Origin: a virus
Lineage: Duplodnaviria; Heunggongvirae; Uroviricota; Caudoviricetes
DNA: 42,367 nt
IMG/VR virus record: IMGVR_UViG_2563366848_000004
Reading direction: 5' to 3' (one strand)
Shown: piece after piece, positions 1 through 42,367 of the stretch
How the letters are laid out: every line of letters starts with the position of its first letter
Position numbering within the stretch: position 1 is the first letter of the stretch
Notes under the pieces: generated by a model
Told to the model about the DNA's origin: nothing
Databases searched by the model: none
Seen by the model: the letters and a program-made list of their open reading frames with translations, nothing else
Position numbers and translations under genes: made by a program

Positions 1-1194
1 ATGATCACCGACACAAAGCTCAGGAAGGCGCTCGGCAAGAAAAGAGATGATATCGAGATTATTTCTGATTCGCACGGGCTCAACGCCAGAATCAGCCAGG
101 CCGGAAAAATATCATTTTTCTATCGGTATCGCTGGGCCGGTAAAGCGGTAAAACTCAATGTTGGTGATTATCCTGCAATGAGTATCACCCAGGCAAGAGA
201 GCGTCGCCAACAATTCAGAAACTGGTTAACTGAGGGACTGGATCCGCGAGAGCAGGTGAAGCTGGATAAGCAGACCCGACAGGAAGCGATGTCCGTTGCC
301 GAAGCGTTCAATTACTGGATTGAAAGGCACTGTATCGCTAACGGGCTAGTTAAAGTCGATTACTATCGCCAGGTGTTTGAGAAACATATCGCCGAACCGA
401 TGAAGAATGTCAAAGTCGATAACACAGCGAAAATGCACTGGATCAACGTCTTCGATTCTATAGAAAGCAGGGTGATGGCTCATTACATGCTTTCGCTGTG
501 CAAACGGGCGTTTAGGTTCTGCGTTAACAGAAGTGTGATCGCCTCAAACCCACTCGAGGGATTACTGCCATCTGATGTCGGGCAAAAGCCTAAAAAGAGA
601 ACTCGCAGGATGGACGATGACGATCTGCGCAAAATCTATCAGTGGTTGAAAAGCCATATGTCGATAGAGTCCGTTTTCCTGGTGAAATTTATTATGCTTA
701 CCGGATGCCGTACGGCTGAGATTCGACTTAGTGAGAGATCATGGTTTCGATTGGATGATAATGAGTGGGTCGTGCCTGCGGGCAGTTATAAAACTCGGGT
801 ACATATTAGAAGGGGACTCTCAGACGCCGCCGTTAACCTGGTCAGAAATCACCTCAAGAAAATAAACACCAATCACCTGGTGACTTCACAACGTAAAATT
901 GATGGCGGGATCAAAGATTCGCCCGTTCATTCACCTGTGGCATCCAATTACGCCCGTTCTATTTGGAATGGAACAGGTATGGCAGAGTGGTCGCTTCATG
1001 ATATGAGGCGGACGATAGCCACAAATCTCTCTGAGTTAGGTTGCCCGCCGCACGTAATTGAAAAGCTGCTCGGGCATCAGATGGTGGGGGTTATGGCGCA
1101 TTACAACCTTCATGACTATATCGATGATCAGAAACACTGGCTCCGCGTTTGGCAGAGCCATCTTGAAGAGATCATCGGAGAGCCCTTCAGTTAA
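1..1194 (+). CDS. phage integrase, tyrosine recombinase (P4/CP4-57-like with N-terminal arm-type domain)
   Basis: 397-aa ORF beginning at base 1; N-terminus [10 protein letters not shown]...YRYRWAGK typical of this integrase group; C-terminal catalytic signature HDMRRT ... LLGHQ ... AHY (R..HxxR..Y); adjacent AlpA-like xis. Confidence 0.9.
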
Positions 1195-1433
1195 TTTATC
1201 TTCTTTTTATCCTCCCACTCTTTGATTGACTCAGAGCGCCAGCGGTTAGGGTTGCCGGGCCAGTCAGGGGGTGGGAACGGGCATACGAAGCCCCGAGGCA
1301 TTGTGTCTGCACTTTGCCATGACCAAAGGGTTTTGCGTGAAATTTTGTAGCGACTGGTCAGGTCTGACGTTACCAAAATATCATCCATAGCTCTCTCCAG
1401 TTGCCCGTTCGGGCCATTCAAAATCTTTTTCAA
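1191..1433 (-). CDS. AlpA/Xis-like excisionase (small HTH protein)
   Basis: 80-aa ORF convergent with int (4-nt overlap); segment [15 protein letters not shown] ... ESIKEW resembles AlpA-family HTH and C-terminal W..E.I.EW motif. Confidence 0.6.
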
Positions 1434-1672
1434 CCAACCTGCCCGGGCAGGGAGCGGAGACGGCGCATGCCGGTCATCGCTGTGGCCACGTAGCTCGCCT
1501 TTCGGTTCACCACCTCCACCCAGACTTTCACGCCTTCAACCTTCACCGTATAAGTCTCTTTCATCTTGCTTCGCCCATAGTCGCCATATGTTTGCAAGTG
1601 AGCTGCCAGCGCGATGTCGCATGCTTGGCGAGCTAAAGGTGATTGCTTACTTCCTCGATTGATCAGTCGCAT
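1430..1672 (-). CDS. hypothetical early protein (80 aa)
   Basis: ORF with AAGGAG 6 nt upstream of ATG; ATGA stop/start overlap with downstream xis-like gene; no family recognised. Confidence 0.5.
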   Translation of the reverse strand: MRLINRGSKQSPLARQACDIALAAHLQTYGDYGRSKMKETYTVKVEGVKVWVEVVNRKASYVATAMTGMRRLRSLPGQVG

Positions 1673-1710
1673 ATAATCTCCTTGAGGGAGGGTTACCCCT
1701 CCCGGTCTCG

Positions 1711-2823
1711 TCAGGCCACGTATTCCGGTTTCATATCCGCCAGGGTGATGCTGAATTGATCGTGCAGTTCATCGCCTAAGTGACGCTTTGAAGATGCAAG
1801 CATGCGCTCGGCTTCAGCGAACCGTTCGGCTGCATGCGGCTCGTCGGGCTGGGGCAGGGATTTAATAGCCTCCTCAACCTTGTTGCGTGCATCCACTAGG
1901 TAATAACGCTTTACGGCTTTGTTTTTCAGCTCGGTGAATAGTGCGGATCCCAGCGTAGCTTTCGCCGTTTCAATGTCGGCACGCAGCGATTTGGCGCTAT
2001 CCACGTCCTGAGCAGATTCGATGCGTTCGCGGAAATCATCGGCAAGAGAGTCGACATTTACCGACGATTCCTGTGCGCTTTGCGTGGTTGTGACGGTGTC
2101 ACCTGAGATATCAGCCAGGCTAACGCGTTGCGGCGTTGGGTTGATCTCTTTTTCTGTGCGCTGTTCAATCTCATCAGGGGTGTACACACCAAGAACAACT
2201 GCAGGGCAATACAGGCGCGCCCAGTATTTGAGTGCCAGATAAGCGATCTGCTGTTTCGGGTTTGATACCCAAAGTGGAGAATTACGTGTGATTACGCTGG
2301 AGAGGAAAACAGGCTCTCCCCAGGTGATATCACTTTCACCGCGAATAACGGCACCTACCCGTACCGACAGTCCTTGTTCATCAGCACTTTCCCAACCGCG
2401 TACCATTTCTTTCTTGTCGTACGTCCCGCCACCTTTCGCAGGCTTTTTAACGGTTATCTCGCGGCTGCTGGCACATTTCGACCAGTCGCCCTCGTACTCA
2501 TAGTGAAAGCGGCCAACGATGGCGTTTGAGCTGGAGATCACCGCATTAACCAGTTGCGCTTCGTATCCCAGGACACCGTTAACCAGGTGCGTCTTTTGCG
2601 CCACGGCGTAAGGGTTCATACCCCACTGCATCGCCTGCATGATGATGGCCATGCAGTCTGCCGGATTGCCGCGGAGGTGCTCAGGCACCGTTACGGCTGC
2701 CTGTGCCATCAACCCGGCGACAGACTGAAGCTGGGTTAAAGCCTGCACGTTGAAAATGGCATTGCTGGCTGAGATCGTGTTTGGAGTCTGCTGTTCAGCG
2801 GTTACGATATTCGTGTTTTCCAT
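1711..2823 (-). CDS. single-strand annealing protein, RecT/Bet family (tentative)
   Basis: 370-aa ORF immediately downstream of the RecE-like nuclease gene, the classic exonuclease-annealase pair; AAGGGGA SD before third ATG of MMM; core pattern A..I...Q.G.NP...NG loosely resembles Bet-like annealases (from memory). Confidence 0.55.
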   Translation of the reverse strand: MENTNIVTAEQQTPNTISASNAIFNVQALTQLQSVAGLMAQAAVTVPEHLRGNPADCMAIIMQAMQWGMNPYAVAQKTHLVNGVLGYEAQLVNAVISSSNAIVGRFHYEYEGDWSKCASSREITVKKPAKGGGTYDKKEMVRGWESADEQGLSVRVGAVIRGESDITWGEPVFLSSVITRNSPLWVSNPKQQIAYLALKYWARLYCPAVVLGVYTPDEIEQRTEKEINPTPQRVSLADISGDTVTTTQSAQESSVNVDSLADDFRERIESAQDVDSAKSLRADIETAKATLGSALFTELKNKAVKRYYLVDARNKVEEAIKSLPQPDEPHAAERFAEAERMLASSKRHLGDELHDQFSITLADMKPEYVA

Positions 2824-2834
2824 CATCATTCCCC

Positions 2835-5744
2835 TTATGCATGAGTACGCAGCGCTTCAAGGCGGCGCAGGTCGAAGTCGTTCAGTTCGTCGGTGTAGTC
2901 AGCAGTGATTGGCGCTGGCCATTCACCTGTGTCGAATCCGGTTGCGATATTGCGCATCGCTTTGCGGTACTCGAGCATACCCAGCTCCAGTAGTTCAGCG
3001 GATGCCTCGATGATGGCGATCCAGTGGTAGTTCTCGTCTTTGTTGACGAAAATCCAGAAGAACTGATCCAGCGCTGCGGTTTCGCAGTACATAGCCGCGC
3101 TCAGGTGATAATCACGTTCAATAATTTCCCGGTGTAGCCTGGCGCGCAGGCTTTCCTGCTTAACATTCCACATGCTGATGGTTTTCAGGTCAGCACCGAT
3201 ACGCACGCCGTCTAGGTCGATCTCAAGGTCAGGACGCACACGAACTTCCAGTCCCGTCTCCTCGTCAAAGCCAAAGTAGCTCACCTCAACGGCGCGGCTC
3301 GGGTGGGTTAGCAGCATGCCTGCGGTCGGGTGCGAGAGCAGTGCTGACTGAATTGCCTGCGCGGTGGCAAGTTGCTGGTGGGTAACCAGCACTTTCCCTT
3401 CCGGGTTGTTGCGCCAAGCATCGAGCAGCTCGTCGGCGAACACTGCATCTGGTTTGACTGCCTTCACGGCCTGAATCAGATCGGCCTTCGTGCCAGAGAC
3501 TTTCAGCGGTTGCAGCTTCTGAGCTTCCTGCGCGACCAGGTCAGGATTGATAATCGCAAGTTGTTCGAGTAGTGCGTCGCGGCTGCCGCTGGTTTTAATC
3601 TGCGCTGGCAGGGTGGCGTTGTACTCTTTGATGCACGCCTTCATTGCTGTTGCTGTCTTCTTCTGATCTGTATCGATACGTTGGAATTCAGCTGGCAGCG
3701 CCATATAGTTCTGCGCCGTTTCATCCAGGCTAGCGCCCAGCGGCACCAGCGCTGGCAGGGTGGCGTTGTATTCATCCAGCAAAGCTTTGATATCGTCTGC
3801 GCTCAGTTGCGCTGGCAGGCTGGCGTTGTACTCATCAATAAACGCGCGGATCGTTGCCGTGGTGGTAAATGCACCTTCCGGAATTACGGGTTCAACGCTA
3901 AATTCTTCATCGAGCTGTTCTGGCTGCAACGCCAGCGCATGTACCAGGTTTCCCATGTCCAGCACTGAGGAGCGCTCTTTGACGATGGTTTTCTCAACGT
4001 GGCGCGCATTGAAGTACATCAGCGAAACGCGCGCATCTTTTACCTGGGTGGAACTGATGCCGTTGGCAGCGTGGTAAACCTCGTTCGGCAGACCTTCATA
4101 GCGCCCAGGCTCGAAGTAATCGGGGTAAAAAACAGCTTGTTCGTCAGATTGCGCCTCTGGCTCGACGTGTGCCAAAACTGGTTCAGTCTGGTTTACAGAA
4201 TCGCTATTTTGAGCGACAGATTCCGTATTTTGGTTTACATCGGCCTGCTGGCCGGGATGTGACTCTTCACCAGTTTCCAGACTGCTTTCGCCTGACTGCA
4301 TTTCATTACCAACATTTTTTTCATCACTGACAGTTTCTTGAACCTGCACATTGCTGGTGGTTTCCGTAGCCTGTTTCGTGCCATGAGTTGCTGAGTTCTG
4401 CAGTAAAGCCGTAACATCGAATATTCCGTTGCCGACATTTTTAACCAGTTCTTGTTCGGCTTTATGTGGTTGTGCTGTCGCTTCCTCTGCGCGGCGGCGT
4501 GCTTCTTCTTCACGTACGCGTCGCAGGTTCTCTTCGTGAGTGCAGAAGGGTTTGCGTGGAGACTCCTTACTTTCAGGTTGGGGAATTTCCTGTGTTGCGG
4601 GCTCAGCTTCATGCAATGGCAATAACTCAACAGCAGCATTAAACGCAGCAGTCATGGTCCGGTTAACAAACTCCAGGTGAGCGACAGGAGTTAGATGAAT
4701 ATTTTCCGGCGCGATACGTATCAGGTTAAAAATAGCTGTGCGGTTAACGCCAAGAACGCCGGGTTGATTGCGCAGAATGCTGCTCCATGATTTCCACGGT
4801 TCTTCTTTTTTGGTCACGATTTCTTTAGCGCGACGAAGAATGCTGCCCGGGATCTCGAAGTGGTTGAAGTCCATAGGCAGAAGGGCACATGCAATCTCTA
4901 AATCGAGAGTGTCAAGGGTATGGTATGTATCAGGTCCACGGTCAGTGACGTAACCGCCGTTGGCATTGGTTCCGGAATCAGTACGCTGAACACTACTGAT
5001 GTGATTACCGGCAGCCCATTCACGCGCCAGGATGCCACGGTCAATGTAATCAGTAGCCGCCCACATTCTGGTGAAACGGAGTACCAGCGCGAGTTCGTGA
5101 CGCTTGTCCTGGCTGAACACTTTGCGAATGGCATCGGTGTAGCGCCACAGGTCTTTGGTGTCGTAACCCTTCACTTCCGGGCAGTTCTCAGCAGCTAACA
5201 GCAAGTTCTGGACGTAACTGTTATCAGTGTCCATCTCCAGCGCGCCGATAGCTTCGTACTCTTCGCGGGTTACGTGGTGGCGCAGTTCGTCGGCGGTGAA
5301 CTGGGAAAGCAGTTGCTTACGAAACGGCATCTGCACTACCGGGTAGAGGGTTGAGTCGTCGTCGTGTTCGTCCAGCGTGATGCCAGCGGTTTCTGGCAGC
5401 GTTGACTCAGTAGTTATGTGACTATCAACGGTCTGAGCTGTTTTCTCGTCAGAGTTTTCAGCTGTGACTTTTGGCAGCCAGGTGCGGTCATCGTTCTGCA
5501 GTTCGTAGCGTTCGCACCAGGTGTAATCCACTGCGCCTTCTTCCGGCAGGTCGTCATATACCGGGAAATCGGTGCGGATTGGTTTGGCATAATCTTTACC
5601 GCGGCCAGTTTCTTCAATTCCGGCTTCTTCCAGTGCCACATCGAGTTGGAGATTGGCGCGCGCTACACTTTTCGCAGTGAACCAAATCACTGCATCTTTC
5701 TTGCCAGACTTCTGACTGGCTTTTATCAGATGGAAAAATTCCAT
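2835..5744 (-). CDS. RecE-like exonuclease VIII (C-terminal PD-(D/E)xK nuclease domain)
   Basis: 969-aa ORF from internal ATG (MEFFHLIKAS) with AAGAGGA SD; C-terminal region carries RPDLEIDLDG...IGADLKT (PD...DxK nuclease motif); large acidic/low-complexity linker; positioned upstream of annealase as in Rac recE-recT. Confidence 0.65.
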   Translation of the reverse strand: MEFFHLIKASQKSGKKDAVIWFTAKSVARANLQLDVALEEAGIEETGRGKDYAKPIRTDFPVYDDLPEEGAVDYTWCERYELQNDDRTWLPKVTAENSDEKTAQTVDSHITTESTLPETAGITLDEHDDDSTLYPVVQMPFRKQLLSQFTADELRHHVTREEYEAIGALEMDTDNSYVQNLLLAAENCPEVKGYDTKDLWRYTDAIRKVFSQDKRHELALVLRFTRMWAATDYIDRGILAREWAAGNHISSVQRTDSGTNANGGYVTDRGPDTYHTLDTLDLEIACALLPMDFNHFEIPGSILRRAKEIVTKKEEPWKSWSSILRNQPGVLGVNRTAIFNLIRIAPENIHLTPVAHLEFVNRTMTAAFNAAVELLPLHEAEPATQEIPQPESKESPRKPFCTHEENLRRVREEEARRRAEEATAQPHKAEQELVKNVGNGIFDVTALLQNSATHGTKQATETTSNVQVQETVSDEKNVGNEMQSGESSLETGEESHPGQQADVNQNTESVAQNSDSVNQTEPVLAHVEPEAQSDEQAVFYPDYFEPGRYEGLPNEVYHAANGISSTQVKDARVSLMYFNARHVEKTIVKERSSVLDMGNLVHALALQPEQLDEEFSVEPVIPEGAFTTTATIRAFIDEYNASLPAQLSADDIKALLDEYNATLPALVPLGASLDETAQNYMALPAEFQRIDTDQKKTATAMKACIKEYNATLPAQIKTSGSRDALLEQLAIINPDLVAQEAQKLQPLKVSGTKADLIQAVKAVKPDAVFADELLDAWRNNPEGKVLVTHQQLATAQAIQSALLSHPTAGMLLTHPSRAVEVSYFGFDEETGLEVRVRPDLEIDLDGVRIGADLKTISMWNVKQESLRARLHREIIERDYHLSAAMYCETAALDQFFWIFVNKDENYHWIAIIEASAELLELGMLEYRKAMRNIATGFDTGEWPAPITADYTDELNDFDLRRLEALRTHA

Positions 5745-5882
5745 GTGAGATCCTCTTTTTTGAGTGTTAGAATCCCCGGGCCAGAGATAGCGCCCATTGG
5801 ATGTTTTTTGGTTTGGTATAAATTCCGGTGTAACTTTGGTCGGTGGCACCGGACGTGAATCCCGCCTTGCGCGGGTTTTACG

Positions 5883-6044
5883 TTAGCCTTCGTGAGCCAT
5901 CTGGTCGTGCGAAGCGCAACGTTTGGAGCAATACTCTTTTTCTTTGCGCGCCAGCTGTGAGCCGTTGCGATAGAGAAGGGTGCTCTTGATTACTTCCTCC
6001 GTTTTAACCGGCTTGCCGCAATATCCGCATTTCTTGTCTAACAT
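5883..6044 (-). CDS. small zinc-ribbon protein (53 aa)
   Basis: Hand-translated ORF below the track size cut-off: MLDKKCGYCGKPVKTEEVIKSTLLYRNGSQLARKEKEYCSKRCASHDQMAHEG; CxxC ... CxxxC; GGAGGA SD upstream. Confidence 0.4.
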   Translation of the reverse strand: MLDKKCGYCGKPVKTEEVIKSTLLYRNGSQLARKEKEYCSKRCASHDQMAHEG

Positions 6045-6055
6045 GACATCCTCCG

Positions 6056-6262
6056 CTAGTGGCTGAGTCCATGCCCCAGACCGTTCAGATAAACTTCAAC
6101 CAGCAAATCCTTGGTGTAAGTCATTTCTACGCCGCGATGCAGATACAAACGTCCGCGAGCGTTAGCTGATGCCGTCCAGGTTGAGTCTTTGTGTTTGACG
6201 AGCATCCCCGGCTGAACTGCGCCGCGGTTTACTGTCTGTGTACCGTAGTGCTGATGAACCAT
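6056..6262 (-). CDS. small hypothetical protein (68 aa) in the kil-gene position
   Basis: Internal ATG (MVHQHYG...) preceded by TGGAG; first gene downstream of the leftward early promoter, the position of kilR in Rac; no sequence-level identification. Confidence 0.4.
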   Translation of the reverse strand: MVHQHYGTQTVNRGAVQPGMLVKHKDSTWTASANARGRLYLHRGVEMTYTKDLLVEVYLNGLGHGLSH

Positions 6263-6509
6263 GATGTTCTCCAGTTTTTCTGAGTGAACTTCGCTGGTGG
6301 TGCCGCGGCGCTGATCTTCACGGTTGAGCGTTTTAACTCTGCAATTCACCACCGCGAAGCTCACTCTGTGCTTTGCCCTTGTCGCCAGGCTGGCGGAACG
6401 TTTCAAACCTACTGCGCGTTAATCTCACCACCTCATTCCGGTCTTCGTATGCCCCGGACGGCTACTTCGTGGGCTCCATGCCTGGGTGGTTCGTGGTGCG
6501 TCTTGGTGA

Positions 6510-6585
6510 TTGCATATTAAGCCTGAGACTTAAATCATGTCAAGCTCCAGGCGAAATGTGATTGTAAGTTTCAGGCTTAATCGTG
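6510..6585 (-). promoter_or_regulatory. leftward early promoter with operator sites (OL/pL-like)
   Basis: On minus strand TTGACA (6543..6538) - 17 nt - TTAATA (6520..6515); 17-bp site TTAAGCCTGAGACTTAA (6517..6533) overlaps spacer/-10 and is the inverted copy of the OR site; additional half-site TCAGGCTTAA at 6571..6580. Confidence 0.5.
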
Positions 6586-6684
6586 ATGTTCACCGAATTG
6601 CAGGCAAAAAAAATCCCGACGCTAAGGTCGAGATCGGGGACTTCGTGGCTGGGTGTTGGCGGCTGAGATGGTGGGTGAGGGTGT

Positions 6685-6715
6685 AAAAAACCCGGCGCTG
6701 TGGCCGGGTTTTTTC
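6685..6715 (-). terminator. rho-independent terminator (bidirectional-type hairpin)
   Basis: AAAAAA-CCCGGC-gctgtg-GCCGGG-TTTTTT immediately after the stop of the 34-aa ORF. Confidence 0.6.
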
Positions 6716-6716
6716 A

Positions 6717-6821
6717 TTACTGCTGGTTAAATCCTTTCGGCGAGTGCTGCTGTTCTTTATTACCAAATTTTTGATTTACAATGATTTTATAAGCGTTATT
6801 GAGAGCTTGCTTTATAGACAT
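6717..6821 (-). CDS. 34-aa hypothetical basic peptide, translationally coupled to the 435-aa gene
   Basis: Hand-translated: MSIKQALNNAYKIIVNQKFGNKEQQHSPKGFNQQ; arrangement TAA(stop of upstream gene)-cacat-AAGGAG-atatta-ATG; followed directly by the terminator. Confidence 0.4.
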   Translation of the reverse strand: MSIKQALNNAYKIIVNQKFGNKEQQHSPKGFNQQ

Positions 6822-6838
6822 TAATATCTCCTTATGTG

Positions 6839-8143
6839 TTATTGACGATTAAAGTAGTTAGAGTTTAGCTCTTTAGGGAAGTAGTGTTTACGATTTACCC
6901 AAACAAATCCATCAACTTTTGATATCACAGCGACATCAACAGGCCCACCGACAGTTTCATAATCATGTGATACTTTTCTTTTGAATGCAGTGATGTTCAC
7001 TAATGATTCGGCCATATACGCAAGATCTGCCTTCCCAAGTGATTGCAACATCGATATCATTTTATTTGTATGGTTATTAACAATATAGCTTTCAAGTTTA
7101 GTATCGTGATCTTGTAAAAGTACGTTTTTGAGTTCCTCAATTTCACTGGAGAAGTGATTGGCTAGTACTCCATTGTTCATTGCAGGGAAAATATTGCTAG
7201 AAACATAATGATTAAGCCGATCAAAAACTTCCTCTGTAAGAGTTCTGTTAAAATTAATGATGTTAGGGTTGCACCCATCAATGAAAGTTACTACTTCATC
7301 TTCTTGAGCAAATGGTATAACAAACCCCATATTGGTTACCTTATTATGGGATTTATCATCAATATTATGGATCATCAATTTGTTTTTAAAAATGCCGTAG
7401 ATATGAAGAGTGCAAATGGAAGGGTAATATTCTTCCTCTCCATAACCTGTTATAACAATCCCTGAATATGTACGACTAGCATGGACTTTGAAAATTAAAC
7501 AAGTGGAATATAATATGACTTTTTCCATAAGCTCTTGCTGTATATTTTCACAGTTATCAAGAACAATAATTGATGAAATGTATGGCGATATTAAATCTTG
7601 TATATATGCTAAAGCATCATTAAACTCTTCTGTATCAAACCCTTCGAAAAAGAGATTATTCCTTAAGATTCCTATCTCTAAATCAAAGGCTTGCTTAACT
7701 ATGTTTTGAAAAATAACATTGTCGAGTTCAACGGCGGGGTTCATTGTTAAATAGTTTACTACATTATTATCATTAATGTATCTCATCAAACCTTTGAGGT
7801 TATCAACAACAAGGTTTATAACGCAAGCCTCTCTCATTTCATTTGTTATAAGGTCTGAGTTACCATTGATGAATTTTACAAAGTCATTAACATATTCTTT
7901 AATGGTAGGGAAACTAGTTTTCCCCAATTGTTTTCTATAGGATTTAATTATAAGTTCCCACGGTGCGCCACCCAGTGTCGCATTATTATAAATCATGATC
8001 CCCACGGGATGGTGTTTAGATAGTTCGAATAGTTTTTCCGCACTATTATTTATTTTTACTAATCTATTATGCTCTGTGGTGACTGCAGAGTCAGCAGCAA
8101 GGGCGATTCCAGTATTATTTATTACAACAATCTCAGCTGTCAT
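6839..8143 (-). CDS. AT-rich 435-aa protein with proteasome-beta/HslV-like Ntn-hydrolase signature; candidate lysogen-expressed defence protein
   Basis: Long ORF in a markedly AT-rich island; start at ATG 8143 (MTAEIVV..., GGGA upstream) preferred over track start 8242, which has no SD; N-terminus T2-x15-D18 ... K30-I and C-terminus DYETVGGPVDVAVISKVDGFVWV resemble Ntn threonine-protease motifs (from memory); same strand as and downstream of the repressor. Confidence 0.75.
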   Translation of the reverse strand: MTAEIVVINNTGIALAADSAVTTEHNRLVKINNSAEKLFELSKHHPVGIMIYNNATLGGAPWELIIKSYRKQLGKTSFPTIKEYVNDFVKFINGNSDLITNEMREACVINLVVDNLKGLMRYINDNNVVNYLTMNPAVELDNVIFQNIVKQAFDLEIGILRNNLFFEGFDTEEFNDALAYIQDLISPYISSIIVLDNCENIQQELMEKVILYSTCLIFKVHASRTYSGIVITGYGEEEYYPSICTLHIYGIFKNKLMIHNIDDKSHNKVTNMGFVIPFAQEDEVVTFIDGCNPNIINFNRTLTEEVFDRLNHYVSSNIFPAMNNGVLANHFSSEIEELKNVLLQDHDTKLESYIVNNHTNKMISMLQSLGKADLAYMAESLVNITAFKRKVSHDYETVGGPVDVAVISKVDGFVWVNRKHYFPKELNSNYFNRQ

Positions 8144-8164
8144 TGCAAAACATCCCGTGTAGTA

Positions 8165-8201
8165 GTGATAAATATTAATTAAATTGATAGTTTTTTTCAA
8201 T
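8165..8201 (-). promoter_or_regulatory. putative sigma70 promoter for the 435-aa gene
   Basis: Minus-strand TTGAAA (8200..8195) - 17 nt - TAATAT (8177..8172), about 30 nt upstream of start codon 8143; AT-rich DNA raises the chance of spurious matches. Confidence 0.35.
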
Positions 8202-8284
8202 CTAACATAAATGGCGGAATCACCCCCCAGTAAAGACATCATTGTCTCATGGGAACTAAAAATTCAGGACAAACCTAAAGCGAT

Positions 8285-8671
8285 TCAGTCCCCCTGCGAG
8301 CGAATCCGCCCCTTCATGTACTTCTCATACAGCTCATCCAGTTCCTTAAGACGTATCGAAAAGATGCGGAGCATGTTCTGTTGCTCTTCTTCTGGCAGCT
8401 GGCGGTAGAGCTCAAGCAGGCGCTGTTCGTCCGGCTTAAGTCCGTCCTTCTCGCCGACATCCTCACCGAGTAACCAAGGCACAGACACGCCAGCTGCGTC
8501 AGCGACAGCGAGAGCTGATTTCTTGCTGATCACGCCTTTTTTAAACCAGCCGTTCACAGACTGCGGGGTTACCCCAGCAACCCTAGCCATATCGGATTTG
8601 GTCATACCGCGCCCGTTCAGCTCTGAAAGGCGTTCGACAAGTATCGGATTAAGTACGGTTTTCTCTTTCAT
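8285..8671 (-). CDS. prophage repressor, HTH XRE family (CI/RacR-like)
   Basis: 128-aa ORF; HTH segment MTKSDMARVAGVTPQSVNGWFKKG; divergent from the Cro-like gene across an operator-rich intergenic region. Confidence 0.8.
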   Translation of the reverse strand: MKEKTVLNPILVERLSELNGRGMTKSDMARVAGVTPQSVNGWFKKGVISKKSALAVADAAGVSVPWLLGEDVGEKDGLKPDEQRLLELYRQLPEEEQQNMLRIFSIRLKELDELYEKYMKGRIRSQGD

Positions 8672-8704
8672 GGTTAGAAGAATAAGCCTTTTTCTTAAAC
8701 TTGA

Positions 8705-8760
8705 AAATTCGCCTCAGGCTTGACAATAAATTAAGTCTCAGGCTTAATTTGATTGTATTC
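8705..8760 (+). promoter_or_regulatory. rightward early promoter with operator sites (OR/pR-like)
   Basis: TTGACA (8720..8725) - about 17 nt - CTTAAT; 17-bp site TTAAGTCTCAGGCTTAA (8731..8747, arms TTAAG/CTTAA) overlapping the -10; second CTCAGGCTT half-site at 8713..8721 overlapping the -35. Confidence 0.55.
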
Positions 8761-8775
8761 AAATCGGAGACAACG

Positions 8776-8994
8776 ATGAACGGGTTAACGAAAGCCATTA
8801 AGTCCGCTGGCACTGCAACAAATCTCGCAACCATGCTGGGCATCAAGCCGATGTCGGTCAGCCGCTGGAAAAACCGGTACCAGGGCGTGGTGCCTGCTGA
8901 TCGGGTCCTTCAAATCTACGCGGCTACCGGCGTAACTCCACACGAGCTGCGCCCTGATCTCTATCCAAACCCAAGTGACGGTTTACCAAAGTAA
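8776..8994 (+). CDS. Cro-like HTH regulator (YdaS family)
   Basis: 73-aa product from internal ATG with GGAGA SD; ...LATMLGIKPMSVSRWKNRYQGVVPADRVLQIYAATGVTPHELRPDLYP matches the YdaS/Cro-type pattern (HTH followed by P..RV..I...TG......LRPDL). Confidence 0.7.
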   Translation: MNGLTKAIKSAGTATNLATMLGIKPMSVSRWKNRYQGVVPADRVLQIYAATGVTPHELRPDLYPNPSDGLPK

Positions 8995-9005
8995 GGAATG
9001 TAACT

Positions 9006-9545
9006 ATGCAATCACTTACGTATCAACAGAGTAACGGGTTCATTTCAGCAGCGCTGATAAATCGCGCTCAACCAAAACCGGGCGTCAGTTGTGGTGCCCT
9101 CCGTGATGCTGTTCGCGCCTGGTCAGCAGTAGCCGGGCAGGACGTTGTAACGGCCCTGATCGTTGAAGAGTGGCACCGGATAGGTGGCGAAGGTATCGAC
9201 TTTCCGGCAGATCACAGCCGTGCCCGGCAGAAGCTGTTCCGCTTCCTGGATAACCATTTCAACAGCGAACGGTACCGCGAGAACGTCCGCCAGCTGACGC
9301 CGGCAATCCTCGCTGTCCTGCCGATTGAATACCGCAATCGTCTGCTACCAGAAGACAACGTAATGGCTCGTCTGGCAAGGCTGGAGAAGGAAACCAGCGA
9401 AGCGAAGATTGCTGTCGCAATGGATGCGCCACGTCATCAGAAGCTGAAAGAGTTGAGCGAGGGGATCGTGGAGATGTATCGCGTTGACCCTGGGTTAACC
9501 GGTCCGTTGATGGAAATGGTGCAGATTATGCTGGGGGCTATATGA
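9006..9545 (+). CDS. hypothetical early regulatory protein (YdaT/CII position)
   Basis: 179-aa ORF directly after the Cro-like gene; assignment by position only. Confidence 0.5.
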   Translation: MQSLTYQQSNGFISAALINRAQPKPGVSCGALRDAVRAWSAVAGQDVVTALIVEEWHRIGGEGIDFPADHSRARQKLFRFLDNHFNSERYRENVRQLTPAILAVLPIEYRNRLLPEDNVMARLARLEKETSEAKIAVAMDAPRHQKLKELSEGIVEMYRVDPGLTGPLMEMVQIMLGAI

Positions 9546-9629
9546 CCGGTTCAAAAATGGCGAAAGCCGCGGTGCTCGAACACCAACGGCTTTCAGGTGC
9601 AAAAACAGTGCGTAATTGCGGAGAACAGT

Positions 9630-10538
9630 ATGTCAAACACCGCTGAAATAATCAATTTCCCAAATAAAACCGAACAACCGGGAGGTCGTATGGCCGACCT
9701 GTCGAACGGGTATACCAAGGTCGCTAACGAGATCCAACAGCTTAAGCCTCGCCTGAGACTGTCAGGCCGGGAATGGCAATGTTTTGAGGCGGTGATCTGG
9801 CTTACCTACGGCTGGAACAAGAAACAGGACCGTGTGACAAATACGGTTATTGCCGAGCTTACGGGCCTGAGCGATACGCATGTATCGGACGCGCTTAAGT
9901 CTCTCGCAGAACGCAAAATCATCTTTTCACAGAAGCAGGGCATGATGAAAATCGTCGGTGTAAACACTGACCTTTCAGCATGGATTTTAGACAAACCGGA
10001 AACGGGAAGAAAATTCCCGAAAACGGGAAAATCCTTCCCGAAATCAGGAATAACCTTCCCGAAAACGGTAGACACCCAATACAAGAACAAGAACAGTATT
10101 AAAAGATCTTCGTCCGAGAATTCTGACGAATCCTCTGACGCACGTCTGAAGAAATTTTTATCAACTCATCCTGAAGCTGCGGTCTACACACCATCCGGTG
10201 CGAAGTGGGGCTCTGCTGAAGACCTCGAGACAGCTAAGTGGATTTCCTCCAGGGTGAAGCTGATTAACCCAACCTGCAAAGCCCCGGACATGACCTCCTG
10301 GTCTAACACTGTTCGCCTGATGCGCCAGATAGACAACCGGTCGCACCAGGACATCTGCGCGCTGTATGACTGGGCTAGCAAACACCACTTCTGGCAGACC
10401 AACATCCTGAGTCCCGAAAGCCTGCGTAAGCAGTGGGACAAGCTGACAATGCAGCGTAACGCCGGAGGTGAGCAGCGCGCTGTCAAGCCAGATCTGGACT
10501 TCAACAACACTGACTGGGCCTATGGGGTGATCCGATGA
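9630..10538 (+). CDS. replication initiator protein O-like
   Basis: Start at ATG with GGAGAA SD (track ORF begins earlier at GTG 9597); iteron repeats embedded in the coding sequence; 4-nt ATGA overlap with P gene as in lambda O-P. Confidence 0.8.
   Translation: MSNTAEIINFPNKTEQPGGRMADLSNGYTKVANEIQQLKPRLRLSGREWQCFEAVIWLTYGWNKKQDRVTNTVIAELTGLSDTHVSDALKSLAERKIIFSQKQGMMKIVGVNTDLSAWILDKPETGRKFPKTGKSFPKSGITFPKTVDTQYKNKNSIKRSSSENSDESSDARLKKFLSTHPEAAVYTPSGAKWGSAEDLETAKWISSRVKLINPTCKAPDMTSWSNTVRLMRQIDNRSHQDICALYDWASKHHFWQTNILSPESLRKQWDKLTMQRNAGGEQRAVKPDLDFNNTDWAYGVIR
10005..10070. repeat. origin iterons (about four direct repeats of TCCCGAAAACGGGAA-like units) inside the O gene
   Basis: ccggaaacgggaag / ttcccgaaaacgggaaa / ttcccgaaatcaggaa / ttcccgaaaacgg with an AT-rich stretch downstream; encoded as KFPKTGKSFPKSGITFPKT. 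Confidence 0.6.
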
Positions 10539-11224
10539 AATCTCTTGCAGAGCAGATGCGTAACCACGACCGCGAGCAGATGAGCCGCATGGCCCATAAC
10601 CTGCCAGAGCAGTACCAGGAGTGCGCGCCGGTCGAGCAGGTGGCGCAGGTATTCAACAAGCTGTTCAACGAGCTGCGCGCCGCGTTCCCGGCCAGCATGG
10701 CGAACTTCCGCACCCAGGAAGACCTGAACGAATTCCGCCGTCAGTGGCTGCTGGCGTTTCAGGAGAACGGGATCCACACCATGGCTCAGGTCGATGCCGG
10801 CATGCGCATTGCCCGCCGCCAGGAGCGCCCATTCCTGCCGTCGCCGGGCCAGTTCGTCGCCTGGTGCAAGCAGAGCGGCGGCGCGCTGGGCGTCAACGTT
10901 GACCAGGTGATCGCCGAATACTGGGACTGGCGTAACCGCTCGTTCGAATTCATCTCCAGCGAGCAATTTCCATGGTCGCAGCCGGTCATGTACCACATTT
11001 GCGTAGAATTGCGCCACCGCAGCACCGAGCGCCAGTTAACGCATGGTGAACTGGCACGCGAGGCAGGCGATCTGCTGGACATGTGGGAAAGGCGCGTCAC
11101 CGAGGGTAAGCCAGTGCCGCCGGTACGCCGGGCTATTGCCGCACCAGCTGCCGAGCAAGGGCCGACGCCGATCCAGCTGCTGCTGGCCAAGTACAACCGC
11201 AACAAGTCGAACGGGATGGTGTGA
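10535..11224 (+). CDS. P: replication protein P (DnaB helicase loader), lambda P-like
   Basis: 229-aa product MKSLAEQMRNHDREQMSRMAHNLPEQY...RRQERPFLPSPGQFVAWC closely parallels lambda P as remembered (MKNIAAQMVNFDREQMRRIANNMPEQY...RRQNRPFLPSPGQFVAWC). Confidence 0.9.
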   Translation: MKSLAEQMRNHDREQMSRMAHNLPEQYQECAPVEQVAQVFNKLFNELRAAFPASMANFRTQEDLNEFRRQWLLAFQENGIHTMAQVDAGMRIARRQERPFLPSPGQFVAWCKQSGGALGVNVDQVIAEYWDWRNRSFEFISSEQFPWSQPVMYHICVELRHRSTERQLTHGELAREAGDLLDMWERRVTEGKPVPPVRRAIAAPAAEQGPTPIQLLLAKYNRNKSNGMV

Positions 11225-11225
11225 C

Positions 11226-11426
11226 ATGAACATAACAATCCGTGAGCAGGTGCTGGCAGCCCTGCGCAACAACCCAGGGTTGAACAACGCCAAACTGGCA
11301 GGGCTTCCCGGAGTGGTACATCATCGATCAGGACTATCGGGGGCAGAAGTACGCGAAGGACAAGCAGGTTGCGCGTTGTGGCAACGCAGTTCCGCCGCCA
11401 TTCGCCGAGGCACTGGTGAGGGCTAA
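11226..11426 (+). CDS. hypothetical protein, probably a rearranged gene remnant
   Basis: ATG overlapping P stop (ren position); the +1 frame over its 3' half encodes ...CGNAVPPPFAEALVRANLPELCQQKEIAA with no start codon, ending at 11466. Confidence 0.3.
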   Translation: MNITIREQVLAALRNNPGLNNAKLAGLPGVVHHRSGLSGAEVREGQAGCALWQRSSAAIRRGTGEG

Positions 11427-11565
11427 TTTACCGGAGCTTTGTCAGCAGAAAGAGATCGCAGCTTAATGTCCGAGTTTCAGAACATGGTGTAACAAATCCT
11501 GCTACTTCAATGACGTAGATTCAAACCTGATATAATTAGGCTCTTCACAACACGAGGAGCCTAAA

Positions 11566-11802
11566 ATGCACCATTACATGATCCCTATCAACGGAACTGT
11601 TCACCTGATCAAGACTGACTCTCTAATCCCTGAAGGGACTGAGTATAGCTTTGAAGGAGAAAGTCTAATCTGCGCTCATGCCACTTTTAAATCTGGGACG
11701 TATGGCTTCCTGATACCAAAGGGAAATCAGTTGAATAGAGAGCATGCGTTCTGGCATGTAAGTGGAATTCACCCTAATCCCCTGGGAATGGATAAATCGT
11801 AA
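11566..11802 (+). CDS. hypothetical protein (78 aa) in AT-rich insert
   Basis: ORF with GAGGAG SD; lies between two roughly 83 percent identical 64-nt segments. Confidence 0.45.
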   Translation: MHHYMIPINGTVHLIKTDSLIPEGTEYSFEGESLICAHATFKSGTYGFLIPKGNQLNREHAFWHVSGIHPNPLGMDKS

Positions 11803-11913
11803 TCCATAATATGCATGCCATCGTCCTGAACATACGGTGGCATGCATCCGGCACTACAACAGAAACGTTAAAGTGCAAACAATACAATTCGAGCAATATT
11901 CAACCTGTCACAG

Positions 11914-12054
11914 ATGGCGAATACCACCGCCATTTCGTGCATTCTGTGGTTTCTATTACCCATTGCGTTAATGCTGTCCAATCATCAGCTCGCTGAGGCG
12001 CTGGTTAGGGCTAACCTACAGGAGCTTTGTCAGCAGAAACAAATAGCGGCGTAA
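11914..12054 (+). CDS. possible small hydrophobic protein (46 aa) sharing its C-terminal 20 aa with the upstream remnant
   Basis: Hand-translated MANTTAISCILWFLLPIALMLSNHQLAEALVRANLQELCQQKQIAA; no clear SD; overlaps a 61-aa track ORF in another frame. Confidence 0.25.
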   Translation: MANTTAISCILWFLLPIALMLSNHQLAEALVRANLQELCQQKQIAA

Positions 12055-12071
12055 TAAAACATCGCTAATTC

Positions 12072-12100
12072 AACCCGCTACGGCGGGTTTTCTTTTTTTA
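12072..12100 (+). terminator. rho-independent terminator
   Basis: CCCGC-tacg-GCGGG followed by TTTTCTTTTTTT. Confidence 0.45.
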
Positions 12101-12161
12101 CTACTGACAGAAAATTAACAATTTGTGCTCTTAAAGCGTTGATCATTTCCGCGCATAGGTA

Positions 12162-12181
12162 TACTGTATAAAAACACAGTA
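12162..12181 (+). promoter_or_regulatory. LexA (SOS) box overlapping the dinI-like promoter
   Basis: TACTGTATAAAAACACAGTA = CTGT-N8-ACAG with TA flanks, overlapping a TATACT -10-like hexamer, about 20 nt upstream of the DinI-family gene. Confidence 0.7.
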
Positions 12182-12199
12182 AATGCAATGGGGGCCATT

Positions 12200-12433
12200 A
12201 TGAAAGTTGAATTAACCATTGATCGCATGAAAGAACTTCCTAAAGGCGCAGTACCAGCACTGGAGAAAGAACTGCTTAAGCGCCTGAATGATCACTATGA
12301 CAATTGCAGGCTCACAATCCGCCGTGCCGGGGCCGATGGGTTAAGTGTTTTTGGTGGTGACAAGGACGATAAAAAGAAAATTGAATCAATCCTCCAGGAT
12401 ACCTGGGAAAGCGCTGACGACTGGTTTTATTAG
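12200..12433 (+). CDS. dinI: DinI-family DNA-damage-inducible protein
   Basis: MKVELTIDRMKELPKGAVPALEKEL...LSVFGGDKDDKKKIESILQDTWESADDWFY parallels E. coli DinI as remembered (MRIEVTIAKT...SVIGATKEDKQRISEILQETWESADDWF); LexA box upstream. Confidence 0.8.
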   Translation: MKVELTIDRMKELPKGAVPALEKELLKRLNDHYDNCRLTIRRAGADGLSVFGGDKDDKKKIESILQDTWESADDWFY

Positions 12434-12550
12434 AATTGCGCTTAAGGCTGGCGCGCATTTTTCAGAATACCGCAATTTGCGTAACCCTCTGATGCTGCTG
12501 CCGACAATCTTTAATCGCGTCTGTTAGTCGCTCGAAGGGAGAACATAAAT

Positions 12551-12799
12551 GTGAGTGATTCAGCTTTGCAAACGTCAGAAGACAACTGGTATGACATTGT
12601 AAGAAGGTCTGACGGCTGCGTGGTGTTTAGCTTTCCTTCATCGGGCAGGCATCTAATTTATCGCGTCAATGGCATGGTTTCTATGCGGCCTTTGCTGGAT
12701 GATGAAGAGGTCTTTACTCCTAATGGTTTTATGCAGTTTATTCACCGTCTCGGCTACCGGGTAACCCCACCTTCTGATAATATGAAATCAACGGTCTGA
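12551..12799 (+). CDS. hypothetical protein (82 aa)
   Basis: GTG start with AGGGAGA SD; no family recognised. Confidence 0.45.
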   Translation: MSDSALQTSEDNWYDIVRRSDGCVVFSFPSSGRHLIYRVNGMVSMRPLLDDEEVFTPNGFMQFIHRLGYRVTPPSDNMKSTV

Positions 12800-12833
12800 A
12801 CAACCGTAACCTACTGCGCCACGGAGAGAAACC

Positions 12834-13433
12834 ATGGCGCACGAACTACAACTCATCAAGCATTCCTCAGGAATCCTGATCCCCGCTACGCCGGAGACCA
12901 GTGATTTACTGCAATCAAAAATCAAACTCGGCTCCGTACTGGTGGCTGAGTTCCGGCAGGTACGCAACCCGGCCTTTCACCGTCGTTTCTTCGCGTTACT
13001 CAATCTCGGTTTCGAATACTGGGAACCCACCGGCGGGGCAATCTCCTCCAACGAACGCAAGCTGGTAACCGGCTATGCCAAGTTCCTTGCCTCATTCGCG
13101 GGAAGTGAAGCAGCACTCCTGGATGCTGCTGAGCAATATCTGGACCGCATCGCCGATAAGCGTACTGGTAGCATCTGCGCCTGTAAGTCATTCGATGCAT
13201 ATCGTGCATGGGTCACTATTGAGTCCGGCCATTACGACGCCATTCAGCTGCCTGACGGCACCCTCCGCAAACATCCCCGCAGTATCTCATTCGCAAATAT
13301 GGATGAAACTGAGTTCCAGCAGCTGTACAAAGCCGCGCTCGATGTTCTGTGGCGATGGATACTCTCCCGATCATTTCGCAGTTGTGAAGAGGCAGAAAAC
13401 GCCGCCGCCCAGCTGATGAGCTTTGCGGGGTGA
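12834..13433 (+). CDS. hypothetical nin-region protein (199 aa)
   Basis: ORF with GGAGAGA SD; position equivalent to the lambda nin region; no confident family call. Confidence 0.6.
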   Translation: MAHELQLIKHSSGILIPATPETSDLLQSKIKLGSVLVAEFRQVRNPAFHRRFFALLNLGFEYWEPTGGAISSNERKLVTGYAKFLASFAGSEAALLDAAEQYLDRIADKRTGSICACKSFDAYRAWVTIESGHYDAIQLPDGTLRKHPRSISFANMDETEFQQLYKAALDVLWRWILSRSFRSCEEAENAAAQLMSFAG

Positions 13434-13639
13434 TGGCGATGAAATTTTCCTGGTTCCACCATCACGAATGCACCACCGAACAGGCCGACGAGCTGGTGGA
13501 GAAATACCGGGCGCGCGGTGTAAAGACAGAGCGCAGCCTGAATCGCGACAACATCACCTGGACCGTCAGCGCGCAATTGCCGGAAGGCGATAACGCGCCT
13601 CGCCCGAGCCGGGTATGGCAAAGCAAGGCGTGGGGGTGA
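13433..13639 (+). CDS. small hypothetical nin-region protein
   Basis: Short ORF overlapping the stop of the upstream gene; start ambiguous (13430 GTG, 13433 or 13439 ATG). Confidence 0.4.
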   Translation: MAMKFSWFHHHECTTEQADELVEKYRARGVKTERSLNRDNITWTVSAQLPEGDNAPRPSRVWQSKAWG

Positions 13640-13641
13640 GC

Positions 13642-13932
13642 ATGGCAAATTTACGCAAAGAGGCTCGTGGTCGTGATTGTCAGGTTCGAATTCCCGGCGT
13701 CTGCAACGGTAACCCGGAAACGTCTGTACTGGCGCACATTCGCCTGGCCGGGTTATGTGGCACCGGAATCAAACCGCCTGATCTGATTGCCACCATTGCA
13801 TGCTCTGCCTGTCACGACGAGATCGACCGCCGTACACATTTTGTCGATGCTGAGTATGCTAAAGAATGCGCGCTGGAAGGTATGGCGAGAACGCAGGTTA
13901 TCTGGCTGAAAGAGGGGGTAATCAAGGCGTGA
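13642..13932 (+). CDS. YbcO-like protein (DUF1364-type, Cys/His-rich putative nuclease)
   Basis: Start at internal ATG ([28 protein letters not shown]...[10 protein letters not shown]) with GGGGGTGAG SD; immediately upstream of rusA as in DLP12. Confidence 0.7.
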
Positions 13933-14291
13933 ATACTTACAACATCACATTGCCCTGGCCGCCGAGCAATAACCGCTACTACCGCCATAATCGCGGGCGC
14001 ACGCACATCAGCGCAGAAGGGCAGGCATACCGCGATAACGTCGCCCGAATCATTAAAAACGCAATGCTGGATATCGGTCTGGCTATGCCTGTGAAAATCC
14101 GCATTGAGTGCCACATGCCGGATCGCCGTCGCCGTGACCTGGATAATCTGCAAAAGGCCGCTTTTGACGCACTCACCAAAGCAGGTTTCTGGCTGGACGA
14201 TGCTCAGGTCGTTGATTATCGCGTTGTGAAGATGCCCGTTACCAAAGGTGGAAAGCTGGAACTGACAATCACCGGGCTGGAGGCCGTATGA
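13929..14291 (+). CDS. rusA: Holliday junction resolvase RusA
   Basis: GTG start overlapping upstream stop; [108 protein letters not shown] matches E. coli RusA as remembered. Confidence 0.85.
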
Positions 14292-14424
14292 CATTTGAAT
14301 CCTGTTTTTCCGATCACCTCCGCGTTCGCTGGCAGCGGCTTCGCTTATACCACTTTCCCGGCTCTGTGCTAACGGACTACCGGATACTGAAGAATTACGT
14401 GAAAACTTATGCTGGAGAAGCACT

Positions 14425-15207
14425 ATGAACCTTGAAAACACAGTGAAATACCACTTCGCTAAATCCACACTGATTAGCGATTCTCCGCGCGCTACCGCCT
14501 CCGATTCACTGACCGGTACCGACATAATGGCTGCCATGGGCATGACGCAGGAACGCGCCGCAATGGGTTACAGCGCCTTCCTCGGCAAGATGGGCATAAG
14601 CAATAACGACCGGGATCGGGCGATCGGTCTGCTGGCTGAGTACGCGATGACAAAATGCGACAAGGTTGCCGCACTGCGTAAGCTCGGTGCCGCGGTTAAA
14701 CCTCAGGTGATGCACCAGTTGGCCACCTTCGCTTTTGAGGACTATTCCCGCAGCGCTGCCAGCGTGAAGCAGTGCGATTGTTGTGACGGTCAGGGCTTCA
14801 TTGAGGCTGACGTGTTTACCAATAAATTCCGTAAGCCAGAAGGGAAAATGACCGTGTCCGGGATGGTGAAGGTCAAAGAATCCATCAAAGTGCTATGCAA
14901 AAAGTGTAATGGCTCTGGTGTGGTTAGTGCTTCTTGCAGTGATTGCCATGGGCGCGGCAAGGCAGTGAACCAGGCTCTTACTGAGAAACAGGGCGTTCCT
15001 GTTCTGGCTGACTGTAAGCGCTGCGGAGGGCGTGGGTATGAACGACTTCCGTCGACTGAAGCCTATGCTGCTGTATGCCAGATTACTGACGCCATTAGCC
15101 TGGACACCTGGAAAAAGTCTGTTAAGCCATTCTACGACCTGCTGATCACGAAATTTGATATCGAAGAGTCCTGGGCCGAAAAACAGCTTAAGCAGATAAC
15201 GCGGTAA
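14425..15207 (+). CDS. late-gene antitermination protein Q-like
   Basis: 260-aa ORF with GGAGAAG SD; Cys-rich zinc-binding region (CDCCDGQG ... CKKCNGSG ... CSDCHGRG ... CKRCGGRG); immediately upstream of the lysis cassette. Confidence 0.75.
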   Translation: MNLENTVKYHFAKSTLISDSPRATASDSLTGTDIMAAMGMTQERAAMGYSAFLGKMGISNNDRDRAIGLLAEYAMTKCDKVAALRKLGAAVKPQVMHQLATFAFEDYSRSAASVKQCDCCDGQGFIEADVFTNKFRKPEGKMTVSGMVKVKESIKVLCKKCNGSGVVSASCSDCHGRGKAVNQALTEKQGVPVLADCKRCGGRGYERLPSTEAYAAVCQITDAISLDTWKKSVKPFYDLLITKFDIEESWAEKQLKQITR

Positions 15208-15306
15208 CGCCTATAGCGATAGCCTATGATTTTGTCTTGGGCTATTTACTTTTCCCGAATCTGTGTTAATTTTGTCCCAACGATGGGTTAATGCCTTCGT
15301 TTCAAG

Positions 15307-15340
15307 CCCTGCGGATAACACCGTGGGGTTTTTGCGTTTC
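15307..15340 (+). terminator. possible tR'-like terminator downstream of Q
   Basis: CCCTGCGG-ataaca-CCGTGGGG (stem with G-U pairs) followed by TTTTTGCGTTT; weak. Confidence 0.3.
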
Positions 15341-15410
15341 TGGAGACAGCAATACCAAGGTTCGAGACATTCAGGTAAAATTGATGCATTACAGGATGTG
15401 AGGTTGGGGA

Positions 15411-15980
15411 ATGAATAATCTACCCGATGATTACTTTTTGGATGCGGACGACGAACTCGTTGCTTTTCTGGAGAAGCAGGGCGAGGATTGTATACGCGAA
15501 ATTCACCAGTCCAACGCACTAAACAAAGAAAATGGCCAGAAGTTATTGAGTATACTCATTGCTGGCGTGGGCTCGTCATTTTTGTTATTAACGCAACGTA
15601 CAGGTTTTGATTACCTCACCGCTGGAATGTCTGTTTTTTTAGTCTACTGGGCAATGTGTGCGGCTTATCTTGTTCGCTGCGTCCTCGTTGTAAGGTCACG
15701 AGCTCTCGTGTCATCGACACCCTATGCGCTTTACCATGATGGCTATAAAGGGTTTACTGAAGATGATTACACTGGTTTTGAGTCGAAAGGATTTTCAGGA
15801 AAGCGTTCAACATTGAACGTCTTGCGGCGCTACCGGCTTGCGGATTTAACCAGAATGGCTGAAATGAGTAAAAAAGAGAATGCCAGAATAGGCCGAGAAC
15901 TAGAAAGGGTAAGGATCGCTACAATCCTCACCCCTGTTTGTGCACTTGTAATCTCAGTACTTACTTACCTTTTTTTCTGA
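15411..15980 (+). CDS. hypothetical membrane protein (189 aa) at the Q-lysis junction
   Basis: ORF with SD-like GAGGTTGGGGA; acidic N-terminus, two central and one C-terminal hydrophobic segments; occupies the classic moron site between Q and the holin. Confidence 0.55.
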   Translation: MNNLPDDYFLDADDELVAFLEKQGEDCIREIHQSNALNKENGQKLLSILIAGVGSSFLLLTQRTGFDYLTAGMSVFLVYWAMCAAYLVRCVLVVRSRALVSSTPYALYHDGYKGFTEDDYTGFESKGFSGKRSTLNVLRRYRLADLTRMAEMSKKENARIGRELERVRIATILTPVCALVISVLTYLFF

Positions 15981-16110
15981 TGTTTTCAGCAGAATCGGCA
16001 ACAAAGGTATAACCTGTCCTCAGATTTCTTTCGGCTGGCTGTGGAGCCGGTTTAGGCTGTGGTGCGGGTTGAGGCTTATTTTCTCCAGATGGTTTGTTTG
16101 ATTCACTCAT
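15961..16110 (-). CDS. possible proline-rich small protein (49 aa)
   Basis: Hand-translated MSESNKPSGENKPQPAPQPKPAPQPAERNLRTGYTFVADSAENIRKKGK with GGAGAA SD; convergent with and overlapping the end of the 189-aa gene; could be spurious. Confidence 0.25.
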   Translation of the reverse strand: MSESNKPSGENKPQPAPQPKPAPQPAERNLRTGYTFVADSAENIRKKGK

Positions 16111-16202
16111 ATAATTCTCCATGTTTGATAGGGTTATTTTTGGCGATTTAACGATATCAAATACAGTGATTTGCTGCTAGAGCATGCACTTATCTATAAC
16201 TC

Positions 16203-16230
16203 GCCCCGGCACCCGCTGGGGCTTTTTTAT
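16203..16230 (+). terminator. rho-independent terminator
   Basis: GCCCCGGC-accc-GCTGGGGC followed by TTTTTTATTT. Confidence 0.5.
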
Positions 16231-16344
16231 TTCCGGCTCACGGTAATCATCCGCTACGTGCTTTGTTGATAAATCCAACCCGTGAAGCCTGAGCCTATTT
16301 CCCCTCATACCTGAGAGGACTCACAGCAATTAAGAGGGGGCTAA

Positions 16345-16731
16345 ATGTCCGATCCAATTTCCGGTACTGGGCTGGCTGGTGGTGCCCTGACGGGTGCCAG
16401 TGTTTATGGACTGCTGACCGGAACTGATTACGGCGTTGTATTTGGCGCATTTGCAGGGGCTGTATTCTACATAGCAACAGCAGCGGATCTGAGCGCATCG
16501 CGCCGACTGGCATATTTTATCGTGTCGTATATTGCCGGGATCCTTTGCTCTGGGTTGGTTGGCTCCAAGCTGGCAAGCTTGACCGGATACAGTGATAAAC
16601 CTCTGGATGCCATTGGTGCCGTAATCGTATCTGCTTTAGCCGTTAAGATCCTGACGTTCCTGAATAATCAGGATATCGGGTCGCTGGTGGCGCTCATAAC
16701 GCGCCGGGGAGGTTCAGGTGGAGCTAAATGA
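16345..16731 (+). CDS. putative holin
   Basis: 128-aa Gly/Ala-rich membrane protein with several hydrophobic segments, first gene of the lysis cassette upstream of the endolysin. Confidence 0.6.
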   Translation: MSDPISGTGLAGGALTGASVYGLLTGTDYGVVFGAFAGAVFYIATAADLSASRRLAYFIVSYIAGILCSGLVGSKLASLTGYSDKPLDAIGAVIVSALAVKILTFLNNQDIGSLVALITRRGGSGGAK

Positions 16732-16999
16732 CCCGACAGCAACTATAAACGCGCTGTTATGTGCTTGTGTTGTTATTACTCTGATGTTTTATCGTCGTGG
16801 TGATTCGCGGCATCGTCCTTGGGTTTCACGTTTAGCCTGGCTGATTACTGTTACATACAGTGCTGTTCCGTTGGCCTATCTCTGTGGGATTTATCCCCAT
16901 TCCTCATGGCCCATTATCGTGGCGAATACTATTTTTCTTTCCGTGCTGGTGGCCGTCAGAGGCAACGTTGCACGCCTGGTTGATCATCTGAGGCACTAA
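16718..16999 (+). CDS. putative holin/antiholin-like membrane protein
   Basis: 93-aa ORF with three hydrophobic segments; GTG start with GGGAGG SD, overlapping the upstream gene; stop overlaps endolysin start. Confidence 0.5.
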   Translation: MELNDPTATINALLCACVVITLMFYRRGDSRHRPWVSRLAWLITVTYSAVPLAYLCGIYPHSSWPIIVANTIFLSVLVAVRGNVARLVDHLRH

Positions 17000-17613
17000 T
17001 GAACCAACAATTATTTCAAAAGGCGGCTGGTATCAGCGCCGGACTGGCTGTGCGCTGGTTTCAACCAGTAGATGCAGCGATGAAAGAATTCGGCATTACA
17101 GCACCCGCGGATCAGGCCATGTTCATCGCTCAGGTAGGTCATGAGTCTGGTGGCTTTAGCGCTGTAGTTGAAAATTTGAACTACACACCATCTGCGCTGG
17201 TGGCGACGTTCGGAAAGAGGATCACACAGCAGCAGGCTGATGCCCTTGGCAGAACATCCGGACATGCAGCTCGTCAGGATGCTATTGCCAATCTGGTGTA
17301 TAGCAACCGCCTGGGTAACAAAGCGCCCGGCGACGGCTGGAAATATCGCGGCAGAGGGTTAATTCAAATCACTGGCCTCGACAATTATCGCACCTGCGGG
17401 GCTGCTCTGAAGTTAGATTTGGTGACTTCACCTGAACAACTGGAACAGGAACTACAGGCTGCGCGCTCAGCTGCATGGTTCTACACCTCTAAAGGCTGCA
17501 TGATCTACGGTGCCGATATTAATCGTGTTACTCGCATCATTAACGGCGGTCTGAACGGTATTGAGGATCGTAAGGTCCGATACAACAAGGCGCGGGCGGC
17601 GCTGCTGGTATGA
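16999..17613 (+). CDS. endolysin, glycoside hydrolase family 19 (chitinase-like lysozyme)
   Basis: 204 aa; motifs FIAQVGHESGGF ... NRLGNKAPGDGWKYRGRGLIQITG ... RIINGG typical of GH19 phage endolysins. Confidence 0.85.
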   Translation: MNQQLFQKAAGISAGLAVRWFQPVDAAMKEFGITAPADQAMFIAQVGHESGGFSAVVENLNYTPSALVATFGKRITQQQADALGRTSGHAARQDAIANLVYSNRLGNKAPGDGWKYRGRGLIQITGLDNYRTCGAALKLDLVTSPEQLEQELQAARSAAWFYTSKGCMIYGADINRVTRIINGGLNGIEDRKVRYNKARAALLV

Positions 17614-18002
17614 AGATGAGTTATTGGGCGCTTATTTTAACGTTTATTGCTTGTATTGCTGGTGGTCTTGTCTGGTCAGCGAATCATTACCATGGAAAGT
17701 TTCTGGAGGAACAGCGGCGCGCTGACGATGCAGAACAGCGCGCTGATTCCTTTGAGACCATCACCGCGAATGTCCTGCGCACCGTAGCAATAACGAACAT
17801 CATTCTGGAGACAAATCAATATGCCAGGCAGCAGATCGCACTGGAGTCACAGAGAACCGAGAACGATATCAAGGCTGCTGTTGCGGATGATGATTGTGCT
17901 GTTCGTTTTGTGCCTTCTGGCGCAGTTAAGCGGCTGCACGACTACGCGAACGGTCTACGTTCCAGTTCCGGTGGTTCCGTTACCAGCCAACCTGACGGCT
18001 GA
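17610..18002 (+). CDS. i-spanin (Rz-like)
   Basis: 130-aa ORF with N-terminal transmembrane segment and charged coiled-coil-like periplasmic part; follows the endolysin. Confidence 0.7.
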   Translation: MKMSYWALILTFIACIAGGLVWSANHYHGKFLEEQRRADDAEQRADSFETITANVLRTVAITNIILETNQYARQQIALESQRTENDIKAAVADDDCAVRFVPSGAVKRLHDYANGLRSSSGGSVTSQPDG

Positions 18003-18165
18003 AACACCCCAGCCAGATTTACCCGATCCGTTTACGTGGGGAGCAAGCCTTAACCTGAATGTTGCGTTGTTGTCAGCGTTAGCACAGTGCAACAGGGATA
18101 AGGCTGATATCAGGACTTTCGAGAACAACAGGGCAGGACAAACAGATGGCACGATTAAACGTTGA
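17887..18165 (+). CDS. o-spanin (Rz1-like lipoprotein), +1 frame overlapping the Rz-like gene
   Basis: MMIVLFVLCLLAQLSGC lipobox followed by a proline-rich sequence; begins inside the Rz-like gene and extends past its stop. Confidence 0.5.
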   Translation: MMIVLFVLCLLAQLSGCTTTRTVYVPVPVVPLPANLTAETPQPDLPDPFTWGASLNLNVALLSALAQCNRDKADIRTFENNRAGQTDGTIKR

Positions 18166-18331
18166 AGTTATCCCACCAGACAGCGAGGTGCTGAACGGGA
18201 TTTTTGCAGAGATTGAGCGCAAATATGCGCGTCAGCCGCTGACGCCAAAAGTAATTGATGAAATGCAACGCGAAGCGACGCGCCTTGTACGGCGAATGAT
18301 AACCACAAAGGTTACGTTCGTCCGGGACTGA
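18146..18331 (+). CDS. small hypothetical protein (61 aa)
   Basis: Track ORF beginning within the Rz1 3' end; weak SD. Confidence 0.3.
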   Translation: MARLNVEVIPPDSEVLNGIFAEIERKYARQPLTPKVIDEMQREATRLVRRMITTKVTFVRD

Positions 18332-18385
18332 CATTACAGAAGCCCTTCACTGAGGGGCTTCGATAATGGAGCACTGGGATTATTC

Positions 18386-19006
18386 ATGAACAGACCACAC
18401 CCACCAGCGCATTTTACGATGCCACCTGACCCGAAGCCTTACATCAGCATAATGCCCGCCATTGACGTTGGCGAGTGGCTGAATCAGCACATCCTGAGCG
18501 ATGAGGGTGACCTCTACAACCCTGACCACCAGCATTTGCTTGAAGCGGATCTGTGCTTTCTCTGGGCGTCGAACACTTTCGAGAAGAAAGGGCGGTCCGT
18601 GCTGGGGCAGGCGGAAGAAGTGGCAATGCGGGCTGGAGGCTGGCAGAAAGCGCGGATGGAGCAGCAGATGTATGAATGGTTCGGCAGGGTGCCGCAGTTC
18701 ATCATCACGCTGGCCGCCGATTACTGCTCGCAATGTTCCGATCTGGAATTCTGCGCGCTGATAGAGCACGAGCTTTATCACATCTGCCAAGCGACAGATG
18801 AATTTGGTGTGCCGAAGTTCACGCAGGAAGGGCAGCCAAAGCTGAAGCTGCGCGGCCATGACGTGGAAGAGTTTGTGGGCGTGGTTCGCCGTTACGGTGC
18901 GAGCCGTGATGTGCAGGAAATGATTGATGCGGCGAATCAGCCAGCGGAGGTTGCTCATCTCGATATTGCCAGAGCTTGCGGGACGTGCATGCTGCGACTG
19001 GCTTAA
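18386..19006 (+). CDS. hypothetical protein with HExxH motif (possible metallopeptidase-like)
   Basis: 206-aa ORF; IEHELYHICQ contains HELYH; located between lysis and terminase genes. Confidence 0.55.
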   Translation: MNRPHPPAHFTMPPDPKPYISIMPAIDVGEWLNQHILSDEGDLYNPDHQHLLEADLCFLWASNTFEKKGRSVLGQAEEVAMRAGGWQKARMEQQMYEWFGRVPQFIITLAADYCSQCSDLEFCALIEHELYHICQATDEFGVPKFTQEGQPKLKLRGHDVEEFVGVVRRYGASRDVQEMIDAANQPAEVAHLDIARACGTCMLRLA

Positions 19007-19036
19007 AACTGGACTGAATAAGACGAATGGTGATTT

Positions 19037-19510
19037 ATGGCTGCATTAAAACCTGATGTGAAAGCCTTCATCATTCAGTCGCTTGCGTGCTATGACACGC
19101 CGACGCAGGTGGTTGAGGCTGTCCAAAAAGAATTCGGGATCAAGATCACCCGCCAGCAGGCTGAATCTCACGACCCCACGAAGGCCAGCGGTAAGACGCT
19201 CGCCAAAAAGTGGATCGAGATGTTCCACGCTACGCGCGAACGGTTCCTGACCGAAACCAGCGACATTCCGATCGCGAACAAATCCTATCGCCTCCGCGTG
19301 CTTGACCGCATGGCAACCAAAACCGAGGGGATGAAAAACTTCTCCCTGACGGCGCAGCTGATTGAACAGGCCGCGAAAGAGGTTGGCGACGCTTACACCA
19401 ATAAGCTGAAGGTTGAAAGCACTGGCAAGGATGGCGGCCCGATCAAGACCGAGACGACCAACCTCACCGCAGATCAGGCCGCAGAGATTTACCGCAAGAT
19501 GATGGGGTGA
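19037..19510 (+). CDS. putative terminase small subunit
   Basis: 157-aa ORF immediately upstream of the terminase large subunit; assignment mainly positional. Confidence 0.5.
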   Translation: MAALKPDVKAFIIQSLACYDTPTQVVEAVQKEFGIKITRQQAESHDPTKASGKTLAKKWIEMFHATRERFLTETSDIPIANKSYRLRVLDRMATKTEGMKNFSLTAQLIEQAAKEVGDAYTNKLKVESTGKDGGPIKTETTNLTADQAAEIYRKMMG

Positions 19511-19535
19511 TAGCCGCATGTTGCGGCTATGGATT

Positions 19536-19748
19536 CTAGGCTTGTTTTGGTCGAGTAATACGGCCAAGAGCTTTAATTGCAGCGACTTTGACGTTGTGAT
19601 TTAGATCCGAAGATAAATCAAGTAAGCGATTTACATGAGCTGGCGTTGCTGAAGCACTCTCGCCGAGAGCATAAATTGCAGACAATTTTACTTCGTTGTT
19701 AAGGTCGTTGGTTAATTCCAACAACTTAGCGCTAACTGCTGGTGTCAT
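19536..19748 (-). CDS. hypothetical HEAT-like repeat protein (70 aa), antisense between terminase genes
   Basis: Internal ATG preceded by AGGAGG; two repeats of N.VK.AAI.ALG type (NEVKLSAIYALGE / NHNVKVAAIKALGR); comparatively AT-rich. Confidence 0.4.
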   Translation of the reverse strand: MTPAVSAKLLELTNDLNNEVKLSAIYALGESASATPAHVNRLLDLSSDLNHNVKVAAIKALGRITRPKQA

Positions 19749-19819
19749 AAAACCTCCTGTAATTGGTACATAAACAATATCAACTTTGTTACGCAAAAAC
19801 TCAATGCCTGGAATTGTTT

Positions 19820-21442
19820 ATGCCTCTTCCGTTTGAATTCGATTTCAGAAACCCTGATTACCAGATGGTTTTTGAATGGCGGATGGAGCGCTTACAGCGC
19901 ATTCGCCAGAACCCTGAAATGCTGCCAGCACTAAAGCAGTTTTACCGCACCAACCCGGCACAGTTCATCATCGACTGGGGTATGACTACTGACCCGCGTA
20001 ACATCGATTATGGCCTGCCGGTCACAATCCCTTTTCTGCTGTTCCCGAAACAGGAAGAGTGGATTCACTGGATCATTGAGCGGCGCGAACGACTGGAGAA
20101 CGGCATCACCGAAAAGAGCCGCGAAATGGGGCTCAGTTGGACCGCGATCGGGCTGGCCTGCTCGCTTTGTCTCTTCAACAAAGAAATGGTTATCGGTTTC
20201 GGCTCCCGTAAAGAGGAATACGTCGACAGCACCGGTGACCCGAAGGCGCTGTTCTGGAAGGCGCGAAAGTTCGTGGAAACACTGCCCATCGAGTTTCGTG
20301 GTTCGTGGGACGAGAAGAAGCATGCGCCGTATATGCGCGTTGAGTTTCCAGATACTGGCGCGGTTATCAAAGGCGAGGCTGGCGACAATATCGGACGTGG
20401 TGACCGTACCACGCTCTACCTGGTGGATGAAGCTGCATTCCTCCAGCGTCCTCTGTTGATTGATGCGGCGCTGTCGCAAACCACCCGTTGCCGTATTGAC
20501 CTGAGCTCGGTTAATGGCATGGCGAACCCGTTCGCGCAGAAGCGCCACGGCGGAAAAATACCAGTATTCACATTCCACTGGCGAGATGACCCGCGCAAGG
20601 ATGAAGAGTGGTATCGCAGGGAGTGCGAGAAAATCGATAATCCGGTGGTGGTGGCGCAGGAACTTGACCTGAACTACAGCGCATCTGCGGAAGGCGTCCT
20701 GATCCCGTCCGACTGGGTACAGGCTGCCGTCGACGCGCATATCAAACTTGGTATTCAGCCAACGGGCAAGCGACTGGGCGCGATGGACGTCGCCGACGAA
20801 GGCCGGGACAAAAATGCCTTTTCGACCCGTCACGGCTTCCTTCTGGAGAACGTGCGTGAATGGTCCGGCGTTGGCAGCGACATTTACCAGTCTGTTGAGA
20901 AGGTCTTCGGCTTTTGCGAACAGGACAACCTCGAAGAGTTTCGCTTCGACGAGGACGGCCTGGGTGCTGGCGTTCGCGGCGATGCGCGCGCCATCAACGA
21001 ACTGCGTTACGTAGCGCGCCGACCGTCAATACTCGCCACACCGTTTCGTGGTAGCGGCGCGGTATTTGATCCGGACGATGAAGCGGTGCGCGGGGACAAC
21101 GGACAGGCCGCACGCCTGAACAAGGACTTCTTCGCCAACGCCAAGGCCCAGAGCTGGTGGTGGCTACGCAAGCTTTTCCAGAACACCTATCGCGCCGTGG
21201 TTGAGGGCATGGCCTACAACCCGGACGAAATCATCTCAATCAGCAGCGCCATGGCGAGCAAAGACAAACTCATCATTGAGCTGTCGCAGCCGACCTACTC
21301 CATTAATGGCGTGGGGAAAATCGTTGTTGATAAACAGCCTGATGGCACCAAGTCGCCGAACCTCGCCGACTCGGTGATGATCAGCTACGCGCCAATGAAT
21401 TCAGCCCTGAACATCTGGGAGCTGCTAGGGAGACAGGCCTGA
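19820..21442 (+). CDS. terminase large subunit
   Basis: 541 aa from ATG 19820 (track ORF starts at TTG 19763); ATPase Walker-B-like [10 protein letters not shown] and C-terminal nuclease-type region; followed by portal with ATGA overlap. Confidence 0.8.
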
Positions 21443-22911
21443 TGGCACGAAACAAGCAATCCTCTCAGCGAACGGCACAGGCCACCGCTGACGGCTACGA
21501 GAACTTCGTCGCCCGCGTTGGGATGCAGACGCCTAACCAGCATTCAGCATCGACCTACCGGGCGAACTTCACCAGCCGCAACCGCATGCTGGTGGAATGG
21601 TCATATCGCGGTTCGTGGGTTATCGGTGAAGCGGTCGACGCTATCCCGGACGATATGACCCGAAAGGGCATTCGCATCACTTCGGAGATTGACGCCAAAG
21701 ACCGTGGCACCCTCGAAGCGCAACTGGATGAGTTGCAGATCTGGGATGCGCTGAACGACGTGCTGAAATGGTCGCGCCTCTACGGCGGCGCGGTCGGCTT
21801 CATCATGATCGAGGGGCAAGCACCAATGACCCCGCTGCGACTCGAAACCATTGGCGAGGGCAAGTTTAAGGGCATTCTCCCGCTCGACCGCTGGATGATT
21901 AACCCGGTGCTGACACGCCGCATTAAAGAGATGGGGCCGGACCTCGGCAAGCCTGAGTTTTACGACGTGGTGACCACCGCAACGGGCATTCCGGCCTGGC
22001 GCATCCATCACAGCCGCCTGATCCGCTTTGATGGCGTCACGCTGCCATTCCAGCAGAAGATGACCGAAAACGAATGGGGAATGTCGGTTGTAGAGCGTAT
22101 CTGGGATCGGCTTACTGCGTTCGATAGCGCTACTGTCGGCGCGGCGCAGCTGGTCTATAAAGCGCATCTGCGTACCTATAGCGTGGAGAAGTTGCGCGAG
22201 CTTATCGCGCTTGGAGGCCCGGCGTTCGAAGCGTTGCTGAAGAACATCGACCTGATCCGCCAGTTCCAGAGCAATGAAGGTATGACGCTCATGGACTCGC
22301 GGGATAAGTTCGAAACCCACCAGTACAGCTTTAGTGGTCTGGATGACATTCTTTCGCAGTTTGCTGAGCAGATCAGCGGTGCCGTTGGTATCCCGCTGGT
22401 ACGCCTGTTCGGTCAATCCCCGAAAGGCTTCTCTACTGGTGATGCAGACCTCGCCAACTATTACGACCGGGTGAGCTCATTGCAGGAGCGCCGCTTACGG
22501 CTGCCGATGCGCCGGATACTGGACATTATGCACCGCTCGGAACTCGGAAAGCCGCTGCCGGACGATTTCACGTTTGAGTTTAACCCGCTATGGCAAATGT
22601 CAGACGTTGACCGATCAACGGTGGCCGTAAACACCACCAACGCGATCAGTACCGCGCTGGGCGACGGATTGATGACGCGTAAGGCGGCGATGACCGACCT
22701 GCGCGAAAACTCTGACGTCACCGGCATCGGGGCATCCATTACCGACGAGGATATCGAGAATGCCGAAGACGAAGCGCCGCCAGGCATCGGCGAACTTGGC
22801 GACAAACCGCCAGAGCCGCCAGGCGGAGATCCGATATCGAACGAGCCTACGGCAGATAGCGCGGGCGGTCGGGGATATCGTAAATGGTCGCTACGATGGT
22901 TCAAACGATAG
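21442..22911 (+). CDS. portal protein
   Basis: 489-aa ORF immediately after terL; size and position typical; acidic C-terminal tail. Confidence 0.7.
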   Translation: MARNKQSSQRTAQATADGYENFVARVGMQTPNQHSASTYRANFTSRNRMLVEWSYRGSWVIGEAVDAIPDDMTRKGIRITSEIDAKDRGTLEAQLDELQIWDALNDVLKWSRLYGGAVGFIMIEGQAPMTPLRLETIGEGKFKGILPLDRWMINPVLTRRIKEMGPDLGKPEFYDVVTTATGIPAWRIHHSRLIRFDGVTLPFQQKMTENEWGMSVVERIWDRLTAFDSATVGAAQLVYKAHLRTYSVEKLRELIALGGPAFEALLKNIDLIRQFQSNEGMTLMDSRDKFETHQYSFSGLDDILSQFAEQISGAVGIPLVRLFGQSPKGFSTGDADLANYYDRVSSLQERRLRLPMRRILDIMHRSELGKPLPDDFTFEFNPLWQMSDVDRSTVAVNTTNAISTALGDGLMTRKAAMTDLRENSDVTGIGASITDEDIENAEDEAPPGIGELGDKPPEPPGGDPISNEPTADSAGGRGYRKWSLRWFKR

Positions 22912-23533
22912 CGTCACCGAAATAATGGATGCGCTGGAGCGCTACAGCGAAATCATCACCCCCTGGGCGACTAAGGTTGCTGAGAGCTTCACCGCCGACA
23001 TTGCGCGCCAGAATGAAAAGCAGTGGCGTCAGCACAGTCGGAACATCAGCGCAGAACTACGCAACATGGTCGACCGCGCCCCGGTAGGCCAGGTGATGAA
23101 ATCCATCGTCGCCGAGCAAATTAAGTACATCAAATCTCTGCCTCTTGAGGCCGCCGATCGGGTGTATGACATTCAGAACAAGGCCATCGAGGCTGTAGTA
23201 ACTGGTGGCCGCGCTGAGCCATTCGCGAAAGAGATAGCTGCTTCCGGTGACGTGTCACGCTCACGAGCGAACCTTATCTCCCGGACTGAGCTTGGGCGCG
23301 CAACCGGTGCATTGGATCAGGCGCGTGCGCTGTCAATCGGCTCGAATGGTTATATCTGGCGTACAGCCGAAGATGGCGACGTCCGGCATTCTCATCGAGA
23401 GATGGAAGGGAAGTTTGTCGAATGGGGCCGACCTCCAACGCTTGACGGCATGACCGGTCACGCTGGCGAGCTCCCGAACTGCCGCTGTTACAAAGAAATC
23501 GTCTTCCCCAACCCTCATTCTTATCTCGCCTGA
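22760..23533 (+). CDS. head morphogenesis protein (Mu F / SPP1 gp7-like minor head protein)
   Basis: C-terminal region RTELGRATGALDQARALSIGSNGYIWRTAEDGDVRHSHREMEGKFVEW typical of this family; track start overlaps the portal 3' end by about 150 nt, next in-frame ATG is 22925. Confidence 0.65.
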   Translation: MPKTKRRQASANLATNRQSRQAEIRYRTSLRQIARAVGDIVNGRYDGSNDSVTEIMDALERYSEIITPWATKVAESFTADIARQNEKQWRQHSRNISAELRNMVDRAPVGQVMKSIVAEQIKYIKSLPLEAADRVYDIQNKAIEAVVTGGRAEPFAKEIAASGDVSRSRANLISRTELGRATGALDQARALSIGSNGYIWRTAEDGDVRHSHREMEGKFVEWGRPPTLDGMTGHAGELPNCRCYKEIVFPNPHSYLA

Positions 23534-23547
23534 ATCGCAGGTAAACC

Positions 23548-24780
23548 ATGAAATATTTTTTCAATACCCGGCTGGGGGAAACCCGTTATCAGCTGGCTGA
23601 CGGCTCGCTGCTGTGCAAAGACGTGCCGATAGGTCGAACGGGTAAGCAGCTTTACGGCGCTGCCGATCTGCCAAACCTCAAACCCGACAAGCTCGGCGAG
23701 ATAGTCGTAACGCGCTCTCCTGATCAGGTATTCCATCCGGCCACGCTCGCCTCATTCGAAGGGATGAGCATCACGATCCTGCATCCTGAAGATGAAAACG
23801 GGAATGTGCGGCTGGTCAACCCCGAGAACTGGAAAGAGCTTGCGGTCGGGCATCTTCAGAACGTTCGGCGCGGGACTGGTGATCAGTCTGATTTGATGCT
23901 GGCTGACCTTATCGTCAAAGACGAAAGCGCCATTCAGCTGATCGAAGATGGTCTGCGCGAAGTGTCGTGCGGCTATGACGCTGAGTACGAGCAGACCGAA
24001 CCCGGAAAAGCCGAGCAGGTCGATATTACCGGAAACCATGTGGCTCTTGTCCCTAAAGGCAGAGCCGGAAATCGTTGTGCAATTGGAGACAGAGACACAA
24101 TGGCAAATCAAAAGAAAAGCTGGTGGACCCGCATGCGCACGGCCATCAAAACGGGTGACGCTGACACCATGAACGAACTGCTGGACTCTGCGCCAGCGGC
24201 GGTAACGGGTGACGAAGGGGATCTGCCGAGCGGCGTTAACCTCAACATTAACCTTTCACCGCAGCAACCATTGCCGGACAAAAAGCCGGAAATGGGCGGA
24301 GAGCCAACCGGCGACGGCGAGGACGATATCAAAACCTTGCTCAAAGCCCTGCTGGCTAAGCTCGAAGGAACTGCGACGGGCGATAACGACAATAAGCCTG
24401 ACGAAAAAGACAAAAAAGATCCGACCTGCGACGGCGAGGACGGCGAAGAGGAAACCACGATTACCGGTGACTCTGCCTATCGTGCCGAGGTTATCGTCCC
24501 GGGTATCGATCTGAGCCGTAAGGTGAAACCGACCGCGTTCAAACGTGATGTGCTGGCTGCCGCTGACAAAACACTGGTTCGCCAGGTTGTCGGTGATGCG
24601 GATATCCGCAAATTGCCCAAGCAATCGGTAGATATGGCGTTTAACGCCGTGTCAGAGATTGCCAAAGGGCGAAACACCCGCAGCACCACGGGCGATGCAC
24701 AACGTCCAAATATGGGCATGACCAGCATCGCTTCCCTGAACAAACAAAACGCCGACTTCTGGTCTAACCGCAAAGGATAA
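23548..24780 (+). CDS. putative capsid scaffolding/maturation protein
   Basis: 410-aa ORF upstream of the major capsid gene with an acidic low-complexity central region; assignment positional. Confidence 0.5.
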   Translation: MKYFFNTRLGETRYQLADGSLLCKDVPIGRTGKQLYGAADLPNLKPDKLGEIVVTRSPDQVFHPATLASFEGMSITILHPEDENGNVRLVNPENWKELAVGHLQNVRRGTGDQSDLMLADLIVKDESAIQLIEDGLREVSCGYDAEYEQTEPGKAEQVDITGNHVALVPKGRAGNRCAIGDRDTMANQKKSWWTRMRTAIKTGDADTMNELLDSAPAAVTGDEGDLPSGVNLNINLSPQQPLPDKKPEMGGEPTGDGEDDIKTLLKALLAKLEGTATGDNDNKPDEKDKKDPTCDGEDGEEETTITGDSAYRAEVIVPGIDLSRKVKPTAFKRDVLAAADKTLVRQVVGDADIRKLPKQSVDMAFNAVSEIAKGRNTRSTTGDAQRPNMGMTSIASLNKQNADFWSNRKG

Positions 24781-24784
24781 TCCA

Positions 24785-25288
24785 ATGACTGCATATCTGT
24801 ACCGGATGCCTGTTGGCATTGCCGGGGCTATCTCTCGCCCGCAGGACTTAACCGTCGAACCGGTGATCCTTAAATCCGCTAACGCCTTCGCTGCCTATGG
24901 TCTGGCTGGCAAATACGACGCTGACGGCTTTTTCGTGCCGCTGGCGGACGGTGACACCGCCGACAAGGTGAAGGGGATCTACGTTCGTCCGTATCCGACC
25001 ACATCACAGCCAGACATGGTTCGCCAGGTGGGGACGGATAAGAACTTCCCGGGTGACGCCATGAAGCGTGGCTACATGACCGTTAACCTTGGTTCTGACT
25101 TTGATGCCAGCACCATCAAAAAAGGTGACCCGGTATACGTTGTTGTCTCCACTGATGAATCTATTAAAGTGCCGCTGGGTGGTTTCTGCTCTTCAAGCGT
25201 GGAAGGGAAAACTGTCGTACTCGCGAATGCTGAATTTACTGGTGCCGGTGACGCTAACGGTAATGCAGAAATCTCCTGGAAGATTTAA
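24785..25288 (+). CDS. putative head structural/decoration protein
   Basis: 167-aa ORF between scaffold-like and major capsid genes. Confidence 0.45.
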   Translation: MTAYLYRMPVGIAGAISRPQDLTVEPVILKSANAFAAYGLAGKYDADGFFVPLADGDTADKVKGIYVRPYPTTSQPDMVRQVGTDKNFPGDAMKRGYMTVNLGSDFDASTIKKGDPVYVVVSTDESIKVPLGGFCSSSVEGKTVVLANAEFTGAGDANGNAEISWKI

Positions 25289-25299
25289 GGAACAGACAA

Positions 25300-26241
25300 A
25301 TGATTACTTTTGATCAGGCAACCGTAGATAGCTCCGGTGCCTTTCTCATCGGGGAGCTGGAGCGACTCGACCAGACGCTGAACCTGCCTCTGGTGGGGTA
25401 CACCTGGACCCGAGATATTCAACTGCGTGAAGACGTGTCTATCGCAGATGACATTTCCAGCTGGACGAATACCAGCTTCGCCGCTGCGGGTACTGGTGCA
25501 AATCCGAATGGTAAAAACTGGGTAGGCAAAGACTCCACCGCTATTGCTGGCGTGAACGTGGATATCAGCAAAGACGGCAATCCACTGAACCTCTGGGGTA
25601 TGGAACTGGGCTGGACCGTTGTAGAGCTGGCAGCTGCTCAGCAGGTAGGCCGCCCGATTGATACCCAGAAGTACGACGGGATGCAGCTCAAATGGCAGAT
25701 GGACAACGACGAGCAGGTTTACATCGGTGATGACGCACTCGGCCTGAAAGGTCTGGCAAACCTCGTCGGTGTGACGCTGAACAACGCGCCGAAGACCTGG
25801 GCGAACTCAACCAACGACGAGATCCTCGATAGCGTGAACAGCATTCTGTCTAATGCCTGGGCAGCATCCGGTTATTCCATCGTGCCTTCTGATCTGCGCA
25901 TTCCGCCAGAGCAGTATTCACTGCTGGCGAGCCGTAAGGTTTCCGAAGCGGGTAACCAGTCACTGCTGACCTATCTGGCTGTGAACACTATCGCTTTCCA
26001 CCAGAACGGCGTTCCGCTTGAAATCAAAGCGGTCAAATGGCTGAAAGGGCGTGGGGTTGGCGGTAAAGACCGTATGATCGCCTACACCAACGACAAGAAA
26101 TACGTGCGCTATCCGCTGGTGCCGTTGCAGAGCGTTCCTGTCCAGTATCGCGGTCTGTATCAGATTGCGACCTACTACGGCAAGCTCGGTGCGGTTGAGC
26201 CAGTGTACAAAGAAACCCTGTCCTACGTGGACGGTATCTGA
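25300..26241 (+). CDS. major capsid protein (putative)
   Basis: 313-aa ORF with strong codon usage in the head-gene block after scaffold-like and decoration-like genes. Confidence 0.6.
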   Translation: MITFDQATVDSSGAFLIGELERLDQTLNLPLVGYTWTRDIQLREDVSIADDISSWTNTSFAAAGTGANPNGKNWVGKDSTAIAGVNVDISKDGNPLNLWGMELGWTVVELAAAQQVGRPIDTQKYDGMQLKWQMDNDEQVYIGDDALGLKGLANLVGVTLNNAPKTWANSTNDEILDSVNSILSNAWAASGYSIVPSDLRIPPEQYSLLASRKVSEAGNQSLLTYLAVNTIAFHQNGVPLEIKAVKWLKGRGVGGKDRMIAYTNDKKYVRYPLVPLQSVPVQYRGLYQIATYYGKLGAVEPVYKETLSYVDGI

Positions 26242-26282
26242 TAACCAGAACGGCCCCGAAAGGGGCCAGAAGGGAACTGAAA

Positions 26283-26672
26283 ATGGCGAAAGAAAAGCTG
26301 GTTACCATCCATGTTCACACCCCGTTTACGCTGACGCTCGGCGATCAGTCAAAAAGGGAGTTTGGCCGGGGACGGCATAACGTACCGGAAGAGGTCGCGT
26401 CGCACTGGTTCACCCAGGCGCACTCCGAGCTTTCCGAAAGCGTGATTAGCGACACCGATGATCTGCAACCCATTATCGACAGCCTGCAAGCTCAGATTGC
26501 CGACAAAGATAAGCAGATTATCGATAAAGATCAGTTGATTGCCGATCTGCGAGAAGCGCTGCTTAAGCTGCAAGAGCAGAACGACAGCCTGCAAGCGCAG
26601 ATTGCTGCCGCCCAGACTGGCGGTAATGGGGCGAAAGATGCCAAAGAATCAAAGCCTGCCAACAGTAAGTGA
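26283..26672 (+). CDS. hypothetical head-associated protein with C-terminal coiled coil
   Basis: 129-aa ORF; heptad-like [44 protein letters not shown]. Confidence 0.5.
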
Positions 26673-36564: not shown

Positions 36565-36702
36565 GTGATTAATTTTAGCAAACTGATACGGGAGTTGCGA
36601 GTCATGGGCGAAAAACTACCCAACTGGAAATTCTTCCTCATCTGGGCCGTGTTCTTTTTATTCGGTCTGTCAAGCGTTATTAGCGCTATACGCTGGTGGT
36701 GA
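36565..36702 (+). CDS. small membrane protein (45 aa)
   Basis: Hand-translated (below track cut-off) MINFSKLIRELRVMGEKLPNWKFFLIWAVFFLFGLSSVISAIRWW; GTG start with AGGGAGA SD; stop 3 nt before the next gene's ATG. Confidence 0.35.
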   Translation: MINFSKLIRELRVMGEKLPNWKFFLIWAVFFLFGLSSVISAIRWW

Positions 36703-36705
36703 TTT

Positions 36706-37059
36706 ATGCGATACCGACGCGAAGATGCTGACGGCGATTACACTTTCGGGCAGGGTGACAACACCTTCCTTATCGACAGCCCGGAGTGCGTTGCCCAGGC
36801 CGTAAAAACCCGTTTCGAGCTGTGGCGAGGTCAGTGGTTTCTCGACCTGACAGAAGGCACGCCGTATGTCCAGTCAGTGCTGGGTAAGCAGCGTTCTGAC
36901 GTCTACATCCTGGCTATACGCGAACGCATACAGGACACACCGGGCGTTCTGTCGATTCTTTCCTTTGATACCAATTATGACGGCACCAGTCGCCGCGTTA
37001 CCTTCACCTCCTCCATTGACACAATCTACGGCCAGACGACTGTAACAAGCGAGGCATAA
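36706..37059 (+). CDS. baseplate protein (gpW/gp25-like, putative)
   Basis: 117-aa ORF immediately upstream of the baseplate J-like gene. Confidence 0.55.
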   Translation: MRYRREDADGDYTFGQGDNTFLIDSPECVAQAVKTRFELWRGQWFLDLTEGTPYVQSVLGKQRSDVYILAIRERIQDTPGVLSILSFDTNYDGTSRRVTFTSSIDTIYGQTTVTSEA

Positions 37060-38259
37060 ATGGCTTTGAACCTCGACACGCTGGGGCTATCGGCAACGGT
37101 AACCGCCCAGGGGATTAGTGCGCCTGATTACCAGACAATCCTAGATACACTGACCAGCTATTTCAGGCAGATTTACGGTAGTGATGCCTACCTCGAACCA
37201 GACAGCAAAGACGGGCAGATGGTCGCGCTGGTGGCTCTTGCCGTGCATGACGCTAACAACACCGCTATCGGGATCTACAACTCTTTTTCACCGACGACAG
37301 CGCAGGCCGCAGCGCTTAGCAGCAATGTAAAAATTAACGGGATCACGCGAAAAGTAGCGACAAACTCTACAGCTGACCTTCTGTTAACCGGTACGGCAGG
37401 CACGACTATCTCGAATGGTTCTGCACGGGATAAAAACGGCATAATCTGGAATTTTCCAGCGAGTGTAGCGATCGGCGTTGATGGTACTGTGCTGGTGACG
37501 GCCACATGTGCGAATAGCGGTTCGGTTGCGGCGATGGCCGGGACTATCACCACCATTAACACACCGACTCGCGGCTGGGTGTCGGTAACCAACCCGGCTG
37601 CGGCTACTGTCGGTTCACCAGCAGAAACCGACGCAGAGCTGCGCATTCGGCAGGGGCAAAGCGTAGCGCTATCATCGATCACACCGTTTGAAGGCGTCGA
37701 CGGTGCGATCGCCAACGTTGCGGGCGTGACACGTCACAAGCTCTACGAAAATGATACTGGAGCAACCGACAGCAACGGGTTGCCACCGCATTCAATTTCC
37801 GCCATCGTTGAGGGAGGGGATGTTACTGAAATAGCCCAGACCATCAGGGGGAATAAAGGGCAGGGAACCGCAACTTACGGTACAACTTCTGTCACCGTGC
37901 CGGATACTTACGGTAATCCTCACGTCATCAGTTTTTCGCGTTCTACCGATGTGCCAATTTTTGTAGCCATTACCCTGAAAGTTTTTACCGGGTATACATC
38001 TCAAATCGGCGAGCAGATAAAACAGGCTGTTGCCGATTATATAAATGGCCTGGCAATTGGCGATGACGTTCTGCTGAGTCGCATTTACTCACCGGCGAAT
38101 CTTGGCGTGGTGAGTGGCGGGAATGCACGCTATTACGATATTCAGGAACTGACGATTGGGAAATCCCCGGGGGCTTTGTCGTCATCAAACATTGATATCA
38201 GATACAACGAATCTGCGTCCTGTACACCGGAAAATATCGTTATAACGGTGGAGTCATGA
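37060..38259 (+). CDS. baseplate J-like protein
   Basis: 399-aa ORF; size and position between W-like and I-like genes typical of baseplate J. Confidence 0.7.
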   Translation: MALNLDTLGLSATVTAQGISAPDYQTILDTLTSYFRQIYGSDAYLEPDSKDGQMVALVALAVHDANNTAIGIYNSFSPTTAQAAALSSNVKINGITRKVATNSTADLLLTGTAGTTISNGSARDKNGIIWNFPASVAIGVDGTVLVTATCANSGSVAAMAGTITTINTPTRGWVSVTNPAAATVGSPAETDAELRIRQGQSVALSSITPFEGVDGAIANVAGVTRHKLYENDTGATDSNGLPPHSISAIVEGGDVTEIAQTIRGNKGQGTATYGTTSVTVPDTYGNPHVISFSRSTDVPIFVAITLKVFTGYTSQIGEQIKQAVADYINGLAIGDDVLLSRIYSPANLGVVSGGNARYYDIQELTIGKSPGALSSSNIDIRYNESASCTPENIVITVES

Positions 38260-38936
38260 GCAAATACACCGAACTGATCACGAACTACCACGCCACCAAA
38301 CCTAAATTTCTTGCACATGTTGATCTGATGACCCGGCCGCTTATTGATGTTGCGGCTGCCACCAGAGGGCTGATTACTGCATTTGATATTGACTCTGCGG
38401 TTGGTGTGCAACTTGACATTCTGGGATTGTGGATCGGACGCAGCCGTGTTGTCAGCCAGCCTATCTCAGGTGTTTATTTCAGCTGGGATACCGACGGGCT
38501 TGGATATGATCAGGGTGTATGGCAGGGGCCATACGATCCTGATTCCGGATACATGTACCTCAGCGATGAAACTTATCGTGTCATCCTTAAAGCGAAGATT
38601 GCGATTAATAACTGGGACGGACGGAATGATTCGCTTCCAGCAATTCTTGACGCGGCGACAGCAGGATCCGGACTGCGAATGCAGATAGTCGATAACCAGG
38701 ACATGACGATATCGGTCTGGCTCTTTCCTGATACTGATATTTCAGATGTATCGCGTGAGTTAATTGCTGCAATTAAACAGGGCTATCTCACAGTAAAAGC
38801 CGCTGGCGTCTGGGCCGGTGGCATTGAAATACCCTCGGTGGAAACGCCCAGCGAGGGCACCCGATTCTTTGGGTTCGACATGGACAATGACTATATCGTC
38901 GGTTTCGACGCCGGCGCATGGGGGAAATTACTCTGA
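38256..38936 (+). CDS. tail protein I-like (baseplate wedge/fibre attachment, putative)
   Basis: 226-aa ORF with ATGA-type overlap with neighbours, directly upstream of the tail fibre. Confidence 0.55.
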   Translation: MSKYTELITNYHATKPKFLAHVDLMTRPLIDVAAATRGLITAFDIDSAVGVQLDILGLWIGRSRVVSQPISGVYFSWDTDGLGYDQGVWQGPYDPDSGYMYLSDETYRVILKAKIAINNWDGRNDSLPAILDAATAGSGLRMQIVDNQDMTISVWLFPDTDISDVSRELIAAIKQGYLTVKAAGVWAGGIEIPSVETPSEGTRFFGFDMDNDYIVGFDAGAWGKLL

Positions 38937-39838
38937 TGGCTAAAAATGAATTTAAACCATTTGCAACTGGCTCTGGTGCTAACGTAACAACTCAGACAGA
39001 CTGGGAATCATTACCTGTCCTATCTGCTGGCTTTACATCGGGGAAGGCATCAAGTGCTCAGGTGAACAAAGGTCTGAGGCAAGGAACGGCAATGGCGGCT
39101 GCTGTGGGGCAGTTTATCGCAGATAATACCAATGAGGATGTGAAAGATAATGGTGATATTGCGGGGCTCTCTGCGCAATTAGCGAGTGCGGTAGAGCAGG
39201 CTGCAACAGGACGGCTTATTGGTGTTCGCACAATAACGATATCCGGGACTTATACGCCAACCCCAGGAACGAAAAGCATTATTGTTGAAGTCCAAGGCGC
39301 AGGCGGAGGAGGGGGCGGGGTTGGTACAACTAACTCTACCAGTGTTGCAGTTGGGTGTGGGGGGGGAAGTGGCGCCTACGCTAAATCCCGTATCGCCAAT
39401 TTAGACTCAGCATACACCGTAATTATTGGTGCTGGTGGTGCTGGTGGAGTAAATGGTAATGGAGGGAATGGAGGTAGCACTTCTTTTGGAACGATTACCG
39501 CAGGTGGCGGATATGGTGGTGGTTCAAGTAACTCCGTTCCTCCAATTATCCAGAATGCTTCTGGAATTCCTACAGCCACTGGTGGGAATATCATAAACTT
39601 ATCTGGAAATAACCCTAGCATAGGCATGGCATTTTCTGCCAACGTCATTATTTCGGGAGGAGGTGCTAGTAGTATATTAGGGGCTGGTGGTAGCCCACAC
39701 GGTACAGCAGGCATTGGTAGAGAAGCTACCGGCTATGGTGCTGGAGGTGGTGGCGCAAATGCATATCAAAATAGCAGCGCACAATACAATGGTGCATCTG
39801 GTAGCAGTGGGGTTGTTATTGTCTGGGAGTATGCATAA
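38936..39838 (+). CDS. tail fibre protein with glycine-rich C-terminal domain
   Basis: Start at ATG overlapping upstream stop (MAKNEFKPFATGSGANVTTQTDWESL..., a conserved fibre N-terminus); C-terminal half is Gly-rich repeats (GAGGGGGGVG, GAGGAGGVNGNGGNGG) with lower GC. Confidence 0.75.
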   Translation: MAKNEFKPFATGSGANVTTQTDWESLPVLSAGFTSGKASSAQVNKGLRQGTAMAAAVGQFIADNTNEDVKDNGDIAGLSAQLASAVEQAATGRLIGVRTITISGTYTPTPGTKSIIVEVQGAGGGGGGVGTTNSTSVAVGCGGGSGAYAKSRIANLDSAYTVIIGAGGAGGVNGNGGNGGSTSFGTITAGGGYGGGSSNSVPPIIQNASGIPTATGGNIINLSGNNPSIGMAFSANVIISGGGASSILGAGGSPHGTAGIGREATGYGAGGGGANAYQNSSAQYNGASGSSGVVIVWEYA

Positions 39839-40026
39839 TGAAATACGCTATTATTGAAAATAACATCGTAAAGAATTTGGTTTTATGGAACGGTAAAGGA
39901 GATTTACTTGGTGTGTCACAGCGTTATAAAGTCGATGATGACATAACTGTAAATATCGGAGATGAAGTTAGAGTCAATAATGGAGTGTTAGAAATTGTAA
40001 GTAAATATCCATTTTTCCCATTGTAA
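39838..40026 (+). CDS. small protein coupled to the tail fibre (possible fibre assembly chaperone)
   Basis: 62-aa AT-rich ORF whose ATG overlaps the fibre stop (TAATG). Confidence 0.45.
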   Translation: MKYAIIENNIVKNLVLWNGKGDLLGVSQRYKVDDDITVNIGDEVRVNNGVLEIVSKYPFFPL

Positions 40027-40077
40027 TTTAAAAGATGGGGGTGTCTTCATAGTTGCCCCCACATAGATATCACTATT

Positions 40078-41124
40078 TTATTTGTTATTTTCTTCTAACG
40101 TTATATGTTTGATTGATTCTCTGTTGTAAGTATAAGTTATATGTATTTTCCCATTTGAGCTTTGTATAATCGCAGGATAGGAGAACTCTTTTCCCTCTTG
40201 TGATTCCAGCGTTAACACATTACCCCATGTTTTCCCGTTATCATTAGATCTGGAAATAGACAAGATGCTTCTGTCTTTCCCTGGGTTATGCACAATTAAC
40301 CCTGTACCATCTCGTAATACGATGCCGTCAACACCACTATTAGTTGAGGGTATCGTGCTTTTTCTTAGCGTAGTCCATGAGTGACCACTATCTGATGACT
40401 GAGATTCCATTAATACTCCTTGATCGCTGCGAGTATACATTTTTATCTCATTATCACGGAATTTTAATAGCGTTGGTTGTATAGCTGAGGTGCCTGTAGG
40501 TTTCGATACTTCTATCTTATTAAAATTCTTCATGTTACTGGTTGTTTCTATGTGAACAAACCATCCCTTATCATTCTCCTCACTGGAAGGGAACAAAACG
40601 TTCTTTCCAGAAAGAATTGGCTTGTTTTTTATTGGCCCGTAAATTCCGTTTGGCAATGCTTGTTTTTTACTCCAACTTAACCCATTGTTGGTCGAAGTAA
40701 TATATTTACCTTCCCATGTGCTAGGTGTTTTTCCTACTTTATAGAAAAGGTATGTTTTATTATGTATATTGAATAAAACTGGATTCCATGTAGGAAGCGG
40801 CTTGCCATCCTCACTGCCATAGGCAACAACGCGCGGTTTTGACCATCCGGATTCAGTCATGGAGGATTGCCAAATCTTTACGTCATCATCACCCTCTTTT
40901 GTCCCACCAAACCATGAGACAAGGATGGTTCCATTACTCATCTCTGCAATAGTGCTTGCGTGAGATTCTTTTATCAACCCCAGTGGGAAGATCAATTCTT
41001 GCTTTATAATTTTAAATGTGCTTTCAGCGTGTGCTAATAGTGATAGCTGAAAAGTTAGAAAGCCTAAAATGAAATAAACATATTTACGCATCTTTGCCAT
41101 TCTATAAAAATTTAACATTATCAT
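40078..41124 (-). CDS. secreted BNR/Asp-box repeat protein (sialidase/glycosidase-like), moron
   Basis: 348-aa ORF with AGGGAG SD; N-terminal signal-peptide-like segment ending LLAHA; three Asp-box-like motifs (STNNGLSWS, SSDSGHSWT, SRSNDNGKTWG); AT-rich; opposite strand to the tail genes. Confidence 0.7.
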   Translation of the reverse strand: MIMLNFYRMAKMRKYVYFILGFLTFQLSLLAHAESTFKIIKQELIFPLGLIKESHASTIAEMSNGTILVSWFGGTKEGDDDVKIWQSSMTESGWSKPRVVAYGSEDGKPLPTWNPVLFNIHNKTYLFYKVGKTPSTWEGKYITSTNNGLSWSKKQALPNGIYGPIKNKPILSGKNVLFPSSEENDKGWFVHIETTSNMKNFNKIEVSKPTGTSAIQPTLLKFRDNEIKMYTRSDQGVLMESQSSDSGHSWTTLRKSTIPSTNSGVDGIVLRDGTGLIVHNPGKDRSILSISRSNDNGKTWGNVLTLESQEGKEFSYPAIIQSSNGKIHITYTYNRESIKHITLEENNK

Positions 41125-41192
41125 ATGGTAACACTCCCTGATCTAAAAAAAAACGCTACGTATGGAAACACGCAACGAGCATGCATAGTCTC

Positions 41193-41502
41193 GTCATCAT
41201 GAATCGCCACGGGTTTAACAGACACCTCAGAGTCATTTAAGATGGCTTAAAGAGAGGTGCCCATGAGCGGTAAGCGTTATCCCGAAGAGTTTAAAACTGA
41301 AGCAGTCAAACAGGTTGTTGATCGCGGTTATTCTGTTGCCAGCGTTGCAACACGTCTCGATATCACCACCCACAGCCTTTATGCCTGGATAAAGAAGTAC
41401 GGTCCGGATTCTTCCACTAATAAAGAACAGTCAGATGCTCAGGCCGAGATCCGCCGTCTCCAGAAAGAGCTGAAACGGGTTTGTAGCTTCCTGCCAGCTT
41501 AA
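41193..41502 (+). mobile_element. IS3-family insertion sequence remnant (left end with truncated orfA)
   Basis: TGAATCGCCACGGG... resembles an IS3-family terminal repeat start; followed by an orfA-like HTH ORF that ends prematurely; no orfB or right end present. Confidence 0.45.
41263..41502 (+). pseudogene. IS3-family transposase OrfA fragment
   Basis: MSGKRYPEEFKTEAVKQVVDRGYSVASVATRLDITTHSLYAWIKKYG...EIRRLQKELKRV resembles IS3-family OrfA (HTH plus start of leucine zipper), then diverges into a short non-homologous tail and stops. Confidence 0.5.
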
Positions 41503-41733
41503 TAATTCGCGACCACCATCGGCACCTCGCCCGTCATCCCAGATACGAATGAAATCACCGCGGGCTTCAGGTAATACCAGTGAAGGAAACACTTTCGCCA
41601 GCACAGGGTAATCAGAGGCAGAAAATTTCGCCACGTTGAACTTCAAAAACACCATACTGGACCAGCTGTCGATTACAGTATTTGGCATTGCAGCGGACGG
41701 CCAGAAGAACGGAACGCCAATAGCTGGAGCACC

Positions 41734-41759
41734 TTCTCCCAAACCAACCTTTTTTATAA
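41734..41759. other. hix/gix-like invertase crossover site (degenerate)
   Basis: TTCTCCCAAACCAACCTTTTTTATAA matches hixL (TTCTTGAAAACCAAGGTTTTTGATAA, from memory) at 20 of 26 positions including the AA core; about 60 bp upstream of the invertase start. Confidence 0.35.
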
Positions 41760-41818
41760 CCATCAAAAATCTGGTGATGCTTCGCCGTTTCTCCTGTTTT
41801 CATAACAGGAGAAATCCC

Positions 41819-42367
41819 ATGATTTACGGTTATGCCCGAGTATCAACAAACCACCAGGACACTGAATTGCAACTAACGGCGCTCAAGTCAGCGGGTTGTG
41901 AGAAAATTTTTGAAGAGCATGCCAGCGGGAGGAAATCGAATCGGCCGGTTCTAAAACGGCTGATCGCCACTATGCAGCCGGGGGATGAACTGGTGGTCTG
42001 GAAGCTGGACAGGATAGGCCGCAACGTTCTGCATGCGCTGTTGATGTTCCAGCAGTTACAGGAAAAGGGTATCAACTTCCGCAGTATTACCGATGGCGTG
42101 GATCTCAAAACAGCCAGCGGCCGCTATAACTTTCGTAACATCCTTTCCGCAGCACAATATGAATCTGATCTTAATAGCGGACGTACCTTAGCAGGGCTGG
42201 CCGTAGCCAGGGCAAAAGGGCGAGTTGGTGGTCGCAGGCCTAAGTTCACGGATGAGCAATGGCGGGAAATGGGGGAGCGGATGGCAACCGGTGAATCACG
42301 ACAAAGCGTATCAAAAACGTATGGAGTAGGGCTCTCAACTCTGTATAAAAAGTTTCCAGCTAGTTGA
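41819..42367 (+). CDS. serine recombinase, DNA invertase (Pin/Gin/Hin family)
   Basis: Start at ATG 41819 with AGGAGAAA SD (track ORF has a spurious 61-codon N-terminal extension); MIYGYARVSTNHQDTELQ catalytic-serine N-terminus, resolvase core and C-terminal HTH (SVSKTYGVGLSTLYKKF). Confidence 0.85.
   Translation: MIYGYARVSTNHQDTELQLTALKSAGCEKIFEEHASGRKSNRPVLKRLIATMQPGDELVVWKLDRIGRNVLHALLMFQQLQEKGINFRSITDGVDLKTASGRYNFRNILSAAQYESDLNSGRTLAGLAVARAKGRVGGRRPKFTDEQWREMGERMATGESRQSVSKTYGVGLSTLYKKFPAS

Follow-up and report, generated by a model that had tools for sequence, protein, structure and literature searches.

The window analysed here, a 42,367-nt stretch of DNA from a tailed virus (Caudoviricetes; IMG/VR record IMGVR_UViG_2563366848_000004), is 100% identical to a prophage adjoining kch in E. 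coli Res13-Sevr-PER07-33 (L001). In its left part this prophage carries int, DUF4060, recT, recE, ydaE, a 68-aa ORF, a gap and a 467-aa hypothetical gene; the right part contains genes for an HTH protein, a 'transcriptional regulator', YdaT, the replication proteins O/P and DinI, and then continues to Q and the lysis genes. Since a Kil homologue is combined with a repressor that has only an HTH_3 domain, a YdaS-family Cro and YdaT, the window is a lambdoid prophage of the Rac/CP-933P/mEp237 type. Its immunity type has not been studied before, while its architecture is known from lambda and CP-933P, and no paper with a match was found when the literature was searched for the operator sequence. 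The features discussed below are collected in Table 1. The window also holds two matches to the LexA-box-like pattern CTGT-N8-ACAG, against 0.45 expected: the one at 12164-12179, 21 nt ahead of the DinI-family gene, is plausibly genuine, and the one at 7538-7553, within the AT-rich cargo gene but on its opposite strand, could be a chance occurrence.

Table 1. Genes and predicted regulatory elements in and around the immunity region of the window.
Feature	Coordinates	Strand	Description
DUF4060	1430-1672	-	annotation of the identical locus L001
recT	1711-2823	-	annotation of the identical locus L001
recE	2835-5744	-	annotation of the identical locus L001
ydaE	5883-6044	-	annotation of the identical locus L001
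kil	6056-6262	-	68 aa; first gene of the predicted PL operon; cell-division inhibitor homologue
PL-kil leader	6263-6507	-	about 245 nt, GC-rich; common to heteroimmune relatives up to a mosaic junction at about 6509
PL -10 TAATAT	6514-6519	-	most likely -10, 18-nt spacer; TTAATAT conserved
OL1	6517-6533	-	predicted promoter-proximal operator, reads TTAAGTCTCAGGCTTAA; 17/17 identical to OR1; covers PL spacer and -10
PL -35 TTGACA	6538-6543	-	predicted; CTTGACA at least 90% conserved; same position in other immunity types and CP-933P
OL2	6540-6556	-	predicted weaker operator, reads TTTCGCCTGGAGCTTGA; 13/17 to OR2
OL3	6564-6580	.	predicted distal operator, plus strand reads GTAAGTTTCAGGCTTAA; 15/17 to OR1
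Intrinsic terminator	6604-6637	-	predicted for leftward immunity-region transcription; just upstream of OL3
Bidirectional terminator	6685-6714	.	predicted; perfect 12-bp inverted repeat (I5) with A and T runs; after the cargo gene
AT-rich cargo gene	6839-8143	-	434 aa, about 32% GC; PGAP: 467 aa, 6839-8242; at the place of rexAB in lambda
Repressor	8285-8671	-	128 aa; N-terminal HTH_3, helical C-terminal part
Putative PRM -10 TATTCT	8679-8684	-	7 nt before repressor ATG; AAGAATA conserved
OR3	8682-8698	+	predicted operator, ATAAGCCTTTTTCTTAA; overlaps putative PRM -10
Putative PRM -35 TTTTCA	8707-8702	-	abuts OR2
OR2	8707-8723	+	predicted operator, ATTCGCCTCAGGCTTGA; overlaps PR -35
PR -35 TTGACA	8720-8725	+	predicted from sequence
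OR1	8731-8747	+	predicted operator, TTAAGTCTCAGGCTTAA; covers PR spacer and -10
Cro analogue	8776-8994	+	72 aa, YdaS family; PF15943, 54.2 bits (cut-off 30)
ydaT	9006-9545	+	179 aa; PF06254, 82.8 bits, above cut-off

The 17-mer TTAAGTCTCAGGCTTAA has exactly two exact copies in the window, OR1 on the plus strand and OL1 on the minus strand, 2214 bp apart, which bears out the earlier note's report of an inverted exact copy on a leftward promoter 2.2 kb away. The sole further match at up to three mismatches is OL3. By chance 0.11 matches are expected, none of 100 shuffles reached the observed count of 5, and an independent repeat finder recovered the same operator pairs (I1, I2, D1 and D2). OL1 is self-complementary at 14 of 17 positions, with the half-site TTAAG(T/C)CT. 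What had been recorded as a half-site 40 bp away does exist (TCAGGCTTAA at 6571-6580, 38 nt past OL1) and is in fact part of a complete 17-bp operator, OL3, which lies upstream of the PL -35 at a position where no promoter is visible. OL2, which brings the array to three sites, had not been noticed before. As a side observation, the edge of OL3 (6574-6590, GGCTTAATCGTGATGTT) has a 17-nt inverted match, 88% identical, at 7202-7218 in the cargo gene; this contains a TTAAGCC half-site and is probably due to chance in AT-rich DNA.

Read along the minus strand, the promoter region consists of TTGACA (6543-6538), TGAT, the operator and TATGCAA. The TTGACA of the TTGACA-17-TTAATA promoter originally proposed is thus in place; TTAATA agrees with TATAAT at only two of six positions, and TAATAT, at 18 nt, is the better candidate, fitting at four of six, including the A at position 2 and the T at position 6. 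CTTAAT (16-nt spacer) and TTAATA (17-nt spacer) are alternatives, and the exact position of the -10 is ambiguous. The predicted start of PL is at about 6505-6508, and TTGACA-18-TAATAT is the only promoter-like site on the minus strand between 1100 and 6600. The -10 of PR is poorer than that of PL.

When the minus strand at 6495-6600 was aligned with the plus strand at 8665-8770, the whole array proved to be mirrored site by site: 17/17 for OL1 and OR1, 13/17 for OL2 and OR2, and 11/17 for OL3 and OR3, all in mirror orientation. From centre to centre, neighbouring sites are spaced 23 and 24 bp at OL and 25 and 24 bp at OR. The two middle sites have the same poor left arm, TTCGCC, and each overlaps its own TTGACA by the first four bases of that hexamer. 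Apart from OR itself, no part of the window aligns to OR as well as OL does: its local alignment score is 32, against a background with a mean of 7.0, a standard deviation of 1.2 and a maximum of 13; the part comprising O3, O2 and the -35, with O1 excluded, still scores 16 (mean 6.1, sd 1.5). Between the PR -10 and the ribosome-binding site of cro we also observed an inverted repeat, TTTGA-TTGTAT-TCAAA (8748-8763), which is present in the window-type OR sequences, is replaced in other subtypes of this immunity group and has no counterpart at OL.

Between the two arrays lies the gene of the repressor, whose only Pfam hit above cut-off is HTH_3 (residues 21-67); a Peptidase_S24 (LexA-type) domain was not found in the 128-aa protein by the Pfam search, and therefore RecA-mediated autocleavage, and mitomycin C induction by way of it, are not expected. 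A BLASTP comparison with PaaR2, the repressor of CP-933P, gave a marginal match (E 9e-4, 21% identity) confined to 43 C-terminal residues, and the motif LPEEEQ / FPEDEQ is common to the two proteins. In a PDB sequence search, the real but weak matches were the HTH domains of 434 repressor (E about 0.1); the top matches, to polyubiquitin, arose from a short resemblance of KDGLKPDEQRLL to KEGIPPDQQRLI and were discarded as spurious. As the putative PRM -10 lies so close to the repressor ATG, a leaderless repressor mRNA is implied; the arrangement suggests a leaderless PRM comparable to that of lambda cI. Leaderless transcripts have been described for paaR2 (PMC8630535) and for racR (PMC9638921). 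To the right of OR, the Cro analogue is followed by YdaT, considered the CII analogue in this phage group (PMC9986795). In some heteroimmune relatives (L003, L007, mEp237 (L011) and SEN34 (L012)), two adjacent HTH genes lie on the repressor strand, the second encoding a protein of about 130 aa; the window has one HTH gene only.

Comparison among prophages indicates with what this region is inherited. Of 5426 complete E. coli genomes, 12 carry the OL core (6505-6590), once each, and exactly these 12 also carry, once each, the core formed by the repressor N-terminal part and OR (8600-8790); the leader/kil side is in 88 genomes and the C-terminal part of the repressor in 56. In heteroimmune relatives, identity to the window stops at about 6509, which corresponds to the predicted PL +1. 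Among these 12 genomes, mosaicism affects the left arm and ydaT, and 6400-8990 is nearly invariant; the natural variants fall in the centre of OR1 (8739), in the OR3 spacer (8693) and outside OL3 (6582), and none falls in an operator arm. These comparisons support the view that OL travels with the repressor and OR, and not with the left arm.

Viral contigs scanned with TTAAGTCTNAGGCTTAA yielded 80 loci, which were selected for at least one exact operator copy, leaving the second site, O2, O3 and the -35 free of selection. In 71 of the 80, the operator accompanies a repressor 80-100% identical to that of the window (61% in one case) and an adjoining Cro 75-100% identical. OR1 is present at up to two mismatches in 69 of these 71 loci, and an OL site, at the same stringency, in 57 of the 67 that extend at least 700 nt beyond the repressor; by our own estimate, chance would supply about 5e-4 such sites per locus. 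These OL sites lie at about 25 different distances from OR1, from 641 to 2548 bp, and are separated from it by unrelated cargo. As a control, the same pattern was searched for in 596 Gb of genomes, one per species: single 17-mers occurred at 69 loci in unrelated phyla, and divergent pairs at two only, both in Enterobacteriaceae (prophages of Citrobacter werkmanii and Atlantibacter subterraneus).

The viral loci provided 45 distinct PL/OL sequences, in which the arms of OL3 and OL2, CTTGACA, the arms of OL1 and the TAT directly past it are conserved in at least 70-90%, with OL1 arms and TAT at 90% or more; in OL2 the arms TT.GCC and CTTGA are kept and the centre is free. The operator centres, the 4-nt gap between the -35 and O1, and both flanks vary. 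This pattern bears on the idea that the conserved 80-bp island is mainly a recombination boundary or a duplicated promoter, with no operator function at the left site. Mosaic junctions do fall at the edges of the island and the adjoining cargo is highly variable, as such a boundary would predict. Conservation within the island is nevertheless uneven, and fixed arms with varying centres are the pattern of protein contacts, not of homology maintained for recombination; heteroimmune relatives change OL and OR in parallel; and a duplicated promoter by itself would set no constraint on OL3, upstream of the -35. We consider this explanation very improbable. OL1 is inverted relative to OR1 in the window and flipped in the 641-, 1862- and 2365-bp classes, so that the mirror image stressed in the earlier note is the usual arrangement and not a required one; tolerance of the flip is expected for a near-palindrome bound by a dimer.

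The parallel change is best seen when PL (minus strand) and PR (plus strand) of four other immunity types are aligned on their -35 elements (L002/L003, L004, L005/L006 and the mEp237-type L007). Each type has its own operator, common to PL and PR at the same offsets, for example TAAACCAGTGATTTA / TAAATCTGTGGTTTA, TAAACATTGTGTTTAAT / TAAACATAATGTTTAAT and GGTAAAGCGGTGTTTTAC / GGTAAAATGATGCTTTAC; TAAAT-N5-GGTTTA and GTAAA-N7-CTTTAC are examples of operators of this group. The CP-933P locus follows this layout too, with an operator of its own at PL and PR. An alignment in the register of the -35 is far clearer than a matrix of 17-mer identities across types, the diagonal of which is only moderately above the off-diagonal values for the AT-rich TAAA...TTTA types.

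Taken together, these data lead us to interpret 6510-6585, with a probability of about 0.87, as the left operator and promoter, OL/PL, of a lambdoid prophage resembling Rac and mEp237. As far as sequence and comparison reach, they establish where the sites lie, how these are placed relative to the promoter, that they are linked to the repressor/Cro pair and that they co-vary with immunity type. A different assignment of the protein would have the sites serve only the YdaS-like Cro, or YdaT, with the 128-aa protein not binding at OL. The operator is accompanied by Cro as closely as by the repressor, and in E. coli O157:H7 CP-933P repression of the promoter PL933P, with its OL1-3, reaches about 100-fold with PaaR2 and with YdaS alike (PMC8630535). 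Yet repressor and Cro share operators in every characterized lambdoid switch, including that of CP-933P (PMC8630535), and a lysogen needs kil off while Cro is absent. For YdaT, its motif type TTGATT-N6-AATCAA is not enriched in the window (4 matches against 2.4 expected) and is found neither near 6500 nor at OR. We therefore regard service to Cro or YdaT alone as very improbable, and retain OL as an operator of the repressor.

The genes to the left agree with the OL/PL assignment. kil, ydaE, recE, recT and DUF4060 are co-oriented downstream of PL (1430-6262), and no terminator-like site was predicted on the minus strand between 6500 and about 1160, consistent with the proposal in the earlier note that the leftward early genes are under repressor control. 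The kil product belongs to PHROG 294 (E 2.3e-34) and is 34% identical to KilR of K-12 (E 1e-12). That a kil homologue comes first downstream of PL supports this reading, as a lysogen must keep kil silent. The leader between PL and kil folds modestly better than its shuffles (z = -2.2), and an Rfam scan of 5800-9100, which includes it, gave sub-threshold noise only. It could act as a processing, antitermination or translational-control element for kil. A possible relationship to the region upstream of K-12 kilR or to the kilS sRNA was dismissed because no convincing alignment was obtained.

As the earlier note had claimed, the two operator/promoter units bracket the immunity region, with PL/OL, two leftward terminators, cargo, repressor, PRM/OR/PR and cro in this order. 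The two predicted terminators would halt a repressor-cargo transcript short of PL. The 'small ORF' counted among the bracketed genes (6590-6766) could not be upheld as a gene: neither an annotation nor a family hit supports it, and both terminators fall within it. The AT-rich gene stands, by its place inside the operator bracket, as part of the immunity module, as had been proposed. Its start is probably annotated 33 codons too far upstream, making the true product 434 aa, because PHROG 5990, the family of unknown function to which it belongs, and its homologues begin at M34. There are more than 6000 homologues, the best 120 of which are unnamed or 'hypothetical'. Pfam returned no hit for this product, and PADLOC found nothing among cargo, kil and ydaT. 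Met1-Thr2, Asp18 and the GGPxDVA motif are invariant in the family. In a Foldseek search, the AlphaFold model (pLDDT 86) was matched by beta subunits of the 20S proteasome and by Anbu, at E 7e-5 to 1e-3; the model has about 200 residues of helical insertions. Judged by this model, the immunity region seems to express a proteasome-like Ntn hydrolase, which may have a defence or addiction function.

The cargo is exchangeable, since different genes occupy this place in other phages with the same immunity. Between OL and the repressor lies a hot spot of cargo, with about 25 insert sizes (OL-OR distances of 641-2548 bp; viral loci L016-L095 and genome loci L124 and L146), in which we found a HipA-like kinase with DUF3037, an AAA_31/ParA-like ATPase, DUF6932 with an unknown gene, a second HTH protein and several unknowns; the 641-bp class has no cargo at all. 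On a tentative joint reading, to which we give rather low odds, the OL-OR bracket would be a conserved, portable 'cargo slot' in which a single immunity specificity is combined with about 25 inserts, which the lysogen would transcribe together with the repressor and which the tandem terminators would shield from PL. Were this so, the cargo genes, especially that of the Thr1/Asp17 proteasome-like protein, would represent uncharacterized anti-phage or addiction functions expressed in lysogens, and a small repressor without a LexA domain would loop OL to OR over 0.64-2.5 kb. The swapping of cargo at the hot spot, with immunity retained, is useful for prophage annotation and for mining defence genes.

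The mechanism that we propose follows the classical scheme. In the lysogen, dimers of the 128-aa HTH repressor would bind the three pseudo-palindromic 17-bp OL sites through their half-sites. With the PL spacer and -10 under OL1 and the -35 under OL2, occupancy of both sites would exclude RNA polymerase, and kil, ydaE, recE and recT would be silent. Bound to the mirror array OR1-OR2-OR3, the same repressor would shut PR and with it cro, ydaT and the replication genes, and through OR it would probably control its own promoter PRM. The YdaS-type Cro probably uses the same sites. Repression of PL933P in CP-933P provides an experimental precedent for this scheme (PMC8630535). We infer actual binding, an order of site filling, cooperativity between adjacent sites and OL-OR looping through the C-terminal domain; given that the similarity to PaaR2 is marginal, oligomerization and looping are extrapolations. 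Induction would presumably proceed by a route other than RecA-mediated autocleavage.

Any loop would have to tolerate the whole range of OL-OR spacings, from 0.64 to 2.5 kb, and this four-fold variation is one reason to consider that OL is a real local operator that engages in no long-range interaction with OR, with OL3 spare or vestigial. The repressor has only about 50 C-terminal residues, whose resemblance to octamer-forming PaaR2 is slight, and the lack of a visible promoter at OL3 points in the same direction. Lambda CI loops, in contrast, tolerate a wide range of distances, and the arms of OL3 are conserved across 45 distinct sequences despite the absence of an overlapping promoter, which argues for a function such as cooperativity or looping. 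PaaR2 itself octamerizes (PMC8630535). We judge a purely local role for OL a serious possibility, at somewhat below even odds.

With these assignments, boundaries and cis-elements are now set for an uncharacterized immunity type that is found in prophages of E. coli, Citrobacter and Atlantibacter and in many viral contigs. The operator consensus TTAAG(T/C)CT-N-AG(G/A)CTTAA can be offered for testing, together with the prediction that the toxic kil and the recET recombination genes are kept silent directly by the 128-aa repressor. Conceptually, the OL/PL site adds nothing new to the lambda paradigm.

Lambda had been taken as an exact counterpart, and in architecture the likeness is clear. In both, divergent early promoters bracket the repressor and lysogen-expressed cargo (rexAB in lambda), each side has three 17-bp pseudo-palindromic operators about 24 bp apart, of which O1 and O2 overlap the -10 and -35, OL and OR are about 2.2 kb apart, kil and recombination genes lie downstream of PL, and the repressor mRNA is probably leaderless. 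The exactness does not extend to the components: unlike lambda CI, the 128-aa repressor has HTH_3 as its only domain, without the S24/LexA-type cleavage and oligomerization domain, the operators, here predicted from sequence, are unrelated to those of lambda, the stretch from PL to kil shows no evident N gene, Cro belongs to the YdaS family and the role of CII is taken by YdaT.

The Rac prophage of K-12 has the same order of switch genes, with kilR and recET at the left, and a similar half-site, TAAGC/TAGGC. Three operators in its racR-ydaS intergenic region are described, with the sequence (T/A)TAGGC-N3-GCCTA(T/A) (PMC9638921). Their arms are 3 bp apart, whereas the TTAAG/CTTAA arms in the window are 7 bp apart, and RacR, at 158 aa, is barely alignable with the 128-aa repressor. 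The consulted passages of the Rac prophage papers make no mention of a left operator.

CP-933P, whose locus (L010) was retrieved via a published primer, is similar in its small repressor without a peptidase domain, in the YdaS-family Cro and YdaT-family protein to the right of OR, and in a PL -35 that resembles that of PR, with OR-like operators in the spacer and -10; its cargo, a toxin-antitoxin pair, occupies the interval from OL to the repressor, as cargo does in the window. It differs in that its PL and PR contain GTTTAGTAA-type repeats and TAA(G/T)GTTTA(A/T)T...-type sites and not TTAAGYCTNAGRCTTAA (PMC8630535), and, as the operator consensus differs, the window and CP-933P are heteroimmune. 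Their Cro proteins are not alignable, and the left arm of CP-933P is dicB/ydfC. H47, considered as another relative of CP-933P, was rejected as an e14-like prophage with a LexA-family repressor.

mEp237 and the relatives L002-L007 share with the window the backbone of recE, ydaE, kil, leader, PL/OL, cargo, repressor, cro, ydaT and O/P, a repressor C-terminal part about 78% identical in DNA sequence, and an identical register of -35 and operator at both PL and PR. Unlike this backbone, the repressor N-terminal part, Cro, the cargo and all the operators differ between these phages and the window.

Follow-up and report, generated by a model that had tools for sequence, protein, structure and literature searches.

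The AT-rich segment at 6715..8250 (minus strand) of the 42,367-nucleotide stretch of DNA analysed here, hereafter the window, is best explained as a horizontally acquired two-gene cassette that a Rac-like lambdoid prophage carries as an accessory within its immunity region. The cassette, about 1.5 kb long and self-contained, consists of a candidate promoter, a gene for a 434-aa proteasome-family Ntn (N-terminal-threonine) hydrolase with two helical insertions, and a gene for a 34-aa basic micro-protein; that the two genes form a functional module is highly probable. What is new here is the conserved micro-protein partner gene, together with the finding that sampled homologues sit mostly in slots for accessory genes in prophages and satellites. 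We consider the E. coli cassette, which lends itself to direct testing, a good candidate for a phage-defence module of a new kind.

The foreign character of the segment is evident from its composition and from its breakpoints. Its GC content is 33.7%, against 52–53% in either flank, and no other 1.5-kb interval of the window, where the median is 53.1% and the 5th percentile 41.2%, has a lower one, in agreement with the initial annotation, which had described a segment far more AT-rich than the surrounding prophage. Homology with a sister E. coli prophage that carries other cargo stops at 6710–6714; that prophage fills the same slot with HicAB and other small genes, and the slot is hence a variable one. 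Strain ET881 has the cargo at 99.8% identity, whereas its repressor region shows only 84.5% over 57% of its length.

Directly upstream of the cargo, and co-oriented with it, lies a gene for a 128-aa HTH repressor (8285..8671, minus strand). Its product matches Pfam HTH_3 (E = 1e-6), PHROG 8, a transcriptional regulator, and, both weakly, Phage_CI_repr and the DicA subfamily of NCBIfam (E = 1.7e-8, under its cut-off); divergent from it are genes with YdaS_toxin/P22_Cro Pfam matches (8701–8994) and YdaT (9006–9545). An OL-like operator cluster at 6513..6581 (repeat families D1, D2, I1, I2 and I4) holds the TTAAGCCTGAGACTTAA motif two to three times, with copies at 6513–6538 and 6565–6581 that overlap a leftward PL-like promoter at 6543..6514 (scan 10/12). 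The same motif recurs in an OR-like cluster at 8704..8757 (D1–D3, I1 and I4), its copies at 8704–8725 and 8726–8751 falling in the interval that separates the repressor gene from the divergent YdaS/Cro-like gene, so that the layout of operators on either side and a co-oriented repressor upstream stands as first described. A sigma-70-like promoter candidate, TTGAAA-17-TAATAT, was likewise located within the cargo upstream of ATG 8143 (8172..8200, minus strand; consensus scan 9/12), as a consensus match only; because such matches are frequent in AT-rich regions, it is no evidence of function. The repressor/cargo transcription unit ends just before the PL-like promoter, at a rho-independent terminator of the form A6-CCCGGC-loop-GCCGGG-U6 (6685..6714, minus strand), whose arms at 6685–6696 and 6703–6714 form a perfect 12-nt inverted repeat (−18.9 kcal/mol, z = −4.4). 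The hairpin is thus present as first noted; its attribution to the cargo unit does not hold, since the sister prophage with a different cargo has the same sequence up to 6710–6714, which assigns the terminator to the prophage backbone.

The hydrolase gene (6839..8143, minus strand) runs from ATG 8143 to a stop codon at 6841–6839 and begins MTAEIVV. RefSeq places the start at 8242, giving 467 aa. The motif MTAE[IV] is found in 39/39 aligned homologues, at the very N-terminus in 35 and behind N-terminal extensions in the other 4, and Thr occupies position 2 in 141 of 144 representatives; we therefore take 8143 as the true start, as initially annotated, with the length amended from 435 to 434 aa. 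Across these 144 representatives, chosen at a pairwise identity of at most 50%, an active site of the Thr1/Asp17/Lys33 type is kept, the counts at candidate catalytic and neighbouring positions being Thr2 in 141, Asp18 (position 17 of the mature chain) in 144, Ser19 in 144, Lys30 in 143, Lys37 in 144, Glu/Asp396 in 143 and Thr/Ser397 in 144. The Ntn signature proposed for Thr2 and Asp18 is thereby upheld. Lys30, which had been put forward as the Lys33 counterpart, is indeed a conserved lysine, but that equivalence more probably belongs to Lys37, whose motif AEKLFEL matches the proteasome GKKLFQI and which the alignment of the K-L-F strand pairs with Lys33. The hydrolase has no propeptide, Thr2 following Met1 immediately; once Met1 is removed, the threonine should hence become the first residue, an arrangement also seen in HslV, Anbu and BPH, and we infer that the mature protein would act as a peptidase. 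For the second pair of the proteasome catalytic pentad, Ser129/Asp166 (PMC11947121), the 20S beta residues have no recognisable counterpart in the hydrolase sequence; in our search Ser169 aligned with Val398, and the conserved Gln280, Glu/Asp396 and Thr/Ser397 are candidates.

Taken together with its predicted structure, the protein is almost certainly an Ntn hydrolase of the proteasome family. The fold anticipated in the initial annotation was found when the structure check was run: the predicted model adopts the four-layer alpha-beta-beta-alpha fold of proteasome beta, with ring-forming 20S beta subunits as its best structural matches and HslV more distant. The model places H1 at 62–73, H2 at 81–94, and the insertions at about residues 98–220 (after H1/H2) and 293–368 (between H3 and H4), with no insertion between strands 38–40 and 47–53. 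The insertions, helical and about 200 residues in total, evolve fast; all 55 invariant positions fall in the core and none in the insertions. By sequence alone, homology to the proteasome is weakly supported. The only sequence-level PDB matches are to T. acidophilum proteasome beta, at the motif (S/V)GGxIDVAVIxKxDG, where the full-profile search reached an E of only ~0.85. An hhalign comparison with an archaeal proteasome-beta alignment recovered the C-terminal motif only (49% probability, 20 columns). When N-terminal profiles were used, Thr1, Asp17 and Lys33 fell simultaneously into register, at a non-significant 3.7%; searched against PDB sequences, the N-terminal 74 residues returned antibody light chains at chance level and nothing else, which puts the N-terminal signature below statistical detection by sequence alone. 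A Pfam search that included PF00227 gave no match at E ≤ 1 for the hydrolase or the 34-aa product, three chance-level hits aside; NCBIfam and PADLOC held nothing for either protein, and PHROGs one family of unknown function only. A Foldseek search of BFVD found no member of the family, its best matches (E ~3e-3) being other phage proteasome-like proteins.

The micro-protein gene (6717..6821, minus strand; product MSIKQALNNAYKIIVNQKFGNKEQQHSPKGFNQQ) follows the hydrolase gene across a 17-nt spacer (6822..6838, minus strand) that can be read directly: hydrolase TAA, 5 nt, the strong Shine–Dalgarno sequence AAGGAG (6833–6828), 6 nt, and ATG 6821, exactly as the first reading had it. That reading had also proposed the coupled 34-aa ORF as a gene, and it proves to be a real and conserved one. 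A co-oriented ORF of 30–75 aa that starts between −25 and +40 nt from the stop was present at 84/84 homologue loci, compared with 291/838 control frames, and is preceded by a Shine–Dalgarno-like sequence at 80 of the 84. The 45 distinct peptides have motifs in common, and dN/dS values of 0.10–0.25 (dS > 1.2) indicate purifying selection. The ORF persists even beside homologues of 29% identity, in Enterococcus, Ruegeria, Rhizobium and a Porphyromonas phage. Public annotations mostly lack these ORFs. Eight diverse micro-proteins searched against Pfam and PHROG matched no family. The peptide is hydrophilic, basic and disordered-looking, with a helix and a [K/R]-[F/Y] motif as its conserved features. 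Most likely, the helix and motif would bind the hydrolase; the peptide could then be an antitoxin-like regulator, whether by inhibition or by posing as a substrate, or else an adaptor or a specific substrate. Two other roles were discarded: its hydrophilic, basic composition and the lack of a hydrophobic segment rule out a small membrane toxin, and its unconserved C-termini rule out a Pup-like tag.

The hydrolase family is very large: clustering at 50% identity gives about 6,000 groups, and neither Pfam nor NCBIfam nor PADLOC has a model for it. Among E. coli genomes its distribution is patchy (13/5,426). Relatives were found on 221 IMG/VR contigs, in only 10 of 72,556 plasmid records, and in 13 of 50,697 phage records, these being temperate phages and satellites only. 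Over the about 15 distinct neighbourhoods from which our picture of carriage is drawn, the sampled homologues sit mostly in accessory slots of prophages and satellites. In Klebsiella prophages, a 70%-identical homologue takes the corresponding position, where the repressor ahead of it is an unrelated CI of the S24 type; at another Klebsiella locus the homologue adjoins the lysis cassette and is divergent. Between Q and the lysis genes, homologues are antisense in Enterobacter and co-oriented in Providencia and Proteus. Others lie at prophage ends (Pectobacterium, Streptococcus), in PICI-like satellites (Streptococcus, Serratia) or beside a filamentous prophage (Vibrio), and in the Streptococcus satellites a HigB-like/HTH pair stands immediately upstream. 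Upstream of the homologue in Pectobacterium, a gene of 435 aa that might have been a tandem paralogue proved on testing not to be one.

We interpret the cassette as likely to provide an accessory function expressed in the lysogen. Position and carriage give roughly even odds that this function is protective, with the cassette a protection module of temperate phages and satellites that acts by superinfection exclusion, abortive infection or inter-element competition; for an anti-phage or inter-element defence role as such, we would put the chances at even or slightly below. Transcripts that read through from the repressor gene, a promoter of the cassette's own, or both, probably provide for expression of the pair in the lysogen, and transcription would stop before PL, at the terminator of the backbone. 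If the PMI class is a guide, the insertions would prevent classical double-ring assembly and form a gate or recognition surface, and infection would relieve the control of the peptidase, upon which a phage or host target would be cleaved. Somewhat more tentatively, the cassette may found a widespread two-component immunity or competition system, in which a threonine-peptidase sensor-effector is held under a dedicated micro-protein. Neither gene product matched the PADLOC-DB v2 models at E ≤ 1, and our literature search found no report that links the hydrolase family to defence or phage protection. Prophage accessory slots also house toxin–antitoxin, virulence and anti-defence genes. A dedicated role in cleaving the S24-less repressor was rejected, as in Klebsiella the same gene follows an S24 CI that cleaves itself, other phages have it far from any repressor, and it also occurs in satellites.

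Several other readings of the pair were weighed. A toxin–antitoxin-like addiction module, with a toxic protease restrained by a labile micro-protein (or the reverse) and the prophage or satellite stabilised without anti-phage selection, would suit a compact, tightly spaced two-gene unit of which one product is small and disordered-looking, and both the HicAB in the same slot of the sister prophage and the HigB-like/HTH pair directly upstream in Streptococcus satellites lie in its favour. Yet neither product resembles known toxin or antitoxin families, and 434 aa with fast-evolving insertions is sensor-effector-like and atypical of a toxin; we regard this reading as unlikely, although it overlaps with defence, since many toxin–antitoxin pairs are themselves abortive-infection systems. 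It is rather improbable that the hydrolase is instead a Connectase-like, sequence-specific transpeptidase or processing enzyme with the micro-protein as its dedicated substrate, attacked by Thr1 at or near the [K/R]-[F/Y] motif; a mature peptide would then be made, or ligated to a target, and the outcome would be signalling or modification and not degradation.

The gene might also serve the carrying phage's own cycle, as an anti-defence or host-takeover protease or as a modulator of induction or lysis. Other proteasome homologues, PPH and AAH, are carried by phages (PMC8665760), and the gene is often found beside Q and lysis genes, at times co-oriented with the late operon (Providencia, Proteus). 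In Enterobacter and Klebsiella, however, it is antisense to the neighbouring lysis genes, here and in Klebsiella it lies within the repressor operon, it is present in satellites that have no lytic programme of their own, and all 13 carriers among the phage records are temperate phages or satellites, all of which makes a part in the phage cycle quite improbable. Very unlikely, finally, is a self-compartmentalising general protease, an HslV- or BPH-like ring that gives a proteostasis or stress benefit by lysogenic conversion, with the micro-protein as assembly factor or cap. Although the best structural matches form rings and the ring-contact core helices H1–H4 are present, the large insertions fall at the two sites where a clash with the assembly of rings and double rings is predicted, and no unfoldase or AAA+ partner occurs in any of the neighbourhoods seen. 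Some 200 rapidly evolving residues would moreover be unusual for a housekeeping protease, and the distribution among E. coli genomes is patchy.

For a family of proteasome homologues that has lacked a function, the cassette offers two clues, namely an obligatory micro-protein partner and frequent carriage in prophage and satellite accessory slots, which is where defence and toxin–antitoxin genes sit. Were a defence role true, an N-terminal threonine peptidase would be a new catalytic class in bacterial immunity, echoing the part that the proteasome plays in eukaryotic antiviral responses. The two-component reading, if true, would provide the first functional tie of proteasome-like enzymes to bacterial antiviral defence, and the largest group of 'orphan' proteasome homologues would thereby gain its first function. 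Should the hydrolase instead turn out to be a Connectase-like processing enzyme or ligase, the enzyme–peptide pair would be a potentially useful tool.

Among described proteins, the hydrolase fits best with PMI-4 ('Proteasome homolog with Multiple Insertions', Fuchs, Alva & Lupas 2021; representative HDY66466.1), a group that was catalogued by bioinformatics without an assigned function in Proteobacteria, Firmicutes, Bacteroidetes and phages, and for which its authors found no informative genomic context (PMC8665760); our provisional assignment follows the published description of the group. Both have a proteasome-beta core, a Thr1/Asp17/Lys33-type site, no propeptide, and two insertions, one placed after H1/H2 (helices 101–218 in our model) and the other separating H3 from H4 (helices 293–368), and the phyletic spread of the hydrolase homologues agrees with that of PMI-4 in Table 1 of that study (PMC8665760). 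The study described neither a downstream micro-protein gene nor systematic carriage by prophages and satellites, both of which are found here. The initial annotation had recognised no described defence family, which remains so by the PADLOC search; the protein family itself had probably already been described, given the fit to PMI-4 (PMC8665760).

Classical members of the fold differ more widely. The 20S proteasome beta subunit (MEROPS T1, PF00227) has about 200 aa, whereas the hydrolase has 434, has no PF00227 match, alpha subunit or propeptide, and resides on mobile elements. HslV (ClpQ) is compact (~175 aa) and encoded with the AAA+ protein HslU; the hydrolase is more than twice that size with its two insertions, and no gene for HslU or another AAA+ unfoldase was found beside it in the window or at the homologue loci examined. 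The earlier view that it is not a canonical HslV is therefore borne out, both by the two helical insertions, which add roughly 200 residues, and by the neighbouring genes. Archaeal Connectase (MJ0548) lacks H1/H2 and has a two-helix insertion between S3 and S4, whereas the hydrolase retains H1/H2 and has its insertions elsewhere.

In its placement, the cassette resembles lambda rexA-rexB and Rac sieB: the genes lie on the OL side of the repressor gene, point the same way as it, stop at a terminator ahead of PL and would be expected to be active in lysogens; the comparison with the rexAB slot made at the outset is thus sound, the cassette lying between the OL-like and OR-like operators and downstream of the repressor as in lambda. 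The likeness is one of position and not of homology to RexA, RexB or SieB, as no Pfam family matches the hydrolase or the 34-aa product at E ≤ 1; RexAB, moreover, is a sensor and an ion channel, whereas the cassette gene encodes a predicted peptidase. The nearest functional analogy is Lit of the e14 prophage, a single-gene zinc metalloprotease that is activated by the T4 Gol peptide and cleaves EF-Tu, leading to abortive infection. Like Lit, the hydrolase is proposed to be a prophage protease that would guard the lysogen, cutting a target when infection occurs; it differs from Lit in its catalytic type, that of an N-terminal threonine, and in the cognate micro-protein encoded alongside.

The large gene runs on the minus strand from an ATG at 8143 to a stop codon at 6839-6841 and encodes 434 aa, one fewer than the 435 aa of the initial annotation, whose choice of start is nevertheless upheld: MTAE[IV] is present in all aligned homologues (n = 39), 35 of which begin at MTAE, the equivalent of window position 8143. 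RefSeq WP_231531568 starts instead at ATG 8242 (minus strand), giving 467 aa; judged from the aligned homologues, its 33-codon N-terminal extension (8143-8242) is probably an annotation artefact, and its use would bury the catalytic Thr. Pfam, NCBIfam and the PADLOC defence models returned no match to the protein, in agreement with the first reading, which had recognised no described defence family; its PHROGs match, over the full length, is to family 5990, of 'unknown function'. The family exceeds 6,000 matches in a 90%-clustered database and amounts to 6,083 clusters at 50% identity (E <= 1e-3), and among the matches listed nearly all are 415-457 aa long, align from residue 1 and are 'hypothetical' wherever the source names them.

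The best PDB matches of the family profile are to the Thermoplasma proteasome beta subunit, pairing tVGGPiDVAViSKgDGfi with ASGGMIDVAVITRKDGYV (E ~0.85), and hhalign against an archaeal beta-subunit alignment recovers the same C-terminal motif with 49% probability (pairwise E = 1.8e-4). The N-terminal profile alignment to proteasome beta is below significance (3.7% probability) and places Thr1/Thr1, Asp17/Glu17 and Lys36 (mature)/Lys33 simultaneously in register. Such profile evidence for proteasome kinship is weak, yet all of it points in the same direction. Across 144 representatives with pairwise identity of at most 50%, Asp18, Ser19, Lys37, Thr/Ser397 and Asp403 occur in all, Lys30, Gln280 and Glu/Asp396 in 143, and Thr2 in 141. 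The Thr and Asp of the catalytic signature proposed initially therefore stand, whereas its Lys30 is displaced by Lys37, which appears the better candidate for the Lys33 counterpart (AEK-LFEL vs GKK-LFQI). HslV is made without a propeptide, and Met removal exposes its Thr1; by analogy, Met removal would expose Thr1 in the hydrolase, which also lacks a propeptide. Two predicted helical insertions, at ~98-220 after core helices H1/H2 and at 293-368 between H3 and H4, account for ~200 extra residues; all 55 invariant positions lie in the core and none in the insertions. A PDB search found no solved structure for the family, and no member was found in BFVD. We consider the proteasome-family fold of the large protein well supported, to the point of near certainty.

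The 34-aa ORF (6821-6717, minus strand) follows through the junction TAA-5 nt-AAGGAG-6 nt-ATG, and its proposed coupling to the large gene is borne out by comparison. All 84 homologue loci that extend far enough past the hydrolase stop have a co-oriented ORF (30-75 aa) whose start falls within -25 to +40 nt of that stop, preceded by an SD-like sequence in 80; of 838 long open frames taken from these loci as controls, 291 are followed by such an ORF, 140 of them with an SD-like sequence. The partner also stands beside 29%-identical homologues on an Enterococcus plasmid, Ruegeria and Rhizobium replicons and a Porphyromonas phage, and no other neighbouring gene of the homologues is conserved. The 45 distinct partner peptides fall into types that follow the clade of the large protein, with dN/dS of 0.10-0.25 in the conserved segments within types (dS > 1.2). 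They have in common a helix motif, Q-x-[VI]-x-[DNK]-x-[AIM]-[YF], a [K/R]-[F/Y] dipeptide (for example ...NQKF, ...AAAKF, ...EWQKKFNP or ...KDFF) and, usually, a second aromatic residue close to the C-terminus; none matches a Pfam or PHROG family. The partner ORF often goes uncalled in public annotations: the gene predictions of comparison loci L002-L004, L088-L091, L097-L098 and L104-L106 omit the conserved partner of 35-55 aa just 3' of each homologue, so that the micro-protein family is largely missing from protein databases. We take the small ORF, on this comparative evidence, to be a real conserved partner gene of the hydrolase, and a functional two-gene module is very likely.

The pair occupies a block (6715-8250) whose GC content of 33.7%, against 52-53% in both flanks, is the lowest of any 1.5-kb stretch of the 42-kb window, confirming the AT-rich segment noted between repressor and terminator. 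The surrounding Rac-like lambdoid E. coli prophage, whose integration site adjoins kch, is ordered integrase, RecT, RecE, YdaE, the region of interest, YdaS/YdaT-type genes, replication genes, Q and lysis genes. Among 5,426 complete E. coli genomes, 13 contain the block (>=99.8% identity). Strain ET881 matches the cargo at 99.8% identity, whereas its match to the adjacent repressor/YdaS region is only 84.5% and covers 57% of that region's length. The equivalent slot of the strain AR_0118 sister prophage (L092 5117-6944, corresponding to window 6715-8285) holds HicA/HicB, a hypothetical protein of 141 aa, a small YoaK-like membrane peptide and an additional HTH gene. This marks the position as a site of variable cargo, in which the AT-rich block moves as a unit of its own.

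Upstream of the block lies the gene for a 128-aa HTH_3 repressor, weakly DicA-like (8285-8671, minus strand). The 17-nt operator-like motif TTAAGCCTGAGACTTAA recurs on both sides, in at least two copies at 6513-6581, overlapping a leftward promoter (TTGACA-18-TAATAT; the operator-covered PL-like promoter, 6514-6543), and in two copies at 8704-8757, between the repressor and a divergent Cro/YdaS-like gene. Together with the gene order, these elements define an OL/PL-to-OR layout (OL/PL, terminator, small gene, large gene, repressor, OR), the same arrangement as OL-rexB-rexA-cI-OR of lambda and the one initially read here. The terminator assigned to the small ORF is present as a strong hairpin 3' of it (arms 6685-6696 and 6703-6714; -18.9 kcal/mol, z = -4.4), but belongs to the prophage backbone rather than the cargo, since homology to the sister prophage, whose cargo is different, extends as far as 6710-6714. 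Being symmetrical (6685-6714; A6 stem-loop T6), it might terminate transcription from either side. The PL-like promoter begins ~140 nt away, with the terminator upstream of it, an arrangement like that of lambda t_imm, which shields early leftward transcription from the immunity transcript.

Relatives are encoded on 221 IMG/VR viral contigs, in 13 of 50,697 phage records (temperate phages and satellites only) and in only 10 of 72,556 plasmid records. In Klebsiella lambdoid prophages a 70%-identical homologue lies directly behind an unrelated S24-type CI. The pair sits between Q and lysis genes in Enterobacter (antisense) and in a Providencia phage and Proteus (co-oriented), and adjoins the lysis cassette in Klebsiella (divergent from it) and a Stenotrophomonas phage. 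The latter, vB_SmeS_BUCT708 (OM816834; L006), shares the gene order around the homologue with Klebsiella pneumoniae prophages L104-L106 (holin, lysozyme, DUF1378), and its partner peptide is identical to that of six viral contigs from IMG/VR, including L057-L061; both point to very recent transfer or host mis-assignment. Elsewhere the pair lies at prophage ends (Pectobacterium, Streptococcus), inside a phage (Porphyromonas), in an int-AlpA-primase island of a Serratia PICI-like satellite, and beside a HigB-like/HTH pair in Streptococcus PICI-like satellites; in Javan103 (L007 8601-9252), Gp49/HigB-like and HTH antitoxin-like genes are immediately upstream, at the satellite's accessory end. In Vibrio it adjoins a filamentous prophage and a PLD-family gene; in V. 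vulnificus (L095 2646-3823) the PLDc_2 gene and a 107-aa ORF, which may be an unrelated accessory or defence gene pair, precede the homologue, with the Zot-encoding prophage adjacent. On Rhizobium gallicum plasmid pRgalIE4872c (L103 6671-9177), a 30%-identical homologue lies ~1.4 kb from multiubiquitin-domain and ThiF/E1-like adenylyltransferase genes; this proximity to a ubiquitin-like conjugation operon is a single instance, with three opposite-strand genes between.

The structural and organisational interpretation offered initially is supported, apart from minor corrections to length, Lys37 and terminator. Prophage accessory slots of this kind typically hold exclusion, abortive-infection or toxin-antitoxin functions. 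The locus is best explained as a self-contained, horizontally mobile accessory module of a putative proteasome-family Thr1 hydrolase and its cognate micro-protein. Its expression in the lysogen is probable, whether by repressor-gene read-through, from a candidate promoter at 8200..8172 or by both routes, with transcription that would stop at the backbone terminator. The micro-protein would control or target the peptidase, and infection would unleash it. This protective role is favoured because of the usual contents of such slots and the invariant core bearing ~200 rapidly diversifying residues; we hold it tentatively, at slightly under an even chance. Its rivals are a pure addiction module, a Connectase-like processing or ligation enzyme with the micro-protein as its substrate, a protease of phage-benefit or anti-defence function, and a general protease in ring form; insertions of the present kind are predicted to block ring or double-ring assembly (Fuchs, Alva and Lupas 2021; PMC8665760).

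The hydrolase family has been catalogued before, among the orphan proteasome homologues. The same authors listed 22 new proteasome-homologue subfamilies and found no genomic context pointing to function for PMI-4 ('Proteasome homolog with Multiple Insertions' group 4; 501 nr90 sequences) (PMC8665760), and no paper in the literature searched ties the family to phage defence. New here are the gene for the small partner, the pair's association with accessory slots of mobile elements and its candidate role in defence, all directly testable. Compared by published description, PMI-4 and the window protein are alike in their spread (all major bacterial phyla and phages for PMI-4), in insertions after H1/H2 and between H3 and H4, and in the missing propeptide (PMC8665760).

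What the first reader, a model, noticed from the sequence alone, without database searches (positions are those of the whole stretch)
8165..8201. Near-consensus promoter inside the repressor/cargo intergenic spacer
Minus-strand TTGAAA, 17 nt, TAATAT sits about 30 nt upstream of the 435-aa gene start. If real, the cargo gene can be transcribed independently of repressor read-through, as rexB has its own promoter in lambda. AT-rich DNA produces promoter-like hexamers by chance, so this is tentative.
Basis: seen in the sequence. Interest (0 to 1): 0.35.

Follow-up and report, generated by a model that had tools for sequence, protein, structure and literature searches.

The report
Possible promoter before prophage cargo gene
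A promoter-like sequence really does sit just upstream of an accessory gene next to a prophage repressor, but such matches are common in this AT-rich DNA and related prophages lack it, so it is at most an ordinary secondary promoter.

Summary
The hexamers are exactly as described: minus-strand TTGAAA (8200-8195), 17 nt, TAATAT (8177-8172). The -10 ends 28 nt before ATG 8143.

That ATG is the true start of a 434-aa gene. All 34 aligned homologues begin MTAEI, so RefSeq's 467-aa model, which would place the hexamers inside the CDS, is over-extended. The 141-nt spacer (8144-8284) is therefore real.

The site is the best sigma-70 match in the spacer and scores above the prophage's presumptive PR. 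The statistics are marginal: 6-24% of shuffled spacers do as well, and the AT-rich island carries about 12 times more such matches per kb than the rest of the window.

- Five other cargoes in the same slot, four of them homologous cassettes, show no comparable site.
- No canonical terminator separates repressor and cargo.

Read-through from the repressor promoter, as in lambda cI-rexA-rexB, is therefore the likely default. The site is at most a PLIT-like secondary promoter, and this is unproven.

The cargo is more notable than the promoter. It is a proteasome-beta-like protein followed by a conserved micro-ORF. The pair occurs in mobile elements across bacteria and archaea and has no curated family.

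The parts
8195..8200 (-). -35-like hexamer TTGAAA (5/6 to TTGACA)
   Evidence: Read directly. Listed by the promoter scan. PWM s35 = 5.98 bits.
8172..8177 (-). -10-like hexamer TAATAT (4/6 to TATAAT, A2 and T6 kept), 17 nt after the -35
   Evidence: The spacer is 16 nt in two variant records that have A6 instead of A7.
8163..8166 (-). Predicted transcription start zone (A at 8166 or 8163, 6-9 nt after the -10). This is an inference only.
   Evidence: Position rule for sigma-70 promoters (established knowledge) applied to the sequence. No mapping data are available.
8153..8156 (-). Shine-Dalgarno GGGA, 9 nt before ATG 8143
   Evidence: An SD also precedes the equivalent start in every homologous locus examined.
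8144..8284 (-). 141-nt repressor-cargo spacer. The distal half is about 44% GC and the proximal half, which holds the hexamers, about 24% GC.
   Evidence: 34% GC overall. No canonical terminator. No Rfam family. It is part of the cargo-specific insert, because backbone homology with other Rac-like prophages ends at about 8289.
6839..8143 (-). Cargo gene, 434 aa, with a proteasome-beta/Anbu-like fold and an invariant N-terminal Met-Thr. Member of phrog_5990, function unknown.
   Evidence: start and conservation; pLDDT 85; Foldseek hits to proteasome beta subunits, TMt 0.5-0.69.
6717..6821 (-). Conserved 34-aa ORF (MSIKQALNNAYKIIVNQKFG...) with an AAGGAG SD, 17 nt after the cargo stop
   Evidence: A homologous small ORF follows the gene in the enterobacterial loci examined (in L094 it overlaps the end of the gene and appears only in the gene calls), and a 50-65-aa ORF follows it in most distant bacterial and archaeal loci.
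6685..6714 (-). Strong intrinsic terminator (CCCGGC-loop-GCCGGG followed by U6) closing the repressor-cargo transcription unit. It is the analogue of lambda TIMM.
   Evidence: Fold energy -18.9 kcal/mol, z = -4.4. The same terminator and flank are present in a related prophage carrying different cargo.
8285..8671 (-). Prophage repressor (DicA/RacR-like HTH, 128 aa). It is the probable upstream source of read-through transcription.
   Evidence: Annotated in RefSeq.
6514..6543 (-). PL-like early leftward promoter TTGACA-18-TAATAT overlapping an operator copy (TTAAGTCTCAGGCTTAA). It marks the far boundary of the cargo slot.
   Evidence: The same operator sequence occurs at 8731-8747 in the repressor/cro region.

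Best explanation
The element is a genuine sigma-70-type sequence match in a true untranslated spacer. It lies at the right distance upstream of a two-gene accessory cassette that occupies the rexAB-equivalent slot of a Rac-like E. coli prophage.

The most likely mechanism has two parts. In the lysogen the cassette is transcribed mainly as the distal part of the repressor operon: repressor promoter -> repressor -> spacer -> 434-aa gene -> 34-aa ORF -> terminator at 6714-6685. TTGAAA-17-TAATAT then acts as a weak-to-moderate secondary promoter. It would start near 8166-8163 and add transcription that does not depend on the repressor promoter, as PLIT does for lambda rexB.

Shown:
- the hexamers, their spacing and their position;
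- the true start codon;
- that the spacer lacks a canonical terminator;
- the strong terminator after the cassette;
- the slot architecture.

Inferred:
- that RNA polymerase initiates here;
- that read-through occurs;
- the relative contribution of the two routes.
For: - Exact hexamers and 17-nt spacing.
- Top PWM hit in the spacer, about 8th in the whole 42-kb window, and above the presumptive PR.
- The -10 ends 28 nt before the verified start codon, leaving an SD-containing leader of about 23 nt.
- The site lies in the 24%-GC proximal half of a spacer that belongs wholly to the cargo insert.
- The block from the -10 to the ATG is the only part of the spacer conserved with the nearest relative L007, and L007 has a -10-like TACATT offset by 1 nt.
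- The same gene family sits antisense to both neighbours in Q/lysis-slot prophages, where an own promoter is obligatory. The cassette can therefore be an autonomous unit.
- Two records with A6 keep an allowed 16-nt spacing.
- No canonical terminator in the spacer, and a strong terminator after the small ORF.
- Lambda precedent for PRM plus PLIT plus TIMM.
Against: - The chance probability is not small: 0.06-0.24 depending on the criterion.
- Promoter-like matches are about 12 times denser in the AT-rich island, and a better 10/12 match sits inside the CDS.
- No comparable site exists upstream of the homologous cassettes in the same slot: Klebsiella L003/L004, L007, L008 and L096 give shuffle p of 0.46-0.90.
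- The -35 is not conserved in L007.
- Other cargoes in this slot of sister prophages have spacers of 19-91 nt without a good promoter.
- Every available copy of this spacer is nearly identical, so there is no evolutionary test.
- No transcript data are available. AT-rich acquired DNA in E. coli is typically H-NS-bound (PMC3923964, title and abstract as listed).
Confidence: 0.45

Rival explanations
1. The hexamers are a compositional accident of AT-rich acquired DNA with no biological role. They are either silent (for example under H-NS) or produce only noise. The cassette is expressed solely by read-through from the repressor promoter, like lambda cI-rexA.
For: - Shuffle p of 0.06-0.24.
- About 3.5 sites per kb per strand in the island against 0.3 elsewhere, and a coding-driven 10/12 site 57 nt downstream.
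- No equivalent site in four homologous cI-slot cassettes or in the sister prophage E01, which carries other cargo. A second sister prophage has only a 19-nt spacer.
- No terminator in the spacer.
- Spurious promoters are known to be frequent in AT-rich horizontally acquired genes (PMC3923964 abstract; PMC7229825 abstract).
Against: - The site is the single best sense-strand match in the 1.6-kb island and falls in the 9% of it that is the upstream spacer, at a workable distance from the start codon.
- Its score exceeds that of the presumptive PR.
- A sequence of this quality with 17-nt spacing would be expected to bind RNA polymerase unless occluded (inference).
Confidence: 0.4
2. The element is the main or only promoter of the cassette. 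Repressor transcripts end in the structured region 8310-8205, so the cassette is a fully autonomous moron with its own promoter and terminator.
For: - The repressor 3' end plus the distal spacer fold strongly: -53 kcal/mol, z = -4.6, with the closing stem followed by AUUUAUGUU just before the -35.
- The moron definition includes an own promoter and terminator and deviant GC (PMC3594210).
- The cargo is 31-36% GC against about 52% in the flanks.
- The family is autonomous in the Q/lysis slot.
Against: - The structure is a 98-nt multi-branch fold, not a canonical terminator.
- The local hairpins are weak (-8 to -9 kcal/mol, z of -1 to -2.4) with poor U-tracts, and the terminator scan finds none in the spacer.
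- The downstream terminator is shared with the backbone of a related prophage carrying other cargo, so it is not cassette-specific here.
- Homologous cI-slot loci have neither a promoter nor a terminator in the spacer.
Confidence: 0.1
3. The hexamers lie inside the coding sequence of a 467-aa protein starting at 8242, as annotated in RefSeq. On that reading there is no 141-nt spacer, and the site is an intragenic match.
For: PGAP annotation of 12 of 13 E. coli genomes. The ORF is open from 8242.
Against: - 34/34 homologues start MTAEI at the position of ATG 8143, and more than 100 homologues are 419-451 aa.
- The PHROG profile starts at residue 1 of the 434-aa form.
- An SD precedes 8143.
- The proteasome-like fold calls for an N-terminal Thr (inference).
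- An A7->A6 variant frameshifts the extension, and that record is annotated as 434 aa.
Confidence: 0.02

Closest known systems
Lambda PLIT, the secondary promoter for rexB within the cI-rexA-rexB immunity operon, which ends at TIMM
   Same: Accessory genes lie directly downstream of the repressor on the same strand, between the repressor and OL/PL. The operon is closed by an intrinsic terminator. A candidate second promoter would allow expression that does not depend on the repressor promoter.
   Different: PLIT lies inside rexA and drives only the distal gene, whereas here the site is in an untranslated spacer ahead of both cargo genes. The cargo has no similarity to RexA or RexB. PLIT is experimentally established, and this site is not.
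Prophage 'morons': independent transcription units with their own promoter and terminator and a deviant GC content (for example HK97 gene 15; PMC3594210)
   Same: The insert is present in some Rac-like prophages and absent from others at the same position. Its GC content is 31-36% against about 52%. A promoter-like site lies upstream and a strong terminator downstream.
   Different: The promoter is unproven and not conserved among sister cassettes. The terminator is shared with the phage backbone. With no terminator upstream, the insert need not be an independent unit.
Spurious or 'happenstance' promoters in AT-rich horizontally acquired DNA, silenced by H-NS (PMC3923964; PMC7229825)
   Same: This is an AT-rich acquired island with a high density of -10/-35-like matches on both strands, and AT-rich sequence lies just upstream of the -10.
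   Different: This site is upstream of a gene in the sense orientation, at a functional distance from the start codon, and it also has a good -35. It could therefore be productive rather than spurious.

Membership tests
E. coli sigma-70 (-35/-10) promoter | -35 hexamer close to TTGACA, with TTG retained | tested here: met
   TTGAAA, 5/6
E. coli sigma-70 (-35/-10) promoter | -10 hexamer close to TATAAT, with A2 and T6 | tested here: met
   TAATAT, 4/6, with T1, A2, A5 and T6 kept
E. coli sigma-70 (-35/-10) promoter | Spacer of 17 +/- 1 bp | tested here: met
   17 bp in the window. 16 bp in two A6 variant records.
E. coli sigma-70 (-35/-10) promoter | Match exceeds what the local base composition gives by chance | tested here: inconclusive
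   p = 0.09-0.10 with the PWM. p = 0.24, 0.09 and 0.06 with the >=9/12 criterion, adding 17-nt spacing and then position.
E. coli sigma-70 (-35/-10) promoter | Conserved in orthologous or related loci | tested here: not met
   No comparable site upstream of the homologous cassettes L003/L004, L007, L008 and L096. The -35 is not aligned in L007. All other copies are near-identical and uninformative.
E. coli sigma-70 (-35/-10) promoter | Mapped transcription start or RNA polymerase binding | not testable with these tools
   No transcriptome or ChIP data are accessible.
Prophage moron (independent transcription unit) | Extra DNA present in some closely related phages and absent in others at the same site | tested here: met
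   Sister Rac-like prophages carry different genes between kil/PL and the repressor. Backbone homology ends at about 8289 and resumes at about 6714.
Prophage moron (independent transcription unit) | Base composition differs from the flanking phage genes | tested here: met
   31-36% GC against about 50-55% in the flanks
Prophage moron (independent transcription unit) | Own terminator | tested here: inconclusive
   A strong terminator lies at 6714-6685, but the same terminator and flank occur in a sister prophage with other cargo. Similar terminators follow the cassette in other genera.
Prophage moron (independent transcription unit) | Own promoter | tested here: inconclusive
   This is the candidate site, with the statistics and conservation results given above.
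Lambda-type immunity operon with accessory genes (cI-rexA-rexB / PRM, PLIT, TIMM) | Accessory genes directly downstream of the repressor, on the same strand, between the repressor and OL/PL | tested here: met
   Repressor at 8671-8285, cargo at 8143-6839, small ORF at 6821-6717, PL-like promoter with an operator copy at 6543-6514
Lambda-type immunity operon with accessory genes (cI-rexA-rexB / PRM, PLIT, TIMM) | No terminator between the repressor and the accessory genes, and an intrinsic terminator after them | tested here: met
   The scan finds none in 8144-8284 and the local hairpins are weak. The terminator at 6714-6685 folds at -18.9 kcal/mol. This is sequence-level evidence only.
Lambda-type immunity operon with accessory genes (cI-rexA-rexB / PRM, PLIT, TIMM) | Accessory proteins homologous to RexA/RexB | tested here: not met
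   No Pfam, NCBIfam or PADLOC hit. The only match is phrog_5990, of unknown function, and the fold is proteasome-beta-like.

The most novel reading that the evidence does not exclude
The site is the dedicated, repressor-independent promoter of a self-contained two-gene module: a proteasome-beta-like N-terminal-threonine hydrolase plus a small partner protein. This module has no curated family. It hops between classic accessory or defence slots: downstream of cI, between Q and the lysis genes, after a satellite primase, and in Streptococcus satellite phages. It is found across bacterial phyla and in archaea. On this reading it would be a new kind of constitutively expressed prophage-borne exclusion or defence system.
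Probability: 0.2. Interest if true: 0.6.

Novelty: new member of a known kind. Interest (0 to 1): 0.22.

Why it matters
The promoter call on its own matters little. It would only show that one more prophage accessory gene has a lambda PLIT-like second promoter.

Its practical value is for annotation and experiment design:
- It fixes the true start codon of the cargo gene. RefSeq over-extends that gene by 33 codons in most records, which swallows the candidate promoter.
- It defines the transcription unit: spacer, 434-aa gene, 34-aa ORF, terminator.
- It identifies which fragment to fuse to a reporter.

The payload is the more interesting part. It is an uncharacterised proteasome-like protein plus micro-ORF pair, widespread in mobile elements. 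Knowing whether it is expressed constitutively in lysogens is the first step to testing it as an exclusion or defence function.

Tried and rejected
1. **Control by the prophage repressor.** The operator sequence shared by the OR and PL regions (TTAAGTCTCAGGCTTAA; 8731-8747 and about 6514-6530) is absent near the candidate. The inverted repeat over the -35 (8206-8197 / 8187-8178) is a weak A/T hairpin (-5.9 kcal/mol, z = -1.5) with no counterpart elsewhere.

2. **A conserved motif as the cassette's promoter.** The motif (GTGACCACTCTTATCA..TTACAA..TTTTGCGTACGCGT) lies upstream of homologues in the Q/lysis slot, and I first took it for the cassette's own promoter. It is absent from the window. 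In those loci a terminator that reads toward the holin gene lies on the holin side of the motif. It is therefore more probably the host phage's late-promoter/tR' region on the opposite strand.

3. **Enlarging the comparative set.** E. coli genomes, a metagenome scan and an IMG/VR pattern scan gave only near-identical spacers. No evolutionary test of the hexamers was possible.

4. **A terminator or known RNA in the spacer.** There is no canonical terminator and no Rfam family. The strong global fold remains unexplained.

5. **Naming the cargo.** Pfam, PADLOC and NCBIfam gave nothing. A PDB sequence search gave only insignificant proteasome-beta hits. A literature search for a proteasome-like anti-phage protein found nothing.

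6. **The RefSeq 467-aa start.** Rejected.

Full report
**Observation**

On the minus strand the window reads ...GTTAGA TTGAAA AAAACTATCAATTTAAT TAATAT TTATCACTACTACACGGGATGTTTTGCA ATG ACA....
- TTGAAA occupies 8200-8195 and TAATAT occupies 8177-8172.
- The spacer between them is 17 nt.
- The -10 ends 28 nt before ATG 8143.

The promoter scan lists the site as a 9/12 match. The description and coordinates are therefore exact.

**Is this really an intergenic spacer?**

RefSeq/PGAP annotates the cargo as 467 aa starting at 8242, which would put the hexamers inside the CDS. That start is wrong, for five reasons.
- More than 100 homologues are 419-451 aa and cover only 93% of the 467-aa query.
- All 34 aligned homologues begin with an invariant M-T-A-E-I at the position of ATG 8143.
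- The phrog_5990 profile aligns from residue 1 of the 434-aa form.
- An SD (GGGA) lies 9 nt upstream of 8143, and an SD precedes the equivalent start in all related loci.
- A natural A7->A6 variant, seen in NCTC 13148 and in one IMG/VR contig, frameshifts the supposed extension. In NCTC 13148 PGAP then calls the 434-aa ORF.

**Context**

The window is a Rac-like lambdoid prophage. Its genes run integrase, RecT, RecE, YdaE, Kil, then the cargo, a DicA/RacR-like repressor, a YdaS-like Cro, YdaT, and the replication proteins O and P.
- A TTGACA-18-TAATAT promoter at 6543-6514 on the minus strand overlaps a copy of the operator that also lies in the repressor/cro region (TTAAGTCTCAGGCTTAA). This is the PL/OL analogue.
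- The cargo therefore sits between the repressor and PL, exactly where lambda carries rexA-rexB.
- Lambda transcribes cI-rexA-rexB from PRM, has a second promoter PLIT for rexB, and ends both transcripts at TIMM (bioRxiv 10.1101/2021.04.19.439022).

The slot is variable. Sister prophages carry unrelated small genes there. Backbone homology ends at the repressor stop codon (about 8289) and resumes at about 6714. The insert is 31-36% GC against about 52% in the flanks.

It contains three elements in order:
- the spacer;
- the 434-aa gene;
- a 34-aa ORF with a strong SD (6821-6717).

A strong intrinsic terminator follows at 6714-6685 (-18.9 kcal/mol). It is shared with the backbone of a sister prophage that carries other cargo.

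**Is the match more than chance?**

I used a simple sigma-70 PWM. The hexamer frequencies were recalled from published compilations, so the absolute scores are approximate.
- The site scores 11.4 bits and is the best in the spacer.
- It ranks about 8th among all positions on both strands of the window. That is below PL (12.4) and above the presumptive PR (11.0).
- 9-10% of dinucleotide shuffles of the spacer reach that score.

With the scan tool's >=9/12 rule, the shuffles give the following:

| Criterion | Shuffled spacers with a sense-strand site |
|---|---|
| >=9/12 match | 24% |
| plus 17-nt spacing | 9% |
| plus -10 ending 20-45 nt before the ATG | 6% |

The AT-rich island holds about 3.5 such sites per kb per strand, against 0.3 in the rest of the window. 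A better match (10/12, ATGACA-18-AATAAT) lies 57 nt downstream, over the invariant Met-Thr codons. The statistics are suggestive at best.

**Comparative evidence**

The same cassette (68-80% protein identity) lies directly downstream of three other repressor types in Klebsiella prophages and in metagenomic contigs. A 42%-identical one does so in another Klebsiella prophage.
- Their spacers (98-300 nt) do not align with this one, apart from the last 35 nt or so in L007.
- None of them has a good sigma-70 match (best scores 6-10 bits, shuffle p of 0.46-0.90).
- In L007 a -10-like TACATT lies 1 nt offset from the window's TAATAT, but there is no -35.
- Sister Rac-like prophages with other cargo have spacers of 19-91 nt, also without a promoter.

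This pattern argues that cargo in this slot is normally co-transcribed with the repressor.

In Serratia, Citrobacter, Enterobacter and Klebsiella variicola prophages the homologue sits between Q and the lysis genes. There it is antisense to both neighbours. In Serratia marcescens it follows a satellite primase. In the Q/lysis-slot loci, where no same-strand gene lies upstream, it must have its own promoter, so the cassette can be an autonomous unit.

All other copies of this particular spacer are identical except for the A7/A6 run and one G->T change. These copies are 13 E. coli genomes, 2 metagenome contigs and 8 IMG/VR contigs. No evolutionary test of the hexamers is possible.

**Read-through**

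The terminator scan finds nothing in 8144-8284. The local hairpins are weak, at -8 to -9 kcal/mol with poor U-tracts. The repressor 3' end plus the distal spacer do fold unusually well as a whole (-53 kcal/mol, z = -4.6). That structure is a 98-nt multi-branch fold, not a canonical terminator, and no Rfam family matches it. Read-through from the repressor promoter is therefore expected.

**Conclusion**

The best-supported model (confidence about 0.45) has the cassette expressed in the lysogen chiefly as the tail of the repressor operon. TTGAAA-17-TAATAT then acts as a plausible, PLIT-like secondary promoter starting near 8166-8163.

| Alternative | Confidence |
|---|---|
| Compositional accident, silent or noisy, as is common in AT-rich acquired DNA (PMC3923964; PMC7229825) | about 0.4 |
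| Sole promoter of a fully autonomous moron | about 0.1 |
| Intragenic site under the RefSeq 467-aa annotation | about 0.02 (effectively excluded) |

Only transcript mapping or reporter assays can decide between these.

**The payload**

An AlphaFold model (pLDDT 85) matches proteasome beta subunits and Anbu, with TM-scores normalised to the target of about 0.5 against PDB chains and 0.69 against a viral entry. Together with the invariant Met-Thr start, this suggests an N-terminal-threonine hydrolase with large helical insertions. That reading is an inference.

The family has thousands of members across bacterial phyla and archaea. It has no Pfam, NCBIfam or PADLOC model. The gene is usually followed by a small ORF, often one that overlaps it. 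It also occurs in Stenotrophomonas, Providencia and Porphyromonas phages and in Streptococcus satellite phages. This pair is more interesting than the promoter, but it is outside the finding as given.

Noticed in passing
window 8144-8242 (-): RefSeq/PGAP over-extends the cargo gene by 33 codons (467 aa from ATG 8242) in 12 of 13 E. coli genomes. The homologue alignment, the PHROG profile and a frameshifting A6 variant all show that the real start is ATG 8143 (434 aa).
   Followed up: yes
window 6839-8143 (-): The cargo protein has a proteasome-beta/Anbu-like fold with an invariant N-terminal Met-Thr and long helical insertions. It has thousands of homologues of conserved length in many bacterial phyla and in archaea. 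There is no Pfam, NCBIfam or PADLOC family, only phrog_5990 ('unknown function'). It sits in typical accessory or defence slots of prophages and satellites.
   Followed up: partly
window 6717-6821 (-); also L003, L007, L008, L012, L092, L096 and most of L013-L053: A small ORF is almost always coupled to the proteasome-like gene. It is 34-37 aa in most Enterobacteria (MS[IVL]KQA..NAYKII.NQKFG; 49 aa in Enterobacter L097/L098). Elsewhere it is 50-65 aa, often overlapping the upstream stop, with a shared motif around [YF]xS.xE[FYW]E[KR].[YF].P. This suggests a conserved two-gene system.
   Followed up: partly
window 8213-8310 (-): The last 25 nt or so of the repressor gene plus the distal spacer fold into an unusually stable multi-branch RNA structure (-53 kcal/mol, z = -4.6, 0 of 200 shuffles as good). 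It ends just before the -35. It is not a canonical terminator and matches no Rfam family. Its function is unknown.
   Followed up: partly
window 8188-8194 (-); L144, L152: The A7 run immediately after TTG in the -35 region is A6 in NCTC 13148 and in one IMG/VR contig. This changes the -35/-10 spacing from 17 to 16 nt. It could be homopolymer sequencing error or real variation.
   Followed up: partly
window 6514-6543 (-) and 8720-8749 (+): Presumptive PL (TTGACA-18-TAATAT) and PR (TTGACA-17-CTTAAT) each overlap a copy of the palindromic operator TTAAGTCTCAGGCTTAA. Further half-site-like copies lie at 8683-8698 and 8704-8721.
   Followed up: partly
window 6602-6635 and 6685-6714 (-): Two tandem intrinsic terminators lie between the cargo cassette and PL. 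The proximal one is also present in a sister prophage with other cargo (1368KP), and the distal one in E01. Both are therefore backbone, TIMM-like elements.
   Followed up: partly
L012, L092, L094, L097-L099, L137, L139 (60-107 nt upstream of the homologue's ATG): A conserved motif, ..GTGACCACTC.TA.CA..TTAC.A....TTTTGCGTACGCGT.., lies upstream of the cassette in Q/lysis-slot prophages of four genera. A terminator reading toward the holin lies nearby. It is probably the late promoter/tR' region of those phages on the opposite strand. The motif is absent from the window.
   Followed up: partly
window 8997-9026 (-): TTGATA-18-TACATT on the minus strand overlaps the start of the YdaT/CII-like gene. 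In position it recalls lambda PRE, which gives leftward transcription through cro toward the repressor.
   Followed up: no
window about 8326; L002, L148, L149: The identical cargo and spacer are joined to a second repressor allele that is about 80% identical in DNA. The switch to 100% identity occurs about 40 nt before the repressor stop codon, which indicates recombination within the repressor 3' end.
   Followed up: partly

Follow-up and report, generated by a model that had tools for sequence, protein, structure and literature searches.

A lambda-style set of six predicted repressor operators in a Rac/Gifsy-like prophage of Escherichia coli

The cI mRNA of phage lambda is leaderless, and the operators of phage P22 carry TTAAG...CTTAA arms lying 4 bp apart. 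The OR and OL regions of lambda, together with CI and Cro, are summarised in PMC10448788. The Rac prophage is the best-studied YdaS system. As in the prophage described here, its repressor gene is divergent from ydaS-ydaT (PMC9638921; PMC5917428), the products of which have been interpreted as Cro and CII analogues (PMC5917428). Three inverted repeats, O1 to O3, lie in or beside the gap; O1 covers the ydaS promoter, and the strongest transcript of racR was mapped as leaderless (PMC9638921). The Qin prophage has a short non-cleavable repressor (DicA), a Cro-like partner (DicC) and a GfoA-like antirepressor (Rem), the last without known LexA control (PMC10448788). In the Gifsy prophages of Salmonella, LexA-controlled antirepressors remove small non-cleavable repressors from DNA (Lemire et al. 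2011; PMC3121763). GfoR and GfhR of Gifsy-1 and Gifsy-3 are said there to recognise different operators, and the gel-shift experiment used the distantly related GtgR. The passages and Table S1 of that article that were consulted contain no operator sequences or binding assay for GfoR or GfhR, and a literature search for their operator sequences yielded nothing beyond Lemire et al. 2011.

The window, a 42,367-nt stretch of viral DNA, contains a palindrome at 8731-8747 that is very likely a repressor-binding site, as predicted from the sequence, in a lambda-like prophage of E. coli. With high probability, this element corresponds to OR1 in an immunity switch of the lambda style with six repressor operators, carried by a Rac/Gifsy-like prophage. 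The layout matches that of lambda nearly point for point, and the proteins are of the Gifsy/Rac/Qin short-repressor kind. As in lambda, the repressor and cro genes are divergent across a gap of roughly 100 bp, and three dyads of 17 bp, with centres about 23-24 bp apart, cover the predicted pR and repressor promoters. A further cluster of three sites is found at pL, at a distance of about 2.2-2.4 kb, the early promoter is covered by the strongest site, and the repressor mRNA seems to lack a leader. Unlike in lambda, the repressor has 128 aa and no LexA-like self-cleaving domain, induction is presumed to proceed via an antirepressor, and any cooperativity or looping would depend on a C-terminal domain of some 45 aa. 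The operators have no sequence similarity to those of lambda. Compared with the P22 operators, the arm gap is 7 bp rather than 4 bp and there is an extra conserved YCT/AGR; the geometry differs, and this likeness is a lead only. The nearest mapped operator set is that of RacR, (T/A)TAGGC-N3-GCCTA(T/A), which spans 15 bp compared with 17 bp in the window; Rac O3 also overlaps the racR start codon, unlike any site in the window (PMC9638921). The operators of Qin differ from those of the window as well (PMC10448788).

The genes flanking the palindrome are as follows.
8285-8671, minus strand: repressor gene, 128 aa; HTH_3 domain at the N-terminus, small helical domain at the C-terminus
8776-8994, plus strand: Cro-like gene, 72 aa, with a YdaS/P22_Cro-like helix-turn-helix
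9006-9545, plus strand: YdaT/CII-like regulator, second gene of the rightward operon

The divergent repressor and cro-like genes are separated by a 104-bp gap with a G+C content of 35%, and lambda-type O and P replication proteins are encoded after the YdaT/CII-like gene. An earlier note on this DNA had given the two proteins as 128 and 73 aa; the first figure is correct, and the Cro-like ORF has 72 aa. The repressor passes the Pfam cut-off for HTH_3 only, with no Peptidase_S24 match reported, and it contains no S24 Ser/Lys domain with an Ala-Gly site of the kind found in cleavable repressors (Lambda CI, P22 C2 or LexA type). It scored 17.4 bits against the RacR equivalog model (NCBIfam NF049929, cut-off 200) and 34.4 bits against the DicA subfamily model (NCBIfam NF007257, cut-off 101), far below both cut-offs; the similarity to DicA (E 1.7e-8, residues 13-125) indicates distant homology only. 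The DNA-binding domain has the 434/P22-type five-helix HTH_3 fold, and in a PDB sequence search the 434 repressor was the nearest solved relative, as a weak match (E of about 0.07-0.1). The top PDB matches, to polyubiquitin, cover only residues 72-94 (GEKDGLKPDEQRLL...) and were dismissed as a chance match in the linker. A single-sequence AlphaFold model of the repressor was of low confidence (pLDDT 63.7) and was used only for domain boundaries; it predicts a helical N-domain (helix 2 at 25-32, recognition helix at 36-44) joined by a floppy linker (61-79) to three helices in the C-terminal part. The Cro-like gene is preceded by a ribosome-binding site, GGAG, at 8766-8769, and its product scored 28.6 bits (E 1.2e-6) against Pfam P22_Cro, just under the cut-off of 30.2.

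In total, six related 17-bp dyads were found in two clusters, OR and OL, over three promoter-like elements.
OR1, 8731-8747, centre 8739: TTAAGTCT-C-AGGCTTAA, consensus dyad in the -35/-10 interval of pR
OR2, 8707-8723, centre 8715: ATTCGCCT-C-AGGCTTGA, weaker dyad overlapping the -35 of pR
OR3, 8682-8698, centre 8690: ATAAGCCT-T-TTTCTTAA, inside the proposed repressor promoter, in its -35/-10 interval
OL1, 6517-6533, centre 6525, minus strand: TTAAGTCT-C-AGGCTTAA, in the -35/-10 interval of pL
OL2, 6540-6556, centre 6548, minus strand: TTTCGCCT-G-GAGCTTGA, overlapping the -35 of pL, homologue of OR2
OL3, 6564-6580, centre 6572, minus strand: TTAAGCCT-G-AAACTTAC

The centres are 24 and 25 bp apart in OR and 23 and 24 bp apart in OL, which gives a range of 23-25 bp across both clusters. 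Read directly from the sequence, the 17-mer of OR1 is TTAAGTCTCAGGCTTAA. The earlier note had described it as a pair of 5-bp inverted arms; the dyad exists, but its symmetry is longer, extending to a 23-bp near-palindrome, AAATTAAGTCT-C-AGGCTTAATTT, at 8728-8750 in which 10 of the 11 arm positions are complementary. The second half-site that had been noticed over the -35 is also present, but it is actually the right half of a full, weaker dyad, OR2. The shared string CTCAGGCTT occurs twice, at 8713-8721 and 8737-8745, and the last two bases of the first copy overlap the -35 of pR. The left halves of OR2 and OL2 are poor, and their candidate operator status rests on position and conservation. 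OR3, the whole OL cluster (6517-6580) and the Gifsy-type repressor were missed previously, so that only part of the system had been seen.

A palindrome in such an AT-rich gap might be a chance or structural feature, such as a hairpin, a terminator or a host-factor site, and several observations are compatible with that. The gap has a low G+C content, three other 23-bp near-palindromes are present in the window, and the single-stranded DNA fold has -7.8 kcal/mol (z = -5.1). However, a palindrome as good as that at 8728-8750 arose in 26 of 20,000 shuffles of the 104-bp gap, and OL1 is the exact reverse complement of OR1, 2.2 kb away; the 17-mer is seen exactly twice in 42 kb, whereas about 4e-6 second copies were expected, and both copies sit 4-5 nt downstream of a TTGACA. 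The site also lies upstream of the predicted transcript start and would thus be absent from the RNA. Together with the conservation of the arms around a free centre across genera, and with a motif that follows the phage repressor type at a fixed position, unlike a host-factor site (both described below), the pL copy makes a chance or structural origin exceedingly improbable, and the hairpin, terminator and host-factor readings were rejected. A longer palindrome at 8723-8756 was treated as incidental because it is not conserved in relatives.

With up to one mismatch allowed, a scan of the window for TTAAG-N7-CTTAA gave five matches where 0.9 was expected, and none of 100 shuffles reached five. 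Four of these (8731-8747, 8682-8698, 6517-6533 and 6564-6580) fall in the two 65-bp clusters; the fifth, at 19699, is without the inner bases and is probably due to chance.

Three predicted promoters are associated with the operator clusters.
8720-8725, plus strand: -35 of pR, TTGACA, a perfect hexamer
8743-8748 (CTTAAT, N17) or 8745-8750 (TAATTT, N19), plus strand: candidate -10 elements of pR, by analogy with pL
6543-6514, minus strand: pL, with TTGACA at 6543-6538, N18, and TAATAT at 6519-6514
8679-8684, minus strand: proposed -10 of the pRM-like repressor promoter, TATTCT, 7 nt upstream of the repressor ATG
8702-8707, minus strand: proposed weak -35 of the repressor promoter, TTTTCA, N17

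The elements from which a rightward promoter had first been proposed, namely TTGACA, a 17-nt spacer (8726-8742), CTTAAT and the overlapping 17-bp dyad, were all confirmed in the sequence. Both -10 candidates of pR lie inside the right arm of OR1, so the claim that the dyad covers the -10 is true for either of them, but which hexamer serves as the -10 is uncertain. CTTAAT is non-canonical in that its second position is not A, and TAATTT would require a spacer of 19 nt. A consensus promoter scan of 8200-9100 called no rightward promoter, owing to the missing A in CTTAAT. Within the operator/promoter claim, the choice of the -10 hexamer is the least secure element. pL was called by a strict promoter scan with 10 of 12 matches, and OL1 fills its spacer and -10. 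The design of pR is the same as that of pL, except that OR1 is 1 nt farther from the -35 than OL1; in pL, the same dyad arm gives TAATAT at N18.

Transcription from pL would read leftward through a conserved leader, kil, ydaE, recE and recT, a left operon (recE/recT/kil) that is Gifsy-like. The leader, of about 90 nt, is found in conserved form in heteroimmune relatives and in about 45 phage records, and its consensus fold contains four compensatory pairs. A search of Rfam with the whole window and with the pL leader gave nothing real, the snoRNA matches being noise, and the leader had no sequence similarity to positions 24000-31000 of HK022, the region compared for the HK022 put RNA. The leader could at most be a structural analogue of put RNA. 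No N-like gene was found in the pL-kil interval, a further difference from lambda.

The proposed repressor promoter has 8 of 12 matches in total, and its -35 is adjoined by OR2. A TAnnnT hexamer 6-7 nt before the repressor ATG was found in 26 of 27 loci and in all four specificity groups described below. No convincing Shine-Dalgarno sequence precedes this ATG; three motif matches lie inside the operator, 15-18 nt upstream. The -10-like hexamer 7 nt before the ATG and the lack of a ribosome-binding site suggest that the repressor mRNA is leaderless. If the repressor transcript starts at about 8671, the centre of OR2 would lie at about -44, adjoining the -35, and OR3 would lie in the -35/-10 interval. 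By analogy, this geometry would be that of positive and negative autoregulation in lambda.

The same immunity region was present in 12 of 5,426 complete E. coli genomes. A megablast search against phages gave a partial match only (PHB10), and at the DNA level the immunity region is absent from sequenced phages. Protein-guided searches retrieved 23 loci from other Enterobacteriaceae, together with loci from phages SW-37, SEN34, mEp237 and PHB10 and one diverged E. coli prophage. All relatives have a common repressor C-terminal half (...GEKDGLKPDEQRLLELYRQLPEEEQQNMLRIF..LRLKELDELYEKYMKGRI...) combined with one of four N-terminal types, each with its own dyad.
Group A: recognition helix TPQSVNGWFKKG; dyad TTAAGYCT-N-AGRCTTAA
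Group B: recognition helix TPQAVNGWFKKG; dyad TAAAYC-N3-GRTTTA
Group C: recognition helix SKQAV(T/S)(G/S)WF(R/K)TG; dyad GTAAA-N7-CTTTAC
Group D: recognition helix S(A/S)QSVNNWFVRG; dyad TAAAC-N5-GTTTA

Group A consists of the window, Atlantibacter, Citrobacter werkmanii, Phytobacter and the Salmonella phages SW-37 and SEN34. The motif was looked for in these relatives, and the dyad arms are kept in all five loci that share the repressor DNA-binding domain of the window. In an alignment of the six group-A gaps, the columns without variation are those of the dyad arms, of the -35 and of the ribosome-binding site of cro, and the spacers and the centre base are variable. OR1 reads TTAAGTCT-nn-GGCTTAA, with 15 of 17 positions invariant and position 10 varying in a single locus (L023), and the OR2 columns ATTCG.C...G.CTTGA are unchanged across the six loci. 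The -35 at the position of pR is TTGACA, TTGATT or TTGACT in the group-A relatives. Over 36 group-A sites, the centre base is T in 12, A in 9, G in 8 and C in 7, and position 5 of the half-site is G in 69 of 72 half-sites. In five of the six loci, pL reads CTTGACA-N4-TTAAGTCT-N-AGGCTTAATAT, followed by OL3 47 bp further on.

An unbiased recurrence test was carried out on 27 relatives and the window, in which 15-mers of the gap were searched for elsewhere in about 8 kb with up to one mismatch. A match was found in 18 of the 28 loci; apart from one stray match (L007), it was always an operator dyad, normally that at the OR1 position, and the recurring copy was located 540-2,850 bp beyond the repressor gene. 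Groups B, C and D have their own dyads at the same three positions as group A, and the helix-turn-helix of the Cro-like protein is also group-specific and changes along with the dyads. Because the place is fixed and the motif changes with the phage DNA-binding domain, the dyads are read as operators rather than as a host-factor site or a product of chance, a comparison that is based on only four specificity groups and thus on few independent events. The recurrence of the dyad at pL, the conservation of its arms and its co-variation with the helix-turn-helix are the evidence for the OR reading, and the original proposal of OR-like operators over a predicted pR, between the repressor and cro-like genes, is supported by these sequence-based tests.

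The repressor gene, cro and the gap between them are passed on together, so the co-variation cannot tell which protein reads the dyads. This leaves room for a system in which only the Cro-like protein reads the dyads and the repressor has different target sequences. However, the 15-mer test detected no other repeat present both in the gap and near pL, each of the two early promoters is covered precisely by a consensus site, and a prophage must silence pL and pR via its repressor, all of which makes recognition by the Cro-like protein alone very unlikely. The only serious rival is a RacR-like variant, in which the repressor would bind the dyads and autoregulate, the YdaS-like protein would not repress the repressor promoter, and the circuit would be one of repressor and antirepressor. 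The rightward genes belong to the YdaS and YdaT families, and Rac has O1 to O3 and a leaderless racR, yet YdaS did not repress racR (PMC9638921). By analogy with Rac, Cro-like feedback by the YdaS-like protein of the window would not be guaranteed. On the other hand, the group-specific helix-turn-helix of the Cro-like protein changes with the dyads, as expected if this protein reads them, the protein falls only just under the P22_Cro cut-off of Pfam, and DicC in Qin acts like Cro (PMC10448788). A RacR-like circuit is thus considered unlikely, though less so than the other alternatives, and a lambda-style switch with a Cro-like partner is the preferred reading.

Within the helix-turn-helix, groups A and B differ consistently at two Ser/Ala positions only, which are K-S-D in group A and K-A-D in group B at the start of helix 2, and P-Q-S and P-Q-A, respectively, in the recognition helix. 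Further differences between the two groups lie in the N-terminal arm and at residues 16-18 of the preceding helix (SEL versus TEI/EEI). Their half-sites, TTAAGYCT and ATAAAYCW, differ mainly at positions 1 and 5. We tentatively suggest, as a possibility that is far from assured, that groups A and B represent a natural minimal specificity switch and that three-site OL/OR control of the lambda style operates here on a C-terminal antirepressor-target domain of about 45 aa. The pair would offer a compact model for the evolution of heteroimmunity, should one or two exchanges between Ser and Ala suffice to redirect the repressor.

The relationship with the Gifsy repressors was analysed through the termini of GfoR, GfhR and GfoA, which were translated from the gene-specific parts of published recombineering primers (PMC3121763). 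As far as these termini show, the C-terminus of GfoR, EKYMKGRIRTRED, matches that of the window repressor, EKYMKGRIRSQGD; GfoR and GfhR have the same small-repressor C-terminal tail (EKYMKGRIR...) as the window repressor, and the primer-derived C-terminus of GfhR, AKYMSRRIKGEGA, resembles those of other relatives. The primer-derived N-terminus of GfoR, MKEKTHQ, is identical in group-D relatives, which have the repressor C-terminal domain of the window. The size of the window repressor, 128 aa, fits Gifsy-type repressors (about 130-150 aa), and it likewise has no LexA/CI self-cleavage domain. About 1 kb downstream of gene P lies a putative induction module consisting of a terminator, a LexA box, dinI, an 82-aa ORF and a DUF1367 gene.
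12162-12181, plus strand: LexA box, TACTGTATAAAAACACAGTA, over the promoter of the dinI-antirepressor operon
12188-12433, plus strand: dinI homologue (Pfam E 4e-26), start probably the ATG at 12200
12551-12799, plus strand: candidate GfoA-like antirepressor, 82-aa ORF with a GTG start, matching phrog_340

The 82-aa ORF, VSDSALQT...HRLGYRVTPPSDN, resembles the primer-derived termini of GfoA, MSNSALQK...RRLGYRVTPPSDI. An operon of a LexA box, dinI, a small antirepressor and DUF1367 downstream of the replication genes is Gifsy-like, and the LexA box agrees in position and context with that of the Gifsy prophages (PMC3121763). Because the termini match and the Gifsy induction module is present, the window repressor is assigned to the GfoR/GfhR family. 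Unlike GfoR and GfhR, it has the group-A DNA-binding domain and therefore different operators; it would be a family member with a different DNA-binding specificity, and its host is E. coli rather than Salmonella. Induction is presumably brought about by the LexA-controlled antirepressor and not by self-cleavage of the repressor.

From the sites themselves, their conservation and co-variation, and the LexA box, we infer a scheme for binding, cooperativity, activation, the role of Cro, the transcript starts and antirepression. Dimers of the 128-aa repressor would recognise the 17-bp dyads, with the half-site TTAAGYCT and a free centre base. OR1 and OL1, as consensus sites, would be filled first, and the weaker OR2 and OL2 next, probably cooperatively; with sites 1 and 2 occupied, RNA polymerase would be blocked at pR and pL. 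At low occupancy, repressor bound at OR2 may aid the weak repressor promoter, and at high occupancy OR3 may shut it. The repressor mRNA would probably start at or beside the AUG, consistent with a leaderless message. The 72-aa Cro/YdaS-like protein is presumed to act on the same sites and to turn the repressor promoter down after induction. Upon DNA damage, cleavage of LexA would derepress the dinI/GfoA-like operon (12162-12799), and the antirepressor would strip the repressor off the DNA.

The switch is of ordinary design in an uncharacterised immunity type, and the understanding of how such switches work is unchanged. For this type, the analysis provides a predicted operator map comprising six sites, three promoters and a half-site consensus. 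The type is represented in genomes of E. coli, Atlantibacter, Citrobacter and Phytobacter, as well as in the Salmonella phages SEN34 and SW-37. Its presumed tie to antirepressor induction of the Gifsy kind helps to predict which prophages are co-induced in multi-prophage strains. In addition, the four repressor/operator pairs on one scaffold may serve the study of specificity evolution and supply orthogonal parts for engineered switches.

The interval between the repressor gene and OL also contains a putative cargo ORF of 467 aa with a G+C content of 34%, for which PADLOC, NCBIfam and Pfam gave no family match. Cargo genes of prophages are known to be concentrated in this interval (PMC7067206), and an accessory gene there corresponds to the position of rexAB in lambda.

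The first ~90 nt of the transcript from pL, the leftward early promoter that reads toward kil, recE, and recT, form a conserved leader:

6420-6507, minus strand, pL leader, immediately downstream of pL

This leader is more than 80% conserved among relatives from all four immunity groups (A to D, as defined by the repressor helix-turn-helix) and is also present in approximately 45 phage records, including mEp237, SEN34, SPN3UB, SfV, SfII, ST64B, and phiNP. Its consensus fold consists of an outer stem (CCACC/GGUGG), a hairpin (GGC-N5-GCC), and a second hairpin, the latter having four compensatory pairs that come from only two haplotypes. No matching family was found in Rfam, and no N-like gene lies in the interval between pL and kil. 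The likeness of the leader to putL of HK022 is one of position, and a search for sequence similarity to HK022 found none. The pL leader is put forward as a candidate cis-acting leader RNA.

On the other side of the pL operators (OL), the interval up to the repressor gene contains the following features:

6612-6635, intrinsic-terminator-like hairpin, between the 467-aa ORF and OL3
6685-6715, intrinsic-terminator-like hairpin, between the 467-aa ORF and OL3
6839-8242, minus strand, 467-aa ORF, between the repressor gene and OL

The two hairpins would shield pL from read-through coming from the repressor operon. One of them appears to be bidirectional (AAAAAACCCGGCGCTGTGGCCGGGTTTTTT). The 467-aa ORF has a G+C content of 34%, against the window average of 52%, and occupies a position equivalent to that of lambda rexAB. 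Its sole match was phrog_5990, which is of unknown function, and searches of Pfam, NCBIfam, and PADLOC returned zero matches. A homolog is found in the equivalent place in the heteroimmune Escherichia coli prophage L001. The ORF is a candidate cargo or defense gene expressed in the lysogen. It also contains a second CTGT-N8-ACAG match (CTGTATATTTTCACAG, 7538-7553), probably a chance occurrence in AT-rich coding sequence.

Some group B repressor genes (L001, positions 4376-4414 of that locus, and the related locus L009) have an additional in-frame start upstream, and the resulting extension, (M/V)(Y/H)KPNIYND(P/H)-MRKEEP..., is encoded across the operator region. This arrangement recalls the longer form GfhR*, which Lemire et al. 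(2011; PMC3121763) observed after induction of Gifsy-3. Residues 72 to 94 of the repressor, the linker GEKDGLKPDEQRLLELYRQLPEE, gave PDB matches to polyubiquitin with E values down to 5e-10 on tandem repeats; these matches are misleading and were rejected, and they represent a pitfall for automated annotation.

The Phytobacter locus L023 is deviant. A 23-nt insertion separates OR3 from the assumed repressor start codon, no -10-like hexamer precedes this ATG, and no match was found at the OL2 and OL3 positions. The explanation is either an error in the start codon assignment or degeneration of the switch at this locus.

The OR1 palindrome reaches 34 bp (ACAAT...ATTGT, 8723-8756) in the window phage and the related locus L003, an extension that is not kept in the remaining group A loci. 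As single-stranded DNA, 8723-8756 has a predicted fold of -7.8 kcal/mol (z = -5.1). Four 23-bp near-palindromes were observed in the window, compared with 0.6 expected; the three besides OR1, matching at 10 of 11 arm positions, are centered at 17174, 18350, and 41801.

What the first reader, a model, noticed from the sequence alone, without database searches (positions are those of the whole stretch)
10005..10070. Iteron array (replication origin) embedded in the O gene
About four direct repeats of a roughly 15-bp TCCCGAAAACGGGAA-like unit at about 18-bp spacing, followed by an AT-rich stretch, lie inside the O-like coding sequence. This is the lambda ori-in-O arrangement and implies O binds its own coding DNA.
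Basis: partly seen in the sequence, partly recalled or inferred. Interest (0 to 1): 0.35.

Follow-up and report, generated by a model that had tools for sequence, protein, structure and literature searches.

The report
Phage phi80 replication origin inside gene O
This is the already described replication origin of coliphage phi80, four binding sites for the phage's own initiator protein followed by an easily melted stretch, lying inside the initiator gene just as in phage lambda; it is real but ordinary.

Summary
Window 9630-10538 encodes a lambda-O homolog whose protein is 100% identical to phage phi80 gp15. A lambda-P homolog follows at 10535-11224. Four 16-bp units (consensus TTCCCGAAAACGGGAA, an inverted repeat) start at 9993, 10014, 10035 and 10056. 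The least stable 40-mer of the gene starts directly after unit 4, in a tract that is 67.5% A+T.

The window is base-for-base identical to phi80 over 9834-10917. GenBank record JX871397 annotates the same four units as gp15 binding sites. In about 30 related O genes from Enterobacterales all four units keep the 21-bp register, while the 5-nt spacers vary. Synonymous differences fall from 0.39-0.40 in the flanking domains to 0.06 across codons 122-168 (9993-10133), so selection acts on the DNA rather than on the peptide.

By homology with lambda, O dimers bind the iterons and bend the DNA, the AT-rich tract opens, and P delivers DnaB. Binding and initiation were not tested here. Novelty: already known. 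Interest: low.

The parts
9630..10538 (+). Initiator gene: lambda-O homolog, identical to phi80 gene 15 (302 aa)
   Evidence: Pfam PF04492 Phage_rep_O, E = 6e-25 over residues 20-118. The protein is 100% identical to phi80 gp15. It is 37% identical to lambda O over 99% of its length.
9687..9983 (+). Coding region of the N-terminal origin-binding (winged-helix-like) domain of O, residues 20-118
   Evidence: This is the extent of the Pfam Phage_rep_O match. There is a weak HTH_Crp_2 match at residues 68-102 and a weak PDB sequence hit to a DtxR-type regulator at residues 52-108 (E = 0.009).
9993..10008 (.). Iteron 1 (AAACCGGAAACGGGAA): degenerate left half, intact right half
   Evidence: It is in the 21-bp register with the other units. 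It matches the phi80 'protein_bind gp15' feature at 9994-10008. It is conserved in all relatives.
10014..10029 (.). Iteron 2 (TTCCCGAAAACGGGAA): perfect 6+4+6 inverted repeat
   Evidence: annotated as a gp15 site in JX871397.
10035..10050 (.). Iteron 3 (TTCCCGAAATCAGGAA)
   Evidence: annotated as a gp15 site in JX871397.
10056..10071 (.). Iteron 4 (TTCCCGAAAACGGTAG): right half degenerate, and conserved in that form in nearly all relatives
   Evidence: annotated as a gp15 site at 10056-10070.
10072..10110 (.). A-rich, AT-rich tract; presumed DNA unwinding element
   Evidence: 69% A+T, with 20 A against 7 T on the top strand. The least stable 40-mer in the O gene starts at 10069. Mean column information is 1.67 bits and the synonymous-difference fraction is 0.06. 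It occupies the same position as the lambda 38-40-bp AT-rich region (PMC3349717, PMC5043065).
10110..10139 (.). Conserved right-hand element TCGTCCGAGAATTCTGACGAATCCTCTGAC, shared with lambda-type origins
   Evidence: A 31-nt stretch is 100% identical to several lambda-like phages (H21-H27). Lambda has TCGTCAGAGAATTCTGGCGAATCCTCTGAC at the same place. The synonymous-difference fraction is 0.12, against 0.40 further downstream.
10535..11224 (+). Helicase-loader gene: lambda-P homolog, equivalent to phi80 gene 14; overlaps the O stop codon
   Evidence: Pfam PF06992 Phage_lambda_P, E = 1.9e-49. Annotated as 'replication initiation protein 14' in phi80.

Best explanation
Window 9993-10139 is the phi80-type lambdoid replication origin. 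It is embedded in the linker-coding part of the initiator gene O (phi80 gene 15).

Shown here:
- Four inverted-repeat iterons sit at exactly two helical turns (21 bp).
- They are followed by the least stable, A-rich tract of the gene and then by a short element shared with lambda.
- The whole ~145-bp segment is under DNA-level purifying selection in about 30 relatives.
- The sequence is identical to phi80, where the four units are annotated as gp15 binding sites.

Inferred from the lambda paradigm (PMC5043065, PMC7466680):
- Dimers of the O N-terminal domain bind each iteron. The invariant core is CCG-N4-CGG.
- The 21-bp phasing puts all dimers on one face of the helix, so the DNA bends or wraps into an 'O-some'.
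- On negatively supercoiled DNA, helped by rightward early transcription, the adjacent AT-rich tract opens.
- The O C-terminal domain recruits the P homolog (gene 14 product) bound to host DnaB. Host chaperones then release DnaB and theta replication starts.

Because the DNA is the constrained object, the peptide it encodes, (F-P-K-T/S-G-x-x) repeated, is most likely a tolerant inter-domain linker.
For: - Homology of the two genes to O and P.
- 99.6-99.8% nucleotide identity to phi80, HK225 and mEp237. The O protein is identical to phi80 gp15. The window is base-identical to phi80 over 9834-10917.
- The four 'protein_bind gp15' features of JX871397 map onto window 9994-10008, 10014-10029, 10035-10050 and 10056-10070.
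- The repeats exceed chance, with period 21.
- 30 distinct related sequences align without gaps. Iteron columns carry 1.78 bits and spacer columns 1.04 bits (Mann-Whitney p = 6e-7). Positions 4-6, 8-9, 11-13 and 15 are nearly invariant.
- The synonymous-difference fraction is 0.04 in the iterons, 0.06 in the AT tract and 0.12 in the right element, against 0.39 (N-terminal) and 0.40 (C-terminal). Amino-acid identity is nevertheless lower in the ori segment (0.75) than in the N-terminal domain (0.85). The lowest of all 47-codon windows starts at codon 123.
- The duplex-stability minimum of the gene starts at 10069.
- The same layout, with different inverted-repeat iterons, occurs in the O-type genes of lambda, ES18, P22 and Proteus phage Pm34. 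The P22 and ES18 records annotate it as rep_origin.
- Loci that share only the C-terminal half of this O carry a different N-terminal domain and different repeats. The iterons therefore travel with the N-terminal domain.
Against: - Nothing here shows protein binding or initiation. The 'gp15' binding annotation in GenBank may itself rest on analogy with lambda rather than on footprinting.
- The AT-rich tract is only 67.5% A+T, against 77.5% in lambda.
- Units 1 and 4 are half-degenerate.
- Low synonymous divergence could be inflated by recombination, since the segment is a mosaic joint. The variable spacers inside the same segment argue against recent common descent as the sole cause.
Confidence: 0.95

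Rival explanations
1. The repeat is a coding-level feature only. On this view a tandem heptapeptide (FPKTGKS-like) in the O linker is selected for protein function, and the DNA repeat is its by-product.
For: The 21-bp period is exactly 7 codons and in frame. It gives GRKFPKTGKSFPKSGITFPKTV.
Against: - Amino-acid identity in this segment (0.74-0.75) is lower than in the N-terminal domain (0.85), while synonymous change is about 7-10-fold rarer.
- Codons are fixed: CCG, GGA and ACG show essentially no synonymous alternatives across 28 genes.
- Lambda, P22 and Pm34 have unrelated peptide sequences but the same DNA architecture, and the lambda and P22 spacings (20, 24, 23 bp) are not all multiples of 3.
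- The unit is an inverted repeat at the DNA level, which a peptide requirement does not explain.
Confidence: 0.02
2. The palindromes act as nucleic-acid hairpins rather than as duplex protein-binding sites. They could be a minus-strand intrinsic terminator or pause site, or an mRNA or ssDNA structure.
For: Iteron 2 read on the minus strand scores as a 6-bp stem, 4-nt loop and T-run terminator-like site. The Morganella variant changes both arms symmetrically, which would also preserve pairing.
Against: - Terminator-like hits in the region are not above the shuffle expectation (3 found, 3.2 expected).
- Units 1 and 4 are conserved in a form that cannot make the 6-bp stem.
- The strict 21-bp helical phasing and the adjacent melting-prone tract fit duplex binding.
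- No Rfam family matches anywhere in the window.
Confidence: 0.02
3. The segment is conserved mainly because it is a recombination joint for modular exchange of O N- and C-terminal domains. Recent shared ancestry, rather than origin function, would then explain the low synonymous divergence.
For: - Several loci share only residues 1-158 or only 143-302 with this O.
- 31 nt of the right element are identical in otherwise 37%-identical lambda-type O genes.
Against: - Within the same 80 bp the 5-nt spacers are highly variable (1.04 bits) while the iteron cores are fixed (1.78 bits). Uniform recent ancestry does not predict this.
- Conservation holds in the most divergent genes, those 59-64% identical at the protein level.
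- This idea is compatible with, and probably a consequence of, origin function rather than an alternative to it.
Confidence: 0.03

Closest known systems
Replication origin of coliphage phi80 in gene 15 (GenBank JX871397 / X13065). The same module is present in phages mEp237 and HK225.
   Same: The DNA is identical across the whole origin: the window matches phi80 without a mismatch over 9834-10917. The gp15 protein is identical. The four annotated gp15 binding sites coincide with the four units.
   Different: Nothing differs in the origin itself. The surrounding phage does differ. DNA upstream of 9620 matches mEp237 rather than phi80. The late region resembles Citrobacter phage Omnitron and Salmonella phage SEN34-type phages rather than phi80.
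ori-lambda: four ITN iterons plus a 38-40-bp AT-rich region inside gene O
   Same: - The position in the gene is the same (nt 349-435 of 900, against 364-442 of 909).
- There are four inverted-repeat iterons with an AAAA centre, an A-rich AT tract directly to the right, and then the shared GAGAATTCTG.CGAATCCTCTGAC element.
- A P gene follows downstream (PMC3349717, PMC5043065).
   Different: - The iteron sequence differs: TCCCTCAAAACGAGGGA in lambda, TTCCCGAAAACGGGAA here.
- The spacing differs: 20, 24, 23 bp in lambda, 21, 21, 21 bp here.
- The AT tract is 77.5% A+T in lambda and 67.5% here.
- The O proteins are only 37% identical.
Origins of Stx phages (933W, P27) and of P22 (gene 18) and ES18
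   Same: All have an iteron array plus an AT-rich tract inside an O-type gene (PMC7466680).
   Different: Stx phages have six lambda-type iterons and 13 extra residues in O (PMC7466680). P22 has TTTACCAGATCGGTAAA-type iterons and a DnaB-like helicase instead of P.
Iteron origins of plasmids (F, P1, R6K, pSC101, RK2)
   Same: Both have helically phased arrays of initiator binding sites next to an AT-rich unwinding element (PMC5043065).
   Different: Plasmid iterons are direct repeats bound by Rep monomers, they lie outside the rep gene, and they usually work with DnaA boxes. Here the units are inverted repeats, presumably bound by dimers, inside the initiator gene. No DnaA-box consensus lies within 30 kb.

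Membership tests
Lambdoid 'ori-in-O' origin (ori-lambda type) | The origin lies within a gene for an O-family initiator (Pfam Phage_rep_O N-terminal domain) | tested here: met
   PF04492, E = 6e-25, 88 bits against a cut-off of 28.7. The array lies at gene nt 364-442.
Lambdoid 'ori-in-O' origin (ori-lambda type) | A cluster of about four inverted-repeat iterons of 16-19 bp at roughly 20-24-bp spacing, at the junction between the N- and C-terminal domains | tested here: met
   Four units with a 21-bp period. The layout is comparable in lambda, ES18, P22 and Pm34.
Lambdoid 'ori-in-O' origin (ori-lambda type) | An AT-rich, strand-asymmetric unwinding tract directly to the right of the last iteron | tested here: met
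   The least stable 40-mer of the gene starts at 10069. The tract is 67.5% A+T, against 77.5% in lambda, so the feature is met but less extreme.
Lambdoid 'ori-in-O' origin (ori-lambda type) | A helicase-loader (P) gene immediately downstream in the same operon | tested here: met
   PF06992, E = 1.9e-49. The P start overlaps the O stop at 10535-10538.
Lambdoid 'ori-in-O' origin (ori-lambda type) | The element is constrained as DNA, that is cis-acting, beyond what coding requires | tested here: met
   Synonymous-difference fraction 0.06 against 0.39-0.40 in the flanks. Iteron cores carry 1.78 bits and spacers 1.04 bits.
Lambdoid 'ori-in-O' origin (ori-lambda type) | The iteron type is coupled to the type of the O N-terminal domain | tested here: met
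   Loci with the same C-terminal half but a different N-terminal domain carry different repeats. Lambda, P22 and Pm34 each have their own iterons.
Lambdoid 'ori-in-O' origin (ori-lambda type) | The O protein binds the iterons, and bidirectional replication starts here | not testable with these tools
   This has been shown biochemically for lambda and Stx phages (PMC7466680, PMC5043065). For this sequence there is only the GenBank 'protein_bind gp15' annotation.
phi80 ori specifically | Sequence identity with the phi80 gene 15 origin segment and its annotated gp15 sites | tested here: met
   Identical over 9834-10917. The four annotated sites map to the four units.
Plasmid-type iteron origin (Rep monomer, direct repeats, DnaA boxes) | Asymmetric direct-repeat iterons outside the rep gene, with DnaA boxes nearby | tested here: not met
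   The units are inverted repeats inside the initiator gene. The only TTWTNCACA match in the window is at 40286.

The most novel reading that the evidence does not exclude
The comparative set contains what may be a natural change of origin specificity. The Morganella-type O (L029, and the L034 fragment) carries TTACCG-N4-CGGTAA in place of TTCCCG-N4-CGGGAA, changed symmetrically in both half-sites. Together with this it has two substitutions found in no other member, S81N and D87N, in the predicted recognition helix region. If these residues read position 3/14 of the iteron, the pair would give a simple recognition rule for O-family initiators, for which no initiator-DNA structure matched by sequence. 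The origin in the window itself would remain the known phi80 origin.
Probability: 0.25. Interest if true: 0.25.

Novelty: already known. Interest (0 to 1): 0.07.

Why it matters
The finding matters little as a discovery. It re-identifies the phi80 origin, whose sequence and four initiator sites are already in GenBank. To my own knowledge, this class of origin was among the first compared between lambdoid phages in the late 1970s (Grosschedl & Hobom 1979 and Moore et al. 1979, as cited in PMC5043065 and PMC3349717).

It is useful for annotation. It marks the window as carrying an intact phi80-type O/P replication module. That module occurs in 176 of 5426 complete E. coli genomes. The analysis also delimits the cis-acting segment to about 9993-10139.

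The comparative data give a clean illustration of dual coding, in which the DNA constraint overrides the protein constraint. They also supply a position-by-position conservation profile for phi80-type iterons.

Tried and rejected
- **Rfam.** A scan of the whole window at gathering thresholds gave no hit, not even for an oop-like RNA.
- **PDB sequence search with O.** The only hit was a marginal winged-helix regulator (E = 0.009), so there is no solved relative.
- **Promoter/terminator scan of 8600-10700.** Hits were at chance level. The terminator-like call on iteron 2 (minus strand) was considered and rejected as an explanation.
- **DnaA boxes.** None lie near the origin.
- **Literature.** The phi80 genome paper (DOI 10.1128/JB.01353-12 and the PMC id I guessed for it) and Tsurimoto & Matsubara 1981 are not held. 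Direct experimental statements about phi80 gp15 binding could therefore not be read. Two further searches gave nothing specific to the phi80 ori.
- **A failed comparison.** A naive position-by-position comparison of window and phi80 failed because of a 1-nt indel near 9625. It was redone with block matching.
- **Rival explanations.** A peptide repeat, a hairpin and a recombination joint as sole explanations were considered and rejected (see rivals).

Full report
**1. What is in the sequence**

Window 9630-10538 (+) is an ORF of 302 aa. A longer GTG-started version begins at 9597. Its N-terminal part matches Pfam Phage_rep_O (E = 6e-25). The next ORF, 10535-11224, overlaps the stop codon and matches Phage_lambda_P (E = 1.9e-49).

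Four 16-bp units lie inside the first ORF:
- 9993 AAACCGGAAACGGGAA
- 10014 TTCCCGAAAACGGGAA
- 10035 TTCCCGAAATCAGGAA
- 10056 TTCCCGAAAACGGTAG

Tandem Repeats Finder reports period 21, 3.5 copies and score 90. The consensus 16-mer with up to 3 mismatches occurs 4 times in the 42-kb window against 0.40 expected, and none of 100 shuffles reaches 4.

The unit is an inverted repeat, TTCCCG-AAAA-CGGGAA. Units 2 and 3 have both arms. Unit 1 has only the right arm and unit 4 essentially only the left.

Two details need correcting: the period is 21 bp, not about 18, and the array begins at 9993, not 10005.

**2. The AT-rich stretch**

The 40 nt after unit 4 (ACACCCAATACAAGAACAAGAACAGTATTAAAAGATCTTC) are 67.5% A+T and strongly A-over-T on the top strand. 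A nearest-neighbour stability scan puts the least stable 40-mer of the whole O gene at 10069, directly after unit 4. This is within the least stable 2.4% of all 40-mers in the window. The corresponding lambda tract is 77.5% A+T.

**3. Identity**

The O-P segment is 99.8% identical to phage mEp237 and 99.6% identical to phages HK225 and phi80. The O protein is 100% identical to phi80 gp15. The window matches phi80 without a single difference over 9834-10917.

The phi80 GenBank record JX871397 carries four 'protein_bind' features bound by 'gp15' inside gene 15. Mapped onto the window they are 9994-10008, 10014-10029, 10035-10050 and 10056-10070, which are exactly the four units. The feature is thus the already annotated phi80 origin.

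The same O-P module is found in 176 of 5426 complete E. coli genomes, in 104 of them at 99% identity or more.

**4.

A scan of one genome per species returned 31 loci with a relative of this O, mostly prophages of Enterobacter, Klebsiella, Citrobacter, Kluyvera, Pantoea, Morganella and Xenorhabdus. Three phages were added: PHB10, Meifeng and Kpn_R1.

Together these give 30-31 distinct origin sequences that align without gaps. All have four units in the same 21-bp register. The only length difference inside the array is a 1-nt deletion in unit 2 of L036 (section 9). Columns inside the units carry 1.78 bits on average and the 5-nt spacers 1.04 bits (Mann-Whitney p = 6e-7). Positions 4-6 (CCG), 8-9 (AA), 11-13 (CGG) and 15 (A) are nearly invariant.

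I built a codon alignment of 28 full-length genes. For each codon I measured the fraction of same-amino-acid sequence pairs that use different codons:

| Segment | Codons | Synonymous-difference fraction |
|---|---|---|
| N-terminal domain | 1-121 | 0.39 |
| Iterons | 122-147 | 0.04 |
| AT-rich tract | 148-160 | 0.06 |
| Right element | 161-168 | 0.12 |
| C-terminal domain | 169-302 | 0.40 |

The lowest of all 47-codon windows starts at codon 123. Amino-acid identity is nevertheless lower in the ori segment (0.75) than in the N-terminal domain (0.85). Selection therefore acts on the DNA, and it delimits a cis-element of about 145 bp, 9993-10139.

**5. Comparison with other O-type genes**

| Phage | Iteron | Spacing (bp) | Source |
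|---|---|---|---|
| Lambda, ES18 | ATCCCTCAAAACGAGGGA ×4 | 20, 24, 23 | |
| P22 gene 18 | TTTACCAGATCGGTAAA-type ×4 | 20, 24, 23 | |
| Proteus phage Pm34 | TGTCTCTAACTTAGAGACA-type, at least 3 | 24 | |

Each array lies at the same relative place in its gene. The P22 and ES18 records annotate the region as rep_origin.

Lambda and the window also share the element to the right of the AT tract. Lambda has TCGTCAGAGAATTCTGGCGAATCCTCTGAC and the window has TCGTCCGAGAATTCTGACGAATCCTCTGAC.

Loci L031, L032 and L035 share only the C-terminal half of this O, from residue 143. They have a different N-terminal domain preceded by different repeats, for example GCCGCACAT-type repeats in L035, followed by a similar A-rich tract. 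Iterons thus travel with the N-terminal domain, and the mosaic joint lies in the AT-rich part of the origin.

**6. Mechanism**

The anatomy, the identity with phi80 and the DNA-level constraint are shown here. The steps that follow are inferred from lambda. There, O dimers bind four inverted-repeat iterons and bend the DNA. On supercoiled templates the adjacent ~40-bp AT-rich region then opens. P bridges O and DnaB, and DnaJ/DnaK/GrpE release the helicase. [quoted passage not shown]

The 21-bp period here equals two helical turns, which would place all four dimers on one face of the helix. This is my inference.

The classical lambda-phi80 hybrid work assigned origin specificity to the N-terminal part of O and P specificity to the C-terminal part. 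I recall this from my own knowledge (Furth and colleagues, late 1970s) and could not read it here.

**7. Rival explanations**

- **Peptide repeat.** This is contradicted by the codon data and by the unrelated peptides encoded at the same architecture in lambda, P22 and Pm34.
- **Hairpin or terminator.** Iteron 2 on the minus strand scores as terminator-like, but this is at chance level. It is also contradicted by units 1 and 4, which are conserved as half-palindromes.
- **Recombination joint as sole cause.** This is contradicted by the contrast between variable spacers and fixed cores within the same 80 bp. The joint is more likely a consequence of the conserved origin.
- **Plasmid-type iteron origin.** This is not met. 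The units are palindromic and lie inside the gene, and there are no DnaA boxes nearby.

**8. Verdict**

The feature is already known because it is the phi80 origin, so interest is low.

**9. Side observations**

- Morganella L029 and fragment L034 have TTACCG..CGGTAA iterons, together with S81N and D87N in the predicted helix-turn-helix. These two substitutions are unique among the 28 genes. This is one lineage only, so it is a lead and not a result.
- L036 has a 1-nt deletion in unit 2, which frameshifts O.
- The window is a mosaic. Its early region resembles mEp237/phi80, and its late region resembles Citrobacter phage Omnitron and SEN34.
- A 467-aa ORF of 33% G+C lies next to the repressor gene (6839-8242, minus strand). 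It has no Pfam or PADLOC match, but it has 31-40% identical 'hypothetical protein' homologs in temperate phages and phage satellites of four phyla.

Noticed in passing
window 6839-8242 (-): A 467-aa ORF with 33% G+C, against about 53% in its surroundings, lies immediately beside the 128-aa HTH repressor-like gene. This is the position of rexAB in lambda. It has no Pfam or PADLOC match. It has 31-40% identical 'hypothetical protein' homologs in Stenotrophomonas, Providencia and Porphyromonas phages and in Streptococcus satellite phages. This cross-phylum distribution on mobile elements is typical of a moron or defence gene.
   Followed up: partly
L029 (Morganella morganii) 1004-1921 and L034 (569-nt contig labelled Photobacterium indicum): The iterons are TTACCG-N4-CGGTAA, changed symmetrically in both half-sites, in place of TTCCCG-N4-CGGGAA. 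They occur together with two O substitutions found in no other of the 28 genes, S81N and D87N, in the predicted helix-turn-helix. This may be a natural specificity switch, but it rests on one lineage only.
   Followed up: partly
L031, L032, L035 (Enterobacter/Lelliottia prophages), upstream of the C-terminal match: These loci have the same C-terminal half of O, from residue 143, joined to a different N-terminal domain with different repeats (GCCGCACAT-type in L035). The mosaic joint falls in the AT-rich part of the origin.
   Followed up: partly
L036 (Kluyvera genomosp. 3 YDC799), iteron 2: A 1-nt deletion inside iteron 2 frameshifts the O gene. This is probably a decaying prophage or a sequencing error.
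   Followed up: no
window 1-16301 versus 18332-42262: The window is a mosaic (pro)phage. Its early region (integrase, exo/RecT, O, P, Q) is about 96% identical to mEp237 and HK225, which are phi80-like. Its late region is 94-98% identical to Citrobacter phage Omnitron and about 84-90% identical to Salmonella phage SEN34-type phages.
   Followed up: partly
window 8285-8671 (-), 8701-8994 (+), 9006-9545 (+): The immunity region consists of a short (128 aa) HTH_3 repressor-like protein for which Pfam found no domain other than HTH_3, a YdaS/P22_Cro-like protein and a YdaT-family protein. The YdaT-family protein sits where phi80 annotates 'CII'. The DNA upstream of 9620 diverges from phi80 but not from mEp237.
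   Followed up: no
window 10105-10108: There is a single GATC (Dam site, within AGATCT) inside the AT-rich tract. It is conserved in many but not all relatives; some have ATATCC instead. Its relevance to SeqA or Dam control is unknown.
   Followed up: no

Follow-up and report, generated by a model that had tools for sequence, protein, structure and literature searches.

The region between the replication gene P and dinI in the DNA analysed here is best read, at a probability that we put at roughly 85%, as a stack of recombination scars left by two different C5-cytosine methyltransferase genes. This DNA (the window; 42,367 nt, to which all coordinates refer and in which every stranded feature described below lies on the plus strand) is an E. 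coli lambdoid prophage of the phi80/mEp237 type. Its phi80-type replication genes, O-like (9597-10538) and P (10535-11224), are followed by the scar region, and downstream of the scar lie dinI (12200-12433), a gene for an 82-aa protein, ninB/DUF1367 (12834-13433), and the remaining nin region. P, an ORF of the phi80 gene-14 type that is annotated as P in mEp237 and in RefSeq E. coli records, was 99.8% identical to the mEp237 gene and is the conserved sequence that borders the variable region on the left. The stretch from 10900 to 12900 was present at 99.8-100% identity in 32 of 5426 complete E. coli genomes.

Two methylase gene ends between P and dinI

The segments 11402-11467 (copy 1) and 11990-12055 (copy 2) formed a direct repeat in which 55 of 66 nt were identical (83%), the longest uninterrupted match being 19 nt. 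When the whole 42-kb window was compared with itself by BLAST, this repeat was the top direct match, with an E-value of 1.7e-12 and runners-up at approximately 2e-4. MAFFT reproduced the alignment of the two copies given by the repeat search. Both copies ended in a TAA stop codon in the same register, and their translations up to that stop were FAEALVRANLPELCQQKEIAA for copy 1 and LAEALVRANLQELCQQKQIAA for copy 2. The repeat is real and far beyond chance, and the features that the initial annotation had reported for it, namely an identity of about 83%, stop codons in the same frame, and a shared tail peptide, were all reproduced. Chance similarity and an assembly artefact were each considered as the source of the repeat and rejected.

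The same annotation had described about 520 bp of AT-rich DNA between the copies. The GC content was indeed low there (0.43-0.45 over 11400-12000, following 0.58-0.67 over 10500-11400), but it remained at 0.40-0.50 through dinI to approximately 12800, so that AT-richness does not mark off the intervening DNA as an island with two borders.

By sequence similarity, each copy represents the 3' end of a C5-cytosine DNA methyltransferase gene. Copy 1, from what we call methylase allele 1, closes remnant 1 (11299-11466), which comprises the last 55 codons and the stop (QGFPEWYIIDQDYRGQKYAKDKQVARCGNAVPPPFAEALVRANLPELCQQKEIAA). In tblastn, the methylase of Klebsiella phage 5 LV-2017 aligned with remnant 1 over residues 661-715 at 91% identity (E 4e-27), and remnant 1 matched phrog_23072 with an E-value of 1e-22. 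The suspected resemblance of its GNAVPP sequence to motif X of these enzymes was substantiated by profile search: CGNAVPPP corresponds to motif X, and the 55-aa piece matched PF00145 with an E-value of 0.0059, which is below the gathering score, the piece being short. The longer remnant of mEp237 (134 aa) matched PF00145 at 3.9e-7, with 30.2 bits and a cut-off of 22. Intact relatives are 662-715 residues long and carry DNFAGGGGAS close to the N-terminus. Remnant 1 had no start codon and none of the catalytic motifs I-VIII; upstream, its frame is open only as far as 11284, where a stop codon precedes it. The start, motif I (FxGxG), and motif IV (PC) of a complete PF00145 enzyme were absent from both remnants in the window; these are evidently gene fragments, neither of which could be functional.

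Copy 2 covers the last 21 codons and the stop (11989-12054) of methylase allele 2, and only this 21-residue tail of remnant 2 was clearly methylase. When the 75 nt upstream of it (11913-11987) were read in register with the methylase, 30 of 75 positions matched (null 19 +/- 3.9, empirical p 0.0045), and 32 of 75 matched the intact gene of the E. coli H6 prophage. The translation of this stretch, DGEYHRHFVHSVVSITHCVNAVQSS, was aligned with the methylase sequence DQDYRGQKYAKDKQVARCGNAVPPP as a probable, heavily decayed continuation of remnant 2. An additional base at 11988 lies between it and copy 2 and causes a +1 frameshift; in L010, a related locus from a Logan assembly, the frame is continuous into the tail (..THCANGIQSPLAEALV..). 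Remnant 2 may once have had about 46 or more codons that then decayed, a reading that is suggestive, not proven, and could be due to chance. In a by-eye reading of the 11811-11996 frame for methylase homology upstream of 11913, the spacings of the candidate motifs did not fit.

Along remnant 2, the identity jumps from 40% to 83% at 11990, a step that needs an extra event if the extension is real. In that case, a later recombination with an intact allele probably restored the last 66 nt. Copy 2 had also been thought to close a 46-aa hydrophobic ORF. Such an ORF was found at 11914-12054, but it is not conserved: in L010, a 56-nt gap takes in its ATG, and the frame differs by 1 nt. It had no match in Pfam or PHROG.

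Immediately downstream, a scan called an intrinsic terminator at 12072-12099, with a 7-bp stem containing five GC pairs followed by TTCTTTTTTT. The stem AACCCGCTnCGGCGGGTT was also present in Klebsiella phage 5 LV-2017 and was invariant in six loci; we regard it as the native terminator of the methylase gene, as judged from these comparisons. The right flank of the scar is the dinI module (12162-12433). It consists of a LexA-box-like site, TACTGTATAAAAACACAGTA (12162-12181), which we take to resemble the LexA consensus TACTG(TA)5CAGTA, and a DinI-family gene (12200-12433; PF06183, E 3.8e-26; annotated by PGAP as DinI family protein). Copy 2 forms the left edge of this conserved terminator-dinI module, and a tail of the copy-2 type precedes dinI in M172-1, AR_0119, KL53, ECCWS199, SEN34, and, within an intact gene, Klebsiella phage 5 LV-2017.

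The two copies differed at 11 codons, of which 8 were synonymous and 3 non-synonymous. By the Nei-Gojobori method, dN was 0.065 and dS was 1.28, with a ratio of 0.05, and these values indicate two alleles that diverged while functional rather than a gene end duplicated in place. The H6 prophage carries an intact 662-aa methylase, the same intergenic sequence, a homologue of the 78-aa protein encoded between the copies, a theta (HolE) homologue, and ninB, and its DNA homology to 11298-11579 of the window was 81%. Klebsiella phage 5 LV-2017 carries an intact 715-aa methylase, the same terminator stem, a DinI homologue, and ninB. Copy 1, the promoter-like site, and the 78-aa gene thus appear in H6 as a native block behind an intact methylase, and copy 2, the terminator, and dinI appear as another such block in the Klebsiella phage. 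Since each tail is found elsewhere as part of an intact gene with its own neighbour, the window, like mEp237, joins two alternative modules. The two native blocks contradict a reading of the intervening stretch as an insert into one gene, and the 78-aa gene goes natively with copy 1 rather than having entered between two copies already in place.

The 718-bp deletion and the chimeric 66-aa ORF

In mEp237 and in E. coli CUWW10, P is followed by a gene for a 114-aa Ren-like winged-helix protein (phrog_142, PF13412), a 65-aa gene, and a methylase remnant of 134 codons, which is already truncated at its N-terminus and is labelled 'missing N-terminus' in RefSeq. The window lacks 718 bp in comparison with both. 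As aligned to the mEp237 locus (L001), positions 9400-11306 of the window correspond to 1-1907 and positions 11298-14399 correspond to 2617-5718. The 9-bp sequence GCAGGGCTT at the junction (11298-11306), present a single time in the window, marks each of the two breakpoints in mEp237; the window therefore carries a microhomology-mediated deletion of 718 bp. The lost DNA held the rest of the ren-like gene, the 65-aa gene, and 79 codons of the methylase remnant.

The identity of the window to mEp237 and CUWW10 was 99.8% to the left of 11306 and approximately 96% from 11298 rightward. The latter value is due to the diverged ninB allele, which was 81% identical to the window in mEp237 and 91% in CUWW10; from copy 2 through the 82-aa gene, the identity was 99-100%. 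The deletion junction was found in 35 of the 5426 E. coli genomes, 32 with the full window-type stretch including the cassette between the copies and three with hybrid tails, and one genome was found separately in the undeleted form.

The chimeric ORF at the junction (11226-11426) encodes 66 aa, from 27 Ren-like codons and 39 codons of out-of-frame methylase DNA. Residues 1-27 (MNITIREQVLAALRNNPGLNNAKLAGL) were equal to those of mEp237 gp44 (114 aa; phrog_142 E 1.8e-28, PF13412). A complete winged helix-turn-helix domain of the Ren-like type takes about 110 aa, and the chimera keeps 27 of the 114 residues. It is annotated by PGAP (WP_001299077.1, 'hypothetical protein' in RefSeq); in all likelihood, this fusion arose as a by-product of the deletion and has no function. 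The area had originally been described as a rearrangement scar with a truncated or fused gene remnant, in which an ATG-initiated ORF at 11226 is out of frame with a start-less one. The scar was confirmed by the deletion relative to mEp237 and its microhomology, and the remnant by the out-of-frame join of the 27 Ren-like codons; the first frame ends at 11426 and the other at 11466.

The 78-aa gene and its transcription signals

The 78-aa accessory gene (11566-11802; PHROG 30079), preceded by a Shine-Dalgarno sequence GAGGAG at 11555-11560, had been predicted from its ORF, and the prediction held. Its product was 100% identical to mEp237 gp47, on which PHROG 30079 is founded, and matched phrog_30079 with an E-value of 6.9e-49; no Pfam domain was detected by profile search, and few relatives were found in two very large protein searches. 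The homologues, of 75-78 aa and 39-96% identity, share 18 invariant positions, including C36, H38, Y46-G47, and P70-N-P-L73. Relative to the H6 homologue, synonymous sites were saturated and dN was 0.54; between the two closest alleles, dN/dS was 0.59, on 13 changes only. The synonymous saturation with a dN of 0.54 and the shared invariant positions argue that the ORF is a real, rare conserved gene. An AlphaFold2 (AF2) model with a pLDDT of 80.5 predicted a five-stranded beta sheet and a C-terminal helix, and no significant structural neighbour of the model was found. RefSeq and PGAP leave this gene and both methylase fragments unannotated in genomes of the window type.

The intergenic region 11468-11565 contains a promoter-like site and the ribosome-binding site, recognized by sequence reading, the mEp237 annotation, and conservation. 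The promoter-like site has a -35-like ATGACG (11510-11515) and an extended -10 TGaTATAAT (11528-11536), and lies upstream of the gene; in the mEp237 record, a promoter is given at 2829-2855 of L001, equivalent to 11510-11536. The core 11490-11536 was nearly invariant in H6 and L010, whereas the flanking coding DNA was 55-82% identical. A generic promoter scan that required a spacer of 16-18 nt did not call the site. The 78-aa gene is probably transcribed from this extended -10 promoter of its own.

The gene is followed by an inverted repeat (11811-11847) with a 14-bp stem, a 9-nt loop, and 93% complementarity, which was largely retained in L010. No T-run follows, and the terminator scan did not call an intrinsic terminator here; the repeat may be a transcript-end hairpin. 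Judging by position and promoter only, our best guess is that the 78-aa product is a lysogen-expressed accessory (moron) protein.

Recombination between the tails and comparison with known systems

Recombination at a conserved gene end had been proposed for this locus, and hybrid tails in related prophages support it. The E. coli prophages in M172-1, AR_0119, and WEM25 have the 718-bp deletion junction and a single methylase tail, and lack the 588-bp cassette. In each of these insert-lacking prophages, the single tail was a hybrid. In M172-1, copy-1 variants give way to those of copy 2 between positions 6 and 11 of the repeat, and in AR_0119 and WEM25 the crossover lies within the 19-nt identical block. 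Both flanks of M172-1 were 99.9-100% identical to the window, which fits the simple loss of 588 bp by deletion between the repeats. In AR_0119, the right flank was only 95-97% identical to the window, and this prophage is probably an inter-phage recombinant rather than the product of an intramolecular deletion.

More distant loci carry the same gene end in other contexts. In KL53, ECCWS199, and SEN34, the upstream cargo is unrelated, yet the methylase tail and the terminator are kept before dinI, with tails of 32 codons, about 33 (degenerate), and 19, respectively. L010 has kept copy 1, the promoter, the 78-aa gene, and copy 2, at 82% identity, and carries a different module past the copy-2 stop codon. 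The tails of KL53 and L010 were patchworks of alleles.

From these forms, we infer the following history. One parent would have had methylase allele 1, the promoter, and the 78-aa gene, as H6 has today, and the other would have had methylase allele 2, the terminator, and dinI, as in today's Klebsiella phage 5 LV-2017. An illegitimate join would then have set the first block before the 3' part of allele 2, leaving about 46 codons of the latter, and no more than the final 21 of them remain in good condition. Allele 1 lost approximately 530 codons from its N-terminus, and hence its function, as mEp237 shows. The deletion of 718 bp between two copies of GCAGGGCTT, seen directly in the alignment, removed most of the Ren-like gene, the 65-aa gene, and a further portion of the methylase remnant, with the out-of-frame 66-aa chimeric ORF as its product. 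Finally, the 66-nt tails act as substrates for homologous or homeologous recombination, as observed in the relatives, and crossovers in them either remove the 588-bp cassette that holds the 78-aa gene or swap the downstream module. This order is drawn from a few extant genomes; different successions of events, or exchanges between phages, would give the same products.

Other explanations were weighed against this history. The tails could have been made by duplication in place, either target-site-like or by unequal crossing-over, around a mobile cassette with the 78-aa gene, and could have diverged later; direct repeats do flank a promoter-bearing cassette that is present or absent among near-identical prophages. 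We consider this extremely unlikely. The copies are 17% apart, nearly all of it synonymous, in surroundings that are 99-100% identical among relatives, and other phages carry each copy at the end of an intact methylase gene that is followed by the downstream sequence proper to that copy. Neither a transposase, integrase, or other recombinase ORF nor terminal inverted repeats, as in an insertion of the transposon or integron type, were found in 11467-11990, and the cassette-less forms have hybrid tails, which makes them derived and not ancestral. It is also very unlikely that the ORFs made by the scar, of 66 aa (11226-11426) and 46 aa (11914-12054), are functional new genes. Both open with ATG, and the 66-aa ORF, besides its PGAP annotation, retains the ren-like translation start abutting the P stop codon; however, beyond its 27 of 114 winged-helix residues it is out of frame, and the 46-aa ORF has the L010 gap at its ATG, a frame that is 1 nt off there, and no profile match.

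A further alternative, which we hold to be improbable, is that the methylase tail (copy 2, perhaps copy 1) has been retained for a function of its own, either as a selected 'linker' at a module boundary that aids cargo exchange or as a cis-element or 3'-end-derived RNA with the terminator before dinI. At least five different left junctions keep at least the last 19 codons and the terminator before dinI (window, 21 or perhaps 46 codons; KL53, 32; ECCWS199, about 33; SEN34, 19; M172-1, 55), the tails of KL53, L010, M172-1, and AR_0119 are allele patchworks, and 11985-12100 of the window folded better than shuffled sequences (z = -3.3). However, RNAalifold on six loci gave a covariation term of +0.39 and supported only the invariant terminator stem, no Rfam family was matched (best E 0.33, under the gathering score), and the substitutions between the copies follow a protein-coding pattern (dN/dS 0.05). 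Moreover, the retention could reflect repeated crossovers in a conserved tail, and the loci were found by similarity to the tail itself, which is an ascertainment bias. As a separate candidate, a structured RNA in copy 2 plus terminator was rejected, with nothing credible in Rfam and no covariation beyond the terminator stem. The boldest form of the idea, that in this group of lambdoid phages the last approximately 60 nt of the methylase and the terminator are a selected boundary that outlives the gene, a homology handle or cis-element for swapping cargo upstream of dinI, with the rare 78-aa protein as one such cargo having an undescribed host-directed function (e.g., exclusion or anti-defence), is in our view improbable. 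The preferred reading remains that of scars from two methylase alleles.

The closest known system is mEp237 (NC_019704 / JQ182730, gp43-gp48), which has the same order of P, methylase remnant, promoter, gp47, second tail, terminator, and dinI. It differs from the window by an intact Ren-like gene, a 65-aa gene, and a 134-codon remnant, that is, by the 718 bp lost in the window, and also by its 81% identical ninB allele; the second tail is unannotated in its record. A literature search on 'mEp237' gave nothing pertinent, only unrelated DOI strings. The phage orphan C5-cytosine methyltransferases (PF00145; PHROG 23072, 116) resemble remnant 1 in their C-terminal 55 residues, which include GNAVPPP and are about 90% identical, and those of Klebsiella phage 5 LV-2017 and H6 occupy the same genomic position, just upstream of the dinI/ninB region. 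Unlike these enzymes, the remnants have only 55 and 21 (perhaps 46) codons, no start, and no AdoMet-binding or catalytic-cysteine motifs.

Morons, a concept reportedly put forward by Juhala and colleagues in 2000, are said to be accessory genes with their own promoter, and sometimes a terminator, between conserved lambdoid genes. The 78-aa gene is like them in its promoter-like site, the hairpin that follows it, and a GC content lower than that of the replication genes. The presence/absence pattern of morons was also observed, M172-1 being without the 588-bp cassette between flanks that match the window almost throughout. Unlike morons, the 78-aa gene has a hairpin without a T-run, and its GC content equals that of the neighbouring dinI module, so that composition does not single it out.

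Lambdoid recombinases efficiently recombine DNA up to 22% diverged (Martinsohn, Radman and Petit 2008, PMC2327257), and about half of lambdoid mosaic patches have moderately diverged 'shoulders' with a median of 200 bp (PMC2327257). Illegitimate and homeologous recombination both make the joints of these mosaics, in a modular evolution (PMC2327257; De Paepe et al. 2014, PMC3945230). The present locus is like such joints in that a 66-nt, 83% identical patch borders exchanged modules, with hybrid junctions at two crossover points inside the diverged patch and non-homologous joints elsewhere. It is unlike them in that the patch is a dead gene fragment of 66 nt, under the median 200-bp shoulder.

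For annotation, the point is that RefSeq names the chimeric 66-aa ORF as a protein and omits the conserved 78-aa gene. The feature is an ordinary scar of known lambdoid mosaicism and not a new type of element, and it leaves the current understanding of phage mosaicism unchanged. Within 830 bp, it holds three types of event, namely an illegitimate join, a microhomology-mediated deletion, and homologous crossovers in a 66-nt, 83% identical stretch, and natural 'before' and 'after' genomes are available for the deletion and for the crossovers.

Annotation and conservation around the 78-aa gene

The 773-bp segment at 11427-12199 carried no RefSeq or PGAP feature in E. coli genomes of the window type, whereas the chimeric 66-aa ORF (11226-11426, plus strand) was called a protein by PGAP. 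The unannotated segment holds the conserved 78-aa gene (11566-11802, plus strand) and a methylase pseudogene fragment; the former is annotated in the phage mEp237, as is its homologue in the E. coli H6 prophage. In the Logan assembly contig L010, which keeps the composite region, an in-frame stop was observed within the copy-1 methylase remnant (3734-3760 of L010; ..QGLPE*YIIDQ..), indicating that the remnant is decaying independently in this contig. The 78-aa gene next to the stop-bearing remnant remains open.

An intergenic core, GTAACAAATCCTGCTACTTCAATGACGTAGATTCAAACCTGATATAAT (11490-11536), was almost invariant among the window, E. coli H6, and L010, whereas the coding DNA flanking it was only 55-82% identical in the same three sequences. 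The conservation of the core exceeds the needs of a bare promoter, and the core could be an operator or other regulatory site.

In a related prophage locus of E. coli ECCWS199, two tRNA genes were observed. The one for tRNA-Ile (3350-3441 of the locus) is encoded on the opposite strand, within the cargo that separates the ren-like gene from the methylase tail; the one for tRNA-Thr (7641-7715 of the locus) lies 3' of Q.

Putative control region of dinI

Immediately 5' of the prophage dinI, a near-perfect LexA box, TACTGTATAAAAACACAGTA, was located at 12162-12181 (within 12139-12181), sharing bases with a -10-like TATACT. Given this arrangement, the prophage copy of DinI appears to be under SOS control from its own promoter, 3' of the methylase terminator.

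Other repeats in the window

Three copies of a 38-nt direct repeat (TGCGCTGGCAGGGTGGCGTTGTACTC...), 76-84% identical and at spacings of 147 and 60 nt, were found at 3601-3845. As they sit within a minus-strand ORF of 1004 aa (2835-5849), they presumably represent a repeated protein motif. A 44-nt inverted repeat was also detected, with arms at 6513-6555 and 8708-8751 (84% identical, E 7e-5) that lie about 2.2 kb apart and enclose two minus-strand ORFs of 467 and 128 aa; this repeat should be located in the early or immunity region.

ninB/DUF1367 allele

The ninB/DUF1367 gene (12834-13433) shared only 81% identity with its mEp237 counterpart and 91% with the allele in CUWW10, an E. coli genome with a related prophage, whereas the DNA on either side was 99-100% identical in the same comparison. 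As read from these identities, the difference is a clean allele replacement limited to one gene.

What the first reader, a model, noticed from the sequence alone, without database searches (positions are those of the whole stretch)
12150..12433. SOS-regulated DinI-family gene carried in the nin-like region
A near-consensus LexA box (TACTGTATAAAAACACAGTA) overlaps the -10 region immediately upstream of a DinI-family gene. Prophage-borne dinI paralogues can modulate RecA activity and hence host SOS response and prophage induction, and here the gene is placed under host LexA control.
Basis: partly seen in the sequence, partly recalled or inferred. Interest (0 to 1): 0.45.

Follow-up and report, generated by a model that had tools for sequence, protein, structure and literature searches.

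The report
LexA-controlled dinI–antirepressor prophage induction operon

Summary
Observation confirmed. TACTGTATAAAAACACAGTA lies at 12162-12181, overlaps a -10-like TATACT (12160-12165) and sits 18 nt before a 77-aa DinI-family gene (12200-12433). The site is far beyond chance, and its CTGT/ACAG half-sites never vary in 65 distinct related loci.

The box heads an operon: terminator, LexA-controlled promoter, dinI, a 117-nt conserved leader, a GTG-initiated 82-aa ORF (12551-12799), then irsA/DUF1367 (12834-13433). This is the gene order of the Salmonella Gifsy PdinI-gfoA operon (Lemire et al. 2011). The 82-aa ORF matches the experimentally defined antirepressor GfoA at both termini. The prophage repressor (8285-8671, minus strand, 128 aa, HTH only, no S24 peptidase domain) matches GfoR at both termini.

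The likely mechanism is: LexA cleavage, then antirepressor synthesis, then inactivation of a non-cleavable repressor, then induction. In Gifsy, deleting dinI did not change induction.

The module is already known. It occurs in phage mEp237 (99% identical) and in 53 of 5,426 complete E. coli genomes.

Three side observations have modest interest:
- The dinI-antirepressor leader is strongly conserved, with a terminator-like hairpin and a possible SD-occluding helix.
- Start codons are non-ATG in 80 of 80 loci.
- A second strong LexA-like box lies inside an AT-rich moron (7536-7555).

The parts
12072..12099 (+). Intrinsic-terminator-like hairpin plus T-run. It insulates the SOS promoter from upstream (PR-side) transcription.
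   Evidence: 7-bp stem with 5 GC pairs, followed by TTCTTTTTTT. The hairpin is conserved in Gifsy-1/2, SEN34 and Klebsiella phages. Lemire et al. describe such terminators preceding the LexA box in all Gifsy prophages.
12139..12165 (+). Putative sigma-70 promoter PdinI: -35 TTGATC (12139-12144), 15-bp spacer, -10 TATACT (12160-12165).
   Evidence: Read from the sequence. TTGA and GGTATACT are conserved across 9 phage loci. The consensus scan did not call it because the spacing is 15 bp. In Gifsy-1 a single SNP in the -10 region of this promoter abolishes phage production (PMC5322425). Assignment of the hexamers here is inferred.
12162..12181 (+). LexA (SOS) box TACTGTATAAAAACACAGTA.
   Evidence: Half-sites 12164-12167 and 12176-12179 show zero variation in 65 distinct related sequences, while the central 8 nt vary at 0.24, about the rate of dinI third codon positions (0.29). 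A box is present at 385-405 nt upstream of the antirepressor start in 80 of 80 IMG/VR loci.
12200..12433 (+). dinI paralogue (77 aa), first gene of the operon.
   Evidence: Pfam PF06183 E=3.8e-26. phrog_189. PDB 1GHH E=9.5e-18. NCBIfam chromosomal-DinI equivalog scores 91.4 bits, below its cut-off of 111, so it is a family member but not the host orthologue.
12434..12550 (+). Conserved 117-nt untranslated leader between dinI and the antirepressor. It contains a hairpin (12437-12442 paired with 12450-12455) plus U5, a candidate anti-SD (12485-12492) pairing with the SD region (12532-12539), and GGGAG at 12536-12540.
   Evidence: Variability is 0.070, against 0.288 for dinI third codon positions. 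It is 86% identical to Gifsy-1 LT2, while the dinI 5' part is 62% identical. Helix counts are, folds. The function is inferred, not shown.
12551..12799 (+). GTG-initiated 82-aa ORF, a GfoA-type antirepressor homologue.
   Evidence: The gfoA primers in Table S1 of PMC3121763 encode MSNSALQK... and ...RRLGYRVTPPSDI. The window ORF reads VSDSALQT... and ...HRLGYRVTPPSDNMKSTV. It is 90% identical to Salmonella protein P0003, which starts MSNSALQK, and 93% identical to the TTG-initiated SEN34 ORF. It belongs to phrog_340. It occupies the same slot between dinI and irsA as gftA/gfoA.
12834..13433 (+). irsA homologue (DUF1367), third gene of the operon.
   Evidence: Pfam PF07105 E=9.3e-93. The Gifsy-1 irsA deletion primer pp644 nearly matches window 12828-12865.
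8285..8671 (-). Prophage repressor (128 aa) of the short, non-cleavable GfoR/GtgR/DicA type. It is the presumed target of the antirepressor.
   Evidence: Pfam finds HTH_3 only and no Peptidase_S24. It is 27% identical to LT2 GogR/GtgR at E=2e-8 over nearly the full length. The gfoR primers encode MKEKTHQ... and ...EKYMKGRIRTRED, and the window protein reads MKEKTVL... and ...EKYMKGRIRSQGD. There is a weak match to the NCBIfam DicA subfamily.
8683..8750 (.). Operator-like repeats between the divergent repressor and cro-like genes.
   Evidence: the palindrome AAATTAAGTCT-C-AGGCTTAATTT at 8728-8750, and two copies of ..CTCAGGCTT spaced 24 bp apart. Their role as operators is inferred only.
8773..8994 (+). 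Cro-like (YdaS family) regulator, transcribed divergently from the repressor.
   Evidence: Pfam YdaS_toxin E=1.4e-14 and P22_Cro E=1.3e-6. It is followed by a YdaT-family gene at 9006-9545.

Best explanation
The LexA box is the operator of a Gifsy-type SOS induction operon in a Rac/Gifsy-like lambdoid prophage of E. coli. In the lysogen, host LexA sits on 12162-12181 and blocks the promoter whose -10 it overlaps. An upstream terminator (12072-12099) keeps other transcription out. DNA damage activates RecA and LexA cleaves itself. The promoter then fires and transcribes dinI, a conserved leader, a small GTG-initiated antirepressor (12551-12799) and irsA/DUF1367. The antirepressor binds the prophage repressor (8285-8671). 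That repressor is a 128-aa HTH protein with no self-cleavage domain, and binding removes it from its operators and starts the lytic programme.

What is shown here from sequence: the site, its conservation, the gene order, homology of the antirepressor and repressor to GfoA and GfoR, and the absence of an S24 domain.

What is shown experimentally only for the Salmonella orthologues: LexA dependence, co-transcription from PdinI, antirepressor-repressor binding, lack of repressor cleavage, and no induction phenotype for a dinI deletion.

What is inferred for this window: that the same steps operate here. DinI is co-expressed, and its contribution (presumably binding RecA filaments) remains undefined.
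For: - Site: it is unique and far beyond chance.
- Conservation: in 80 of 80 IMG/VR loci that encode a GfoA-type ORF, a LexA box lies 385-405 nt upstream. DinI lies between them in 79 of 80. Half-sites are invariant while the spacer drifts.
- Gene order: terminator, LexA box, dinI, small ORF, DUF1367, the same as in Gifsy-1 and Gifsy-2.
- Antirepressor: the termini match gfoA primer-encoded sequences. The ORF is 90% identical to a Salmonella protein that has GfoA's first 8 residues.
- Repressor: HTH only, 128 aa. It is homologous to GtgR at E=2e-8, and its termini match GfoR.
- Literature:
  - PMC3121763: the LexA-controlled dinI-antirepressor-irsA operon, non-cleaved repressors, and a note that the dinI-irsA region is conserved in Escherichia prophages.
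  - PMC5322425: a -10 SNP in PdinI-gfoA abolishes Gifsy-1 production.
  - PMC8072944: Gifsy dinI homologues are SOS-induced, with the box 19 bp from the ATG, the same spacing as here.
Against: - Nothing has been tested experimentally for this E. coli prophage.
Homology rests on primer-encoded termini plus close Salmonella homologues.
- The extreme C-terminus differs: ...PPSDI in GfoA, ...PPSDNMKSTV here.
- A terminator-like hairpin plus T5 follows dinI and could limit read-through. The nearly identical Gifsy sequence is read through in vivo.
- The promoter hexamers have an unusual 15-bp spacing.
- The same antirepressor allele is found with different repressors (ECCWS199, mEp237), so cognate pairing is assumed, not proven.
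Confidence: 0.85

Rival explanations
1. One reading: the payload of the LexA promoter is DinI itself. The prophage paralogue binds RecA filaments and so tunes the host SOS response and prophage induction. The downstream genes are incidental.
For: The DinI fold and the RecA-binding C-terminal helix are conserved. dinI is kept in 79 of 80 loci and shows the variability pattern of a gene under protein-level purifying selection: codon positions 1, 2 and 3 vary at 0.12, 0.07 and 0.29.
Against: In Gifsy-1 and Gifsy-3, non-polar dinI deletions had no significant effect on induction level or rate. The minimal region needed for induction maps to the ORF between dinI and irsA (PMC3121763). The repressor here has no cleavage domain, so modulating RecA could act on it only indirectly, through LexA.
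Confidence: 0.1
2. The module is present but does not control this prophage. Either the 82-aa protein does not recognise the resident 128-aa repressor (it could act only in trans on other prophages), or the prophage is defective.
For: Antirepressors of this family act across heteroimmune phages, and some pairs are non-cognate (PMC3121763 abstract). Identical antirepressor alleles occur with different repressor N-terminal domains. The slot between dinI and irsA holds at least three allele types.
Against: The repressors found with GfoA-type alleles share a nearly identical C-terminal half, and the window repressor matches GfoR at both termini. The window carries a complete set of int, recET, immunity, O/P, Q, lysis and morphogenesis ORFs. 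It is 99% identical in this region to mEp237, which is deposited as a complete phage genome.
Confidence: 0.08
3. The LexA-like sequence is a chance palindrome or an evolutionary relic with no regulatory role. The operon is then expressed only by read-through from PR.
For: No direct binding data exist for this locus. The promoter hexamers are imperfect and spaced 15 bp apart.
Against: No site of this quality appears in 100 shuffles, and HI is 1.98 against a best shuffle of 8.62. The half-sites are invariant in 65 distinct sequences while the spacer varies. A conserved terminator lies immediately upstream. The orthologous site is required for mitomycin C induction in Gifsy-2.
Confidence: 0.01

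Closest known systems
PdinI-gfoA operon and GfoR repressor of Salmonella prophage Gifsy-1 (ATCC14028) (Lemire, Figueroa-Bossi & Bossi 2011, PMC3121763)
   Same: Same order: terminator, LexA box, dinI, small non-ATG antirepressor ORF, irsA. The LexA box lies at the same distance from the dinI ATG. The antirepressor and repressor termini match gfoA and gfoR primer-encoded sequences. The repressor is short and has no S24 domain.
   Different: The host is E. coli. The LexA spacer is ATAAAAAC rather than GTTTATAT. The start codon is GTG rather than UUG. The antirepressor has a longer C-terminal tail. The repressor differs within its N-terminal DNA-binding part (MKEKTVL against MKEKTHQ at the start), so immunity specificity may differ. 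There is no experimental work on this copy.
GftA/GtgR of Gifsy-2 (and LT2 Gifsy-1)
   Same: Same operon architecture. The dinI-antirepressor leader is 86% identical. The repressor is 27% identical.
   Different: The antirepressor belongs to a different sequence family: phrog_4847 against phrog_340. BLASTP gives E=0.98. The profile-profile match is only 52% probability, E=1.5e-4.
Enterobacteria phage mEp237 gp48-gp50 (NC_019704)
   Same: 99.1% DNA identity over 11900-12900, including the LexA box, dinI, leader, ORF and DUF1367.
   Different: The immunity region differs: two tandem repressor-like genes, gp38 and gp39. The ORF is annotated only as a hypothetical protein.
Tum of coliphage 186 and AntC of N15 (LexA-controlled antirepressors)
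   Same: The same logic: LexA represses an antirepressor that inactivates a non-cleavable repressor. Tum also carries a DinI-like half (as described in PMC3121763).
   Different: Tum is a single fused polypeptide in the order antirepressor then DinI. Here the two are separate genes in the reverse order. I found no sequence relationship to the 82-aa ORF.
Rem/DicA of the Qin prophage (bioRxiv 10.1101/2023.04.14.536235)
   Same: A small antirepressor acting on a short DicA/GfoR-type repressor. Rem was found through GfoA PSI-BLAST.
   Different: The inducing signal for rem is unknown, and it is not reported to lie in a LexA-controlled dinI operon.
Chromosomal E. coli dinI (PDB 1GHH)
   Same: Same family and the same C-terminal acidic helix. 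Also LexA-regulated.
   Different: The window gene is a paralogue: the NCBIfam equivalog score is below cut-off. It is embedded in a phage operon.

Membership tests
E. coli-type LexA (SOS) box | Palindromic CTGT-N8-ACAG core with an AT-rich spacer, close to TACTGTATATATATACAGTA | tested here: met
   17 of 20 positions match the consensus and both half-sites are perfect. HI is 1.98 on a matrix rebuilt from recalled E. coli boxes.
E. coli-type LexA (SOS) box | Placed so as to occlude a promoter | tested here: met
   The box overlaps the -10-like TATACT (12160-12165) and the expected start site, and ends 18 nt before the ATG. The spacing is the same as for the Gifsy dinI boxes. The promoter assignment itself is inferred.
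E. coli-type LexA (SOS) box | Bound by LexA, with the gene induced by DNA damage | not testable with these tools
   Needs EMSA or footprinting and expression assays. This has been shown only for the Salmonella orthologues.
DinI family (Pfam PF06183) | Profile match above the gathering threshold over the full domain | tested here: met
   91.6 bits against a cut-off of 24.2, covering profile positions 1-63 of 63.
DinI family (Pfam PF06183) | Conserved C-terminal acidic helix that contacts RecA | tested here: met
   ILQDTWESADDWF aligns with ILQETWESADDWF of 1GHH. RecA binding itself cannot be tested here.
Chromosomal DinI orthologue (NCBIfam NF007893 equivalog) | Score at or above the curated equivalog cut-off | tested here: not met
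   91.4 bits, below the cut-off of 111. It is a prophage paralogue.
Gifsy-type LexA/antirepressor induction module | Operon order: terminator, LexA box, dinI, small antirepressor ORF, irsA (DUF1367), outside the immunity region | tested here: met
   The module lies about 3.5 kb from the repressor gene, between P and Q.
Gifsy-type LexA/antirepressor induction module | Antirepressor homologous to GfoA, GfhA or GftA | tested here: met
   The N- and C-termini match gfoA primer-encoded residues. The ORF is 90% identical to a Salmonella protein with GfoA's N-terminus. The relation to GftA is only marginal.
Gifsy-type LexA/antirepressor induction module | Non-canonical (GUG/UUG) start codon of the antirepressor | tested here: met
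   GTG at 12551. In 80 related loci the start is GTG or TTG in all 80.
Gifsy-type LexA/antirepressor induction module | Short repressor (about 130-150 aa), homologous to GfoR/GtgR, lacking a self-cleavage domain | tested here: met
   128 aa with HTH_3 only. E=2e-8 to GtgR. Termini match GfoR.
Gifsy-type LexA/antirepressor induction module | The antirepressor binds the repressor and releases it from DNA, and the repressor is not cleaved on induction | not testable with these tools
   Needs biochemistry and Western blots.
Lambda CI-type self-cleaving repressor (Peptidase_S24) | C-terminal S24 peptidase domain with a cleavage site | tested here: not met
   No S24 match in the repressor or in the neighbouring minus-strand ORFs. 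The repressor is only 128 aa long.

The most novel reading that the evidence does not exclude
The 117-nt dinI-antirepressor leader (12434-12550) may be a dedicated dosage and threshold device. A leaky terminator hairpin directly after dinI, an anti-SD:SD helix occluding the antirepressor ribosome-binding site, and an obligatory GTG/TTG start codon would together keep antirepressor output well below DinI output. Only a strong or sustained SOS signal would then commit the prophage to lysis. The leader is conserved across three unrelated or barely related antirepressor alleles and four host genera, so it would be a shared regulatory cassette of this whole phage group. It could alternatively, or also, serve as a recombination linker for swapping antirepressor alleles.
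Probability: 0.3. Interest if true: 0.4.

Novelty: already known. Interest (0 to 1): 0.2.

Why it matters
For this window, the result corrects the functional reading. The SOS box is the induction switch of the prophage, acting through an antirepressor, and is not merely a regulator of a RecA modulator. More broadly, the GfoA-type protein is labelled 'hypothetical protein' in every source record I saw. The exact sequence occurs on at least 1,000 contigs, and the locus is present in about 1% of complete E. coli genomes. Automated annotation therefore hides how these prophages are induced. That affects predictions of which prophages respond to DNA-damaging antibiotics, and of cross-induction in strains carrying several prophages. 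The conserved leader offers a testable handle on how induction thresholds are set.

Tried and rejected
- Direct BLASTP of the 82-aa ORF against LT2 GftA gave E=0.98. The two are different families, and the profile-profile link is marginal.
- Pfam, NCBIfam, PADLOC and PDB sequence searches found nothing for the 82-aa ORF.
- The AlphaFold model of the ORF was low-confidence: pLDDT 66, pTM 0.39, four strands plus one helix. Foldseek against the PDB gave no match better than E=2.7. No fold assignment is made.
- Rfam gave no hit at gathering threshold in the whole window. The only sub-threshold hit is isrK, 14.9 bits, E=1.5, on the upstream terminator, which I treat as chance.
- Folding energies of the leader are no better than shuffles, with z-scores from -0.4 to +0.9. 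The RNAalifold covariation term is about -0.6. The proposed helices therefore rest on conservation of pairing in register, not on energy or compensatory change.
- I considered a small uORF in the leader (ATG 12492 to TAG 12527). I rejected it because there is no SD and because indels and variable stop positions occur among relatives.
- The repressor's PDB hits to polyubiquitin are zero-stretch artefacts.
- The literature search for 'mEp237' returned only unrelated DOI strings.
- Conservation of the second LexA-like box could not be tested. The host gene exists only as copies at least 99% identical in E. coli and IMG/VR, or as homologues below 40% amino-acid identity elsewhere.

Full report
**Observation.** The sequence TACTGTATAAAAACACAGTA is present once, at 12162-12181 on the + strand. 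It differs from the E. coli LexA consensus TACTGTATATATATACAGTA at three positions, all in the central spacer. It is the only site in the 42-kb window within three mismatches of that consensus, and none appeared in 100 dinucleotide-preserving shuffles.

I rebuilt a heterology-index matrix from 27 E. coli SOS boxes recalled from the literature. This is my own reconstruction, not the published table. On it the site scores 1.98, better than 23 of the 27 genuine boxes. The best site in 30 composition-preserving shuffles of the window scored 8.62.

The box overlaps a -10-like TATACT (12160-12165), which follows a -35-like TTGATC (12139-12144) after 15 bp. The consensus scan did not call this promoter because it allows only 16-18 bp spacers. 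TTGA and GGTATACTGT are nonetheless conserved across nine related phage loci.

Eighteen nucleotides after the box, behind a GGGGG Shine-Dalgarno, lies the ATG at 12200 of a 77-aa ORF. It matches Pfam DinI at E=3.8e-26 and E. coli DinI (PDB 1GHH) at E=9.5e-18, including the C-terminal acidic helix. It scores below the NCBIfam cut-off for the chromosomal DinI orthologue, so it is a paralogue.

**What the locus is.**

- Upstream, a GC-rich hairpin with a T-run (12072-12099) looks like an intrinsic terminator.
- Downstream of dinI come a 117-nt non-coding leader, a GTG-initiated 82-aa ORF (12551-12799) and a DUF1367 gene (12834-13433, Pfam E=9.3e-93).

[quoted passage not shown] The DNA aligns through the terminator, promoter, LexA box and leader.

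Lemire, Figueroa-Bossi and Bossi (PMC3121763) showed the following for these prophages:

- A LexA box preceded by a terminator lies next to the dinI homologue.
- Replacing it with PBAD abolishes mitomycin C induction and makes induction arabinose-dependent.
- The region needed for induction is the small ORF between dinI and irsA, which starts with GUG or UUG and encodes an antirepressor (GftA, GfoA, GfhA).
- The repressors (GtgR, GfoR, GfhR) are short, are not cleaved, and are removed from DNA by antirepressor binding.
- dinI is the first gene of this LexA-regulated operon.
- Non-polar dinI or irsA deletions did not change induction.

Owen et al. (PMC5322425) showed that a single SNP in the -10 region of PdinI-gfoA makes Gifsy-1 non-inducible. 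Mérida-Floriano et al. (PMC8072944) found the three Gifsy dinI homologues induced 4.6-23-fold by nalidixic acid, each with one LexA box 19 bp from the ATG. The window has the same spacing.

**Membership tests.** The full GfoA sequence was not in any collection I could read, but Table S1 of PMC3121763 gives the recombineering primers.

| Gene | Primer-encoded sequence | Window sequence |
|---|---|---|
| gfoA, start | ATG AGT AAT TCA GCT TTG CAA AAG (MSNSALQK) | GTG AGT GAT TCA GCT TTG CAA ACG (VSDSALQT) |
| gfoA, end | ...RRLGYRVTPPSDI | ...HRLGYRVTPPSDNMKSTV |
| gfoR, start | MKEKTHQ | MKEKTVL |
| gfoR, end | EKYMKGRIRTRED | EKYMKGRIRSQGD |

A Salmonella protein that begins MSNSALQK (P0003, a cluster of 270 members) is 90% identical to the window ORF. 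The TTG-initiated ORF of Salmonella phage SEN34 is 93% identical.

The window ORF 8285-8671 on the minus strand is 128 aa. It has only an HTH_3 domain and no S24 peptidase domain. It is 27% identical to LT2 GogR/GtgR over almost its whole length, at E=2e-8. It is divergently arranged with a YdaS/Cro-like gene and a YdaT gene, with operator-like palindromes between them.

The window therefore carries both halves of the Gifsy-1-type circuit. The LT2-type antirepressor GftA is a different sequence family: BLASTP gives E=0.98, and the profile-profile match is 52% probability, E=1.5e-4.

**Comparative support.** A scan of IMG/VR with the GfoA-type alignment found 351 contigs, of which the best 80 loci were kept.

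- In all 80, a LexA box (HI 1.3-5.3) lies 385-405 nt upstream of the antirepressor start.
- dinI lies between them in 79 of 80.
- The antirepressor start codon is GTG or TTG in 80 of 80, never ATG.

I pooled these with the annotated phages to get 65 distinct sequences and measured the mean minority-base fraction per region:

| Region | Variability |
|---|---|
| LexA half-sites (eight positions) | 0.000 |
| LexA central eight positions | 0.24 |
| dinI codon position 1 | 0.12 |
| dinI codon position 2 | 0.07 |
| dinI codon position 3 | 0.29 |

This is the signature of selection on LexA binding. The locus is 99.1% identical to phage mEp237 and occurs in 53 of 5,426 complete E. coli genomes. The encoded 82-aa protein is named 'hypothetical protein' everywhere I looked.

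**Mechanism and confidence.** I put 0.85 on the following chain. LexA represses PdinI. SOS-induced LexA cleavage allows transcription of dinI, the antirepressor and irsA. The antirepressor then inactivates the non-cleavable repressor and induces the prophage.

The sequence features and homologies are shown here. The biochemical steps are shown only for the Salmonella orthologues and are inferred for this copy.

No consensus intrinsic terminator is detected on the + strand between the weak hairpin after dinI and 15304. The 3' extent of the SOS transcript is therefore undefined.

**The leader.** The non-coding 117 nt between dinI and the antirepressor vary at 0.070. That is as little as dinI second codon positions and four-fold less than third positions. 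Against Gifsy-1 LT2 the leader is 86% identical, while the dinI 5' part is 62% identical and the antirepressor is unalignable. Blocks of the leader persist in Klebsiella phages that carry a third, different ORF type in the slot.

Two helices are kept in register:

- A hairpin, 12437-12442 paired with 12450-12455, followed by U5. Its free energy is -7.8 kcal/mol. 93.7% of cells are paired, against 18-74% when the partner is slid.
- CCCUYUGA (12485-12492) pairing with the Shine-Dalgarno region (12532-12539). 92.2% of cells are paired, against 15-63% when slid. Changes are one-sided and G-U-compatible; there are no compensatory double changes.

Folding energies are not better than shuffles and Rfam has no family here. 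This remains a hypothesis. A leaky terminator, an occluded ribosome-binding site and a weak start codon would all keep antirepressor output low. A role as a recombination linker for exchanging antirepressor alleles is an alternative.

**Verdict.** Novelty: already known. Interest is low at 0.2, with some residual value in the conserved leader and in the second LexA-like box noted below.

Noticed in passing
window 7536-7555 (inside ORF 6839-8242, minus strand): A second LexA-like box, TGCTGTATATTTTCACAGTT, scores HI 5.29. That is about the median of real E. coli boxes and better than any site in 30 shuffles (best 8.62). It lies in the middle of an AT-rich 467-aa gene next to the repressor gene. 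A +-strand promoter-like TTGAAA-17-TAATAT ends about 20 nt upstream. It could be an internal or antisense SOS-controlled promoter, or chance in AT-rich DNA. Conservation could not be tested, because only copies at least 99% identical exist.
   Followed up: partly
window 6839-8242 (-): An AT-rich (32-34% GC) 467-aa moron lies directly downstream of the repressor gene, the position that rexAB holds in lambda. It belongs to phrog_5990 (E=3.7e-178) and has no Pfam, NCBIfam or PADLOC match. Homologues at 29-40% identity occur in Stenotrophomonas, Providencia and Porphyromonas phages and in Streptococcus satellite phages. It is a likely lysogen-expressed accessory or defence gene of unknown function.
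   Followed up: partly
window 12434-12550: The non-coding leader between dinI and the antirepressor is as conserved as second codon positions (0.070 against 0.288 for dinI third positions). It contains a terminator-like hairpin plus U5 and a helix that would occlude the antirepressor SD. Its function has not been described in the papers I read.
   Followed up: partly
window 12551-12799; L002:2651-2872; L008:855-1046: At least three sequence types occupy the slot between dinI and irsA: GfoA-type, GftA-type and a third Klebsiella type starting VELDIAEVV. All are flanked by the conserved leader and irsA, which suggests cassette-like exchange of antirepressor alleles.
   Followed up: partly
window 8285-8671 (-); L013:8358-8777; L001:1269-1661 and 1681-2148: Repressors found with GfoA-type antirepressors share a nearly identical C-terminal half (EDVGEKDGLKPDEQRLLELYRQLPEEEQ...LKELDELYxKYM), while their N-terminal HTH parts diverge. 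This fits a common antirepressor-docking or dimerisation surface with differing immunity specificity. mEp237 carries two such genes in tandem.
   Followed up: no
window 12549-12554: A minimal start-stop ORF, ATG-TGA, overlaps the GTG start codon of the antirepressor (aaATGTGAgt). The same arrangement appears in the other GTG-type alleles (GAATGTGAGTG) but not in the TTG-type ones. It may be coincidental, or it may add a further brake on translation.
   Followed up: no
window 12551-12799: The exact 82-aa protein occurs on at least 1,000 contigs, and its 90% cluster relatives occur across Escherichia, Salmonella, Citrobacter, Enterobacter and Klebsiella. Every listed source names it 'hypothetical protein' or 'bacteriophage protein'. 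This is an annotation gap for a family whose function is experimentally known.
   Followed up: yes
window 12456-15331 (+): No consensus intrinsic terminator is found on the + strand between the dinI hairpin and 15304-15331, just past Q. The LexA-controlled transcript could in principle reach ybcO, rusA, ylcG and the antiterminator gene Q.
   Followed up: no

Follow-up and report, generated by a model that had tools for sequence, protein, structure and literature searches.

Introduction

Small membrane effectors of the Pycsar and CBASS systems kill or arrest infected cells by breaching the membrane barrier. Type I toxin-antitoxin loci with 3′-overlapping convergent genes are represented by txpA/RatA and bsrG/SR4 of Bacillus prophage-like elements, and the toxins of type I systems are peptides shorter than 60 aa. 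PycTM is described as disrupting membrane integrity in abortive infection (PMC11224242). The gap between Q and the holin gene of lambdoid phages is a site used by Stx and other conversion genes (PMC6266700, PMC7547250), and HK97 gp15 is a membrane-protein moron with a superinfection-exclusion role (cited in PMC11364771).

In lambdoid prophages, the Q–holin gap houses Shiga toxin and other high-impact cargo that ride on late transcription. Here, we describe a widespread, uncharacterised gene pair with a fixed and unusual architecture at this gap, encountered in a 42,367-nt stretch of Caudoviricetes DNA (the window). One gene encodes a 189-aa protein (M189), and the other encodes a 49-aa protein (P49) and converges on the first.

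Organization of the Q–holin region

The following features were located in the region.

14425..15207, plus strand: Q antiterminator of the P22 gp23 type with four CxxCxGxG zinc motifs (Pfam PF03589, E 2.2e-45; phrog_127, E 5.7e-104)
15245..15284, plus strand: putative lambda-like late promoter pR′ with a qut-like region (homology to HK620, HK633 and HK022)
15304..15341, plus strand: tR′, which ends the short transcript from the late promoter (stem of 11 pairs, then a T tract)
15346..16212, strand not applicable: exchangeable moron cassette (limits set where similarity to HK225, mEp237, KL53 and W619 ends)
15376..15381, plus strand: TAAAAT, likely −10 element of M189's own promoter (30 nt before the ATG; poor −35 in the window)
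15411..15980, plus strand: M189, predicted 189-aa inner-membrane protein (RefSeq, phrog_11870, AF2, hydropathy)
15961..16110, minus strand: P49, 49-aa basic protein (conserved start, RefSeq annotation, phrog_14506, E 5.4e-26)
16115..16120, minus strand: Shine-Dalgarno sequence GGAGAA of P49 (read from the sequence; GGAG(A/G) conserved there in a 30-locus alignment)
16133..16159, minus strand: 27-nt core upstream of P49, TGATATCGTTAAATCGCCAAAAATAAC (alignments)
16203..16230, plus strand: cassette-closing rho-independent terminator (stem 16203-16222 with 8 pairs, 7 of them G-C, then TTTTTTATTT)
16345..16731, plus strand: holin, first true lysis gene (Pfam Phage_holin_8, E 1.4e-34)

The cassette (approximately 15346-16212, 867 bp) was located between the lambda-like late promoter, with its terminator (15245-15341), and the holin gene. 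Its GC content was 43.9%, compared with 52.7% for Q, 53.2% for the holin gene and 51.6% for the whole window. The flanks (15208/15241-15345 and 16213-16301) were kept in HK225, mEp237, KL53 and W619, and the DNA between them differed: phage HK225 carried a 136-aa minus-strand gene at the site, mEp237 carried a 213-aa gene, and E. coli KL53 had 254 bp of filler instead of the cassette. Among 5426 complete E. coli genomes, the cassette was found in 6 and the flanks in 238. Since related phages bear other cargo or filler at this position, the site is, judged from the flank comparison, a classical moron site. The cassette itself consists of extra DNA between genes that are adjacent in relatives, is followed by a terminator and has a deviant base composition. 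Farther downstream were two holin genes (16345 and 16718), a GH19 endolysin gene and Rz.

The first-pass annotation had proposed a moron at the Q–holin junction, with a Q-like antiterminator upstream and a terminator at 16203..16230 before the holin. The constant flanks, the swapped cargo, the AT-rich composition and the cassette's own terminator bear out the moron, the PF03589 match (E 2.2e-45) confirms the antiterminator, and the 8-pair stem followed by TTTTTTATTT agrees with the terminator. The tR′ element at 15304-15341, after the late promoter and 5′ of M189, had been missed.

M189, a predicted inner-membrane protein

In the RefSeq annotation of an identical E. coli prophage, M189 corresponds to WP_001567568.1, and it matched phrog_11870 over its full length (E 5.6e-84). 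Homologues fell into 115 clusters in Enterobacterales, nearly all of them 189 aa long. Residues 1-44 contain 11 D/E against 4 K/R, and hydrophobic segments were found at approximately 45-62, 70-92 and 168-189. The first segment is moderately hydrophobic and was under the Kyte–Doolittle threshold used, yet it extends a long predicted helix. The AF2 model consists of three long helices (pLDDT 84.5). Residues 93-167 contain 15 K/R, so this stretch is predicted to be cytoplasmic. The predicted topology is an acidic cytoplasmic N-terminal helix, a TM hairpin (approximately 45-62/70-92), a basic cytoplasmic helical region (93-167) and a C-terminal TM segment (168-189), with most of the mass on the cytoplasmic side according to charge and hydropathy.

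In the profile and structure searches that the first-pass annotation had suggested, neither M189 nor P49 gave anything meaningful against Pfam, NCBIfam and PADLOC up to E 10, and fold searches with M189 returned generic long-helix bundles only (BAR domains, GPCR helices), none of them at E ≤ 0.001. Profiles A2 and A4 matched nothing when PDB sequences were searched. M189 did not match the holin families of Pfam or the lysis families of PHROG, and it did not match known superinfection-exclusion families (SieB and others) in Pfam, NCBIfam, PADLOC or the functional PHROGs. It had no similarity to virulence or transport families and was not related in sequence to the product of any characterised moron. 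A literature search found no paper on M189, its accession or the M189/P49 module.

The description of M189 as a 189-aa ORF with an acidic N-terminus and three hydrophobic segments was confirmed by the coordinates, the charge counts, the hydropathy and the AF2 model. The claim that it is not a lysis gene was supported, as no holin or antiholin family matched and the true holins follow at 16345 and 16718. The statement that no family could be recognised stood for Pfam, NCBIfam and PADLOC, but it did not stand for PHROG, where families of unknown function were matched, nor with regard to a distant, sub-threshold link to PycTM and the CBASS 2TM effectors (see below).

P49, the convergent partner

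The 3′ end of the P49 gene overlaps the 3′ end of M189 by 20 nt (15961-15980). The mechanical ORF listing gave 53 aa from an ATG at 16122; the ATG conserved across loci and present in RefSeq is at 16110, and GGAGAA stands 4 nt before it. P49 contains 8 prolines in 49 residues and is rich in Pro, Gln and Lys. A short helix at residues 41-47 was the sole structure in its AF2 model (pLDDT 64), and P49 is predicted to be mostly disordered. A conserved C-terminal motif, F-[ST]-x-x-R-x-[FIV]-V-G-D-S-A-[DE]..K-K-x-K, lies outside the overlap with M189.

In each of the 64 distinct loci, the P49 frame was uninterrupted and had an ATG at the aligned column; these loci encode 47 distinct proteins, and indels were in-frame only. 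Single-nucleotide codon differences at positions 1, 2 and 3 numbered 4108, 2695 and 11090, respectively. The third-position excess, the exclusively in-frame indels and the motif outside the overlap argue that P49 is under protein-level selection. On the evidence of the frame kept open in all of these loci and of the third-position bias, P49 and M189 are real conserved genes, far beyond chance. The 49-aa Pro-rich minus-strand ORF that had been noticed converging on M189 with a GGAGAA Shine-Dalgarno sequence was therefore borne out by RefSeq and by the 64 loci. Beyond that account, P49 is, by its conservation, an almost obligatory partner gene and no incidental ORF.

Inheritance of the module

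In all 64 distinct loci with an alignable downstream region, the small gene was present and convergent on M189, with a 3′ overlap of 20 nt in most loci (range 15-36 nt). P49 homologues were detected by tblastn at the same offset in approximately 75 of 88 loci, and ORF inspection found a homologue in every locus of this set, including those missed by tblastn. One exception to the two-gene linkage was outside the 64 aligned loci: at locus L107, a variant from Salmonella (P0090, whose cluster comprises 88 sequences) was without P49 and had a co-directional 348-aa ORF instead, which indicates that P49 is not an indispensable antidote. The module was present in at least 115 protein clusters from Escherichia, Salmonella, Klebsiella, Yersinia, Serratia, Proteus, Pantoea and others, and these hosts of M189-family prophages are ecologically diverse Enterobacterales, plant and insect associates among them. 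These locus comparisons show that M189 and P49 are tightly linked and form one module, which is passed on as a whole across the prophages of Enterobacterales. The first-pass annotation had not gone this far: both genes already have PHROG families of unknown function, and as far as the loci compared here indicate, the module is family-wide in Enterobacterales prophages. At locus L097, a Guanylate_cyc-TPR gene was located approximately 1.25 kb upstream, with two genes between.

Promoters, terminators and a conserved control box

Elements of pR′ were read from the sequence as a −35 TTTACT (15245-50), a TGt-TAATTT extended −10 (15264-72) and an AACGAT pause-type element (15279-84). The pR′/qut assignment is made by homology: HK633 annotates a "promoter similar to lambda PR′" and a "Qut site" at or just before the stretch aligned to the pR′ region. 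In HK225, tR′ carries the annotation of a rho-independent terminator, and it was conserved in all left-flank relatives. Nearly all related loci had a terminator, with a different stem sequence, in the position of the one at 16203-16230; the latter would be read through by Q-modified polymerase. No terminator was found between M189 and P49 in the terminator scan.

No promoter was called when both strands of the window were scanned for the sigma-70 consensus. The sequence cAGGTAAAAT occurred at the same distance from M189 in most of 59 distinct upstream regions, and in locus L065 TAAAAT was part of GTGACA-16-TAAAAT, with 10 of 12 consensus matches. In the remote module L103, a promoter with 10 of 12 matches preceded the small gene.

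The 27-nt core upstream of P49 was better conserved in the locus alignments than either gene, M189 or P49, and is presumed to be a promoter or operator. It did not match the sigma-70 consensus, and RNAalifold gave no consensus RNA structure for it. An RNA hairpin at the core was dropped, as the inverted repeat in the single-sequence fold of the window was not kept across loci. Inspection by eye for sigma-E, sigma-54, LexA, Fur, IHF and DnaA sites gave a poor match in each case. A search of 15150-16400 against Rfam returned no match.

Distant link to PycTM and the CBASS 2TM effectors

Profile A1 retrieved P0155 with an E value of 7.4e-22, and M189 and P0155 were related in BLASTP at 9e-20 with 30% identity and a common N-terminal DDYFLD.DDE.L..LE motif. 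P0155 in turn matched the PADLOC PycTM profile PDLC02364 (E 1.5e-8; residues 17-182 on profile positions 7-152 of 160) and the CBASS "Effector 2TM" profile PDLC00700 (4e-5; residues 37-180), so that the link to M189 runs via P0155, and membrane-protein matches of this kind can be compositional. Against Pfam PycTM (PF18967), P0155 scored 16.1 bits, with a cut-off of 27.2 and a single TM region covered; PF18967 is listed for P0155 in a precomputed table despite this sub-threshold direct score. P0152 matched the PycTM model more weakly than P0155 (0.007-0.011), and P0141 matched the 2TM-effector model PDLC00668 at 0.004 and gave a faint SLATT_3 match (0.13). Profile searching with A2 gave no further Pfam-annotated relatives.

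The P0155 locus also contains a convergent gene, which encodes 53 aa rich in Ser, Pro and Lys and overlaps by 30 nt. This two-gene locus adjoins a prophage immunity region and not lysis genes. Neither in the window nor in loci L094-L114 did a cyclase or other signal generator adjoin M189 or its relatives.

Possible function of the module

The explanation that we favour, held tentatively and at somewhat less than an even chance, is that M189 and P49 are a cyclase-less membrane effector and its small regulator, acting in phage defence or exclusion. M189 would be related to PycTM and the "2TM effector", the small membrane effectors of Pycsar and CBASS, but would work without a cyclase. In the lysogen, its own weak promoter would provide a low level of M189, which may be kept inactive by P49, by antisense and collision effects of convergent P49 transcription, or by both. 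An incoming phage or a lost supply of P49 would release M189, and released M189 could depolarise or permeabilise the inner membrane. The membrane damage would abort the infection or trigger the invader's holin too early, and the prophage would thereby shield the host population. Upon prophage induction, Q-modified polymerase from pR′ would pass both terminators, cross M189 and meet the P49 promoter head-on, so the balance between M189 and P49 should shift at the onset of late transcription.

A more specific form of this explanation, which we regard as doubtful, is a minimal abortive-infection switch, in which a PycTM-like pore-former without a second-messenger synthase would be checked by a convergently encoded, disordered Pro-rich peptide and released when outside transcription overruns the antidote promoter. 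An invader could provoke such transcription, or the prophage could supply it through its own Q-modified polymerase, and membrane collapse would thus be wired to the onset of late transcription and to holin triggering. If M189 is a cyclase-free member of the PycTM/2TM class, control of such membrane effectors could rest with a small protein or with transcriptional collision in place of a second messenger, and the module would be a compact two-gene addition to the prophage defence repertoire.

The genomic position of the module bears on a second explanation. The module was located between Q and the holin gene in 9 of 9 loci with both neighbours identified, with three unrelated Q families (PF03589, PF06323 and PF06530) and with holin_8, holin_3_1 and holin_2_1, and a holin-like small multi-TM ORF was found less than 2 kb downstream in at least 57 of the 88 loci (median 364 nt). 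This constant position next to the holin gene is as consistent with a function in lysis by the phage itself as with the defence reading. M189, which is co-directional with the late operon while P49 is opposed to it, could be the prophage's own lysis-timing accessory: encoded first on the late transcript that depends on Q, M189 would prime the holin or set it off (for instance, through a drop in membrane potential) or modulate it, and P49 would hold M189 back until the promoter of P49 is shut off by late transcription. Should M189 set the timing of lysis in this way, the holin pathway would gain a new accessory. We consider this unlikely, as lysis proceeds without the cassette in closely related phages and in most E. 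coli prophages that share the flanks (6 of 5426 genomes with the cassette against 238 with the flanks), M189 matched no holin or antiholin family, and its own terminator and likely −10 element would be needless for a plain late gene. Moreover, the remote module of P0155 lies in an immunity region and not in a lysis cassette, and the Q–holin gap is a general cargo site.

Rather less likely is that M189 is an inner-membrane superinfection-exclusion protein that blocks the entry of incoming phage DNA without killing, as do HK97 gp15, P22 SieA and T4 Imm, with P49 acting as a regulator only. A prophage moron encoding a small, predicted inner-membrane protein with mostly cytoplasmic mass is consistent with this role, for which HK97 gp15, itself the membrane-protein product of a moron, is a precedent. 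However, M189 resembles none of the known exclusion families, and its only distant sequence links are to killing effectors. The tightly coupled convergent partner is also atypical, as we know of no exclusion gene that has one.

An addiction module of the toxin-antitoxin kind, which would merely stabilise the prophage or the cassette, is improbable. As in type I systems, its essential antidote would be an antisense RNA transcribed from the promoter of P49 and not the P49 protein. The convergent genes, the conserved 3′ overlap of 15-36 nt with no terminator between them and a control box 5′ of P49 that was more conserved than the N-terminal coding sequence of P49 would suit such an arrangement. 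In contrast, P49 is clearly under protein-level selection, M189 has 189 residues compared with fewer than 60 for type I toxins, and one variant was wholly without the antisense partner.

It is very unlikely that the cassette is a lysogenic-conversion gene altering host physiology (stress tolerance, envelope properties or colonisation) with no role in phage–phage conflict, because the site shared with Stx and other conversion genes of lambdoid phages and the absence of an assignable biochemical function for M189 are set against no similarity to virulence or transport families and against prophages in many ecologically different Enterobacterales, which a phage-centred function fits better.

Comparison with known systems

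The M189/P49 module, read as a membrane effector with a small regulator, shares with PycTM (PF18967; PDLC02363/02364) a small size (approximately 160-190 aa), an all-helical structure, a TM hairpin with a C-terminal hydrophobic helix and carriage on mobile elements, and the M189 relative P0155 aligned to the PADLOC PycTM profile end to end (E 1.5e-8). However, M189 itself had no match, P0155 was below the Pfam threshold, and no PycC cyclase adjoined the module in any locus. The acidic motif of the M189 family, DDYFLD.DDE.L..LE, lies outside the matched profile region, and the partner of M189 is a 49-aa convergent gene that is absent from Pycsar.

With the CBASS "2TM" and SLATT-type effectors, the likeness consists of the match of P0155 to PDLC00700 over its full length and of a presumed role as a membrane-breaking end effector. 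In contrast to these, there was no CD-NTase or other nucleotide synthase near M189, M189 has three hydrophobic segments and not two, and the matches were weak and, for M189, indirect.

The type I loci txpA/RatA and bsrG/SR4 resemble the module in having a membrane-targeted product, a convergent, 3′-overlapping partner transcript and a prophage location. M189, at 189 aa, is no short peptide, and its antisense partner P49 is a conserved protein.

The lambdoid morons, such as HK97 gp15 and the late cargo Stx, porin and Bor, share with the cassette the insertion, the deviant composition, an own terminator, a candidate promoter of its own, a membrane product and the site next to the late promoter. 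The module differs from them in that two convergent, overlapping genes travel together with a conserved 27-nt control box.

Gene Order and Borders of the Cassette

The window is a lambdoid E. coli prophage, and positions 15200-16350 were 100% identical to the chromosome of E. coli LR-33 and 99.7-99.9% identical to five more complete genomes. The gene order around the genes for M189, a membrane protein, and P49, its convergent partner, was as follows.

Features of the window around the M189/P49 cassette
Before Q: ybcO-like nuclease gene and rusA, then a 46-aa YlcG-like ORF
14425-15207: Q antiterminator (Pfam PF03589, P22 gp23 type, E 2.2e-45)
15245-50, 15264-72 and 15279-84: late-promoter motifs TTTACT, TGtTAATTT and AACGAT, respectively, read by eye from the sequence
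15304-15341: terminator tR', after the late promoter; rho-independent according to the HK225 annotation of this element
15411-15980 (+): M189 ORF, 189 aa (RefSeq WP_001567568.1 in LR-33)
15961-16110 (-): P49 ORF, 49 aa (RefSeq WP_162842358.1 in LR-33)
16203-16222: closing terminator, 8-pair stem followed by TTTTTTATTT
16345-16731: holin, Phage_holin_8, 128 aa
16718-16999: second holin, Phage_holin_3_7, 93 aa
After the second holin: GH19 endolysin, then Rz

The first-pass annotation had proposed both ORFs and a terminator before the holin. Both ORFs are annotated by RefSeq in LR-33, and the element at 16203-16222 was borne out, while the first terminator, at 15304-15341, had not been listed. 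The two successive holin genes (16345-16999) belong to different families, overlap by 14 nt and precede a GH19 (chitinase-like) endolysin gene.

In pairwise alignments, similarity to relatives broke off at 15345 and returned at about 16213. At the same site, HK225 carries a 136-aa gene on the opposite strand (L001 1637-2047, -), mEp237 a 213-aa gene (L002 1976-2617, +), E. coli W619 a diverged copy of the M189/P49 pair, and E. coli KL53 a 254-bp filler that is unrelated and has a terminator of its own. The gap between pR'-tR' and the holin is a cargo hotspot, marked in sequenced coliphages by the alternative genes of HK225 and mEp237. The flanks were found in 238 of 5426 complete E. coli genomes and the cassette in 6. 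The GC content was 43.9%, 52.7%, 53.2% and 51.6% for the cassette, Q, the holin and the window, respectively. The cassette has textbook moron anatomy and is placed behind pR'-tR'.

The two genes move as a unit. According to neighbour annotation, the module lies between Q and a holin whichever of three unrelated families Q belongs to: PF03589 (the window), PF06323 (Klebsiella, L109-111) or PF06530 (Providencia, L112-114). The adjacent holins also vary (holin_8, holin_3_1 and holin_2_1). It also precedes the holin in induced coliphages such as vB_EcoS-673R7 and in an Actinobacillus phage record; of these two, only vB_EcoS-673R7 has an annotated upstream Q. An M189 homologue was present in only five deposited phage genomes, each annotating it as a hypothetical or putative membrane protein. 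In a Providencia prophage carrying the module, a 74-aa gene just past the lysis cassette (L112:6137-6361, +) had a weak Pfam match to Acb2_Tad1_hairpin, the family of nucleotide sponges that counter CBASS and Thoeris.

Conservation of the Convergent Gene Pair

The M189 family comprised 115 clusters at 90% identity, and nearly all members were exactly 189 aa long. Every member with a named source was from Enterobacterales, except that one cluster was also labelled Acinetobacter. Pfam annotation was absent across the 115 clusters, save for one chimeric partial hit. M189 and P49 correspond to PHROGs 11870 and 14506, and both are "hypothetical" in RefSeq and GenBank.

The comparison took in 88 loci, eight of them in reference genomes and 80 in IMG/VR. 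A P49 homologue was detected by tblastn at the same offset on the opposite strand in about 75 of the 88, and ORF inspection recovered P49 in all loci missed by tblastn, for example MTEPKKAPAESKSQPVEQQKPTPAKQGGFSVGRMIAADSAEGLKKKSK in Serratia. An ATG at the aligned column and an open frame of 47-64 codons were present in 64/64 distinct downstream regions, encoding 47 different P49 proteins. All length differences were in frame, and single-nucleotide codon differences numbered 4108, 2695 and 11090 at positions 1, 2 and 3, respectively. The conserved start and frame, in-frame indels and third-position excess show that P49 is translated and under purifying selection. Its consensus starts with M-S-(E/Q)-x-N-K-P, continues with a Pro-, Gln- and Lys-rich spacer of low complexity, about 25 residues long, and contains the conserved motif F-[ST]-x-x-R-x-[FIV]-V-G-D-S-A-[DE]-x-x-R/K-K-K-x-K. 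In the AF2 prediction (pLDDT 64), P49 is disordered, with a small helix at the C terminus as the only exception. The M189 and P49 genes share 20 nt at their 3' ends in most loci (range 15-36 nt).

The one exception found to the pairing was a variant in Salmonella, P0090 (88 sequences in the cluster), which has no P49. There, a co-directional 348-aa ORF begins 10 nt past the M189 stop (L107:4090-5136, +; Salmonella enterica GCA_005941295). This ORF was not called in the contig's gene table; it had no PDB relative and only partial matches, to proteins annotated as hypothetical in two Klebsiella phages.

Control Elements

A lambda-like late promoter lies within 200 nt past Q and can be aligned with HK620, HK633 and HK022; at the corresponding place, HK633 is annotated with a "promoter similar to lambda PR'" and a "Qut site". 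The pR'/qut-like region is lambda-like, yet the neighbouring Q belongs to the P22 gp23 family (PF03589) and not to the lambda Q family. Because the M189 gene is downstream of pR'-tR', polymerase from pR' reaches it only if Q-modified.

The sequence cAGGTAAAAT, preceded by a terminator T tract, was common to most loci about 30 nt 5' of the M189 ATG (window 15376-15381). In L065, the element belongs to GTGACA-16-TAAAAT, which matched the promoter consensus at 10/12 positions. The window has a poor -35, and no promoter upstream of M189 was called by the scan, so any autonomous expression would likely be weak there.

Upstream of P49, a 27-nt core on the minus strand, TGATATCGTTAAATCGCCAAAA(A/G)TAAC (window 16133-16159), was better conserved than both ORFs between loci that share only about 50% identity in M189. 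Its spacing from P49 suits a promoter or operator; neither a sigma-70 consensus match nor a conserved RNA structure was found in it. Many loci (same place in L005-L082) have a candidate second hairpin between this core and the terminator, with a stem of GCCAGA...TCTGGC or GCCGC...GCGGC depending on the locus; in the window (about 16165-16197) it is weak.

Structure and Remote Relatives of M189

The AF2 model of M189, from a 46-sequence alignment, was confident, with a pLDDT of 84.5 and three long helices (14-62, 68-92 and 134-188). Residues 1-44 are acidic (11 D/E, 4 K/R) and include a motif that hardly varies, DDYFLD.DDE.L..LE.QGE. A TM hairpin (residues 45-62 and 70-92) follows, then a stretch with 15 K/R that should be cytoplasmic (93-167) and a C-terminal TM helix (168-189). 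Fold searches returned generic long-helix bundles only.

In an exhaustive HMMER search, the family profile matched 102 representatives at E <= 0.001, of 160-200 aa and the same architecture. Among them P0155, from a metagenomic prophage (locus L103), matched the profile at E 7.4e-22 and M189 by BLASTP at 9e-20, with 30% identity and the N-terminal motif in common. P0155 also matched the PADLOC model of PycTM, the Pycsar membrane effector, at 1.5e-8 (residues 17-182 on profile positions 7-152 of 160) and the CBASS "2TM effector" model at 4e-5, end to end. Two further members had weaker matches to these classes. Against Pfam PF18967 directly, P0155 scored 16.1 bits over a single TM segment, with a cut-off of 27.2; a precomputed table lists PF18967 for it. 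M189 itself had no match in the effector and family model searches, and no cyclase adjoined M189 or its relatives at any locus examined. Since M189 has no match of its own and P0155 is below the Pfam cut-off, homology of M189 to the PycTM/2TM class is plausible, the balance being about even, rather than established.

P0155 adjoins cI, Cro and CII and is not near lysis genes. Even so, a convergent gene for a Ser-, Pro- and Lys-rich protein of 53 aa overlaps its 3' end by 30 nt and is preceded by a 10/12 promoter. Ahead of the small gene (L103:4538-5005, -), the direct repeat TTACCACAACTTATAA occurs twice around a perfect TATAAT, an arrangement resembling a promoter under operator control; immediately upstream, on that strand too, is a gene for a 55-aa protein that weakly matches RHH_1. 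Still remoter relatives from non-enterobacterial metagenomes also had convergent proline-rich small ORFs just downstream (L099:3701-3838, -, and L094:5583-5843, -). The first, of 45 aa, is a called gene; the second, of 86 aa with a C-terminal hydrophobic tail, is from a high-GC Lautropia MAG and may be chance.

Possible Function of the Pair

We tentatively favor M189 as a membrane effector in defence or exclusion, a reading somewhat short of an even chance. PycTM is reported to compromise membrane integrity during abortive infection (PMC11224242). M189 would be an effector of the Pycsar and CBASS class, one that perturbs membranes but lacks a cyclase. In the lysogen, M189 would be restrained by the basic, disordered P49 peptide, by the convergent P49 transcript, or by both. 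Infection or loss of the P49 supply would free M189 and collapse the membrane barrier, and the invader would be aborted or its holin fired early. Q-modified polymerase crossing M189 would meet the P49 promoter head-on, so induction of the prophage itself must shift the balance too. For this reason a role in lysis timing is retained, as an unlikely alternative. Non-lethal exclusion of DNA entry is somewhat more doubtful. An addiction module acting mainly through RNA is improbable, and conversion of host physiology slightly more so.

The site and the moron logic were already well known; the M189/P49 cargo, a conserved pair, was not, and our literature search found no paper on the pair. Compared with known systems, M189 falls outside Pycsar, having no cyclase and no score that reaches the Pfam threshold, and outside the holins and known exclusion proteins. 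We rate the pair as a putative membrane effector carried by a moron and joined by a convergent peptide of an unusual kind, a proposal that is cheap to test.
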